Shown piece after piece: positions 1-64,000 of a DNA stretch of 64,000 bases. This stretch comes from Pristiophorus japonicus. Taxonomy: Eukaryota. The stretch lies in the NCBI RefSeq assembly GCF_044704955.1, contig NC_091994.1, positions 90,396,001 through 90,460,000 of the forward strand, in the 5' to 3' direction. The notes under the pieces are model-generated. The model was not told the DNA's origin. It was given only the letters and a program-made list of their open reading frames with translations, and did not search any database. A program made the translations under genes and the position numbers. Position 1 is the stretch's first letter. Each line of letters starts with the position of its first letter.

Positions 1-428
1 GCATTTATATAGTGCCTTTCGTGACCACCGGACATCCCAATGGGCTTTATGGCTAATGAAGTACTTTTTTTTGAAGTGCAGTCACTGTTGTAATGTAGGA
101 AACCCAACAACCAATTTGCACACAGCAAGCTCCCACAAACAACAATGTGATAATGATCAGATAATCTGTTTTTAGTGATGTTGATTGAGGGATAATTGTT
201 GGCTAGGATTCTTCTTCAAATAGTTCCATGGGACTTTTTGCATCCACCTGGGAGCAGCCAGGTCCTCAGTTTTAACATCTCATCTGAAAGACAGTATCTC
301 TGACAGTGCAGCACTCCCTCAGTATTGCACTGGAGTGTCAGCCTAGATTGTTATGCTCAAGACTCTGGAGTGGGACTTGAACTCCAAACCTTCTGATGCA
401 GAGGCGAGTGTGCTGCCAACAAAGCCAC
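1..428 (-). mobile_element. tRNA-derived Deu-type SINE with L2-like 3' tail; head split by a CR1 insertion (last bases at 1870-1884)
   Basis: Reverse complement gives a tRNA-like head (GAGTTCAAGTCCCACTCCAGAG), Deu-like core and the L2-type tail ...GAAAGGCACTATATAAATGC; other copies at 30010-30420 and 33238-33607. Confidence 0.75.
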
Positions 429-1869
429 TTTTTAAAAAAGGAGGGAGAGAGAAAACGGGTAATTATAGACCGGTTAGCCTGACATCAGTAGTGGGGAAAA
501 TGTTGGAATCAATCATTAAGGATGAAATAGCAGCGCATTTGGAAAGCAGTGACAGGATCGGACCGAGTCAGCATGGATTTATGAAAGGGAAATCATGCTT
601 GATGAAGCTTCTGGAATTTTTTGAGGATGTAACTGGTAGAGTGGACAAGGGAGAACCAGTGGATGTGGTGTATTTGGACTTTCAAAAGGCTTTTGACAAG
701 GTCCCGCACAAGAGATTGGTATACAAAATCAAAGCGCATGGTATAGGGGGTAATGTACTGACGTGGATAGAGAACTGGTTGGCAGACAGGAAGCAGAGAG
801 TCGGGATAAACGGGTCCTTTTCAGAATGGCAGGCAGTTACTAGTGGGGTGCCTCAGGGCTCAGTGCTGAGACCCTAGCTCTTTACAATATACATTAACGA
901 TTTGGATGAAGGAATAGAGTGTAATATCTCCAAGTTTGCAGATGACACTAAACTGGGTGGCGGTGTGAGCTGTGAGGAGGATGCTAAGAGGTTGCAGGGT
1001 GACTTGGACAGATTAGGTGAGTGGGCAAATACATGGCAGATGCAGTATAATGTGGATAAATGTGAGGTTATCCATTTTGGGGGCAAAAATACGAAGGCAG
1101 AATATTATCTGAATGGCGACAGACTAGAAAAAGGGGAGGTGCAACGAGACCTGGGTGTCATGGTACATCAGTCATTGAAAGTGGGCACGCAGGTACAGCA
1201 GGTGGTAAAGAAGGCAAATGGTATGTTGGCTTTCATAGCTAGGGGATTTGAATATAGGGGCAGGGAGGTCTTATTGCAGTTGTACAAGGCCCTAGTGAGG
1301 CCTCACCTGGAATATTGTGTTCAGTTTTGGTCTCCGAGTCTGAGGAAGGACGTTCTTGCTATTGAGGGAGTGCAGCAAAGGTTCACCAGACTGATTCCCG
1401 GGATGGCTGGGCTGTCATATGAGGAGCGACTGGATCAGCTGGGCCTTTATTCACTGGAGTTTAGAAGGATGAGAGGGGATCTCATAGAAACATATAAGAT
1501 TCTGACGGGACTGGACAGGTTAGATGCGGGAAGAATGTTCTCGATGTTGGGGAAGTCCAGAACCAGGGGACATAGTCTTAGAATAAGGGGTAAGCCATTT
1601 AGGACTGAGATGAGGAGAAACTTCTTCACTCGGAGAGTTGTTGACCTGTGGAATTCCCTGCCGCAGAGAGTTGTTGATGCCAGTTCATTGGATATATTCA
1701 AGAGGGAGTTAGATATGGCCTTTACGGTTAAGGGGATCAAGGGGTATGGAGAGAAAGCAGGAAAGGGGTACTGAAGGATTGATCAGCCATGATCTTATTG
1801 AATGGCGGTGCAGGCTCGAAGGACCGAATGGCCTACTCCTGCTCCTATTTTCTATGTTTCTATGTTTCT
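429..1869 (+). mobile_element. 5'-truncated CR1 LINE (RT and C-terminus, in-frame TAG at 875-877)
   Basis: Motifs NYRPVSLTS, YLDFQKAFD, GVPQGSVL, FADD, RPHLEY; (TTTCTATG)n tail; AAGCCAC duplicated at 422-428 and 1870-1876. Confidence 0.97.
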
Positions 1870-3137
1870 AAGCCACAGCAGACAAACAAAAAATCTATCA
1901 ATCTCAGTTTTGAAACTTTCAATTGGCCCTCAAGAGCTTTTTGAAGGAGAGCGTGGAAGCTTTCTTGATTTTATATAAGTGCTGAAAAAAACATTGAATT
2001 CACAAAGGACAGCTAAAGATAAAAATGCAACCTTGAAACTAGACTGTTAAAAGGCAAACAAATTGAACGTCTAATTGGGGAAAAAAAGTGTTTGCAATTG
2101 TCTTATGTAGTTTAAATTAACATAATGGGCACAGTGAAATCTCGGCTTTGTTTCAAAGTGCGACAATTGGAAAAGAGATAAAAGACACTCTATGTTGATA
2201 ATGATTTTAAATTATGAGAAAGTTTCACTGCAGTAAAGGAGATTTAAATTTCGGGTTTGAAAACCTTTTCAAAATGGACGGTGCTTATCGAGGAAAAGTC
2301 CCGAACAGTCTAAACAAGCAGGGGAGGGTTTTGAAAATAACAAGGGGAAAAGATCTAACCTATGCGAACTCAGCAAAGGAAGGGTGAAAAAACTGAGAAT
2401 TAGAAAATGTTGCTGAGAGGACAATTATATAAAAAGATGGAACCGGCATGGAAATTTTTGCTTTTGTGCCAAGAGAAATAAAAGACAAGATTTGCTCAGT
2501 GAACGGGACCTTAAAAAACAAAATGCTGGAATGTATATAGCTTGGGTGAAAATGTAAAAAGTGTGGCAGTTTACCTGATTGTTCTGACTATGATTTACAG
2601 AGCTAAGAAAAATAAGCCACAGTTGCCAGTACTTTATTTTAAATTGGATTTCAGTAAACAAAATAGCTATTAAAAATGTGTGGTCTTGTTTTAAATCAAT
2701 TAAAAAAAACCTTTGGCAGATATTTGAATTGGAAGTTTAGAAAAATTAGAGTTTAATCTAAAATGCTATTTTTCCCGATGAGAATGCTTTATTTAAAGCT
2801 GATGACAGCTTTACTAATGATTTCTGCTGTTTTAACGGATTCTTAATTTCTAAGCAAGTTTTGAAGGCACAAAGACCGAAAAAATGATTACGTGAAGCCA
2901 CGTAATGACATCAGGCCTTCTTATAAACCTGCAAAGGCGTTAACCCTTTCCATTGACAGTGGTTTTATACTGGACATTAGTAATTTGGGTTTCTTAATAA
3001 AATAAATGAAATCACAAAAATAGCAGCAGAGACAAAGGGGGAGGAAACACACCCTCATGCAGCTGCCCTGATATGTTTTAGTTGCAATAAGGGGGGAGGC
3101 GAGGCCCCCAACAGGCAAAGAAGGGAGCACCCTTTTT

Positions 3138-4860
3138 CAGTATGTGGATGATATCCTTATTGCCTCCAGTACAGAACAACAACACGTACTAGTTCTAACT
3201 ACAGTGCTAGGAGCTCTACAGAGTGCAGGATTAAAAATAAATCCTAGGAAGGAGCAGTTGGGAAGGAGCGAAGTAACATATCTAGGATACATAATATCAC
3301 AAGGGAAGAGACAGATGCCTGAGGACAGAAAGGCAGCAATCCGATCAATGCCCAGGCTAGGAACTGTGAAAGGGGTCAGGCAGGGCTATTCAACTACTGC
3401 TGAAAAAACAAGCTCTCACAAGTGCTCCAGTCCTGGGATTACCCGACCAGAAAAGGTCCTTCCACATCTGTACCCACCACAGTAAAGATCATTACATGGG
3501 GACTGGCATAGGCCAGTGGCATAGTACTGTTGGGACACATACCCAGCATACCTTAGTAGAATTGCTTAACACAGGAAAGCTAAAAACGGTATCCGGCGCG
3601 CAAAGAGCAAGGTGGGAAGCAACGCTCTTACCCCCTCAACGGGACGGTAACAATAAAAGACAACTGTAACAACCCTGCAGGATGGATCATTACGCAGGGA
3701 GACGAGCATCAGTGTAGCCCGACAGGAGAAGACGAGGGAAGTAGTCAGACTTGAAGAGCCAGACATAGATCTATACGTAGATGGGTCTCGGCGCTATATC
3801 AATGGGACACCACGGATGGGATGAGCCGTGGTAGATTGCAGCGGACAAGTTAGAAGGGAAGGACAGCTAGAAGGGGGCTTATCAGCTCGAGTGGCTGAAT
3901 TGGTGGCTCTCACCGAGGCTCTGAGGATGGCTAAGGGAAAAAGAGTAAACATCTATAGACAGTCGGTATGCTTTTGGAGTAGTGCATGATTATATGATAG
4001 CCTGGAGAAGACGGGGATACATGACCTCAGGAGGAGGGTCAATTAATCATGAGGGGATTGTTAAAAAATTAGTGGAAACCTCCCTCCTATCCCAAGAGTG
4101 TGCGATAATTACCGATCAACATCAACAGGGGCCGAACAAGGGACTGGCGGGATATGGAGGAAAGATGGGAATGTAGTGGCTCCAGAATATATCCAGGGGA
4201 GCCTACAAAATTATACCATGGGTATGTCCATACAGGTAGAACCAACATGATAAGCTCGATGTCCAGATGTTGGTGGTGGAAGGGAATGGATAGAGATATA
4301 GAGGACCACTGTAGAAGGTACCTGACATAGGCAAAATACAACCCAGGGGGGAAAGTAAAGGTCAGAATGGGACATCAGCCCCGGCAGGAAGGACCCTGGG
4401 AAAACTTGCAGATAGATCTTACTGGACCGTTACCCAGCAACAAGGGGAAGACATACTGCCTAGTGATAATACCCCGATGGGGAATGCCACTACAGCTGGA
4501 CTCAGATCAAGGTACACACTTCACAGGGAAGATAATGAAACAGGCCTGCGCTTTACTAGGGATCAGGCAAAAATGAGATTGCCAGAAGTTGTTACAGGAA
4601 GCGAGGACAAAGGACCTGATAAAGACAGGATATGGAGGTTTGTGATGGAACTCTGTAAGCAGTTACATGACTTAAAAGCACAGGCTAGAGATCAGCAAGT
4701 AATCAAGGACTTCGAGAACGACACTAAGGAACAGAAGATCCAAATACCCCAAAGGGACCAATCAGGTGATGGTGAGGATGGTAAGCGCCTGCGTAGTTAT
4801 AAGGGGTATCTGCAAGTGGAAACACTGGACCCAGTTAAAAAACCATGGTCACTAACTAAC
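3138..4860 (+). pseudogene. pol: ERV pol remnant (RT C-terminal part, RNase H, integrase)
   Basis: ORF pieces 3144-3485, 3982-4176 and 4367-4576 carry retroviral RT/RH/IN motifs in order; stops, frameshifts and internal deletions. Confidence 0.9.
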
Positions 4861-4893
4861 AGGTGACAACCGGGAAATATTGTTTTTTTGCAG

Positions 4894-6400
4894 GACTCTA
4901 GTGCTCATGGAAACAATGTGGGGTAACGCAGCCTCATATCAAGGGCAATAGACTGAGGGACGGCAAGGCCTATATTACAGGGACTCGGGTGACATTAGTT
5001 TAATAAAGTATCAAAAACACTGATGGTGATGGATGGAACAACAGTAGACTTAAATAACGGGCATAAAACAACGTAACGAGGAAACAAAACAACATTGGGG
5101 ATGGGCCAGTAATACGGGACCAATAATTCGTGGGAATAAGACCACGGTGTGTTTTATAATCAGGAGGGACAGAGATACTGCACCCGGGGGAAGGGAGTGC
5201 AGATTTCACTCAACATCTGAATGGTGGTGGAGGGATATCTCCCGCGATAGACCCACCAACACGGCCCCACCCACTACTTTAGCAACAGTGAGCACTACCA
5301 GGGCCCTGACCATCACACCCCCAGTGCCACAAACGTGTCCAACTATGAACACTGGGCCAAAAGGCAGATCAAGGATAAGATATACTTCGGGGTACACCAG
5401 TGAATAATTACTGTATTCCTAAATTTAACAGACTTAAAAATCCCCAACTTCTGCGGGTTAAACACTATAAGCCTGTATAAAAACCTGACCCTACGGGCAC
5501 TTAAAGGCCCTGAATCAAAAACCATGACAGATGTGGAAAGAGGGTCAGGTAAAAAGCAGGACCAGGGAAAAAGAGGGATACTAGAAATGGTAAGTGCGGG
5601 ACACGCGGCAGGATACACGGCGGGAGTTGTGACGGTAAACACTATAGATGATCGACTTGACACTCTAACACGAACCTCACGGGATTGTTGGAGAGAAATG
5701 TAGGAGAAAGTCACGTGCGGTACCATGACAATCCAGAAATGTATTGAAGAGAGCAACGGTACTAAGAGTCTCAGCATAGATGATTGTTATAAAAATAACC
5801 AAGTTGCTTTATGTCGAGATCCACTACGAATGATCAAAGATGACTGTGGCTATGACCAAGTGGACGGGTGCTCCTTGAGTATCACCCCCCCAACACAGGA
5901 CTACGAAATTATCGCTGTTCCACGAGGAAATGGAGATTGATGTGTGAACATCACGGCAACTGAAATTAAGAAAGGAACACCTCATGCACCATTATGGATA
6001 CTGACTTCTGGTTTACTCCGCTTGACAAGACAGGTATAAACGGGTTTATTATAACCCCTGAACTAAAGAAGGAAATCATCGATGGTGGACATTACCCGAG
6101 GAGGTTACGCGAAGGCCATTGGGCCGCAAGGTAAACTGATACTCGAACTGAATGAGGAACAAACTCGACTGAATTGGACACAATGGAAGACAATTCGACA
6201 ACATAGAGAAGACCCCAGGTGGAGGAAAGATAGAAGAAACAAAGGATACCCCAGGCGAGGCATAATTCGAACACCGAGAAAATGTTGGCTAGAAAGGACT
6301 TATACATGAACTATGCTGAACTAAATGCACTGGTTGTAGTGCCAGGGAACTCATCTTGCTAGTATTATCCTGTAAAAAATGTAACTTTCGTAAGAGGCAG
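4894..6400 (+). pseudogene. env: ERV env remnant, apparently F-type class I fusion glycoprotein
   Basis: Splice acceptor TGTTTTTTTGCAG ending 4893; QGKR|GILEMVSAGHAAGYTAGVVTVNTID (cleavage site plus fusion peptide, 5563-5648); Cys-rich block 5725-5960; hydrophobic stretch near 6325-6375. Confidence 0.7.
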
Positions 6401-6625
6401 GCCCTAGCCTGTACTATAGTGAAAACATTGAATAAAGGGAATATAGACAGTCCGGCAGAAAGGACTTATTTAGTATAACCTTGATGGGAAAGCCAACAGG
6501 TAGGTCCTACAGCTTGGGAAGTAGCGCTACCCAAGCGAAAGGACAAGCCTGGAAGCTCACCCATGAGGAATTAATTGGGAAATGGCCTGTCTTGGGCATA
6601 TAGTCAAGGGCCATAAGGGGGGAAT

Positions 6626-7291
6626 TGTAAGGGATATATAGAATTGTAGCAGGCAAAGAGCAGACAGATAGGTGGTCAGAACACAATGCTGAAGGTAGTG
6701 AACTAATCAGTATTAGGAGGGTCTGAGGAATTGCCTATGTATGTAACACTTGCTTATGTAGGTATAGCACACTTATAACACATTAAAACTGTATGGTTAA
6801 CCTTAGTAACACTTAAACAGTCAAAGTCAGCAGTTGCAAATTTTGATTAGAAGTCTCTGAGGAAGAGATAAGAAAGCCAGTATTTTGGGAACAGTTACTT
6901 CAGGCGACAGACAAACTGTGGCAAAGTGCAAATGGTGGAACAACACAATTAACATATGATGGGAGATGGACAATTGCATGTACCACTCAGAGCCAGTCTG
7001 ATCAGAGTCGACAAATCAATGTAACTCCGCTGATAGCAATAGACCTATCGATGATTTTGTAGGAGGGTAGCTCCTCTCCAAAACCTGTATAAATGATACT
7101 CGAAACCTCTTGTATTTTGAAGGTTCCACGATTGAACCCTCCCTTGCATTTGCTCGAACTAAAGCCGGTTGAACCCAAGGTTTTGTTTGTATAATTCCAT
7201 GGTCATTATACGGAGGGTGAAGGGCGAGGTGTTGATTAGCTGTCTCAGGTAGTCCACCCCGAGGAAGAGAAGCCTTCTTTTTACCTCAACA
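6626..7291 (+). mobile_element. ERV 3' LTR (666 bp)
   Basis: Begins TGTAAGG right after the PPT, ends CCTCAACA; TATAAA at 7088-7093; variant poly(A) signal ACTAAA at 7158-7163. Confidence 0.8.
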
Positions 7292-7438
7292 TCATCTGAA
7301 AAACATCTCCAACAAAGCAGTATTCTCTCAATACTGTATTGAGTGTCAAGCCTAGATTATATTCTCAAATTTGGAGTGGGTTTGAATCCACAACTTCTGA
7401 CTAAGAGGTGTGAGTGCTATCATCAGTCAAACTGACAC
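7292..7438 (-). mobile_element. 5' half of a tRNA-derived SINE abutting the ERV LTR
   Basis: Matches the head of the SINE at 1-428 (GGAGTGGGTTTGAATCCACAACTTCTGACT). Confidence 0.7.
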
Positions 7439-7794
7439 CAACTCAGAAAGACTTCCGATACGGCCTCAGTTGGAAGGTGCTATTGGATCTTTGTCCCCAC
7501 CCTAATGTAAATGATCAAACAGAGTTTAATGTGTTCTGAGTAGGTGCCAAACTCCAACTTAAAAGGCAACTACAAGCTAGTGCAAGAAAAATGTCTCCGA
7601 AAGCTCTATATTGCTTTACCTGAGATAAAGTGAGGATTGCTTTAAATAGCATGAGAAATAACTGCCGCAGGACTTGTATCGCCCATGGTTGGTGGGTGGG
7701 GAGCAAGCAGTGATGCTGTCATTTGACCCTGATTTGAAGTAATTCATGAAGTTCACGCCTGCTTCAGATGGGAGCTCTGGCTTCCAGGATTAAT

Positions 7795-8579
7795 GGGCCC
7801 AAATTTCCCCATGAGTTGCACCGTTTTTTTTGGTGTAACTTGATTTTTCTGGTATATCTTTTTAATTGAAAATATGGTCATTTAATTTGCGTCAGTGTAA
7901 ATGAGTTAGTTAGGTTTTTTGTTAGGTCGTTTTTTTTTCAAAAGGGGGCATTCCCAGCCACTTACACCATTTATGACAATTTGGTCAGAAAAAGTTGTAC
8001 TAACCTAACTTAGGCCAGCGTATGTGTCCACTTTTGTCCGCACAGAAAGACCTTACTTAGTTAAGGAATCGATGCAATAACTGCATTTAAAGCACCAAAC
8101 AAAGCACAAAAAGTAATAAGCAATTAATTAACAAATAAAATAGAAGGAACCCTGCACCTAAAACACCAAAATCAATCGGTAAATAACAAATAAAAAATAG
8201 AACTCCTACCTTAGGAAACGCAGTAGGCCGCCGATGAGGGAGCCCATTCAGCCAGGGCTAGGGACACCGTGCTTTGGCCCCTCCCACACAGCCTGCAGCG
8301 CGCGTTTGCTGAAACGGCCTGCCAGGAGCTACTGCACATGCGCGCAGACGCAACAGCGCATGTGCAGAGGTCCCGGCACTGTTTTCAGCGCCGGGACCTA
8401 CTCCGCCCCCCCCCCCCTATCTTTCTTCTGCGCCACGCCAGCTCCACAGACGGCCTGAGAATCGGCCATGATCGGACGGATTTTTTTTGCCGCTGCTTCT
8501 GATGGGTTGGTGGGTTGGTAAAATGTTGGTGGGGGGCTCTGAGGTGCGCCGAAAAAACTGGAGGGCCAAATTTGGGCCC
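7795..8579. mobile_element. Non-autonomous DNA transposon (PIF/Harbinger-like MITE)
   Basis: Terminal inverted repeats GGGCCCAAATTT...AAATTTGGGCCC; 3-bp duplication AAT at 7792-7794 and 8580-8582. Confidence 0.8.
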
Positions 8580-8739
8580 AATGTCCCCAGGAAAATCAGA
8601 CAGCTGTAAAAGCAGTGGTAAGTGGGTATGAGGAACAGACAGTTTACTTTCACCCCCAAGCACCCCATTTTTGAGTGCAAATGGGGTGGTAATAAGAATA
8701 TCGTCACTTTGTGGTTTAGCGTGCAACAGGCTGTAATGC

Positions 8740-9460
8740 AGCTTTTGAGGGGATTCCTGTACGGGCTACTCTTGCACTCCTTCCATTTTGCCATCCTTGT
8801 CTGCCATCCGGACACGCCATGGCGCACCATCTTGCCATCTGGAGGAGGTTGTGGCCCCAATGGAGGGCTCTCTATGCGGGAGTCCTCCCGTTATCTATTG
8901 GGGACTTGGCTGGAGGGTGTGGCACGAGGTAATCCTGTGCAATAAATTTTTAAGTCGGTTCACGGACTCCCAGGTCGCCTGCAGTTTCTGCGGTCTGGAG
9001 GAGTCAGTGTTCCATGTTTTTATAGAACGTGCGAGGTTGCAGCCCCTCTTCCATTATTTGAAGGGGCTGCTCCTCGATTTCAGGTTGCACTTCAGTCCCA
9101 CGCTCCTGATCTTTGGGCATCCTGTGCGGAGGAGAGGGGGCAGTTCGGTGAATCTCCTTGTAGGACTGCTCCTGGGCTTAGCGAAGGTGGCCATTAACAG
9201 GTCCAGGCAGCGGGCGGTTGAGGGGGTCGTTCAGCTCGACTGCCTGTCTCTCTTACGTGGCTACGTTCATGCCAGGGTATCCCTGGAGATGGAGCACGCG
9301 GTGTCCACTGATATGCTTGAGGCCTTCCGCGACTGGTAGGTACCGGAGGGACTGGAGTGCAGTATCACCTTCGGCAACCAAATTCTAATTGTTTTTCTAG
9401 TTGTTGTGCTGCTTTAACAATGGGGGGCACTTGGTTAATTGTATGATTTAAAATAGTTGT
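8740..9460 (+). mobile_element. Tx1/L1-group non-LTR retrotransposon 3' fragment
   Basis: C-terminal CSFCGLEESVFHVF zinc-finger motif and LLLGLAKVAINRSR; similar copies at 21357-23800. Confidence 0.8.
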
Positions 9461-11019
9461 AATGCAGCTGTTGTAGTCATAGAGACAGCTCAATGCACTC
9501 CAGGTGTAAATTAATCATTCCATAGAATCACAAGAACTAAAAGGCTCAGTGGACGTGTTGGTCTTGATCACAGTTCAGCCATATTTACTTACTAAAGTTG
9601 AAATGCTGAGATGGCCAATACTGTCAGATAAGAAAGACTACAAGCCAGGATTGTAACCACTTCCTTGCCCGATTCTGCAAGCCGGTGCTTCAATTGTTGC
9701 ACAGCCACAGGTTGTGGCGGGAGACAGTTTTATCCTGGGTTCGAATGTACCCTGAATATCAATGGATTGTTCGGTTAATTATTAACTTGGCATTTGCTCC
9801 TGTTGCTCTTTATAGTCCTGTGACATTCAGTCCCGCAGGACCAGGAAACATCGCAAAACATTGACTGAAATGCTTCAGTGAACAAGAATGTTAGAAGTTG
9901 TGAATACAGAGCTATTGTGTGTATAACCTCAGCATTACCATAACTGTAACTCTCCATTATTTTTTCCACTATTGTCTTTACAAAGATGACTTACAATATG
10001 GTCATGTGCAGGAATCAGACATGAATATGGCTGAAACTTCCAGTCATTGCAGTCTACAGGGTGAGAAGGGCCCTGCAGAGCTACGATAGATAGTATGCTG
10101 ATATGCACAAAGTGGTTATGTGTAGACCTCCAGTACTGATAAATGGATTTATATTCCAGTTAATAAAAGTACTAAGTAAGGCTACATGTGCTTTTAATTA
10201 TGAATGAACCAGAAAGTATATCCAGGCAGGGAGGCCTCAAAAAGCAGAAAGGTGTCGCCACCCTTGAACCAAGTTTCAGTCAAAGCCAGGATGCTGGTGC
10301 ATTCATTCACAATAAGGTTGTGTTTGCTACAGACTGTGTTCGATAATGAATGAACATCATGAAGGGAAATGTGTAGAGGAGCGGATTTGTTGACTTGCTG
10401 GCAGAGTCCAAGGTGTGTGAGATGAATGGAACGAACACATGGGGTAGGAAAGATCGTGAGACAGGTGGATCTGGCACTTGGGGTTGCTGCTCATAAGAAG
10501 GCAACAAAGGATGCCTCAGTGAACCCTTTGGTTCAATACCAAAGATAGATGTGGACTTATTCAAGGTGGATTCAAGTCTTGAATAGTGGCAGAAGTGTAA
10601 AAAGATGGAGAAGTAGTGATGGATTGGAATTAGGGGGTAAAGCAACCAATGGGGGTGAAATGAAAAGTGGCATGACTGAATGACTGGACGGGGAGGAGAT
10701 GGGAAAGAATGGCCCAAATAGGAGCCAAGAGAAAAGAAGAGAAAGGAAGAAAGAACTAATGGGCTTAGGTCTGGAGCAGCAGCCAAAATGCATATGTGAA
10801 TGGACACCGAGGCATGGCAGAGATTAGGAGAGACATATCCTGGTCATAAACAGAAGGCAGGGAGTTTTACGCGCTGCTGCATTACAGCACCAACATAATA
10901 CATTGTTCTAACCACCATAGGAAAGGCAGTTGTATTTACTGTAAGGTTGGTTTGGCATTGTCCAGAAGTTTGATTTGTACTTTACTATGTGCTGTACCTT
11001 TGACATCTTTTTTATCCTA

Positions 11020-11145
11020 CCTCTGTGACCAAGCTTCAAGCTTCTGCTCACCTGTCCTAATATCTCCTCATGTGGTTCAGTATCAAATTTGCTTTGATAA
11101 TGCTCCGATATAGGCTTTATATAAATACAAGTTGTTGTTGTTGGT
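11020..11145 (+). mobile_element. L2 LINE 3' end
   Basis: Tail TATATAAATACAAGTTGTTGTTG shared with other L2 copies here. Confidence 0.65.
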
Positions 11146-11469
11146 GAGATGATAGGTAAATGTCTAAATTTAAAGTCTGGAATCTTGTGGTGGGATGAAA
11201 TTGGTGTCTAAATGTGGCGGAGTCAGCTTGGAGCTGGAAATACCGCCTCCCATCTTGTACTGGGCAAGATTGGTGGGCAGGAGTAGGAATTGTGGTAGTC
11301 AGATGGGCAGAGATGAAAATGGCATTGGGGTCTTAATTGCACCATTGATCGTTAGTTGCATATATATATATGAGGCTTCCGCCTAATTCGACAGGAGCTG
11401 CAGTCACCAGGCCCACCTGAGAACCAGAACCGATGTCAATGCAGCGGTAAGTTGGTACAACTACCCACC

Positions 11470-11612
11470 GCTTGATATTGGTTCCACTTTGGCTGCCACG
11501 TTTCCCACATCACAACAGTGACTACACTTCAAAAAGTACTTCATTGGCTGTAAAGCGCTTTGGGACATCCGGTGGTCGTGAAATTCGCTGTAGAAATACA
11601 TGTCTCTTTTTT
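11470..11612 (+). mobile_element. Deu-type SINE 3' fragment within a degraded MITE-like repeat (about 11175-11666)
   Basis: TTGGCTGTAAAGCGCTTTGGGACATCC tail as in other SINE copies. Confidence 0.6.
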
Positions 11613-12254
11613 TCTACCGCCCCGTTTTTAAGTGCAAACAGGGCAGCAGCAACACAAAATTATCCCATACTATGATAACTTCACCAAATCTGTTCACAAT
11701 TGGATGCTCAACGATTTTATTGAAATATTTCAACTGTGATAACATTCAGTAATCTGCATTGTGGCTGATCCCAGCATGATTAACTGGGACTTGGATGTTG
11801 CCCAATGAATTTGAAGAGGGCGAGTCTATTGCAGACACAGTGATTGAGCTCAGAGCCAGCTTCTTTGATCGTATTTCTTTACGAACAATGGAAACGTCAG
11901 GTTTCCACGGAATGTGAAATGAGCTGTGAAATGAGCTGAGCCAGGTCATGGGGAAGGGTAAGGGGGAGAAATTTGGCTGGTACCATGTTCACCCTTAACT
12001 GTTCCCTTAGTGTTCACAAATGTTTTTCTTATTGCTTTGAATAAAGCCATGTTGTGTTTGATTTCCACATTAATATCTGAACTTCTGTAAGGCCTACGTC
12101 CATCATCTCAGCGATCAGGGGACGTGTCTGTGGAATATTTCAGCGAAGAGGTGCAGATGGGAACCAACCATCATCAACATGCAGAGGATCAGAAAGATGC
12201 ATTTAAATACATGGAAGGTGCTTTAATGTTCATGCACTTCAGGGTCTCATCGCC

Positions 12255-12459
12255 AAGAGCATGCAGAAACCAAGGGCAGGCAGTGGAAGGAGCGTGCGGC
12301 AAACCAGTCCCACCAACCCTTTCCCTCACCGACTGTCTGTCCCACCTGTGACAGAGACTGTAATTCCCGTATTGGACTGTTCAGTCATCTGAGAACTCAT
12401 TTTTAGAGTGGGAGCAAGGCTTCCTCGATTCCGAGGGACTGCCTATGATGATGATGATG
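12255..12459 (+). mobile_element. RTE LINE 3' end
   Basis: C-terminal CPTCDR motif; tail GAGGGACTGCCT(ATG)n. Confidence 0.85.
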
Positions 12460-12759
12460 ACTTCGGGGTAGAGATGTGAAATGACGCCCCCCACAAGACG
12501 CCTGTACCAGAGGCTGTAAAATCCAACACCGATCGCAAGTCAGAAAGAAGTCATGGTCTTGTGGCCAGGCAATACAAATTGCACACACAGTCCTTTCAGT
12601 CAAACTCCTGGTTTGCCCCTGCAAAGGTTGTCAGTTTGTGCTGAAAGATCTCTACTGTCCATTGGGCAGAAAGGACTTATGGCTAAATGGGCACCATCCA
12701 TGAAGGATAAAATAGAAAGAGACCTAGGTGTCAGTATAATCGGTGCTAAACATGTCGAA

Positions 12760-13337
12760 CTAATATAAAGCAGCAAGCAACAAGGCTAATATGTAAAAAT
12801 TAGTAAACACAAAAGCTGAATATAAGTCCAAGGAAGTTGTGATCAAACGGTATAGGTTCTGGTCAAACCACAGATTGAGTGCAGGTTCTGGTCGCTGATA
12901 TACCAGGGAGACATTGAAGTACTGGAGGCAGCGCAGAGAAGAGCCATGAGGCTGATTCTTGGCTTTAATGCTCTGAGCTAGGAGGAAAGACTGGAGATAA
13001 TTAGCCTTTTCATCCTTGAACACAGGTGTCCGAGAGATGACCTTGTAGAGGTATGTAAGATAGTAAAATGGTATGGAAAAGGTAAATCCGGAATATTTAA
13101 ATTTAAATTGTGGGAGTAGGACACGGCGATGCAGGTTCAAACTAATAAAAGATAACTTTAGCACTACTATCAGGAAACTCTACTTCGCATCGAGAGTGGT
13201 CACACTTGGAATGGACTTTTCAGTAGAGTGATGGAGGAGAAAGCTCTGGATACATTAAAATAACAACTGAATGCTGCAATGGGGGAACAATAGGGTGCTT
13301 CTGGATGGATGAACATATATTGGACAAATGGTCTTCC
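12760..13337 (+). mobile_element. Old CR1 3' fragment
   Basis: Degenerate EYKSKEV and RDDLVEVCKIV-type CR1 C-terminal motifs. Confidence 0.65.
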
Positions 13338-13602
13338 TCATAGAAACATAGAAACATAGAAAATAGTTGCAGGAGTAGGCCATTTGGCCCTTCCAGCTTG
13401 CACCACCATTCAATAAGATCATGGCTGATCATGCATTTCAGTTCCCCACCCCAGCCTTCTCTCCATACCCCTTGATCCCTTTAGCCGTAAAGGCCACATC
13501 TAACTCCCTTTTGAATATATCTAACGAACTGGCCTCAACAACTTTCTGTGGTAGAGAATTCCACAGGTTCACAACTCTCTGAGTGAAGAAGTTTCTCCTC
13601 AT
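13338..13602 (-). mobile_element. Short young CR1 3' end
   Basis: (CATAGAAA)n tail and 3' UTR nearly identical to the CR1 at 36227. Confidence 0.9.
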
Positions 13603-14235
13603 CTTGTGATCTTCGAGAGCAAACGTTTGCCAAACTCTTGTTTTACAAACACAGATCTCACTGATGCAATTGGGCTGAAATAATGATCACCTCATTCATA
13701 GGTGAGGTAATTGCATATGGAACACATTGCCCCCGCTGGCTTCTATCCTCCCACACATTAAAAGCTGTTGCTAAAATCTTGTCCATGGGACAGATTCATT
13801 CCAGTTTAGGGCTCCCAACTCGATGCCATTATTATTCAGCCAGGTGCCAATGTTCGGTAGGAAGAAAGAAGTATGGGGTGAGAACATATTAAACTAAGAC
13901 GGACTCTGATGTGTGGGACCACTCCCCCCCCACCCCAAAACTACAGCAAAATTGGAAATGATGATGATAATCAATGCTGCAATTTCTTTGTTACTGTGAA
14001 TTGCTGCGACAGTCGCTGTGTATGTGCGACGAGCACACGACAGCTGTAATTATCCACTTACGTTCGTCCTGATCACTGAAATAAACATCAATAAATCAGG
14101 ATGGAGGAAAAATCAACATTGCTTTATTCGTATTAAAATATACCAAAATGGCCTCTCCCACCAGCTGATGAACAGAGGTTGAGGACAAAGGTGAGCTCAA
14201 CTGGCCCCATGAAATGGAGCAGCGGTGGGATAAAC

Positions 14236-14509
14236 TGTTGTGTATGTATATACCCTGTACACTCAATGTACAGTTACATAAGACCAATGAATGTATCTTT
14301 ACACTGTATACAATATGCCTGTGCCACCAGAGAGTGCAACAGGTGGAGACCTAGAGGTCACCTGCAAACCACAGGCAACCAGGTATAAAAGGGAGCCCGC
14401 CATACCGTAACCTCATTCAGGAGCTGCAATAAATGGACTAAGGTCACAACAGTTCAAGTGCAATACCTTACCTCGTGGAGTCATTACTAGAGTGCCTGCA
14501 AACACCACA
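14236..14509 (+). mobile_element. Solo LTR, Gypsy-like (274 bp)
   Basis: TGTTGTGT...ACACCACA termini; TATAAAA 14384-14390; AATAAA 14428-14433; no clean TSD. Confidence 0.75.
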
Positions 14510-14895
14510 ACTAACCTTCAACCAGAGGCTGGCGTCTGCTTGACTCTTCCGCAGTCCTTCGGTATGCAACTGAAAGTGCAATAAGATTTTCAATTTTACC
14601 CAAAAATGGAGAATGTTTCTGAAGCGATTGCTGCAAGTGGCAGAGGCAAGTATCACAGGCTGAAAGAATTTAGCAGCTGCTTGTGGGAGTCATTCTTGGC
14701 ATCATTCAGCTACTAAGATGATAAATCAATTGGCTCAAGTGATTGGAATATTTGCCTTTTATTCATCTCCTTCACTTTGTTTGGTATTATTTTAGTACGA
14801 GCAGCGATCCCATGGTGTTGCTCGGTGGCAGTTTGGGTCCCGAGGCACACTTTCTGATATTTAATATGATCCTGCTGCGGCCTAAATATGAGAAC

Positions 14896-15042
14896 AAAAA
14901 CAAAAAATGCTGGAAATCTCGGCGGGTCAGGCAGCATCTGTGGAGAGGAAGCAGAGTTAGCGTTTTGACCTGAAATGCTAACTCTACTTCCGCTCCACAG
15001 ATGCTGGCTGACCTGCTGAGATTTCCAGCACTTTCTGTTTTT
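14896..15042. repeat. Long imperfect palindrome, probably Penelope-derived
   Basis: Arms TGCTGGAAATCTCGGCGGGTCAGGCAGCATCTGTGGAG and CTCCACAGATGCTGGCTGACCTGCTGAGATTTCCAGCA are near-complementary. Confidence 0.7.
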
Positions 15043-15159
15043 AGTCCAGATTCCAGCATCCGCAGTGTTTTACTTTTGTAAATATGAGAAGTTTGTTTGT
15101 AATGCAGCAAATTTATTAAAGCAATACATTGAGTGGCTCAAGATGAAAATATGACACCC

Positions 15160-15668
15160 AACCACAACAATTTGCATATAGATGTAGTGCCTTTTAATGT
15201 AGTAAGATGTCCCAAGGCGCTTCACAAGAGCGTTATCAAACAAAATTTGACACTGAGCCATGCAATGAGATGTTAGGACAGATGGCCAAAAGCTTGGTCA
15301 AAGAGATAGGTTTTAAGCTGCATCTTAAAGGAGGAGAAAGAGGGAGAGAGGGAATTCCAGAGCTTAGGGCATTGGCAGCGATGAAAATCAGAGTGCGCAA
15401 GGGGCCAGAATTGGAGAAGGGCCGAGATCTCAAAGGGCTGTGGGGCTTTTGAAGGTTACCGAGATAGGGAGGGGCAAGGCCATGGACGGATTTGAAAACA
15501 AGAATGAGAATTTTAAAATTGAGATGTTGTCAGTCTTGGAGCCAATGTTGGTCAGCGAGCACAGGGGCAATGGGTGAACAGGACTTGGTGCGAGTTAGGG
15601 TACAGGCAGCAGAGTTTTGGATGACCTCAGGTTTATGGAGGGTGGAAAATGCGGGGCTGGCCAGAAGG
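15160..15668 (-). mobile_element. L2 LINE 3' fragment
   Basis: Reverse complement of the L2 3' region seen at 31650-32388 and 42330-43240. Confidence 0.85.
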
Positions 15669-16174
15669 TACTGATCGATATGGACCTTTCTTACTGATAC
15701 TGATAGATATGGACCTCCCAGATCTAATACTTGTAACAATATTTACCTCACACTTTACAGGCCTCATAAAACTAATATTTTCTTAGCACTTTACAGGGCA
15801 TTGCTGGTCTAATTGTTCTAATATATTTATATAGCAGTTTGCAGGGCCTCACCAGATGTAAGGCCTGAATATCTGCAGTTTTTCCAGGATGCACTTTCCC
15901 AGTGTAAGTTAGCCGAAGTGTGGAGCATGTCCCATGAATTGAACTAGGACCCAGATATGCAAGATCCCAGCCTCCGCTCTAAGTTTCTTGAGAGGCCTGT
16001 TTGGGCAGAACTTCTATCTGCACCTAACATGGCCCCTAAAAGTTTCCTTGGCTTTAAACATGAATCATTTAGTCTGTGTTACTCTTATAGTCATTTACCA
16101 GGTGTTACTCATAATTATTATTTAGCCGTTGTCACCTCAAAAATCTTTCCCTGTATTATCCCTATAATCATTCT

Positions 16175-16690
16175 TCATCATCACATCATAGGCAGTCCCT
16201 CGTATCGAGGATGATTTGCTTCCACGCCAAAAAGAGATGAGTTCACAGGTGTTTCAATGAAGGACCTAATATTCCAGATCCTGAACTGAAGGGTGGAAGA
16301 TGCCTGTGCGTGGATTTTTTTTAACGTGTGGTGGCCGTTGCACACCAGCCACCACACGGGTTTGACAGAGCTAGGCTTTGGTCCAGTGGCAAGGGTTAAC
16401 CAAGACAACTGGAGACCTGCTCTGCTGCACGGACCTAGTGCACACACATATCGCAGTGTGGGCTGGCCCGTGCTGCCCCTGGGCCCTCGCCTCTCCTGGC
16501 CCCGAACTCACATCTCTCCTGGGCCCCGATCACGTCGCTCCACGATCTCTCACCGCTCCTGCGTCCCGACCTCGCTGCTCCTGCTGTACCTGCCCATGCT
16601 CCAATCAACGACCTGGATTTTGGTGACGTCCAATCCAGTCACCCTCTTCACAGCCATCGCTCCCCAGCACGCGCTGTACCTTGAGGCGGC
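16175..16690 (-). mobile_element. Non-autonomous RTE-derived element (RTE 3' tail, no RT body)
   Basis: CATCATAGGCAGTCCCTCG is the reverse complement of the RTE tail; the remainder does not match the RT-coding RTE copies. Confidence 0.6.
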
Positions 16691-16821
16691 AAAGTATAAT
16701 CATTCAACAGCTGTTACCACATACTCATTTGCCTCATGCCATACTTTTAATCATTTTCCTTATATTACCCCTATAATCAAGTTAACCATATAATCCATAT
16801 ACCTGGTGTTACTCATATCAC

Positions 16822-17425
16822 CATGTACCATATACAGTAGATGCCTCAACTCGCTGGAGAAATACCAGCAATGCTGTCTTCGCAAGATCCTGCAAATTCC
16901 CTGGAAGGACAGATGCACCAACATCAGCATCCTCGATCAGACCAACATCCCCAGCATCGAAGCACTGACCACACTCGACCAGCTCCGTTGGGCGGGCCAC
17001 ATTGTTCGCATGCCTGACACAAGACTCCCAAAGCAAGCGCTCTATTCGGAACTCCTACACGGCAAGCGAGCCCAAGGTGGGCAGAGGAAATGTTTCAAGT
17101 ACACCCTCCAAGCCTCTTTGATAAAATGCAACATCCCCACCAACACCTGATAGTCCCTGGCCAAAGACCGCCCTAAGTGGAGGAAGAGCATCCGGGAGGG
17201 CGCTGAGCACCTCGAGTCTCATCACCGAGAGCATGCAGAAAACAAGCGCAGGCAGCGGAAGGAGCGTGCAGCAAACCTGTCCCACCCACCCTTTCCTTCA
17301 ACGCCTGTCTGTCCCATCTGTGACAGAGGCTGTAATTCCTGCATTGGACTGTACAGCCACCTGAGAACTCACTTTTAGAGTGGAAACAAGTCTTCCTCGA
17401 TTTCGAGGGATTGCCTATGATGATG
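16822..17425 (+). mobile_element. RTE LINE 3' fragment
   Basis: LRKILQIPW, QLRWAGHIVRMPDTRLPKQALYSEL; (ATG)n tail. Confidence 0.92.
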
Positions 17426-17664
17426 TACTTCATGTTACTCTTGAAATTGCGAGCTGGTTTTATCACCATCATTATTTACTCAGTGTTATGCTGTATTTCT
17501 TTACCTTTTGTTTCCTTATAATCATTTGCCCCATGTGACTGGTGTAAGCATTTGGTCTGTGTTACCCCAATTATCATTTATCCGGTGTTCTCCATATTCC
17601 TGTGCCTTATAATTCCCTATAATCATTTATCTGGCGCTCCCTCTTTAATCATTTGCCTCATGTT

Positions 17665-20662
17665 CATAAGAACATAAGAATTAGGAACAGGAGTAGGCCA
17701 TCTAGCCCCTCGAGCCTGCTCCGCCATTCAACAAGATCATGGCTGATCTGGCCGTGGACTCAGCTCCACTTACCCGCCCGCTCCCCATAACCCTTTAATT
17801 CCCTTATTGGTTAAAAATCTATCTATCTGTGATTTGAATACATTCAATGAGCTAGCCTCAACTGCTTCCTTGGGCAGAGACTTCCACAGATTCACAACCC
17901 TCTGGGAGAAGAAATTCCTTCTCAACTCGGTTTTAAATTGGCTCCCCCGTATTTTGAGGCTGTGCCCCCTAGTTCTAGTCTCCCCGACCAGTGGAAACAA
18001 CCTCTCTGCCTCTATCTTGTCTATCCCTTTCATTATTTTAAATGTTTCTATAAGATCACCCCTCATCCTTCTGAACTCCAACGAGTAAAGACCCAGTCTA
18101 CTCAATCTATCATCATAAGGTAACCCCCTCATCTCTGGAATCAGCCTAGTGAATCGTCTCTGTACCCCCTCCAAAGCTAGTATATCCTTCCTTAAGTAAG
18201 GTGACCAAAACTGCACGCAGTACTCCAGGTGCGGCCTCACCAATACCCTGTACAGTTGCAGCAGGACCTCCCTGCTTTTGTACTCCATCCCTCTCGCAAT
18301 GAAGGCCAACATTCCATTCGCTTACCTGATTACCTGCTGCACCCGCAAACTAACTTTTTGGGATTCATGCACAAGGACCCCCAGGTCCCTCTGCACCGCA
18401 GCATGTTGTAATTTCTCCCCATTCAAATAATATTCCCTTTTACTGTTTTTTTCCCAAGGTGGATGACCTCACACTTTCCGACATTGTATTCCATCTGCCA
18501 AACCTTAGCCCATTCGCTTAACCTATCTAAATCTCTTTGCAGCCTCTCTCTGTCCTCTACACAACCCGCTTTCCCACTAATCTTTGTGTCATCTGCAAAT
18601 TTTGTTACACTACACTCTGTCCCCTCTTCCAGGTCATCTATGTATATTGTAAACAGTTGTGGTCCCAATACCGATCCCTGTGGCACACCACTAACCACCG
18701 ATTGCCAACCCGAAAAGGACCCATTTATCCTGACTCTCTGCTTTCTGTTAGCCAGCCAATTCTCTATCCATGCTAATACATTTCCTCTGACTTCGCGTAC
18801 CTTTATCTTCTGCAGTAACCTTTTGTGTGGCACCTTATCGAATGCCTTTTGGAAATCTAAATACACCACATTCATCGGTACACCTCTATCCACCATGCTC
18901 GTTATATCCTCAAAGAATTCCAGTAAATTAGTTAAACATGATTTCCCCTTCATGAATCCATGTTGCGTCTGCTTGATTGCACTATTCCTAGCTAGATGTC
19001 CCGCTATTTCTTCCTTAATGATAGCTTCAAGCATTTTCCCCACTACAGATGTTAAACTAACCAGCCTATAGCTACCTGCCTTTTGTCTGCCCCCTTTTTT
19101 AAACAGAGGCGTTACTTTCCAATCCGCTGGTACCTCCCCAGAGTCCAGAGAATTTTGGTAGATTATAACGAATGCATCTGCTATAACTTCCGCCATCTCT
19201 TTTAATACCCTGGGATGCATTTCATCAGGACCAGGGGACTTGTCTACCTTGAGTCCCATTAGCCTGTCCAGCACTACCTCCCTAGTGATAGTGATTGTCT
19301 CAAGGTCCTCCCTTCCCACATTCCCGTGACCAGCAATTTTTGGCATGGTTTTTGTGTCTTCCACTGTGAAGACCGAAGCAAAATAATTGTTTAAGGTCTC
19401 AGCCATTTCCACATTTCCCATTATTAAATCCCCCTTCTCATCTTCTAAGGGACCAACATTTACTTTAGTCACTCTCTTCCGTTTTATATATCGGTAAAAG
19501 CTTTTACTATCTGTTTTTATGTTTTGCGCAAGCTTACTTTCGTAATCTACCTTTCCTTTCTTTATTGCTTTCTTAGTCATTCTTTGCTGTCGTTTAAAAT
19601 TTTCCCAATCTTCTAGTTTCCCACTAACCTTGGCCACCTTATACGCATTGGTTTTTAATTTGATGCTCTCCTTTATTTCCTTGGTTATCCACGGCTGTTT
19701 ATACCTTCTCTTACCTTCCTTCTTTTTCACTGGAATATATTTTTGTTGAGCACTATGAAAGAGCTCCTTAAAAGTCCTCCACTGTTCCTCAATTGTGCCA
19801 CCGTTTAGTCTGTGTTCCCAGTCTACTTTCGCGAACTCTGCCCTCATCCCACTGTAGTCCCCTTTGTTTAAGCATCGTACGCTCTTTTGAGACACTACTT
19901 CCTCACCCTCAATCTGTATTACAAATTCAACCATACTGTGATCACTCATTCCGAGAGGATCTTTTATGAGGAGATTGTGTATTATTCCTGTCTCATTACA
20001 CAGGACCAGATCTAAGATAGCTTGTTCCCTTGTAGGTTCTGTAACATACTGTTCTAAGAAACAATCCCGTATGCATTCTATGAATTCCTCCTCCAGGCTA
20101 CCCCATGCGATTTGATTTAACCAATCGATATGTAGGTTAAAATCCACCATGATTACTGCCGTTCCTTTTTCACATGCCTCTATTATTCCCTTGATTATTG
20201 TCTGCTCCACCGTGAAGTTATTATTTGGGGGCCTATAAACTACGCCCACCAGTGACTTTTCCCCTTACTATCTTTAATCTCCACCCACAATGATTCAACA
20301 TTTTGTTCATTAGAGCCAATATCATCTCTCACAACTGCCCTGATATCATTCTTTATTAACAGAGCTACCCCACCTACTTTCCCTTCTTGTCTATTCTTCC
20401 GAATTGTCAGATACCCCTGTATGTTTAATTCCTAGTCTTGGCCACCCTGCAACCACGTTTCTGTAATGGACACCAAATCATTCCCATTTGTAATGATTTG
20501 TGCCGTCAACTCATTTACTTTGTTTCGAATGCTGCGTGCGTTTAGGTAGAGTGTTTTAATACTAGTTTTTAAACCATGATTTTTAGTTTTGACCCCTCCT
20601 GCAGCCCCTTTATATTCATACATATTGTCCCTTCCTATCACCTTGTGGTTTACACTTACCCT
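17665..20662 (-). mobile_element. CR1 LINE with full-length but frameshifted ORF2 (APE plus RT), second subfamily
   Basis: ORFs 20432-20671, 18423-20249 and 17770-18312: LNARSIRNK, ITETWL, YRPP, SDH, FADD; (TTCTTATG)n tail. Confidence 0.97.
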
Positions 20663-21129
20663 TATAATCATTTGGCCTGTGTTCTCCCTATAACCACTTA
20701 CTTGGTGTTGCCCCTATAGTCATTGGCTGCGTGTTACTCTTACAACGGGAGTGATCCTTTGGGTAGTGGTAACACTCCTGCCTCCGAGACGGAAGGTGAA
20801 GGGTTCAAATCCCACTCCAGACAGCCCCGTGAAGTGGAGACTAAAATATGGTCTCTCGACGGGGTACTTGCATCCAGCCAGAGTGCTCAGTGGTAGCATT
20901 CCTGCCTCTGAGTCAGTAGGGTGGGTTCGAGCCCCACTCCAAACAACAAAATTAGGTGACTTCCCTCTGACCCTGCATAGTTTGGCAGGATCCTAACCGT
21001 ATGCCACCAGTGGGCATATCCTGACTGTTCAGTAGGGATATGGCAGTCGCAGGTTTTCACGGACTACTTTTACAAATGGCAGCCAGCGGGTCTTAAAATT
21101 CGGTTTGAGTTTGTCAGCCCCAGACTCAA

Positions 21130-21875
21130 CTATTCTGATGTTCTCCTGGCCAGCCTCCTCACTCTGTAAATCTCAGCTCATCTAAAACTCTTCTGCCTGT
21201 ATCCCATCCCACCTTGTCCTGCTCACCCATCACCCCTGCCCTCGCTGACCTACATTGGCTCCCAGTCTCTCCACACATCCAATTTAAAATTCTCATCCTC
21301 GTTAAATCCCTTCACGACCTTGCCCCTCCCTGTATCTGTAACTTCCTCCCGCCTTGCAACTTTTTTAGTTGTAATAATTAATCAAGTGCCCCCTAATTAA
21401 AGGGGGGGGGGACATACCAAACATTTTCAAACAAGTGTCCCCTTGGTTTTTTTTGAGAGCACTGAAACACAAATGATACAAGTGCCTCCTGGCTAAAAGG
21501 TGGGGGGGGGGGGGGCACTAAAACTGGAAAATTAAACAAATTAAACTTTAGACAAAACATCAAATTAAAATTTGGTTGCCGGGGGTGATGATGCACTCCA
21601 GCCCCTCCGGTGTCCACCTCTCGCGGAAGGCCGCGTGCGTACCGGTGGACACCGCGTGCTCCATCTCCAGGGGCACCCTCGCTCGGATGTAACCACGGAA
21701 GAGAGGCAGGCAGTCGGGCTGAACAACCCCCTCGACCGCCCGCTGCCTGGACCGGCCGATGGCCCCCTTGGCCATGCCCAGGAGCCTCCATCCCTACATC
21801 TCTGATTACACCTCTGTGAAGCATCTTGGGGCACTTTCTACATTGAAGGTGCTATATGAATACAAGTTGTTTTGT
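21130..21875 (+). mobile_element. L2 fragment interrupted by a Tx1 fragment
   Basis: GACCTACATTGGCTCCC at about 21247 and L2 tail at 21790-21875. Confidence 0.7.
21357..21786 (-). mobile_element. Tx1-like 3' fragment
   Basis: AKGAIGRSRQRAVEG...FRERW...GNQILI. Confidence 0.85.
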
Positions 21876-22611
21876 AATTGAGTTATATTGCGGCTATTAG
21901 TCTCTGACAAAACAGCTTCATGCTGTGTGTTGTGTGATTGGATGCATATTTAATATTATGTGATTTTCTGTTCTCTCTGAACGTTGAAAATATTGTCCAT
22001 GTGGGCACTTATAAATGTTGGCTTGGCAGCGAACTGAAGGCAGACTGCAGCACTTACGATTTGAAACTGGCATGAGATAATGTGACGTTTGGGGCTTTGA
22101 AGCTTTGTTTTAGCGCGCACAGGACCTGATATCGGGATTACACTATGATGCAGTTTTGGATGTGCATCAACAAGAAGTTGGCAGTAAAACAGCAGCCTGA
22201 CTGATGCCCTGATTATTAACACCAGGTTGTCCCATTTGTGAAAAATAAACAAACAACAGCAGCCAGCTGATGTGTGAAAGATCAATAAATGAATTGCAGT
22301 GTGGCATCATGGTGTGGCTATCTCATTTAACCGTCTTATTTACTGCATCAGTACCTGTTGTCAACAGTGGTTAGACACGATCAGTGTGATTTCACCCTCC
22401 GTCTTTCTCTGAATGTATTTGCTTCACACAGTCTTGCAAATATTATCCTTTCTAGAAAATTTTGTACAATTACGTTGTCTTGCTACAGTGTGATTGACAT
22501 GGTGGAAAAAATTACCAACTGTATGAATTCCCTCCCCACCTCAGCCCACAAAGGATTAACCCACAAACATGCTGCACCAGAACTCTTTTGGGAGGAAACT
22601 GAAACATTAAT

Positions 22612-22987
22612 CCTTAAATCGTGTCCCCCTGATCTGGGGGGGGCACACCAAACATTTACAAGGCCCTTTTTTTGTGTTTTTTTTTTGTGTTTTTGTTTTT
22701 TGTTAAAGTTTTTTTTTTGGGCACTAAAATCATATATATATTTTTTTTTCCTCCAAGTGCCCCCTACAAAAGGGGAGGGGGACACTAAAAACACCGGCAA
22801 TTAAAACAAATGAAACTTTAAAACATAAAATCAAATTAAAATTTGGTTGCCGGGCGTGATGATGCACTCCAGTCCCTCCGGTGCCCACCTCTCGCGGAAG
22901 GCCGTGAGCGTACCGGTGGACACCGCGTGCTCCATCTCCAAGGACACCCTGGCGCGGATGTACGCGCGGAAGAGAGGCAGGCAGTCA
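22612..22987 (-). mobile_element. Tx1-like 3' fragment
   Basis: DCLPLFRAYIRARVSLEMEH...GNQILI. Confidence 0.85.
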
Positions 22988-23228
22988 CATGCTGCACCAG
23001 ATGGAAGGATAGTGGATCTGCACCTGAAACTGCTCAACCAGTGAATGGACAATGGGATCTGCCATTTGTACCTGTTACTTCTATCAAAATTAATAGTTTA
23101 AATGAAAAGCTCTGTTAAGCTAATGATCCAGTCTCTCCTAATTGGTACAATGGTGACAACTTTCTGCCTGTCACCTCTTACTGATTATGTAGCTCGTTAT
23201 GTAGCTCATTTATCGTGCTGTTATACAT

Positions 23229-23800
23229 ACAACTATTTTAGTTGTGCACTTTAATCAAGTGCCCCCTGGTTCAAGGGGAGGGCACACTCCAAACACTTTC
23301 AAACAAGTGCCCCCTTGTTTTTTTTTGAGGGCACTAAAACCACAAATTATACAAGTGCCCCCTGGCTAAAAGGTGGGGGGGGGGGGTGCACTAAAACCGC
23401 TAAACTTAGACAAATTACATTTTAAACATGTGGTTCAAATTAAAATTTGGTTGCGGGGGGTGATGATGCACTCCAGTCATTCCGGCGCCCACCTCTCATG
23501 GAAGGCCGTGAACGTAGCGGTGGACAGCGCGTGCTCTATCTCCAGGGACATCCTGGCTCGGATGTAACTGCGGAAGAGAGGCAGGCAGTCAGGCTGAATG
23601 ACCCCCTCGACTGCCCGCTGCCTGGACCGGCTGATGGCCCCCTTGGCCATGTCCAGGAGCAGCCCTCGGACCTACCCGCACCCCTCCACACAGGGTGCCC
23701 AAAGATCAGGAGTGTGGGACTGAAGTGCAGCCAGAATTTGAGGAGCAGCCCCTTCAGACATTGGAAGAGGAGCTGCAACCTCGCACACTCAATAAAAATG
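23229..23800 (-). mobile_element. Tx1-like 3' fragment
   Basis: LLLKFWLHFSPTLLIFGHP; same 3' UTR as neighbouring copies. Confidence 0.85.
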
Positions 23801-23859
23801 TGGAGCTATTATACATACATAGCATATACTCGTGAAACAGGAGCAAATCCTTGAAAACT

Positions 23860-24040
23860 GCTCAGCTCCTACTCTGAACAACCCCCCCAATCAAAGCAGC
23901 CCCATAATCTGAGCAGCCCCTATTCCAGGCAGCTCCTGACAAATCCCTGCCCAACTGGGCAGCCCCCAACAGTGAGCTGCTCTCACCTCAGACAGGCCCA
24001 ATTACAGGCAGCCCTTTGCTCCAGGCTGTTCCCAATTGTT
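23860..24040. repeat. Degenerate tandem repeat with GCAGCCCC core
   Basis: GCAGCCCC/GCAGCTCC recurs roughly every 18-20 bp. Confidence 0.55.
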
Positions 24041-25269
24041 CTGACAGCGGTTGTTGGCTGGAAACTTTGAGTCAATGCTGACCCCAGCTAACTGATCTCA
24101 CAGTCTGCTCCTAAACTCTGGGATCCCTCATTCAAATCACAGAGAGTAACAAAGGTTTGGAGATGCCAGAGTTTATGGGTCTCTAAATCACAAACCTGTT
24201 TGAAAAATCAACCCAGTGGCTGATAGAGAACATTCTTGAGTCCAGGGAGCACAGGTTAGAACACTAATTTTACTGGGAGCTAGCAGCAGCAGCATGGAGC
24301 CTCATTGACAGTGAGTGCAGGTCGAAAAATTAGGCCGAACATTTCCTCTGCAGATGGCCGTGAAGTTAAGTTGCTATCTTTCAGCCCTTCTCAGCCCTGA
24401 GTAACATTACATAACCCTGCCCAACAAACAGTGCTGTAAGTCCTACTCTCATGCTTGCTCCTAATGAGCCTCTAAACTGGGCTCAGTGACTCTGTAAAGT
24501 GTGTTTGGTGACCCTCTAAGCTGGACTTGATGACCCTGTAAGCTGGCCTTGTGCTATTTCTTAACCTGTCTGTTTGTTCCTTGAGTGGGAGGAACAACTG
24601 TGTTGGCAGGTTGGTTGATGTGTGTGGTGTGGCCTTGTTGGGATGGTGATGGCCTTAAAGCTTTGAGGAATACAGGGTCATGTGATGTTCCTGCAATAGC
24701 TGGTGTCACATCCAGTGAGACCGTGGCTGTCAGGGTCTGATGACATCTAATCATCTTGAGAAAAAGCCTCCTCCTTGGACCCTTCTATTGCTACCTGCTG
24801 GCACTGGGCACGCAGCATGAGAGCAGTCCATAGGACTGTCTCAGGAATATTTAAAGCCCATCATTGCTGCTCTTTCTAATCTCCCAGAGTGTCCAACTTG
24901 GAAGTGACAGATTCCTATAACTGGATGTCCATGGTCTTAACGGACCTTAAGCATTCGTGAGAGAACAATACTCTACTCTTGTTCCCTCACTGCTTTGGGG
25001 TTCTGCTGCAAGTGGTCGTGAAGCTGCCATTTGTTCCATTGTACTCTGCGTTTGAGCAAATTCCTTCTGCAGGGTGGTGGCGATGTCGGAGGTGCACTGC
25101 TGCCCATTCACCACCAGTTACTGCAGGCTGCTCTTGTTTGGCCTCAATGATATAGCAAATGCCTTTAGCTGCCGCATCCACTCCCATCTGTTGGCAGACC
25201 CTGTAAAATACCAATCTCTTGCCCATTCAATTTATATGTGGTATGGCCTTGCATCATATTAGAGTTTGC

Positions 25270-26970
25270 TACTTTCTCTCCTGTTACCTCCATTACCTAT
25301 GCTTGAAACTATCTGTTCAGCTGCCTCCCACCCCTCACCTGTCTGCTTAGCCAACCCTACATCTTGCTGCCTGCTTATCACAGTTCTGATCCCGGATTCT
25401 CCTTCCTCACTCTCTCCAAGCTCATTTTCTCTGAGACCAACTTCTTGTTCCCCTGACTCCCTCCCACTAAACTCCTGTCCACCCACTTTCCTTCATGCAC
25501 TCATGACACTGTAAATGTCAATACTCATCTGGCATTGTCTCCCCTTCAAAGCCACCATCATCACCCCCCCTCCTCAAATATCCCATCCATGCCCCCTCTG
25601 TTCTAGTTAACTTGCCCCATTTCCAACATTTCCTATCCAAGGTTTTAACCATGTTGTTGCCTCCCAGCTGTGTTTCCTTCCCTCCTGTAACTCCTTAGTT
25701 GAATCCCTCTAATCTGGTTCTTACACCTCTCACAGTATTCAAACAACTGTACCCAAAGTTACAAACAACATTCTGTGTCACTGCGACCATAGTACGCCTT
25801 CTCCCAGGAGCTACATTAGTCCTCCTTGACCTCTCTGCAACCTTGGATGCAGTGCACCACACCCTCCTTCTCCAACACCTTCCCTGTCCGTTGTCCGTCA
25901 CAATGGGACTGTCCTCACTTGGTTCCATTCTTACCGATCCAATTGTAACCAGACATCTCCAGCAATGGCTTCTCTTCCCACCCCCTGCACTGTCACTTCT
26001 GGAGTTCCCCAGGATTTCATTCTTAGCCCCCTTGTCTTCCTCATCTATATGACGCACCTTGGTGACACCCGTAGACATTGGGTTAGCTTCCACATCTATG
26101 AATGAAACACACTTCTCCCCTACCTTCCTCGATTCCTCCATTCTTGTATTCTGCCAGACTACATGTCTGATATCGAGTCACGAATGAGCCTTAATTTTCT
26201 TCAGCTAAATATTAGGAAGAATAAAGTCATTAGCTTTGGCCTCTGCCACAGCTTCCATTCTATCACCACCGACTCTAACCATCTCCTCACCATCGTTTCA
26301 GTCTTAACCAGGCTGTTACAATCTCTAACTTCTGTTTGATCATGAGCGGAGTACAATCTCCACATCCTCTCCATAACAGGGACTATACTTCCACCTCCAT
26401 AGCATCTCCTGCCTCCAAACTACCTCAGCCCATCTGTTACCAAAACCCTCCTTCATGCCTTTGCCAGCCCCAGACTCAACTACTCAAAAGCTCACTTTCC
26501 CATCCTCCTCCCTCCGCAAACTCTAGGTCATCCAAAACTCAGGTGCTTGTATGCAATCCTACACCATCTTGCTTGCCTAGCACTCTGTGTGCACTAAACT
26601 ACATTATCCCCTGCTCTACCAACATCTCGAATTTAAAATCCCTGTCCTTGTCTTTAAATCCGTCCATTGTCTTGTCCCTTCCAACCTTTGTAATCTCCTC
26701 CAACCCTACAAAAGCTCTTTGTTTGTATGGCTCTGACCTCCCTTTGCTTCACTATTGGCAGCTGTGCTTTCAGTCACCTTGTTCTCATTTTCTGGAGTTC
26801 CTTCCGCAAACCCCTCTGCCTCTCTACTTTTTTTCCCCTCTTTTTAAGACGCTCATTAAAACCCATCTCGCTCTTTGGCTCGGTGTTAATTTTTCTTATG
26901 TCTGCCTGAAGTGACTTGTGACCTTTTTGCTGCATTATAGGTACTATGTAAATTGCAAGGAGTTGTTGTG
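25270..26970 (+). mobile_element. Old L2 LINE (RT to 3' tail), degraded
   Basis: LVLLDLSATLDAVHHTLLL motif in ORF 25699-26052; L2 tail near 26960. Confidence 0.8.
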
Positions 26971-27341
26971 GTACTCACTTGTGCACTGTGACTTGCCTAG
27001 TGTCCCTTCCTCAAAACTCACTGATTACATTTTTTGAGGTGTGGTATCTGTCAGGAGTGCTTGATGCAAGCTGCTATGATGTGCCAGAGTCTGTGGAGCC
27101 ACCCAGTCTCGCCTGATCTTAAGAGGACCCTACAGGAAGAGGAAAGGAAATTGATGTACAATGCAAATCCAAGACAATGACTTCAAAGAGCAATAAGGTC
27201 AAAAACATTGTGTGCATCACGCAACTGCTTAGTGAGTCCAGCTCCTGGGAGGAAGAGGAAGAAAGGGTGTCAGGGTATAAACGATCAGAATAAATGGAGA
27301 TATTTGCAGTGTGGTGGCACCATGCCTCCAAACTGGCACAG

Positions 27342-27975
27342 AGCCTGTATGGCTCAGAGACATGGACCATATACAGTAGACACCTCAAATCACTGGAAAA
27401 ATACCACCAGCGTTATCTCCGCAAGATCCTGCAAATCCCCTGGGAGGACAGACGCACCAACATTAATGTCATCGTCCAGGCCAACATTCCCAGCATCGAA
27501 GCGCTGACCACACTCGACTAGCTCCGTTGGGCGTTGGGCACATTGTCCGTATGCCTGACACAAGACTCCCAAAGCAAGCGCTCTACTCGGAACTCCTACA
27601 CAGCAAGCGAGCCCCAGGTGGGCAGAGGAAACATTTCAAGGACGCCCTCAAAGCCTCCTTGATAAAGTGTAACATCCCCACCGACACCTGGGAGTCCCTG
27701 GCCAAAGAACGCCCTAAGTGGAGGAAGAGCATCCGGGAGGGCGCTGAGCACCACGAGTCTCGTCATCGAGAGCATGCAGAAATCAAGCGCAGGCAGCGGA
27801 AGGAGTGTGCAGCAAACCAGACTCCCCACCCACCCTTTCCTTCAACGACTGTCTGTCCTACCTGTGACAGAGACTGTAATTCCCGTATTGACTGATCAGT
27901 CACCTAAGAACTCACTTTTAGAATGGAAGCAAGTCTTCCTCGATTTCGAGGGACAGCCTATGATGATGATGATGA
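27342..27975 (+). mobile_element. RTE LINE 3' fragment
   Basis: LYGSETWTIY, GHIVRMPDTRLPKQ, CPTCDR; (ATG)n tail. Confidence 0.92.
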
Positions 27976-29374
27976 AACTGGCCCTTACCAATGACCAATA
28001 CTGCTCCTCTTCCAAGAACAGGGAGTGAGTTTCTTCACATGGAAATAGTTCCCTCATGATGGCTGGTACCTCCCCCCTCAACCCCATCCTCATCTTTTCT
28101 CTGTGGATGATCCTCTCCCTGTGGCTTCATATACCAGACTAGCGTTGTATTTAAAAGTGGCACGTCATTTTTGATTCAGTCACTCTTATATTATTGGTCA
28201 ACAGGTGTTTCTTTTTGTAGCACTTTAAGACTGTGAACCTTAATGGGCTTCCATGATATGTGTCAGAGTATGTGATGTAACTGCAAAGGTTTCTTCAGCT
28301 TCTTGTGATCGCTATATAATCAGCTTTGTTATAGTTGGAGATAATCAGTAAATTAGAGCTTGCAAACATTAAATAAAAACACAGATATTTGGCGGATTTA
28401 CAGCTGGGCAGAATGCAAGGTTTGTGAACTCTGCATTTAGCCTTGTGTATTGAGGCTATTTCACAAATCACTGGATTTATGATGAATAATGCAGCTAATT
28501 GGTGTTAATTTGGGACAAGGAGAAATTTTCAATGTAATATTTTACTCTGAATGTCAGACAAAATTAATGTAAATATAAACAAGGTTGCCTTTGAGAACAG
28601 TGTATTTGGGAGGTGCCCAAGGCTAGACACAGAGGATAAACTTCCCACAAAGGATTGTGCTGCGGCCAAACAAAGCACACAGGAAAATCCTGTAAAGTGT
28701 TTATAGAAATAACAAAACAGGACGAGAAATTATTTGGAGTGGTATTTATTAAATTGATCTAGCACTGATAAGCGACCCACATCTTGCTCTACCATTGGCC
28801 TTTGAAGGGTTTGTCCAAGCTGATTATTGAAAAGGACTAATAAAGAAGAGATGCAACCACAACAAGAGCATTGTAGAGAAGGCTACAGTTTGAGTCCAGG
28901 GAATTTGCTCTGAAATGGCTGCATCTGGGAGAATAGAATGTCAGATAAACAGGAAAAGGGATTGTTGGTTGAACAGTGCCTTTGAAGTCAGTTAGCAGGG
29001 TAGCCTATTTGGTGCCAATAGAAACAGGAATCTTTTCATGAGTCAAAATGCTTTGTCCAATCTATGTAATGGGGCGAAAGGTCAGCAGTTGCAGTAGGTC
29101 ACATCATTCACAAATAAAAACTAGAGCAAACCCTGAGCATTATAAACACGCCACACAGTGTTGAGCACATGCTTTGATTCCAGGCCATACCTCAAATCCA
29201 TTATCCATGCAGACATCCTTTGGAGTGGAAACACCCTGAGTTTTCTGTGTGACGTGCTGAACCTTCACTGTTATGCTTCATCCTTCTGCTTATTGTCAAA
29301 GCTCCATGAGGTACGGTCAAAGAGCATCCGTCACCCATCTAATCTATTGTCACTATAACCAAAGCACGATCTAT

Positions 29375-30004
29375 GGGTTGGATTTTCGGTTGGAGGCTTC
29401 GGGCGCTAATCGTGATGGGACGGTAAAGTTTGTGCTGGAAAATGGTTTGCGACGGCAGACAAAAAATTTGGTTGCTGAGAGTGGAGTGGAGTGCTAAGGG
29501 AGGCGTTCCACACCTCTCTTAGGGCGCTAGGCCGGGTGAACAACTGAAAATACGTTACTAAAGAGCCGGCTTCGGAGTGTCCGAAGAGAGGCCTTCCTGC
29601 AACAAAAAAAGAATCGTGACAAAAAACATTCCCGATGAAGTACTCCCCCCAAATAAAGGTGAATCGCAAAAAAACCCCAAAGAAATATCAATTTCATTTA
29701 CCTTTTTCAAGCATTCCTTCCCTTAGCGCCCTGTGATAGTTGTGCATGCCAGTTTTCTCTGGGGGTCTCACCAGGGGGCACAGTGGGTGCTGCTCCAAGC
29801 TAATATCGCATCGCTGTCAAAACCTGGGGCATTGCACACCGGCGCGACGCTCCCGGGCGCTACTGCTCAGTGACACCGCAAACCCGGCACCAAATTTCCC
29901 AGCGGGGCGCTGGCAGCTGGCTGTCCGGGCACTAAGCTTTTCGCGTCCCATTACCACCCCTCCAGGGTGCTAACATAGGCGCAATCGAAATGAAAATTCA
30001 GCCC
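29375..30004. mobile_element. PIF/Harbinger-like MITE
   Basis: Imperfect TIRs GGGTTGGATTTTC...GAAAATTCAGCCC; flanks TAT/TCT. Confidence 0.65.
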
Positions 30005-30009
30005 TCTGT

Positions 30010-30420
30010 AGCATCTTATCACTTTTCTCTCAGAAACGTACCAAGGTCTTCACATGCAATTAATTACTTTGAAATACAATCACTGCTGCCATACAGCAGC
30101 CATTTCTCAAGGTCCCACAAACAGCAGTGTGATGAATAGCCAGTTAATCTGCTTTTGGTGGTGTTGGTTGGTGGAGGAATTGGGAGAACTCCCTGCTCTT
30201 CTTCAAAAAAATACCATGGAATTCCTGTTATCTACCTGAAATCAGCAGAATAAGCAGTTTAACATCAGCTAAAGGTCATTACCTTGAATAATGCATTACT
30301 CTGTCAGTACTGCACCAGAGTGTTAGCCTAGATTATGTCAAGGGTGGGGGGTAGGGGTGCTTGGAACCAAAGCCTTCTGACACAGATTGAGAGTGCTAAT
30401 AATTAAGCGGAACAGGACAC
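30010..30420 (-). mobile_element. Old Deu-type tRNA SINE
   Basis: Collinear with the SINE at 1-428. Confidence 0.65.
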
Positions 30421-31649
30421 GACCACAGTGGGAGAGACTTTGGGCGAGAAATTGAGCTCGCGAGCGCCCGTTGTTTGGGCACTACGGGTGCCGTTCGGGG
30501 ACCAAAATGGCGTCCGATGCGCACGCTATCTTGGTCAGGGCGTTGGCACGCGTGCAGCTAACATCTGCCGGAAGTATGCAGAGCAGGCAGATCATGACGC
30601 CAACCAGCGGTGCTCAATGCTCCAGCTGACGCCCTCTCCTACCCTTGCACAGGTGAACACGCGCTAAGCAGCAGAAGGACCCCTGACCAGCGCTATTCAA
30701 AGGGATCATCAACTACCTACAGGATGGTTGCTGATTGAGTTCCACCTGGCTGTTGCTACAATTCTACGAGTGTTTGGTGCTTTCCAAAGTTCTTTCAAGT
30801 TGCAAAAGTCTACAGGGATTGGTGCCCTGTGAGGTGGACTATAGCACAGCACCAGTATGTATGTACTCTTGGGCTGATGTCATCTGCATGTTAGCGCAGT
30901 GCAAATGCAACTCTTTCTCCAACCAGCAGGATGGAAGCGGCAGCAAGTATACTGAGCTTTCCTCCTGCCTTCCAACATGAGGAGGCTGTACCAAGATAAG
31001 GGATAAAACCATAAAAGAAACTGAATTATAGTCAAATATCAACTCTGTGCTTTATTGAAATAGTTGCGGTTTGATGCATTTTATTGAGAAACCCAGATTA
31101 ACTCAGGACCAGGGCATGCTTCCAAGAGAAGCATTGCCATAAAACAGGACACTGGACAATTGGCAGAGAAATAGGCATAACATGAGCAGAGGAAAGTGTC
31201 ACGTGCTTACTGTCAATAATTGAAAGCTGAGTGATATCTGCCAGGACATCAGGGAGAACGCCCCATCTCCTCTTCGAATTAGTGCCGTGAGATCTTTTAC
31301 CTGTTAGCAGACGGGGGCCTCAGTTTCATCCGAAAGATGAGGATTGAATTATATTATATTAAACTTATTCCCATGCCAATAACAACACTTAAGCAGGCAG
31401 CTGCAGTAGAGACTGATTTATATTGTTCATTATTGCGATATTAAACAGTAAAGTATATTGAAGTCAGTTTAATGTGAGCAGTTTGTGTCTCTGCTCAAGT
31501 TTAACCAATCCATCTCCTCTGGCGGATCAGTGCTTTGTTAAAAATCCGTTGGCACCATTTGAAGAGTAGGGAGTTCTCCCAGTGTCCCGGCCAATATTCT
31601 TCCCCCAACCACCAAAAAATAGATTAACTGATTATTCATCTCATTGCAG

Positions 31650-32388
31650 GTGCCTCAACTCATCCACTGCTGAAACCCTCATCCATTCCATTGTTACCTC
31701 TAGACTTGACTATTCCACGCACTCCTGGCTGGCCTCCCACCTTCTACCCTACATAAACTTGAGGTTATCCAAAACTCGGCAGCCTGTATCCTAATTCGCA
31801 ACAAGTCCTGTTCACCCATCGCCCCTGTACTCGCTGACCTACATTGGCTCCCGGGAAAGCAACACCTCGATTTCAAAATTCTCATCCTGGTTTACAATCC
31901 CTCCATGACATCGCACCTCCCTATCTCTGTAATCTCCTTCAGCCTCACAACTCCTCAAGATATCTGCGCTCCTCAAATTCTGCCCTCTTGAGCATCCCCG
32001 ATTATAATCGCTCAACCATCGGTGGCCGTGCCTTCTGTTGCCTAGGCCCGAAGCTCTGGAACTCCCTCTCTGCCTCTCCACCTCTCTACCTCTCTACCTC
32101 TCTACCTCTCTACCTCTCTACCTCTCTACCTCTCCACCTCTCCACCTCTCCACCTCTCTACCTCTCTACCTTTCCACCTCTCCACCTCTCCACCTCTCCA
32201 CCTCTCTACCTCTCTACCTCTCTTTCCTTCTTTAAGATGCTCCATAAAACCAAGCTTTTGGTCATCTGCCATAATTTCTTCTTATCTGGCTCGGTGTCAA
32301 ATTAATTTTTTTGTCGTATAACACTCCTGTGAAGCCTTGGGATGTTTTGCTACATTAAAGGCGCTATATAAATACAAGTTGTTGTTGT
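31650..32388 (+). mobile_element. L2 LINE 3' fragment
   Basis: ETLIHSIVTSRLDY; tail AAAGGCGCTATATAAATACAAGTTGTTG. Confidence 0.88.
32073..32222. repeat. Simple tandem repeat (CCTCTCTA/CCTCTCCA)n expanded inside the L2
   Basis: Direct 8-bp tandem units. Confidence 0.95.
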
Positions 32389-32796
32389 GGGATTTTACTG
32401 TGCACAAATGCATGTCAAAGTAATTCATTGTGTCTGAAGTGCTTTGAGACATTTCTGACCGCGGATAAGGTGCGAAATAAGTACAAGTAGTTTTCTTTTT
32501 AAATAGTCTGTCAAGCCATGGCTTTGTTGGGTTACAGCATCAGTCACCTTCCTCAATCTCTGCTTCGGTCTCTGGATAGGACAAAGTGTCTTCGTCAAGA
32601 ACTTGCACCACAGAGAAAATACAATTAATAATTAAAAAAAAAATGTCTTGTTTGTCCTTTCTAATGAAGCTGAAACTCACTTTTAATGACCTGACTGGAG
32701 TAAGGTCTTTTCAATGTGCCCCCATCCTGATGATTAGTGAATCTGGAGCAAATGTTAGACCCTTCCCAAAAGCTGGACAAAGTAGGCGTGATAGAA

Positions 32797-32978
32797 TTAA
32801 GAACATAAGAAATAGGAGCAGGAGCAGGCCACATGGCCCCTCGAGCCTGCTCCGCCATTCAACACGATCATGGCTGATCTGATCATGGACTCAGCTCCAC
32901 TTCCCCGTCCGCTCCCCATAACCCCTTATCCCCTTATCGTTTAAGAAAACGTCTATTTCTGTCTTAAATTTATTCAAT
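32797..32978 (-). mobile_element. Short CR1 3' end
   Basis: Near-identical to 17665-17845; (CATAAGAA)n tail. Confidence 0.88.
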
Positions 32979-33237
32979 TAAGCCCCAGCACCCCTAACAG
33001 TTTGCAGTAATAGCAAAGAAGGATTAGAGAATCATAAGTGTTATTTTAACAAATGGTCAGTAACCAGGTTCAGCTCTGGTTTGAGTACATGTGATCGATA
33101 TCCTCTTGACAATGACTATAGTGCCTTGCCCCATCAACCTCTCCACAGCGGTTGACATGGTTTATCATGCCATTCTCCTCCAAAGTCACTCCTCGCATTG
33201 TCGAGCCCTTGCATAATGCCAGTCCTTGCTGTCGGTG

Positions 33238-33607
33238 TGTCAGCCATGGCTCAGTGGTAGCACTCTCACCTCTGAGTCACAGGAATGTAGATTCACGACC
33301 CACTCCAGAGAGGAGCACAAAATCTAGGTTGATACTGCATTGCAGCAATGTCGGAGATGCCACCTTTCGGGTGAGATGTTAAACCGAGGCCCTGCCTGTC
33401 CACTCAGGTGGAGGTAAAAGATCCCAGGGCACTATTTCGGAAAAGAGTAGGAGAGTTCTCCCTGGTATTCTGGCCAATATTTATCCCTGCTGTTTGTGGG
33501 ACCTTGCTGTGCGCACATTGGCTGCCGTGTTTCCAACATTTCAACGGTGACTTCACTGCAAAATTACTGCATTGGCTGTAAAGCGCTCTGGGACGTCCTG
33601 AGGTCGT
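33238..33607 (+). mobile_element. tRNA-derived Deu-type SINE inserted in an old L2 (33120-33900)
   Basis: A-box-like TGGCTCAGTGGTAG, degenerate B box, tail TGTAAAGCGCTCTGGGACGTCC. Confidence 0.8.
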
Positions 33608-34058
33608 GGCATCATCCATAGGCATGAGATCCGCTTCCATAGCAATGCCGATGATGGCCAACTCTACTTCACCACCTCCCTTAACCCCTCAACTGAGTAT
33701 CTGCCATCTAATCTTAGGCGAGCCATGACTTCCTCCAGCTCAACATCAGGAAAACCCTACCGCAAATTCCGCTCTTTTGCCATTAGTTTTGATCCTCTCC
33801 CTTACACGTTGTCAGGCTCACCAAGACTGTTTACACCCTTGGCATTCTATTTGACCTGAGCTTAGTTCCAGATCACCACCCTCTCCATCACAAAGACAAC
33901 CTCGGCAACACATCTACGTGCACATATACACTGACACATACACACAAGGACAGATATACACACACACATACACAGCCACGGAGACAGAGATAGAGGTTTA
34001 CACAGACGGCTGTTTCCTACACAAAGCTGCCCATGGTTACTATTTTTGAATTAATTGC

Positions 34059-37000
34059 TGTAATGTCTGTAGCTCCATACTGTGGATGCCTGTGTTACTG
34101 CAGCTAGTGTTGTTTTAATAAAGAACAGGTCACCTGAACAGCAGTTCCGAAGTTTCCTGAACCATCTTAAAGGTTGTGTGCTGTGTGCTCTCTGAAGATA
34201 TCACATTTGGTGACGAGAATGGGATGTAATCGGATATTACAAAGCTGAAATTTTTGTTGGTGAAGGATTCAGCCAGCCGACAGAGAGACTTTGAGAGCTT
34301 CTCTGCTTTTGGAAACAGCTACAAATCCGAGGTAAATTACGAGCACACTTGGTTAAACTGCCAGAGTCAAAATGGCTGCCCCTATGGGAGTTAGAGGGCA
34401 TTTGGGGGCATTTCAACGTGACCATGAAAGTTTCAGAGCATATGTGGATTGGCTAGAAATGTTTTTTTACTGCAAATAATATCATCGAAATCCCCGGTAA
34501 TGAAGACAATAACCGGGTTGGAACGGAAAAGAGCTATATTCTTCACTGAGGCCAAGCCCGAGTTGTATGAAACGCTGATAAGTTTGCTTGTGCCTGACAA
34601 GCCAAAGGATACAACGTTGAAACAGATTCTAACTAACTTAGAACAACATTACAGCCCCGTTCCATTAGAAATTGCTGAAAGTTATTGTTTCAGAATACGA
34701 AATCAGAAGGCCAAAGAAAATATCAGTGAGTATATTGTACCATTTTAAAAAAAAGCTATCTATTCACTGTAATTTTGGAGACTTTCAGAGCCAAGCATTG
34801 CGAGACCATTTTGTTTGTGGGATGAGAAATGATGCGATCAGAAGAAAATTATTGACAATGCCTAACTTGACTTTTTATTTAGCTTATCAGACAGCGAGGT
34901 CGATGAGCATGGCCGGCCAATATTCCGAAGAATTTCATACTAATTTCAGTCATCAGACAACCGAGGTGAATCGCCTGCAGGTTCAAAGTAAAAGACGGTG
35001 GGGCCCCAAAGTCTCAGAAACTGGAAATGGGAAAAGAGCATTGACGTCTTGCTATCGGTGCCTGGGACAACACATTGCTCAAAGTTGTCCATATGTGAAG
35101 GCAGAGTGTTTCTTCTGCAGGAAAATTGGGTATCTTGCAAAGGCTGAAGGGTAAACCAGTTTTCAAAGCTATGAGTAGAAATCCCCAGAGACTACATAGC
35201 ATGGAAGAACAACAACAGGATGAGGAGATGTTAGAGTTACACGTCATTAGGAGCACGAGGTTAGCGGACGGCGATTCGAAAAGTATCATAATCCACAGAG
35301 ATGTTGCAGGATTCAAGATACCCATGGAAATTGACACTGGTGCATCCGTGAGTGTAGTACTGGAGTCACTATACCTTTTACAAATTGCGGGATTTCCCAT
35401 TGGAGAAAGCCAAGATAGAGCTGCGAGACTACTCGGGAGAGAACATTCCGGTGGTAGGTCGTATCACTGTACCGGTGAAATACAAGGATCAAGTTCAGAG
35501 CTTGCCTCTAGTAGTAGTGGCAGGAGACAAGCCTGCTTTACTAGAAAGAAATTGGTTGGGATCACTGAAGCTGGATTGGAATGAGATTTTTCGTGTTGAA
35601 ACGAGATTTGCGTCAAAGGATGATGTCATCAAGAATTATCCAAAGATGTTCTGCGAAATGGGCAGTCCGATCCAAGGCTTCATGGCGAGTGTCAGGATAC
35701 AGAAGGATGCAAGATCAGTTTACTGCAAGCCATGTTCCGTACCATATGCACTCTGAGAAAGTTGAGCAAGAACTCAAAAGACTAGAGACTGAGAACATTA
35801 TTTCTAAGATAAGATCGATGTAATTGGGCTACACCCATTGTTGTTGTACCTAAGTCCGATGGTAAGATAAGATTGTGTGGTGATTATAAAGTAACTGTAA
35901 ACCAGGTTCTAGAGGGTAATGTTCCCAATACATTGCCAAATATAGAAGATTTGTTCACAACACTGACGGGGTCAGATTTTCTCAAAGTTGGATCTTACGA
36001 ATGCCTACTTACAGCTTGAACTAAATGAGGAGTCCCAATCATGCTTGACTATAAATACCCATCTAGGCCTATATCAATTTAATAGACTTCCATTTGGAGT
36101 GTCTTCCTCCCCTGCCATATTCCAAGGGGTAATGGACCAGATTTTGCAAGGTATTGAAGGGATAGTATGTTATTTAGATGACATACTAATTTCAGCACCA
36201 AATAGGCAAATTCATAATAACATATTAGAAACATAGAAAATAGGTGCAGGAGTAGGCCATTCGGCCCTTCAAGCCTGCACCACCATTCAATAAGATCATG
36301 GCTGATCATTCCCTCAGTACCCCTTTCCTGCTTTCTCTCCATACCCCTTGATCCCTTTAGCTGTAAGGGCCATATCTAACTCTCTGTTGAATATATCCAA
36401 TAAACTGGCATCAACAACTCTCTGTGGCAGGGAATTCCACAGGTTAACAATTCTCTGAGTGAAGAAATTTCTCCTCATCTCAGTCCTAAATGGCCTACCC
36501 CTTATCCTAAGACTGTGTCCCCTGGTTCCAGACTTCCCCATCATTGGGAGCATTCTTCCCGCATCTAACCTGTCCAGTCCAGTCAGAATCTTGTAAGTTT
36601 CCATGAGATCCCCTCTCATCCTTCTAAACTCCAGTTGATCCAGTCTCTCCTCATATGTCAGTCCCGCCATCCCAGGAATCAGTCTGGTGAACCTTCGCTG
36701 CACTCCCGCAACAGCAAGAATGTCCTTCCTCAGATTAGGAGACCAAAACTGAACACAATATTCCAGGTGAGGCCTCACCAAGGCCCTGTACAACTGCAGT
36801 AAGGCCTCCCTGCTCCTATACTCAAATCCCCTAGCTATGAAGGCCAACATACCATTTGCCTTCTTCACCGCCTGCTGCACCTGTATGCCAACTTTCAATG
36901 ACTGATGAACCATGACACCCAGGTCTCGTTGCACCTCCCCCTTTCCTAATCTACCGCCATTCAGATAATATTCTGCCTTTGTGTTTTTGCCCACAAAGTG

Positions 37001-40000
37001 GATAACCTCACATTTATCCACATTATACTGCATCTGCCATGCATTTGCCTACTCACCTAACCTGTCCAAGTCACCCTGCAGCCTTTTAGTGTCCTCCTCA
37101 CAGCTTACACCATCACCCAGTTTAGTGTCATCTGCAAACCTGGAGATATTACATTCAATTCCTTCATCTAAATCATTAATGTATAGTGTAAAGAGCTGGG
37201 GTCCCAGCACTGAGCCCTGTGGTACCCCACTAGTCACTGCCTGCCATTCTGAAAAAGACCTGTTTATCCCGACTCTCTGCTTCCTGTCTGCCAACCAGTT
37301 CTCTATCCACGTCAGTACATTACTCCCAATACCATGTGTTTTGATTTGGCACACCAATCTCTTGTGTGGGACGTTGCTTAATGCCTTTTGAAAGTCCAAA
37401 TACACCTCATCCACTGGTTCTCCCTTGTCCACTCTACTAGTTACATCCTCAAAAAATTCTAGAAGTTTTGTCAAGCATGATTTCCCTTTCATAAACCCAT
37501 GCTGACTTGGACCGATCCGGTCACTGCTTTCCAAATGCGCAGCTATTTCATCCTTAATAATTGATTCCAACATTTTCCCCACTACTGATGTCAGGCTAAC
37601 CGGTCTATAATTACCCGTTTTCTCTCTCCCTCCTTTTTTAAACAGTGGTGTTACATTAGCTACTCTCCAGTCCATAGAAACTGATCCAGAGTTGATAGAC
37701 TGTTGGAAAATGATCACCAATGCATCCACTATTTCTATGGCCACTTCCTTAAATACTCTGGGATGCAGACTATCAGGCCCTGGGGATTTATCGGTCTTCA
37801 ATCCGATCAATTTCCCTAACACAATTTCCTGCTTTATAAGGATATCCTTTAGTTCCTCCATCTCACTAGACCCTCGGTCCCCTAGTATTTCCGGAAGGTT
37901 ATTTGTGTCTTCCTTCGTGAAAACAGAGCCAAAGTATTTGTTTAACTGGTCTGCCATTTCTTTGTTCCCCATTATAAATTCACCTGAATCTGACTGCAAG
38001 GGACCTACGTTTGTTTTCACTAATCTTTTTCTCTTCACATATCTATAGAAGCTTTTGCTGTCAGTTTTTATGTTCCCAGCAAGCTTCCTCTCATACTCTA
38101 TTATCCCCCTCCTAATTAAACCCTTTGTCCTCCTCTGCTGTGTTACAAAATTCTCCCAGTCCTCAAGTTTGCTGCTTTTTCTGGCCAATTTATATGCCTC
38201 TTCCTTGGATTTAACACTATCCTTAATTTCCCTTGTTAGTCACGGTTGAGCCACCCTCCCCATTTTATTTTTACTCCAGACAGGGATGTACAATTGTTGA
38301 AGTTCATCCATGTGATCTTTAAATATTTGCCATTGCCTATCCACCGTCAACCCTTTAAGTATCACTTGCCAGTCTATTCTAGCCAATTCACGTCTCATAC
38401 CATCGAAGTTACCTTTTCTTAAGTTCAGGATCCTAGTCTCTGAATTAACTGTGTCACTCTCCATCTTAATAAAGAATTCTACCATATTATGGTCACTCTT
38501 CCCCAAGGAGCCTCGCACAACAAGATTGTTAATTAGTTCTTTCTCATCACACATCACCCAGTCTAGGATGGCCAGCCCTCTAGTTGGTTCCTCGACATAT
38601 TGGTCTCGCAAACCATCCCTAATAAACTCCAGGAAATCCTCCTCCACTGCATTGCTACCAGTTTGGTTAGCCCAGTCAATATGTAGATTAAAGTCGCCCA
38701 TGATAACTGCTGTACCTTTATTGCACGCATCCCTAATTTCTTGTTTGCTGTCCCCAACCTCATTACTACTGTTTGGTGGTCTGTACACAACTCCCACTGG
38801 CATTTTCTGCCCTTTGGTATTCCGTAACTCCACCCATACAGATTCCACATCATCCAAGCTAATGTCCTTCCTTACTATTGCATTAATTTCCTCTTTAACC
38901 AGCAACGCTACCCCACCTCCTTTTCCTCTCTGCCTATCCTTCCTAAATGTTGAACCCTGTATGTTGAGTTCCCAGCCTTGGTCACCCTGGAGCCATGTCT
39001 CCGTGATGCCAATTACATCATATCCATTAACTGCTATCTGCGCTGTTAATTCGTCCACCTTATTCCGAATACTCCTCGCATTGAGGCACAGAGCCTTCAG
39101 GGTTTTTTTTAACACCCTTTGCCCCTTTAGGATTTTGCTGTAATGGGGCCCCTTTTTGCTTTTTGCCTTGGGTTTCTCTGCTCTCCACTTTTACTATTGA
39201 ATGAAGTCCTCAAATGGCTAGAGAAGCACAGAGTATGAATGTCTGCTCGCAAGTGTGAGTTATTTCAAAACTCAGTGGAGTACTTAGGGTACAGAGTAGA
39301 CAAAGATGGTTTACATCCAACCAAGAAAAAACTGGATGCAATCAGAAATGCACCCAATCCCAAGAATGTCACTGAACTTCAATCATTTTTGGGTCTTTTG
39401 AACTATTATAGGAAGTTCCTACCAAATTTGGCTACAGTATTACATCCGCTGAGTGACCTATTGAAAAAACAGGTCCATTGGAAGTGGTCAAAAGAATGCA
39501 ACACAGCATTCAAGGAGTTTAAAAGCAATTTGGTAGAAAGCACCATGTTAGTTCACTGACATATCTCAGGAAATCATGCTAGCATGTGATGCCTCTCCAT
39601 ATGGAGTTGGGGCAGTAATCTCTCATGTATTATGTAGTGGGGAGGAGAGACCAATTGCTTTTGCTTCACGCACTCTCAGTGCCAGTGAGTGTAATTATGC
39701 GCAAATCGAAAGGGAAGCTTTGGCATTAATTTTTGGGGTCAAGAAGTTCCACAAATACTTGTATGGTCGTAAGTTTACTCTCGTTACGGACCATAAGCCC
39801 CTGACAGCAATCCCCCATCCAAAGTCCCCACTTCCAACATTAGCTGCAGCACGAATGCAGAGATGGGCTTTGATTTTGTCAGCATATAAATATGATACAG
39901 ACAATCAGCTGATCACAGTAATGTTGATGCTATGTCTAGATTGCCTTCCCTATCACAAGTTACACCCGATAGGGAAGAAGTGTTCTATTTTTCATACATT

Positions 40001-41704
40001 GATGAACTGCCAGTCATAGCTGAAGAGATTGGTAGAGCAACCAAACGTGACCCAGTTATGTCAAAGGTGTATGATTATATTGCAAATGGATGGCCAAACC
40101 AGGTAACAGACAAAGATATTCATCCATTCTTCATTCGTAGGAATGAATTATCAGTCGATAAAGATTGTATCATGTGGGGTGCAAGAGTGGTTATACCAAA
40201 TAAATTCAGGTCCAAATTATTAGGAAACCTCCATGACTAGCACCTGGGAATGTACTTGACAAGAGTTTTGCACGCAGTTACTTATGGTGGCCAGGTCTTG
40301 ATAAAGATATAGAGTACATCGTGAGTCAGTGTACGACATGTCAATCGGTAAGCAAGCAACCACCATCAGTACCATTACTGCCATGGAAATGGCCTCTTAG
40401 AGTGTGGCAAAGGCCACATATTGATTTTGCTGAGCTCGAAGGACAACAATTGTTCATTGTGATTGACAGCCATTCGAAGTGGGTCGAGGTGTTTCCAATG
40501 TGGAAAATAACAACAATGTGGAAAATAGACAGTTTGCGAATATTATTTTCTTCAGATGGCCTCCCAGAAGAAATTGTTTCAGATAATGGACCACAATTTA
40601 GTTCAGAAGAATTTGCACAGTTCACGAGCAAAAATGGTGTGAAACATACCAAGGTTCCACCGTACCAACCTGCTTCGAATGGTGCAGCAGAGTGCACTGT
40701 ACAAATTGTAAAACCTGCCCTCATAAAACAAATGTTGGATCCAAATCCAAATCCAGTTGTCATTGGACCACAAATTGACTAATTTTCTAATAATGTATCG
40801 TAATACTCCTCACACAACTACTGGTAGAACACCAGCAGAGTTGTTTCTCAAACGACAGCCACAAACCAGATTCTCGTTGTTAAAACCAAATTTGGCACAG
40901 TCCGTAGAAGAGACACAATTAAGACAGAAAGAGAATCATGATAGAGGTAGAGTAAAAGAGAGAAGTGTGAAATTAAATCAGAAGGTGAGAGTGAAGATCC
41001 ATCACCATAAATGGGTAAAGTGGTTACCAGGAAGAGTGGTGAAGATATGTGGTCCTCGCACATATTTGGTCAAGATGTTTGATAAAAAACAGGTTAGGTT
41101 TGTTCACATTGATCATATTTTACCCACAGACATAGAAGTAGTTGAAGATGGGAGTGATTCAATTATTTCTGACTCATCAGATAGTTTTGATACACCAGTA
41201 GCAAATCCTACATCCAATGTACTGGAAACAAATCCAAGAGAAAGTCAGAATTTAAGTCTGAGTCCGAGTCAGGAAAACAAACAGTCTGAAGTTAGAGACA
41301 GTTCAAATGGAAATCAAGGGCATCCCTTGGAGGTAAACTTCCCTCAGGATCAGCCTCAAATGAGTTTAAATTCGACACCATGGTTGGAAGGTTCTGTTCG
41401 AGAGCGAAGGTATCCTCTTCGAAACAGAAAACAAGTGGTCAAGTTTGATTTGTAAATATGGCAAAATAAGTCCATATCCTTTGTTATGTATAACCATGCA
41501 AGTTATATATGATGATTGTTTGTTATACTAACTCTTCATTAAGGAGGGAGGTGTAATGTCTGTAGCGCTACACTGTGGACACCTGTGTTACTGCAGCTAG
41601 TGCTGTTTAATAAAGAGCAGGTCACCTGACCAGCAGGTCAGAAGTTTCCGGAACCTGCAGCCATCTTACAGGTTGTGTGTTGTGCGCTCTCTGAAGATAT
41701 CACA
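34059..41704 (+). mobile_element. Full-length defective Gypsy LTR retrotransposon (Mag-like), copy A1
   Basis: LTRs 34059-34205 and 41552-41704 (TG...CA); 5-bp TSD ATTGC on both sides; PBS TGGTGACGAGAATGGGAT similar to the complement of tRNA-Ser(GCU); PPT AAGGAGGGAGG; gag zinc knuckles, DTGA protease, YLDD RT, CDAS RNase H, SDNGPQF integrase. Confidence 0.97.
36227..39194 (-). mobile_element. CR1 (whole ORF2, disrupted) inserted in the RT of A1
   Basis: ORFs 38240-39115, 37049-38188 and 36314-37033; TATT duplicated at 36223-36226 and 39195-39198. Confidence 0.97.
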
Positions 41705-42329
41705 ATTGCAGTGCAGTTTTCAGCAGCAGAGAACTGCGGGGCACATCGGTCAGTTAGCTCTCTTGATAAGCCACCTCCAGCTTTTCATTAAGAATATGCA
41801 CAATGTAAGGGAGCTGATAGATGTTCAGCAAACATGCCAATAGCTGATCCGAGTTTTAATGGTGCCAATCGCAGATTTTCCTTTCAGACAGGTGATGGCA
41901 GGATGAGCGCACTAGAGTGTTTGGATGAGGCAGAATGAGCAGGAACGACTCCCGATGATAGGTGATTAGCTAATAATGGGCCCGGCATTGATCTGTACTC
42001 ATGCGTCTGGTGAACCCTCTGCCACTATCTGCTTCTGCAGATTTTGATCCTTGCAAACCACATGGAAAGTCACAGTGGATCTGATGTCAGCAATCTCTGA
42101 CTTTACATTCCACACTGATACATTATTCTTCTAAATTCTAAAAGCAATTAGTTCAGAAAATCCAAATTTATGTTATATTTCATGTTTTGGAAATATTTTG
42201 AGTGTTCAATGCCTGACTCGTCAGATGAAGAAAATGGAATCCTTACATTACGAAATGAGAATCCAGGACGATGAGTGTAATCTATAAAAAAAGGGCAACT
42301 CCGACTGTTGCTAGCACAGCATCATTAGT

Positions 42330-43240
42330 TAATGATGTACGCTGACAAGACCCAGTTCTACCTCACCACCAACTCTCTCTGCCTCTGCTGTGTCTCACTG
42401 CTTGTACGACATTCAGTATTTACTGAGCAGAAATTTCCTCCATTTAAATATTGGGAAGACCAGAGCCATTATTTTCGGTCCCCGCCACAAACTCTGTTCC
42501 CTAGCCCCCGACTCCATCCCTCTTCCTGGCTGAGGCTGAATCAAACTGTTTGCAACCTTGGCATCATTTTTGACCCTGAGCTGAGCTTCCAACCTCCATA
42601 TCCTCTCCATTACCAAGACCACCTATGTCCTCCTCTATAATATCACCCGCCTCCATCCCTGCCTCAGCTCATCATCTGCGGCTGAAATCATCAGCCATGC
42701 CTTTGTTACCTCTAGTCTCGACTATTCCAATGCTCTCCTGGCCAGCCTTTCATCTTGCACCCTCCATAAACTTGAGTTAATCCAAAACACACACCAATTC
42801 CTGTTTGCCCATTTGTGCTTGCTGACTTACATTGGCTCCCAGTCCGGCAACATCTTGATTTTAAAATTCTCATCCTTGTCTTCAAATCCCTCCATGGCCT
42901 CGCCCCCTCCTAACTCTGCAACCTTCTCCAACCCTTCAACCCTCCAAGACCTGTCCAATTCTGGCATATCTCCGCTTTTCATCGCTCCACCATTGGCAGC
43001 CGTACCTTCAGCTGCCTAGGCCCAAAGCTTTGGAATTCATTGTCTAAACCTCTCTGCCTCTTTACCTCTCTCTCCTCCTTTAAGATGCCCTTTAAAACCT
43101 ACCTCTTTGACCAATCAGTCCAAAAATCTTCTTATGTTACTTGGTGTCACATTTTGTTCGATAATGCTCTTGTGTAGCGCCTTGGGACGTTTTACTATGT
43201 TAAAGGCGCTATATAAATGCAAGTCTTTTTTGTTGTTGTT
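42330..43240 (+). mobile_element. L2 LINE 3' fragment
   Basis: MYADKTQFY RT motif; L2 tail at about 43200-43240. Confidence 0.88.
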
Positions 43241-43349
43241 AAAGATCAGCAAATTACAGCACAGACACATTAATTGTGACCCAGTTCAATGTTATGCAGC
43301 TAATTTCTAGTGCCATCTGATACAAGGTATATTTTATTGACAGTGCAGA

Positions 43350-44928
43350 GGAGTCTGCGTTTTAGGCAGAGTAGAGCAGAACCTGCGCCAGAAAATCGAA
43401 AGTTTGGGCAGGTGTGCGATAGAAAACCGATGAATTAGGTCGGAACTCAGAAATGCCAGGTCATGGTCTGCGCTACAAATTTCTTTAGGAACTTGTTTGG
43501 TCAGAACCTCAGCCCACCCCAAAAATGGTGCTCTCAAGCAGAGGAGGTAAGGCTGGAGAGCCCCATTGCAGGCGGGAGGGGTGGGTGGGGGGAGGTGAAG
43601 AGGTATGTTAAAATTTCCTTGGTTGGTTGAGGCTGTTGGTGTAAATATGAGTGGCTGGCCAACACCACTTCTCTCTCAATAACTCCCCTCCGGTGGCCTC
43701 CTGACTTGCGCCCATAGTTACCTGGGATGGGCGCCCACTAGTGAAATTGAAATAAGGGAACCACCCCGGAATCTGGATACATTTAAATGGGATTGGCAGC
43801 AGAGGTTCCCAGCGGGCTTATCCTGTAACTTATGTCAAGATGAAATATCTGGGGATTTTCTGTTTTTAGAGAGGAATCTGTATTTTAGACAACAGAGAAA
43901 GGAGCTTGTGTTTGGACAGCACTGAGAGGAGCCTGCACTTGAAATCCCGCGGACGTGACCTCTGTTGCTGACCTACTAAAGTTTGTGGGGTCAGGGAGAG
44001 ATCACTCAATTTAAATACTGGTGCTCAGCGTTTGTGCAACTAGGAGTGCCTCTCGGGTGCCCCCCTGCCCAGGTGGCCTCAAACTTTGGAGGACTGCGCT
44101 TGCTTTGGGGTCGGGTATTGCCAAGGCCCTCCCCCAGGTAGAGGATGAAGTTGCACCCATTGGCGCCGTTTGTAAAGGAATAAAAAGAGGACTATAAAAT
44201 GTTTTGCTTCTTCAGGATCCAATGCAAGTCCCAGACCTGGACTCCAGGTTGGTTACCCCATCGCCCCTCCAGCAAATGCAACGCGAGCTTCCACTCTGCA
44301 TAATGGCTGCAAATGCTCTGTGCAGCATATCCCAGGCATAGAGAGTACTGTCCTAGAGCCTTCAGTTCCGACACCACCCGTGGCCTTGTTTGGGACAGGC
44401 AGCGACTCCACCCCCAACAACACCCAGTAAAAACTCTGGGAGAGTGCTGCAAACTGGTGTGCTGGGTCCCGCCTAATGTATGGCACTTCTGGTATGCTGC
44501 TGCTGCAGTTATGCCGGAGATGGATTGGGAAAGCTGCAGATTTGCAACTCCCCTGTGTTTAGGTCGGTGTATAGTTTGAAGTTGCTCTTCCTTGTGCTGC
44601 TGGCACAGACTCAAGCCGTGTAAAATCCTGTAATAAGGACATTCTGGGCGGGTGCCCAGGCATCTCCGGAGATTATGCTACTTTGTGTCGTTGGTGCAGT
44701 GCCAAGCTGCAAGAGCAGAAATTGGAACAGATCTTTGACTGAAGCAAAGTTCAACAACCCCCTGAACGTTCAGGAAACAATCTACATTTATACAGCGCGA
44801 CTTTGACACAGACAAGCAGAATATTGAGCTTGCTTCTTCACCGGTCAAAGTCGGAATCAGTAAAGAGGTGATCTCCTCAGAGCTTCTCCCGCCCCACCAA
44901 CAAGCTTCCACCGAGGGAATTCACCCCC
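43350..44928. mobile_element. Very old Harbinger-like DNA transposon remnant
   Basis: Ends GAATTCACCCC like the other MITE termini; weak LPVPNKAT similarity to the Harbinger transposase N-terminus on the minus strand near 44400. Confidence 0.35.
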
Positions 44929-45299
44929 TAAGTAACTAATGCATTTAGGATCAACAGCAAACAGAAACCCAAAAGTGGCATAAATTTTGAGTTAATTTGC
45001 TGAATAGCAAATAATTCAAACTCTTCCATCATCTCCGGTCTATTTCAATTCATCATCACACCCAAAATGTGTTTCTGTCGAACTCTGACATCACTTTCAC
45101 TTTAACATTAATTGCCAGCCAAAGTGGTAGCATTTATTTAAGTCTTGTCACTCTTGACAAAACAAGGTTTTATCAGCAAAGCTGGTAGGCCGGAAAAAAC
45201 ATCTTTGTCTCAATCCATCATATGTATTTGATAAAAGAGTGGTTTAAATTATACACTCATTGCTTGAAATGTTCCTGAACTGACACCCTCTCTGGGTGT

Positions 45300-45570
45300 C
45301 TTCGGCACTGACTGTCAGACACTGGGAGAAGGCTGATGTGCCAAGTTTAGGACACTTGGACGGCTGCTAGTGTGGACACTGAAGATGGCGGACACAGTAA
45401 GTGGCTGATGAACTGAGTGTCAGACATGGGAGTATCTGATGAACTGAGAAGTGCCTTATGTACTGAGTGTGAGACACCGGGTGTGGCTGGTATTTTGAGT
45501 GTGGGACATTGGGAACTTTAGATGTAACAACTGTAGGTCACTGGGAGTGCTTCACGTGCTGAGTGAGGCC
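45300..45570. repeat. Degenerate minisatellite (ACTGAGTGTCAGACACTGGG-like)
   Basis: Core recurs at about 45307, 45412, 45462 and 45496. Confidence 0.6.
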
Positions 45571-46101
45571 AAGCTGCCCTGTAGCGTTCCTCCACAACTA
45601 CCAAGGTCTCTGTTTGGAGATTATTCTAGTACTCCTTCACATGGGCGTTCTCTCACTTTGCCCCAAATCATTCCCCACATATTTTTCAAAAGCATTTCAC
45701 TAAAAACAAATCTGACAATCTTCCAACTGCTTATGGCCATCACGTCTCCCCTTAGTGGCTACGACTGTGTGCTCTTTCAATCCCAACCTCTGATTTCTCC
45801 CACAGTTCCAACAGGCTCTGAGATAGTTCTCTGATGATTTGCAGCAAGAATCTTGGGGGATTTAGGTGGTATTCTAATCTTTGGTTGGTTGTCTCTTTCC
45901 CCTTTAAGAAAAGAGAGTGTGAGGCGACTCTGTGCGTCATCACATGGAATGTAGTCCGGGTGTCAGACAACATTCCTTAATGCATGTGATCACGCATGCT
46001 GGAAACATGAGACATATCATGTGGGTCTTCGACTGTTTCCTTCACATTCGGATATGAGAAAAGAAATACTAGCAGGAGAAGGAAGAGGGTACGAAGGGTA
46101 T

Positions 46102-49100
46102 TGTAATGTCTGTAAGCTTGTAATGTTTGTAGCCCCACACTGTGGATGGGGACGTATTGTGTACTGCAACTGCAGAGTTAATAATAAACAGAACCAGGCA
46201 GATTCTGGAGGCTTCCGAGAGAGCTGCCTGCCATGTTAGGAGCTGTGTGTGCTGTGCTATGTGAAAAAAAATCACCTTTGGCGATAAGATGGGATTTTTC
46301 GGATGATTTAAAGCTTAAATTTTGTTGGGGAAGGATTCAGCCAGCCGACAGAGACTTTGGACGTTTCTGTCTTTGGAACAAAGCTACAAAATCCGAGGTA
46401 AAATACAACACACGGTGTGAACAGCTAGAGATTAAAATGGCAGGTGCAATCGGACATTTGGGGGAATATAGACATGACCGGGAACATTTTAAAACGTATG
46501 TGGATCAGCTAGAAATGTATTTCACTGCAAATAACATAATCGAAGTTCCAGACAATGCAGTCCAGAACCGGGCTGTGTTGGAACATAAGAAAACGACCTT
46601 CTTATCGGTGGTGGGTCCGGCATTGTATGATACCCTTGTAAATCTGCTTGTGCCTGACGAGCCAAAAGACACAACGCTTAAAGAGATTTTAACGAAGCTG
46701 GAGCAGTACTATAACCCCAAACCGTTAGAAATTGCTGAAAGCTATCGTTTTTGGATTTGGAATCAAAAGAATGATGAAAGTATCAGTGATTCCATCGCAG
46801 CATTAAATAAGCTATCGATGCACTGTCATTTTGGAAACTTTCAAAACCGAGCATTACGGGATCATTTTGTTTGTGGGGTGAAAAATAAGATGATCAGAAG
46901 GAAGTTATTGACGATGGATGACTTGACTTTTGAGATTTGCTTGTCAGACAGCGAGATCGATGGGCATGGCCGAACAATATTCCCAAGAATTAAATAATAA
47001 TTACGGTCGTCATTCAACTGAGGTAAATCACCTGCAGGTTCAAGGTAAAAGACGGTGGGGGCCCAAAGTCTCAGAAACTGGAAATTCTAACAGAGCGTCG
47101 AAATCGTGCTATCGGTGCCTGGGACAACACATTGCTCAAAGTTGTCCATACGTGAAAGCAGAGTGTTTCTTCTGCAGAAAGACTGGGCATCTTGCGAAGG
47201 CATGCCGACTGAAGGGTAAACCAGCTTTTAAAGTTATAAATCCAGCGTTCAAAGCTATGAGTAGAAATCCCAAGCGACTACATAGCATGGAAGAACAACA
47301 ACAGGACGAGGAGATGTTAGAGTTAAACGTCATCAGGAGCACGAGGTTAACGGACAGCGATTCGGAAAGCATCAAAATCCACATAGATGTTGCGGGATTT
47401 AAGATACCAATGGAAATTGACACAGGTGCATCCGTGAGTGTAGTACCGGAGTCGCTGTACCTCGACAAATTGCGGGATTTCCAACTGGAGAAATCCAAGA
47501 TAGAGCTGCGAGGCTACTCGGGAGAGATAATTCCTGTGGTAGGTCATATCACCGTACCAGTGAAATATAAAGATCAATTTCAGAACTTGCCTCTAATAGG
47601 AGACAAGCCTGCCTTACTAGGAAGAAATTGGTTGAGCTCACTGAAGCTTGATTGGAGTAAGATTTTCTCTATGGAAGCGAGATTTTCATCAACAGCTGAG
47701 GTTATCAAGAAGTATCTGAAGGTGTTCTGCGAAACGGGCAGTCCGATCTAAGACTTCAAGGCGAGTGTCAGGGTACAGAAGGACGCTAGATCGGTTTACT
47801 ACAAGCCACATTCTGTACCATATGCACTCAAGGAGAAAGTTGAGCAAGAACTCAAAAGACTAGAGACTGAGAACATTATTTGTAAGATAGATCGATGTAA
47901 TAGGGCTACACCCTTTGTTGTTGTACCTAAGTCCGATGGTAAGGTAAGATTGTGTGGTGATTATAAAGTAACCGTAAACCAGGTTCTAGAGGGTAATGTC
48001 CCCAATACATTGCCGAATATAGAAGATTTGTTCACAATACTGACAGGTGGTCAGATCTTCTCAAACTGGATTTTACGAATGCCTACTTACAGCTTGAACT
48101 AGATGAGGAGTCCAAGTCATGTTTGACTATAAATACTCATCTAGGCCTATATCAATTTAATAGGCTACCGTTTGGAGTGTCTTCCGCCCCTGCCAAGGGG
48201 TGATGAACCAGAGTTTGCAAGGTATTCAAGGTATGTATTTGGATGACATACTAATTTCAGCACCAAATAGGCAAATTCATAATAACATATTGAATGAAGT
48301 CCTCAAACGGCTAGAGAAGCACAGAGTACGAGTGTCTGCTCGTAAGCGTGAGTTATTTAAAAACTCAGTGGAGTACTTAGGGTACAGAGTTTACATCCAA
48401 CCATGGAAAAATTGGATGCAATTAGAAATGCACCAACTCCCAGGAATGTCACTGAACTTCGTTCATTCTTGGGTCTTTTGAACTATTATGGGAAGTTCCT
48501 ACCAAATTTGGCGACAGTATTACATCCACTGAATGAACTTTTGCAAAAACAGGTCCATTGGCATGTTGGCCTTCATAGCGAGGGGATTTGAGTACAGGGG
48601 CAGGGAGGTGTTGCTACAGTTGTACAGGGCCTTGGTGAGGCCACACCTGGAGTATTGTGTACAGTTTTGGTCTCCTAACTTGAGGAAGGACATTCTTGCT
48701 ATTGAGGGAGTGCAGCGAAGATTCACCAGACTGATTCCCGGGATGGTGGGACTGATCTATCAAGAAAGACTGGATCAACTGGGCTTGTATTCACCGGAGT
48801 TCAGAAGAATGAGAGGGGACCTCATAGAAACGTTTAAAATTCTGACGGGTTTAGACAGGTTAGATGCAGGAAGAATGTTCCCAATGTTGGGGAAGTCCAG
48901 AACCAGGGGTCACAGTCTAAGGATAAGGGGTAAGCCATTTAGGACCGAGATGAGGAGAAACTTCTTCACCCAGAGAGTGGTGAACCTGTGGAATTCTCTA
49001 CCACAGAAAGTAGTTGAGGCCAATTCACTAAATATATTCAAAAGGGAGTTAGATGAAGTCCTTACTACTCGGGGGATCAAGGGGTATGGCGAGAAAGCAG

Positions 49101-51470
49101 GAAGGGGGTACTGAAGTTTCATGTTCAGCCATGAACTCATTGAATGGCGGTGCAGGCTAGAAGGGCTGAATGGCCTGCTCCTGCACCTAGTTTCTATGTT
49201 TCTATGTTTCTATTGGAAGTGGTCAAAAGAATGCGATACAGCATTCAAGGAGTGTAAAAGCAAATTGGTAGAGAGCACCATGTTAGTTCACTATGACATA
49301 TCTAAGGAGATTAAGCGCATGTGATGCCTCTCCGTATGGAGTTGGGGCAGTGATCTCTCATGTATCATGTAGTGGGGAGGAGAGACCAATTGCTTTTGCT
49401 TCACGCACTCTCAGTGCCAGTGAGAGTAATTATGTGAAAATTGAAAGGGAAGCTTTGATATTAATTTTTGGGGTCAAGAAGTTTCACAAATACTTGTATG
49501 GTCATAAGTTTACCATCGTTATGGACCATAAGTCCCTAACAGCAATCCTCCATCCAAAGTCCCCAGTTCCAACATTAGCTGCAGCCCGAATGCAGAGATG
49601 GGCTTTGATTTTGCCAGCGTATACATATGATATTGAATACAGACGATCAGCTGATCACAGTAATGCTGATGCAATGTCTAGATTGCCTTCCCTATCACAA
49701 ATTACACCCGATAGGGAAGAAGTGTTTTATTTTTCATACATTGATGAACTGCCAGCCACAGCTGAAGAGATTGGTAGAGCAACCAAACGTGACCCAGTGA
49801 TGTCAAAGGTGTATGATTATATTGCAAATGGATGGCCAAACCAGGTAACAGACAAAGATACCCATCCATTCTTCATTCATAGGAATGAATTATCAGTCGA
49901 TAAAGATTGTATCATGTAGGGTGCAAGAGTGGTTATACCAAATAAATTCAGGTCCAAATTATTAGGAGACCTCCATGACCAGCACCTGGGAATGTGCTTG
50001 ATGAAGAGTTTTGCACGCAGTTATTTATGGTGGCCAGGTCTTGATAAAGATATAGAGTACATCGTGAGTCAGTGTACGACATGTCAATCGGTAAGCAAGC
50101 AACCACCACCAGTACCATTACAGCCGTGAAAATGGCCTCCCAGGGTGTGGCAAGGCTTCATATTGATTTTGCTGAGTTAGAAGGACAACAATTGTTCATT
50201 GTGATTGATAGCCATTAGAAGTGGGTTGAGGTGTTTCCAATGTGGAAAATAACAACAAGTAAAACATTGGACATTTTACAAAAGTTATTTTCTTCATTTG
50301 GCCTCCCTGAAGAAATTGTTTCGGATAATGGACCACAATTTCGTTCAGAAGAATTTGCACAATTCACGAGCAAAAATGGTGTGAAACATACCAAGGTTCC
50401 ACCATACCACCCTGCTTCGAATGGTGCAGCAGAGCACACTGTACAAATTGTAAAACGTGCCCTCATAAAACAAATGTTAGATCCAAATCCAAGGAAACGA
50501 CAGTTGTCATTGGATCACAAATTGGCTAATTTTTTTATTACATATCGAAATACTCCTCATACAACTACTGGTAGAACACCAGCAGTGTTGTTTCTCAAAC
50601 GACAGCTACGAACCAGATTCTCGTTATTAAAACCAAATTTGGCACAGTCCGTAGAAGAGACACAATTAAGATAGAAAGAGAATCATGATAGAGGTAGAGT
50701 AAAAGAGTGAAGTGTGAAATTAAACCAGAAGCTGAGAGTGAAGAACCATCACCATAAATGGTTAAAGTGGTTACCAGGAAGAGTGGTGAAGATATGTGGT
50801 CCTCGCACATATTTGGTAAAGATGTTTGATAATGGGCAGGTTAGGTTTGTTCATATTGATCATATTTTACCTACAGACATGGAAGGAATTGAAGGTGGGA
50901 ATGATTCAATTATTTCTGACTCATCAGTTAGTTTTGATACACCAGTAGCAAATCCTAAATCCAATGTATTGGAAACAAATCCAGGAGAGAATCAGAATGA
51001 AAGTCTGAGTCCGAGTCAGGAAAACAAAGAGCCTGAAGTTAGTGAGTTCAAATGAAAATCAAGGAAATTCCGTAGAGGAAAATGTTCCTCAGGATGAACC
51101 TCAAATGAGTTTAGATTCGACACCAGGTTTGGAAGGTTCTGTTCGAGAGCGAAGGTATCCTCTTCGAAACAGAAAACAAGTGGTAAAGTTAAATTTGTAA
51201 ATATGGAAAAAAATAAGTCTATATCCTGTGTTATGTATAAACATGAAAGTTATGTATGATGTTTGTTATAATAACTTCTTCATTAAGGAAGGAGAAGTGT
51301 AATGTCTGTAAGCTTGTAATGTTTGTATCTCCACACTGTGGATGTGGACGTATTGTGTACTGCAACTGCAGAGTTAATAATAAACAGAACCAGGCAGATT
51401 CCGGAGGCTTCCGAGAGAGCTGCCTGCCATGTTAGGAGCTGTGTGTGCTGTGCTCTGTGAATATATCACA
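46102..51470 (+). mobile_element. Full-length defective Gypsy LTR retrotransposon (Mag-like), copy A2
   Basis: LTRs 46102-46276 and 51298-51470; TSD GGTAT/AGTAT; PBS TGGCGATAAGATGGGAT; PPT AAGGAAGGAGAAG; two CCHC knuckles, DTGA, YLDD, RH and IN motifs. Confidence 0.97.
48562..49211 (+). mobile_element. 5'-truncated CR1 inserted in the pol of A2
   Basis: ATTGG duplicated at 48557-48561 and 49212-49216; (TTTCTATG)n tail. Confidence 0.96.
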
Positions 51471-51841
51471 AGTATCATGGGACCTCCTGAATGTGGCTGG
51501 TTGGTTGCAGGTGACGTTCGAAGTAGTGAAAGCAAGGAGGCTGCAACTGGGCAAAAAGGTTACGGAGTGACTCCTGCCAGCGAACTGGAAACTGTGCAGA
51601 AGTATTTGCGCAAAACTGTCATATCACAAAATCATAAAATAACGTTCACAACAGACGGAGGTCTGCGTAAAAGACAACTGTAGCGTTTTTTTTCCCTTGT
51701 TGGAAATAATTTTATTATAAAGAAATGCAAATAAAATTTAAAACACGTATTATTTTCCGATTAGCAATTTTCTTTACAAACACGTGATTAAAAAATAAAC
51801 ACTAAGTGATCGGGCGATTGTTTTTTTTCCCTCCGACTCAC

Positions 51842-51891
51842 CTGGTTTTCTGAGTTCCAAAAGGAGCTCCTTGAAAGAGTTTCACTTCCAT
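51842..51891 (-). CDS. CIMAP2: Probable first coding exon of ciliary microtubule-associated protein 2 (LEXM/C1orf177)
   Basis: Encodes MEVKLFQGAPFGTQKT(R), resembling the human LEXM N-terminal motif KWFTGAPFGVQSHRF as I recall it; in-frame stop upstream of the ATG; perfect donor CAG|GTGAGT; unique sequence. Only 17 aa, not database-checked. Confidence 0.6.
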
Positions 51892-51928
51892 TGAGTGATC
51901 AGCTCATGTCGGATGCTGACAGCGGTTT

Positions 51929-53094
51929 CATAGAACCATAGAAATTTACAGCACGGAAGGAGGCCATTCGGCCCATCGTGACCGTGCCGGCCGACAAAGA
52001 GCTATCCAGCTTAATCCCACTTTCCAGCTCTTGGTCTGTAGCCCTGTAGGTTACGGCACTTCAGGTGCACATCCAGGTACTTTTTAAATGTGGTGAGGGT
52101 TTCTGCCTCTACCATCCTTTGAGGCAGTGAGTTCCAGAGCCCCACCAACCTCTGGGTGAAGACATTTCCCCTCAAAATTATGCCCCTTGTTTCTTGACCC
52201 CTCTGCTAAGGGAAATAGGTCCGTCCTTTCCACTTTATCTAGGCCCCTCATAATTTTATACACCTCAATAAGGTCTTCCCTCAGCCTCCTCTGTTCCAAA
52301 GAAAACAAACCCAGCCTATCCAATCTTTTCTCATAGCTAAAATTCTCTAGTCCAGGCATCCTTGGAAGTCTCCTCTGTACCCTCTCTAGTGCAATCACAT
52401 CTTTCCTGTAATGTAGTGACCAGAACTGCATGCAGTACTCTAGCTGTAGCCTAACTAGTGTTTTATACAGTTCAAGCATAACTTCCCTACTCTTGTATTC
52501 TATGCCACGGCGAATAAAGGCAAGTATTCTGCCTGCCTGGCTTCTTAACCACCTTATTTACCTTCAGGGATCTGTGGACATGCACTCCAAGGTCCCTCTG
52601 TTCCTCTACATTTCTCAGTCTCCTACCATTTAATGTGTGTATTCCCTTGCCTTGTTAGCCCTCCCCAAATGCATTATCTCACAGTTCTTCAGATTGAATT
52701 CCATTTGCCACTCTTCTGTCCACCTGCCCAGTTCATTGATACCTTCCTGCAGTCTATAGGTTATTCATTATCAACCACACAGCTGATTTTAGTATCATCT
52801 GCAAACTTATTAATCATACCCCCTACATTTAAGTCTAAATCATTGATATATACCACAAAAAGCAAGGGAGCCCTGCAGAACCCCACTGGAAACAATCTTC
52901 CAGTCACAAAAACACCCATCAACCATTACCCTCAGTTTCCTGCCTCTGAGACAATTTTGGATACAACTTGCCACTTTGCCCTGGTTCCCATAGGCTCTTG
53001 CTTTCATGACCAGTCTGCCATGTAGGATCTTATCAAAAGCCTTGCTAAAATCCAAATACACTACATCATACGCACTGCCCTTATCGACCCTCCT
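51929..53094 (-). mobile_element. Older CR1 3' fragment, third subfamily
   Basis: YLDFSKAFDK, LYKTLVRLQLEYC; tail (CATAGAA)n. Confidence 0.92.
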
Positions 53095-53129
53095 TTGCAT
53101 TACAATGAGCTGCTGGTTCATTTCAGGTT

Positions 53130-53470
53130 GACATTGAACGATGCGTGGCGGCTCTGAGCAACCGAGGGCACACATTATCAGGGCGCATAATGGAAATCAG
53201 GGAATCTATAAAACAGAGTGGAAAAATATCCGTCACTCATTCTTCTCAAAGGTAGACACTTCTCTAAATCCGCTTCTTTATTCCTCATTTTGGGACGTCC
53301 AGCGGCAACAGACAAAAAATAACACTGGAACTGCGCAAGTGCAACTGCTTCCGGTTTGTTGGCAGCAGTCACGTCCAAATGGTCATTGTAATGCATTGTT
53401 ACAAGATCTGACTACATCCTATTGCCTTAAACGATCTGGCGAGGTTAGTTAACTTGTTCTGGCATTGAGT
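53130..53470 (-). promoter_or_regulatory. Candidate promoter of the minus-strand gene
   Basis: Unique, relatively CpG-retaining; RFX X-box-like GTTGCCGCTGGAC (53297-53309, minus); ETS core CCGGAAG (53348-53354, minus). Confidence 0.35.
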
Positions 53471-56400
53471 AGCCATGCGGAGGTTAACGGACACAAGCAA
53501 GGCTATCTTCTTTCACTGGATCTGGAGCATGCCTTTCATGGCCCTTCTTCCCTGGGTCCCTCTTTGTTTGATTACAGATTGCTGCCTCAAATGAAGAGTC
53601 TTTACAATTGTGGTCCTGATGCTCTGAAGAAGCAATACCCTCTAATGCTGCAGTGAGCAAAGTTGTTACACATACTGTTATGTCTTGAATAAAGAGTCAG
53701 ACTACATACTGCAAGCTCAAAGTAAATGTGACTGTTGTCCTTTATTACAGATCTCAGAGTGCCTCTCCAGCCTGTGAGGCCTCCTTATATACAGGTGCTC
53801 CCAAGGGATTGTGGGATCCCTTGGGACTCCAGGGGATAAGCCCTCTGGTGGTTAGACATGGTAATTACAGGTTTACATACATAACAACACTACCTCTCCA
53901 AAGTCAACAGTGTAACTATTTACAATGTGAGTCGATCTGAGGCCTTCCTTTCCCTGGTTGATCGTCTCGGTGCAAATGCTGGTGTTGGTGAGTTGTTTGT
54001 TAGGCCCTCGCTGGGCTGCTGCGCAGCTGGCCTTGTTAGACTGCTGGGGGTGGTGAGCCTTGCTGGGCTGCTGCAGGTGATGGGTTCTGCTTCATGGTCA
54101 ACCATTGGATAGGTTGTCACTTGTGTGTGTGTTGGAAGGTCAATAAAGGTCGAGTCTATTGTGGGTTGTTCTGGATAGTCCGTAAATCTGAGTTTGGTTC
54201 GGTCCAAGTGTTTTCTGCAGGTGAGTCCATTTGTAAGTTTGACCGCAAACACCCTACTCCCCTCTTTGGCCGAAACAGTGCCAGCAATCCACTAGGGACC
54301 TTGTCCATAGTTCAACACAAATACAGGATCATTTACTTCAATTTCACATGACACATTTGCGCGATCATGCTATGTATTCTGTTGAAGCCGCCTGCTCTCT
54401 ACCTGTTCGTGTAGATCAGGGTGGACTAACGAGAACCTTGTCTTAAGTGCCCTTTTCATGAGCAGTTCAGCGGGAGGGACCCCGGTGAGTGAGTGGGGTC
54501 TTGTGCGGTACTCGGCAGGACTCGGAATAAACGAGTCTGCAGTGAGCCTTCAGTTACTCTTTTCAAGCTCTGCTTGATTGTTTGAACTGCTCGTTCTGCC
54601 TGACCGTTGGACGCTGGCTTAAACGGGGCAGACGTGACATGTTTGACCCCATTGCGGGTCATGAATTTCTTGAATTCAGCACTGGTAAAGCACGGCCCAT
54701 TGTCACTTACAAGGACATCAGGCAGGCCGTGCATGGCAAACATGGCCCGTAGGCTTTCAATGGTGGCAGCAGACGTGCTTGCCGACATTATCACACATTC
54801 ACTCCATTTGGAGTACACATCTACAGCCACTAAAAACATTTTCCCAAGAATGGGCCTGCATAGTTGACATGAATCCTAGACCACGGTTTGAAGGGCCAAG
54901 ACCATAAACTTAGTGGCGCCTCCCTCGGTGCATTGCTTAACTGGGAACATGTATTACATTTGTGCACGCAGAACTCTAAGTCTGCATCGATACTGGGCCA
55001 CCACACGTCAGATCTGGCTATCACTTTCATCATTACAATGCCTGGGTGGGTACTGTGGAGATCACTAATGAAAGTGTCCCTGCCCTTTTTTTGGCACAAC
55101 TACCTGATTGCCCCATAGGAGGCTGTCTGCCTGTACAGACATTTCATCTTTGTGCCGCTGGTACAGCTTTATTTCTTCCTGCATCTCTAATGGAACACTG
55201 GACCAACCCCTGTGGAGCACGTGTTTTTTTTTTACTAAGGACAGTAAGGGGTCCTGGCTCATCCGGGTTCTAATCTGTCGGGCGGTAACGGGTGATTGCT
55301 CACTTTCGAATGCTTCCATTACCATAACTAAGTCTGCGGGCTGTGCCATCTCCACCCCGGTGGTGGGCAATGGCAGCTTACTGAGAGTATTGGCAGTTTT
55401 CTGTGCCTGACCTGTGGCGGATGGCGTAGTTGTATGCGGGCCGATGCATTTGTATTTATCCCCTTATTTTCAGAAAAGATGGATATAAGCGGCTTATGGT
55501 TGGTTTCCAATTCAAATTTGAGCCCGAACAGATATTGATGCATTTTCTTTACCCCATAGACACACGCTAACACTTCTTTTTCGATCATACTGTAGGCCCT
55601 CTCGGCCTTAGACAGACTTCTGGATGCATAAGCAACCGGTTGCAATTTCCCAAATTCATTAGCTTGTTGCAATACACACCCGACCCTGTACGACAACGCA
55701 TCACATGCTAGTACCAAACGTTTACATGGATCGTTTAAGCAATTTGTTTGAACATAACAGCTTCCTAGCTTTCTCAAAGGCATTTTCTTGGCTTTTACCC
55801 CATACCCATTCATCTCCTTTATGCAGTAAAGAGTGCAGCGGTTCTAACAAAGTGCTAAGACCCGGTAAGAAGTTACCAAAATAGTTCAGGAGACCTAGAA
55901 CCGACCACAGCTCCGTCACGTTCTGTGGCCTCGGTGCGTTCTCGATTGCCTCCGTCTTCGAATCGGTGGGCCTGATGCCGTCCGCCATGATACTTCTCCC
56001 CAGGAACTCCACTTCAGGCGCTAGGAAAAAGCACTTCGAGCGTTTTAGCCTGAGCCCCACACGATTGATTGACTAAGAACCTCCTCCAGGTTCTGCAGGT
56101 GCTCGACGGTGTCCCGACCTGTAACCAAGATGTCGTCCTGGAAGACCATGGTGCGTGGGACCGACTTCAGTAAGCTTTCCATGTTCCTCTGGAATATCGC
56201 CGTGGCTGATCGAATCCCAAACGGGAATCTGTTGTAAATGAAGAGACCTTTGTGCATGTTGATGCAGGTGAGGCCTCTCGAGGATTCCTCCAGCTCCTGC
56301 ATCATGTAGGCCGAGGTCAAGTCCAGCTTCGTGAATGATTTCCCTCCCGCCAGCATCGCAAATAAGTCGTCTGCCTTTGGTAGCAGGTATTGATCCTGCA

Positions 56401-57431
56401 GCGAAAAACAATTGAGAGTTACTTTGTAATCACCACAGATTCTGATGGTGCCGTCTCCCTTGAGGACTGGAACGATCGGATTGGCCCACTCATTGAATTC
56501 GATCAGCGAAATGATGCCCTCTCGTTGCAGCCTGTCCAGCTTGATCTCCACCCTCTCTCCCATCATGTAAGGTACCGCTCTCACCTTGTGATGGATGGGT
56601 CATGCCCCCAGAATCAAATGGATCTGCACCTTTGCTCCTTGGAACTTCCCGATGCCTGGTTCGAACAACGAGGGGAACTTGCTTAGGACCTGGGCATATG
56701 AGGTGTCGTCGACGGACGAAAGCGCTCGGACGTCGTCCCAGTTCCAGCGTACCTTTCCCAGCCAGTTCCTGCTGAACAGCATGGGCCATTGCCCGGTGCC
56801 ACCCAAAGTGGTAAATCGTGCACCGCTCCATCGTAGGAGACCTTTACGGTAGCAGTGCCAATTATGGGAATCAGTTCCTTTGTGTAAGTTCTAAGTTTGG
56901 TGCGAATGGGACTCAGGACTGGCCTTGAAGCCTTGTTGCACCACAACTTATCAAAAGTCTTTTTACTCATTATGGACTGGCTTGCGCCCGTGTCCAGCTT
57001 CATGGACACCGGGAGTCCATTTAATTCAACCTTCAGCATTATCGGGGACACTTTGTGGTAAATGTGTGCACCCCATATACCTCTGCTTCCTTGGTCTGAG
57101 GCTTTGGTTTGTCATGAGAGGCAGCGGCCTATAAAGGCTCAGCAGTCGGGCAGTCCGGGGAGCGACGAGAGAGGCGGGAGTTGGCGAGAGGCAGCGGCCT
57201 ACAAAGGCTCAGCAGTCGGGCAGTCCGGGGAGAGAGGCGGGGCTTGTACAGCTCCAGCTGGGAGAGAAGGCAAAAAAGAAGTAGAAAGAAATCAAAAGGT
57301 GACGTCACAGCCAAGGGGGTAAGTGATTGGCTGGTGATTGGTGAGTAGATTTTCTTTTTCTTTCTTTTTTATATCAGTCAGTAACCTTTAACAATGTTGT
57401 TGCCAATTTAAGTGTTTCTAAGGGTTAAGTC

Positions 57432-58375
57432 ATGGCAGGGGAGCTCGGTCACGTGATATGCTCCTCCTGTACCATGTGGGAACTCGGGGACACTTCCGGT
57501 GTCCCTGACTACATCTGCAGGAAGTGTATCCGCCTCCAGCTCCTGACGGACCACGTTGCGGAGTTGGAGCTGAGGGTGGATTCACTCTGGAGCATCCACG
57601 ATGCTGAGAATGATGTGAGTAGCACGTGTAACGAGTTGGTCTTACCGCAGGAGAAGGGTCCACAGCCAGCTAGGGAATGGAAGACCAGCAGGAAGAGCAG
57701 TGCAAGGAAGGTAGTGCAGGGGTCCCCTGTGGTCATCCCCCTGCAAAACAGTTACACTGCTTTGAGTACTGTTGAGGGGGATGACTCATCAGGAGAGGGC
57801 AGCAGCAGCCAAGTTCATGGCACGTGGCTGGCTCTGTTGCATAGGAGGGCAGGAAAAAGAGTGGGAGAGCGAAAGTGAAAGGGGATTCAATTGTAAGGGG
57901 AATAGATAGGCGTTTCTGCGGCTGCAACCGAGACTCCAGGATGGTATGTTGCCTCCCTGGTGCAAGGGTCAAGGATGTCTCAGAGCGGGTGCAGGACATT
58001 CTAAAAAGGGAGGGAGAACAGCCAGTTGTCGTGGTGCACATTGGTACCAACGACATCGGTAAAAAAAGGGATGAGGTCCTACGAAACGAATTTAAGGAGC
58101 TAGGAGCTAAATTAAAAAGTAGGATCTCAAAAGTAGTAATCTCTGGATTGCTACCAGTGCCACGTGCTAGTCAGAGTAGGAATCGCAGGATAGCGCAGAT
58201 GAATACGTGGCTTGAGCAGTGGTGCAGCAGGGAGGGATTCAAATTCCTGGGGCATTGGAACCGGTTCTGGGGGAGGTGGGACCAGTACAAACTAGACGGT
58301 CTGCACCTGGGCAGGACCGGAACCAATGTCCTAGGGGGAGTGTTTGCTAGTGCTGTTGGGGAGGAGTTAAACTAA
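57432..58375 (+). pseudogene. CR1 ORF1 (zinc finger, leucine zipper, SGNH esterase), frameshifted near 57820-57875
   Basis: CSSC...CRKC, heptad leucines, GDSIVRG, HIGTND, DGLHL. Confidence 0.9.
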
Positions 58376-58531
58376 TATGGCAGGGGGATGGGAACCAATG
58401 CAGGGAGACAGAGGGAAACAAAAAGGAGACAAAAGCAAAAGACAGAAAGGAGATGAGGAAAAGTGGAGGGCAGAGAAACCCAAGGCAAAGAACAAAAAGG
58501 GCCACTGTACAGCAAAATTCTAAAAGGACAA

Positions 58532-61500
58532 ATGGTGTTAAAAAAAACAAGCCTGAAGGCTTTGTGTCTTAATGCAAGGAGTATCCGTAATAAGGTGGAT
58601 GAATTAACTGTGCAAATAGAAGTTAACAAATATGATGTGATTGGGATTACAGAGACGTGGCTCCAGGATGATCAGGGCTGGGAACTCAACATCCAGGGGT
58701 ATTCAACATTCAGGAAGGATAGAATAAAAGGAAAAGGAGGTGGGGTAGCATTGCTGGTTAAAGAGGGGGTTAATGCAATAGTTAGGAAGGACATTAGCTT
58801 GGATGATGTGGAATCTATATGGGTAGAGCTGCAGAACACCAAAGGGCAAAAAACATTAGTGGGAGTTGTGTACAGACCTCCAAACAGTAGTAGTGATATT
58901 GGGGAGGGCATCAAACAGGAAATTAGGGGTGCATGCAATAAAGGTGCAGCAGTTATCATGGGTGAATTTAATATGCATATAGATTGGGCTAACCAAACTG
59001 GAAGCAATACGGTGGAGGAGGATTTCCTGGAGTGCATAAGGGATGGTTTTCTAGACCAATATGTCGAGGAAACAACTAGGGGGGAGACCATCTTAGACTG
59101 GGTGTTGTGTAATGAGAGAGGATTAATTAGCAATCTCATTGTGCGAGGCCCCTTGGGGAAGAGTGACCATAATATGGTGGAATTCTACATTAGGATGGAG
59201 AATGAAACAGTTAATTCAGAGACCATGGTCCAGAATTTAAATAAGGGTAACTTTGAAGGTATGAGGCGTGAATTGTCTAGGATAGATTGGCGAATGATAT
59301 TTAAGGGGTTGACAGTGGATGGGCAATGGCAGACATTTAGAGACCGCATGGATGAACTACAACAATTGTACATCCCTGTCAGGTGTAAAAATAAAAAAGG
59401 GAAGGTGGCTCAACCATGGCTTTCAAGGGAAATCAGGGATAGTATTAAAGCCAAGGAAGTGGCATACAAATTGGCCAGAAATAGCAGCGAACCCGGTGAC
59501 TGGGAGAAATTTAGAACTCCGCAGAGGAGGACAAAGGGTTTGATTAGGGCAGGGAAAATGGAGTACAAGAAGAAGCTTGCAGGGAACATTAAGACGGACT
59601 GCAAAAGCTTCTATAGATATGTAAAGAGAAAAAGGTTAGTAAAGACAAACGTAGATCCCCTGCAGTCAGAATCAGGGGAAGACATAACAGGGAACAAAGA
59701 AGTGGCAGACCAATTGAACAAGTACTTTGGTTCGGCATTCACTAAGGAGGACACAAACAACCTTCCGGATATAAAAGGGTTCAGAGGGTCTAGTAAGAAG
59801 GAGGAACTGAGGGAAATCCTTGTTAGTCGGGAAATTATGTTGGGGAAATTGATGGGATTGAAGGCCGATAAATCCCCAGGGCCTGATGGTCTGCATCCCA
59901 GAGTACTTAAGGAGGTGGCCTTGGAAATAGCGGATGCATTGACAGTAATTTTCCAACATTCCATAGACTCTAAATCAGTTCCTATGGAGTGGAGGGTAGC
60001 CAATGTAACCCCACTTTTTAAAAAAGGAGGGAGAGAGAAAACAGGGAATTATGGACCGGTCAGCCTGACATCGGTAGTGGGTAAAATGATGGAATCAATT
60101 ATTAAGGATGTCATAGCAGTGCATTTGGAAAGAGGTGACATGATAGGTCCAAGTCAGCATGGATTTGTGAAAGGGAAATCATGCTTGACAAACCTTCTTG
60201 AATTTTTTGAGGATGTTTCCAGTAGAGTGGACAAGGGAGAACCAGTTGATGTGGTGTTTTGGGACTTTCAGAAGGCTTTCGACAAGGTCCCACACAAGAG
60301 ATTAATGTGCAAAGTTAAAGCACATGGGACTGGGGTGTAAGGGGTGGCTTGCAGGGGGTCAGCTTTCCCTTCTGACCTTATATGAGCGGTTCCGAATCGC
60401 TCCCACACCCTTGGTTCTAGACACTGGAATTATGAAGGGACTGTGACAGACTTGGACAGACAATCGGTTTCAAGGTAGGAAGCAGGTATGGCTTTATTGT
60501 GTTTGCAAAGAAGTAAAAGGCACACCTTTAATAACACACACAGACCAATACACACTGAAGAGTACAACACATTGAATAAATTGTCCAAATACAGTCTGTG
60601 GGGAAAAGAATACAGCTTAAACTCTAAATGGGGTAAAAAGGCGAATGCAGATACATTTACACGAGTTATCCCAGCCTCCCTCCTCCCAATTCCCCTAACT
60701 AACGAAGTTATAGCTCTGGGGGGTTCAGGGGCTATGCTCACCAATCCCTTTAGACAGTTGCCGGTGAATCACGGTTTCGGGGTTAGCTGCACTTGGCCTT
60801 CTAGGTGAGCCGTACCCCGGACGGAGAAGAGGACTTCGGACTGCGTAGTCTTCGGTTGGGGTGCGTCCGTTGATGCGCTAAGTTGCGTTTTGAATGTATG
60901 GAGTAAATACCCACTTTCTTTGGTTAGGAATAGATTTAGTTAGTCCTTTTTGGTAATTTCTCACCCGTTGGTCGTTCCGAAGTAGATTGTAGAGTGGAAA
61001 TAAATGTCGATTCTTTGGTTTTTGCTGAGTTGGTTTTGGTTGGTCGTTTTGCTGGTTGTGGTGGCCTGGGTTGTCAATTTGGTTGCTGACAACCTTCCAT
61101 TTCGTGGGCCTCGTGCTCAGTCAGTTCTTGATGAGTTCTAGTAGTTTCCTTCACTGCTCCATTTCTTCACTCCCCAGCTCCAGCTGCTTGTGTCTGTGTC
61201 TGTGTTCCAGTCTGTGTGCTGCTCCTTGCTGGTCTCTCCTTGTAAAACTGTGGGATAGATATATTCAAAAAAAAAGGCTCCGTTATCTCCCATCAAATCT
61301 CTTGGGCTCTGTTTAAACTGTACTGTCCACTGATTTTCAAATGTCTCCTTTGTCAGCTGTAACTCGATTAGGGTGTGAGAATGTGCTATCACTGGTTTTG
61401 CATTGTTTTAGAATTGTCCAGTTTCTTGACCATGATTTCCATTGTGCTTGATTGGGTAATTCGATTATCTCTTAGAGGGTAAATAGTTCCCCCAGACAGT

Positions 61501-62867
61501 CTGGGGTCTTTAATACACGAATTTGCTTCAGACGTTGGCTCCATCTCCTGTATTTGGTAACTCTTTTTCGCAGCCAAAATGTTGTAGAATCTTAAAATTG
61601 ATATGCTCCTTCCCAGAGATGTTTAGGGGATCTCAAGCTTCTGTAATTTAGGTCCATTTTGAATTCCCTTTCCTATGAGTCCAAACACTGGGGGGGGGGT
61701 CTCCATGAATGCATCCCCTTTTATCCCCCGCAGGCTTTGCCTGCCCCTTTAAACTCATTTTAAAAGCCCAGAAAGGGATTCTTCTCCTCTGTAGAGGAAA
61801 AGTACCTAGAATCTTTGCGAGATATTGGTAAATTCTACAGGGGGTAGTGTGCTGACGTGGATTGAGAACTGGTTGGCAGACAGGAAGCAAAGAGTAGGAG
61901 TAAATGGGTACTTTTCAGAATGGCAGGCAGTGACTCGTGGGGTACCGCAAGGTTCTGTGCTGGGGCCCCAGCTGTTTACACTGTACATTAATGATTTAGA
62001 CGAGGGGATTAAATGTAGTATCTCCAAATTTGCGGATGACACTAAGTTGGGTTGCAGTGTGAGCTGCGAGGAGGATGCTATGAGGCTGTAGGGTGACTTG
62101 GATAGGTTAGGTGAGTGGGCAAATGCATGGTAGATGAAGTATAATGTGGATAAATGTGAGGTTATCCACTTTGGTGGTAAAAACAGAGAGACAGACTATT
62201 ATCTGAATGGTGACAGATTAGGAAAAGGGGAGGTGCAACGAGACCTGGGTGTCATGGTACATCAGTCATTGAAGGTTGGCATGCAGGTACAGCAGGCGGT
62301 TAAGAAAGCAAATGGCATGTTGGCCTTCATAGCGAGGGGATTTGAGTACAGGGGCAGGGAAGTGTTACTACAATTGTACAGGGCATTGTTGAGGCCACAC
62401 CTGGAGTATTGTGTACAGTTTTGGTCTCCTAACTTGAGGAAGGACATTCTTGCTATTGAGGGAATGCAGCTAAGGTTCACCAGACTGATTCCCGGGATGG
62501 CGGGACTGACATATGAAGAAAGATTGATCAACTGGGCTTGTATTCACTGGAGTTCAGAAGAATGAGAGGGGACCTCATAGAAATGTTTAAAATTCTGACG
62601 GGTTCAGATAGGTTAGATGTAGGAAGAATGTTCTTAATGTTGGGGAAGTCCAGAACCAGGGGTCACAGTCTAAGGATAAGGGGTAAGCCATTTAGGACCG
62701 AGATGAGGAGAAACTTCTTCACCCGGAGAGTGGTGAACCTGTGGAATTCTCTACCACAGAAAGTTGTTGAGGCCAATTCACTAAATATATTCAAAAAGGA
62801 GTTAGATATAGTCCTTACTACTAGGGGGATCAAGGGATATGGCGAGAAAGCAGGAATGGGGTACTGA
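58532..62867 (+). pseudogene. CR1 ORF2 (APE-RT) split by a solo LTR, with stops in the 3' half
   Basis: ORF 58463-60340 continues at 61840 as GSVLTWIENWL. Confidence 0.92.
60336..61839 (-). mobile_element. 1504-bp solo LTR
   Basis: TGTA...TACA termini; 4-bp duplication GGGG of the CR1 target; minus-strand AATAAA at 60493-60498; no convincing ORF. Confidence 0.85.
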
Positions 62868-64000
62868 AGTTTCATGTTCAGCCATGAACTCATTGAATGG
62901 CGGTGCTGGCTCGAAGGGCCGAATGGCCTACTCCTGCACCTATTTTCTATGTTTCTATGTTTCTACCGTGGATCTGTCCTCCTCTGCAACATGGTGTTTT
63001 GCAGGATTAGCAGGGTTTGCAGCTCGCCTGCACATGTGTTGGAGGTGTCCCTTTGTTCCAAGCCCTTGCAAGCGTATCCTTTGAAGCTGCATGAATGGGA
63101 TTGATGATCACCCCGAGCGCCAACAAGGTGTTAATTGCCTTGCATTCACCAGCCTTGATGCCGGACTCTGAGTCATCTGCGGACGTGCAGCTGCAGGCGT
63201 GTAAATCTGCCCTGTACATTTCGATTCGAAAACAACGTTACTTTGTTCACAGTACTTGCAGCAGCACTAGTGTGCTGGGAAATGTGTTTGGTATTGTCAC
63301 TGGTGACGATAAACGCCTGGGCTATCGCTATGGCTTTACTCAAGGTTGGGGTCTCTACAGTCAAAAGTTTGCGAAGTATTACCTCATGGCCAGTGCCAAG
63401 TACAAAGAAGTCCCTGAGCATGTACTCGAAGTGTCCTTCAAATTCACAATGTCCTGCCAGTCGCCTTAACTCGGCGACGTTGCTCGCCACTTCTTGGCCT
63501 TTAGACCTCTTGTACTTGTAGAACCGGTACCTTGCCATCAGAACGCTTTCCTTCGGGTTTAGATGCTCCTGGACCAGTGTACACAACTCATCGTATGACT
63601 TGTCTGTGGGTTTTGCTGGAGCGAGCAGGTTTTTCATGAGGCCATACGTTGATGCCCCGCAAATGGTGAGGAGGATCGCCATTCATTTGGCAGCATTCCC
63701 TTCTCCTTCCAGCTCGTTGGACTTGACCAATACTTCCAGCCACGAAGTATTGGTCAAGTCGCTCCATGAAGGTTTCCCTATCATCTCCCTCTAAAAATTT
63801 CTCCAGGATGCCCACAGTTCTCTGCATTGTTGCGGTGGGGTTTGTCATCTGTATCTCGTCGCCAGTTGTTATGTCTTGAATAAAGAGTCAGACTACATAC
63901 TGCAAGCTCAAAGTAAATGTGACCGTAGTCCTTTATTACAGATCTCAGAGTGCCTCTCCAGCCTGTGAGGCCTCTTTATATACAGGTGCTCCCAAGGGAT

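What the first reader, a model, noticed from the sequence alone, without database searches (positions are those of the whole stretch)
3068..7291. ERV combining an epsilon-like pol with an apparently F-type (non-gamma) envelope
Seen: retroviral pol motifs (YVDD, DSRYAFGVVHDY..WRRRG), a splice acceptor, then IITVFLNLTDLKIPNFC...QGKR|GILEMVSAGHAAGYTAGVVTVNTID. The CAG codon could be a CpG-decayed CGG, restoring an RGKR furin site. A Cys-rich block lies after the fusion peptide (SIDDCYKNNQVALC...DDCGYDQVDGC...GNGD*CV), and I see no CXXC, immunosuppressive domain or CX6CC. Known: gamma/epsilon Envs carry ISD plus CX6CC, while a post-fusion-peptide Cys-rich domain is the layout of paramyxo/pneumovirus F, errantivirus Env and lokiretrovirus Env. 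Inference: a retroviral lineage with a swapped F-like envelope, in a probable cartilaginous fish. This is the best candidate for an undescribed system in the window.
Basis: partly seen in the sequence, partly recalled or inferred. Interest (0 to 1): 0.75.

Follow-up and report, generated by a model that had tools for sequence, protein, structure and literature searches.

The report
Shark retrovirus with measles-type fusion envelope
This is a dead, deleted copy of a many-copy shark retrovirus, likely related to snakehead fish retrovirus, whose envelope lacks the usual retroviral marks and is predicted to fold like the fusion protein of measles- and RSV-type viruses, a pairing I did not find in print.

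Summary
The motifs and the LTR (6626-7291) are real. The window holds one decayed copy of a large endogenous retrovirus family. Relatives show that this copy lost about 433 bases of env at 5707/5708, a deletion shared by 49 of 96 loci examined. The lost stretch is heptad repeat and beta strands, not an ISD or CX6CC; natural open env frames of sister families lack those marks too. An AlphaFold model of a sister Env (pLDDT 54) matches only paramyxovirus/pneumovirus F and foamy Env in the listed PDB hits, so the F-type call holds. The pol is not a true epsilon and not lokiretrovirus: its RT is closest to snakehead retrovirus (counted by eye), its RNase H is MLV-like, and its primer is tRNA-Ser. 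A recent swap is not shown: five pol lineages in this genome carry this Env, relatives occur in five shark species, and walleye epsilonretrovirus Envs also matched the model. This scan noted the same pairing in four other shark or ray genomes. Verdict: new variant of a known kind.

The parts
1950..2990 (+). Long AT-rich (34% GC) 5' leader of the provirus family; 5' LTR and primer-binding site are missing in this copy
   Evidence: 75-91% DNA match to the region between 5' LTR and gag in L061, L063, L064, L073, L128, L130; GC
2990..3125 (+). Remnants of the two ends of gag; about 1.2 kb of gag is missing
   Evidence: Window 2884-3027 and 3093-3125 map to either end of the gag region of L127
3119..3384 (+). 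C-terminal half of reverse transcriptase, YVDD at 3141-3152; protease and the N-terminal half of RT are missing (about 1.1 kb)
   Evidence: RVT_1 E 2e-12; map to L127
3370..3666 (+). Tether (degenerate RNase H) domain, broken
   Evidence: RT_RNaseH_2 E 0.001
3750..4128 (+). RNase H, MLV-like, frameshifted; DSRYAFGVVHDY from 3958
   Evidence: RNase_H; sister-family RNase H scores 94 bits to MLV and 34 to foamy
4199..4860 (+). Integrase, with internal deletions near 4470 and 4572
   Evidence: Integrase_H2C2 E 5e-7, rve E 8e-6; gaps against other copies
4881..4893 (+). Splice acceptor in front of env
   Evidence: Sequence; same acceptor in sister families; one contig joins leader donor to env acceptor, GT..AG, in family D
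4894..5403 (+). Env N-terminal part: hydrophobic leader, Cys-containing domain, Thr/Pro-rich linker; broken by stops and frameshifts
   Evidence: Three-frame reading against natural open frames of L113/L111
5404..5574 (+). F2-like segment ending at the cleavage position; the basic motif is incomplete in this copy
   Evidence: 50% identity to L113 Env 217-309; 26 of 60 copies read R-x-K/R-R here
5575..5707 (+). Predicted fusion peptide and start of heptad repeat A
   Evidence: Alignments A1, A2
5707..5708 (+). Junction of a deletion of about 433 bases that removes most of heptad repeat A and the following beta strands
   Evidence: Same junction in 49 of 96 distinct loci, about 433 extra bases in 29
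5708..5960 (+). Cys-rich block, predicted F domains I/II
   Evidence: 51% identity to L113 Env 476-551; fold of sister Env
6067..6400 (+). Remnants of heptad repeat B, transmembrane helix and tail, with further deletions
6615..6624 (+). Polypurine tract
   Evidence: Sequence; same tract before the 3' LTR of paired-LTR copies
6626..7291 (+). 3' LTR, TG...CA, 666 bases

Best explanation
The window holds a dead, multiply deleted copy of a shark endogenous retrovirus family whose pol is likely of the snakehead-retrovirus-like lineage and whose Env lacks ISD and CX6CC and is predicted to have the paramyxovirus/pneumovirus F fold. The ancestral virus would have primed reverse transcription on tRNA-Ser (shown as PBS complementarity in relatives), made Env from a spliced message joining a donor upstream of gag to the acceptor before env (inferred; one contig joint in a sister family), and entered cells with a furin-cleaved F-type trimer: signal, small N-terminal Cys domain on a Thr/Pro stalk (likely receptor binding; untested), F2-like strand and helix, cleavage site, fusion peptide, heptad repeat A, beta-rich Cys domains, heptad repeat B, membrane anchor. 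The window's subfamily kept multiplying after it lost about 433 bases of env (shown by a shared junction), so it likely spread inside the germ line or on helper proteins without a working Env of its own. The Env-pol pairing is old rather than a recent swap.
For: Multi-copy family: 40 of 40 scored DNA hits at 85-92% besides the window itself, 1263 candidates. Deletion shared by 49 of 96 distinct loci, 45 of the 49 matching the junction 24-mer within 5 mismatches. No CX6CC or ISD in any long env frame of L131-L180 or in alignment A1; no TLV_coat hit for env frames, while TLV_coat finds 78 other loci in the same genome. Model of family-D Env: all 39 listed PDB Foldseek rows are F proteins (38) or foamy Env (1), best E 3.7e-8; VIA ranks 1-13 are F or foamy Env, Z 8.3 to 5.9, e.g. 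hMPV F Z 8.1, rmsd 6.0, 270 aligned; ESM Atlas first hits Fusion_gly 0.94 and Baculo_F 0.93. The only PF00523 match in the genome (E 0.0055, below cut-off) is a member of this Env family. RT identities counted by eye over 139 positions against the printed alignment of PMC7947760: SnRV 68, WDSV 55, feline foamy 53, Loki-Lca 50. RT core 149 bits to MLV vs 144 to foamy; RNase H 94 vs 34. PBS matches a tRNA-Ser(TGA) gene of G000 at 17 of 18 bases in L111. Env tree and RT tree both split (A,B,D) from (C,E), weakly.
Against: The good model is of family D, only 29% identical to family B and linked to the window's Env by BLAST E 3e-8 and by profile; its pLDDT is 53.6, pTM 0.36, TM-scores under 0.4 and VIA Z only about 8. 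The model of the closer family B had pLDDT 40.9, one Foldseek match at E<=0.001 and only helical bundles at the top in VIA. ESM 'recognition' was below its threshold. No sequence-level hit to any F protein in Pfam or PDB. The SnRV placement rests on a by-eye count; no tree with named references was built, and the in-genome trees leave the base unresolved. The window's own RT fragment does not discriminate SnRV from WDSV (23 vs 21 of 56, by eye).
Confidence: 0.8

Rival explanations
1. It is simply an ordinary member of the snakehead-retrovirus clade, and SnRV's own Env is already F-type, so nothing was swapped and only the fold recognition is new.
For: RT nearest SnRV; SnRV-like ERVs are known from elephant shark (PMC4422223, part 1 of 2 read); avian Ovex1, with SnRV-related gag/pol, has an Env-like ORF without CWLC, ISD or CX6CC (PMC2717909 passages), and the best unnamed ESM cluster is an 874-aa chordate protein, the length of zebra finch Ovex1 ORF3 (length match only); earlier scan note e1-8042254 says so.
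Against: No hit named SnRV among the 50 listed rows of either BFVD search (some rows are unnamed); SnRV-like pols also carry gamma-type Env in this genome and in print (bioRxiv 2021.11.23.469661 passages); PBS here is Ser, SnRV's is Arg (recalled). This rival is compatible with most of the best explanation and mainly lowers novelty.
Confidence: 0.4
2. A canonical retrovirus took an F-type env from a lokiretrovirus, a foamy virus or a negative-strand RNA virus in one recombination.
For: A related RT lineage in the same genome has gamma-type Env, so at least one exchange occurred; Env swaps are common in anamniote ERVs (bioRxiv 2021.11.23.469661 passages).
Against: Five families with RTs only about 45-65% identical share the Env type and their trees agree weakly; F-carrying RTs as one clade are not rejected (AU p 0.35); no donor is identifiable: F proteins match at 9-15% identity only and the Env profile does not match the genome's foamy Envs beyond a short helix. 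The gamma-type lineage may equally be the recipient.
Confidence: 0.3
3. It is a true epsilonretrovirus-type element, with the same kind of Env as WDSV and WEHV.
For: WDSV and WEHV1 Env match the model at E 1e-7 over about 570 columns; RNase H is MLV/epsilon-like; weak MLVIN_C hit, E 0.003, in family D.
Against: RT motifs (NS.VWPV.KPD, LDIANGFW, YVDD) follow SnRV, not WDSV; identity to WDSV Env is 13-14%, no better than to arthropod-virus F; Env is about 730 aa against 1159-1317; no Gag_p30 hit.
Confidence: 0.1
4. It is a lokiretrovirus, the first from a cartilaginous fish.
For: F-like Env with furin site, fusion peptide, coiled coils and TM is the loki layout (PMC7947760).
Against: Loki RTs read CPFG[YL]xNSP and IYVDD, this family reads PQGFHNSP and QYVDD; RNase H is MLV-like, while loki RNase H groups with foamy (PMC7947760); the loki screen included C. 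punctatum and S. torazame, which hold this Env family, and reported 0 of 3 for Orectolobiformes.
Confidence: 0.03
5. The Env is a gamma-type Env that lost ISD and CX6CC by deletion.
For: The window copy does have a large env deletion just after the fusion peptide.
Against: The deleted stretch, read in undeleted copies, has neither motif; full natural frames of four families have neither.
Confidence: 0.02

Closest known systems
Snakehead retrovirus (SnRV) and SnRV-like ERVs, incl. CmiERV lineage I of elephant shark (PMC4422223, part 1 of 2 read)
   Same: Closest RT among printed references (68 of 139 by eye); YVDD; RT between class I and foamy; MLV-like RNase H; zinc-knuckle Gag; shark host for the clade; Env N-terminus from an exon upstream of gag (SnRV feature recalled).
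   Different: tRNA-Ser primer (SnRV Arg, recalled); no accessory ORFs looked for; SnRV Env type could not be tested; no paper found that calls an SnRV-like Env F-type.
Lokiretroviruses (PMC7947760, parts 1-3 of 4 and supplement part 68 read)
   Same: F-like Env with cleavage site, fusion peptide, coiled coils and TM; tether plus RNase H.
   Different: RT motifs and RNase H group differ; not reported from cartilaginous fish; loki Env hits PF00523 by sequence, these Envs barely do.
Foamy viruses (PMC11468914, passages)
   Same: Env with the paramyxo/pneumo F core (8rm0 Z 8.1, rmsd 6.5, 263 aligned).
   Different: No Foamy_virus_ENV hit; zinc-knuckle Gag; MLV-like RNase H; the genome's foamy-Env ERVs form a separate RT branch.
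Walleye epsilonretroviruses WDSV/WEHV (PMC9967133, PMC3758190, passages)
   Same: Non-gamma Env; their predicted Envs match the model.
   Different: RT less similar (55 of 139), YMDD, Env nearly twice as long, 13-14% identity.
Ovex1 of birds (PMC2717909, passages)
   Same: SnRV-related gag/pol and a spliced Env-like ORF lacking CWLC, ISD and CX6CC.
   Different: Single co-opted locus without zinc finger; fold not assigned; homology to this Env not tested.
XtERV-S (PMC8278194, passages)
   Same: Class III pol with tRNA-Ser primer.
   Different: Has dUTPase and a gamma-type TM with ISD and CX6CC.

Membership tests
Gamma-type Env | ISD in TM | tested here: not met
   No ISD in long env frames or alignment A1
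Gamma-type Env | CX6CC in TM with CXXC in SU | tested here: not met
   0 CX6CC in frame; six-frame scan gave scattered, non-recurring hits in 13 of 21 undeleted loci, while TLV_coat controls gave hits in 30 of 30 with one recurring motif in the 6 printed. Isolated CXXC strings occur in some frames of families C and D.
Gamma-type Env | TLV_coat (PF00429) match | tested here: not met
   No hit for env frames; positive control 78 loci in G000
Paramyxo/pneumo F-type fusion protein | F fold (domains I-III, two heptad repeats) | tested here: met
   Sister-family model; low-confidence model, closer family inconclusive
Paramyxo/pneumo F-type fusion protein | Basic cleavage site followed by fusion peptide | tested here: met
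   26 of 60 copies read R-x-K/R-R; conserved in all families
Paramyxo/pneumo F-type fusion protein | Sequence match to Fusion_gly (PF00523) above cut-off | tested here: not met
   Best genome match 26.4 bits, cut-off 29.8; none
Paramyxo/pneumo F-type fusion protein | Trimer that fuses membranes | not testable with these tools
   No functional data
Lokiretrovirus | RT in the loki clade, sister to other retroviruses | tested here: not met
   Motifs and by-eye identity 50 of 139 vs 68 for SnRV; no named tree
Lokiretrovirus | RNase H grouping with foamy viruses | tested here: not met
   94 bits MLV vs 34 foamy
Lokiretrovirus | CGIN1-like integrase | not tested
   No CGIN1 or loki integrase in hand
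Lokiretrovirus | F-like Env | tested here: met
Epsilonretrovirus (WDSV/WEHV) | RT clustering with WDSV/WEHV/Xen-1 | tested here: not met
   By-eye identity 55 of 139 vs 68 for SnRV; motifs differ
Epsilonretrovirus (WDSV/WEHV) | Non-gamma 'epsilon' Env | tested here: inconclusive
   Structural match E 1e-7 but 13-14% identity
Epsilonretrovirus (WDSV/WEHV) | Accessory genes (cyclin, orf b, orf c) | not tested
   No ORF between env and LTR or before gag was seen in L111/L113; no dedicated search
SnRV-like ERVs | RT clustering with SnRV | tested here: inconclusive
   Nearest by eye and by motif; intermediate MLV/foamy scores; tree with SnRV not built
SnRV-like ERVs | Env start from an exon upstream of gag (recalled for SnRV) | tested here: inconclusive
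   Annotated P0008 N-terminus maps to the leader; one contig joint GT..AG, depth 5, 27 letters on the short side, run kind not on record
SnRV-like ERVs | Env homologous to SnRV Env | not testable with these tools
   No SnRV Env sequence was returned by any tool
Foamy viruses | Foamy_virus_ENV match, Gag without zinc knuckle | tested here: not met
   No PF03408 hit on env frames; zf-CCHC present

The most novel reading that the evidence does not exclude
The F-type fusogen is the ancestral envelope of canonical retroviruses: kept in foamy viruses, in this large SnRV-like shark radiation and in walleye epsilonretroviruses, and replaced later by gamma-type Env. That would explain the long-unclassified WDSV/WEHV Env and undo the view that loki and canonical retroviruses gained unrelated envelopes independently.
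Probability: 0.3. Interest if true: 0.8.

Novelty: new variant of a known kind. Interest (0 to 1): 0.52.

Why it matters
F-type Env is in print for lokiretroviruses and foamy viruses only; surveys of fish ERV envelopes searched with gamma- and beta-type queries and would miss this class. Here it sits on canonical pols in at least five families of one shark genome and has relatives in five shark species from both main shark lineages. With the walleye Env match it makes the origin of retroviral Env testable by structure-guided trees. The window copy itself is dead and has no function of its own.

Tried and rejected
Word-index protein searches found nothing for single Env queries and only 2 known hits with profile A1. 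PDB sequence searches with Env gave no meaningful hit. Viral contigs held no RT relative, so no named retrovirus could be fetched. The family-B model was too poor for VIA. RT and IN trees did not resolve the base; one row labelled foamy (L290) fell among gypsy integrases and was mislabelled, and the 'gypsy' labels rest on Pfam domain content of three such frames. AU tests rejected none of three groupings. No RNA holder listed; contig depths were not used. Three papers wanted for the SnRV and epsilon Env type were not held. Ten literature searches found no paper describing an F-type Env on an SnRV-like or epsilon pol; subscription journals and Repbase are not covered, bioRxiv supplements were closed, and the PMC7947760 supplement is held cut. 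Scan look-ups by sequence, by place and a second by words returned nothing.
Full report
Observation. The LTR runs exactly 6626-7291 with TG...CA ends and a polypurine tract; a genome search gives 3054 candidates, 40 scored, at 89-93% identity. The env stretch has 1263 candidates, the 39 other scored copies at 85-92%. The genome is 5.9 Gb; a protein labelled Pristiophorus japonicus matches it at 100%, so the host is likely that sawshark.

State of this copy. The element starts near 1950 with a long AT-rich leader shared with paired-LTR copies; the 5' LTR and primer site are gone and a LINE fragment stands there. About 1.2 kb of gag and 1.1 kb of protease and RT are missing, integrase has internal deletions, and every gene has stops or frameshifts. 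In env, about 433 bases are missing at 5707/5708. Of 96 distinct loci with both flanks, 49 share the window's junction, 29 have about 433 more bases, 4 about 78 more and 14 other lengths (the sample is biased by the queries). The deleted form therefore multiplied after it lost the core of its fusion machinery, likely by copying within the germ line or on helper proteins (inference). LTR pairs of seven family-A copies differ by K2P 0.052-0.112 and six family-B copies by 0.020-0.088; that is 12-25 million years at a mammalian rate or 118-255 at the shark rate assumed in PMC4422223, so the age is poorly fixed.

The envelope. The deleted stretch, read in a natural frame of L071, is heptad repeat and beta strands with no ISD or CX6CC. 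Searching with it found a sister family B (64%) with natural open env frames of 730-731 aa. A full HMMER search gave 10 proteins, all from sharks of five species; three of them led to three more families in G000, here C, D and E. All align in one layout: hydrophobic leader, variable Cys domain, Thr/Pro linker, conserved F2-like strand and helix, R-x-K/R-R, fusion peptide, long heptad repeat, a conserved C..YG.W...HNL..P.WI block, Cys-rich region, second heptad repeat, TM. No frame hits TLV_coat, Foamy_virus_ENV or Fusion_gly, while TLV_coat finds 78 loci and Foamy_virus_ENV 21 elsewhere in the genome. The window's Env aligns to family B at 50-51% on either side of the deletion.

Fold. A model of family B was poor (pLDDT 40.9). 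A model of family D on 48 sequences reached 53.6, with blocks of 70-88 in the beta domains. Foldseek against the PDB gave 101 matches at E<=0.001; all 39 listed are RSV, parainfluenza, henipavirus or NDV F, or foamy Env. VIA, independent of Foldseek, ranks F proteins and foamy Env 1-13 with Z 8.3-5.9 before unrelated helices at 5.0. BFVD gives 41 matches at E<=0.001: negative-strand virus glycoproteins, baculovirus F, paramyxovirus F, feline foamy Env, and WDSV and WEHV1 Env. ESM features point to Fusion_gly and Baculo_F, with recognition below threshold. The single PF00523 match in the genome is a member of this Env family. The F-type call is well supported for the family, and carried to the window copy by homology.

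The pol. Pol of the family scores best to MLV over RT plus RNase H, but the RT core is level between MLV and foamy (149 vs 144 bits) while RNase H is MLV-like (94 vs 34). Against the printed RT alignment of PMC7947760, family-B RT shares 68 of 139 positions with SnRV, 55 with WDSV, 53 with feline foamy virus and 50 with a lamprey lokiretrovirus (counted by eye, first two alignment blocks, L113 and L111); family-A copies carry the same motifs. Loki RTs have CPFG..NSP where these have PQGFHNSP. The primer site of relatives matches a tRNA-Ser(TGA) gene.

Swap or inheritance. In-genome trees put the window with A and B (99/98), then D (90/90); C and E form a second branch (98/90); the gamma-Env family and the foamy-Env elements join at an unresolved base. 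The Env tree makes the same split weakly (69/58). Neither one clade of F carriers nor their union with the gamma-Env family is rejected (AU p 0.35 and 0.38). So at least one Env exchange happened in this group, but its direction is open, and the F pairing is old: family D Env has 52-73% relatives in Heterodontus, Mustelus and Chiloscyllium.

Expression route. The family-B env frame has no start codon before its hydrophobic leader, and an annotated family-D protein takes its first 16 residues from the leader upstream of gag. One contig in one of three runs of unrecorded kind joins that donor to the env acceptor with GT..AG ends (depth 5, 27 letters on the short side, likeness 88). This is a weak hint of a spliced env message in a sister family, not of expression of the window copy.

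What is known. F-like Env is described for lokiretroviruses (PMC7947760, parts 1-3 of 4 and supplement passages) and foamy viruses (PMC11468914, passages). SnRV-like ERVs are known from elephant shark (PMC4422223, part 1 of 2). Walleye Envs are called distinct and uncharacterised (PMC9967133, PMC3758190, passages; bioRxiv 2021.11.23.469661, parts 1-2 of 6 and passages). Ovex1 has an SnRV-related backbone and an Env-like ORF without gamma marks (PMC2717909, passages). PMC9040795 (passages) prefers independent Env gains for loki and canonical retroviruses. PMC13524379, PMC12690878, PMC8278194, PMC4977317 and bioRxiv 2024.03.17.585361 were seen as passages and do not describe this pairing. Ten searches found no paper on an F-type Env with an SnRV-like or epsilon pol. 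Four earlier notes of this scan report the same pairing in other shark or ray genomes; they are unchecked AI notes, read after I had reached the SnRV reading.

Verdict. Real, and more than a single oddity: a broad shark radiation of canonical retroviruses with an F-fold envelope. The window copy is a dead, env-deleted member. New variant of a known kind; interest 0.52, held down by the prior loki and foamy cases, the untested SnRV Env and the low-confidence model, and held up by the walleye Env match and its bearing on where retroviral Env came from.

Noticed in passing
(BFVD A4GTG3, Q9WHI8): Predicted Envs of walleye dermal sarcoma virus and WEHV1 match the shark F-type model (E about 1e-7, 560-580 columns); reviews call these Envs distinct and uncharacterised, so they may be F-fold.
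   Followed up: partly
(ESM Atlas, unnamed cluster): Best unnamed hit (0.89) is an 874-aa chordate protein, the length of zebra finch Ovex1 ORF3; length match only.
   Followed up: no
L250-L259: ERVs with an SnRV-like RT and similar RNase H but a gamma-type (TLV_coat, CX7CC) Env in the same genome.
   Followed up: partly
L182, L183, L189, L264: F-Env families C and E carry an RNase H only about 30% identical to that of families A/B/D and the gamma-Env family, suggesting an RNase H exchange.
   Followed up: partly
L270-L296: Foamy-Env endogenous elements in G000 (21 matches to PF03408), decayed.
   Followed up: partly
window 347-1870: 3' part of a CR1-like LINE (label recalled from its RT tail) that lies where the provirus's 5' LTR should be; further copies at 36226-38954, 48547-49213, 58543-62965.
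   Followed up: no
window 39582-41053 and 49317-50800: Two 90-96% identical copies of a stretch with gypsy-like integrase similarity.
   Followed up: no
L063, L064, L073, L077: A second env-deleted subfamily with a different junction (about 78 bases longer than the window's).
   Followed up: partly
window 32033-32262: An 8-base CT-rich tandem array of about 20 copies.
   Followed up: no
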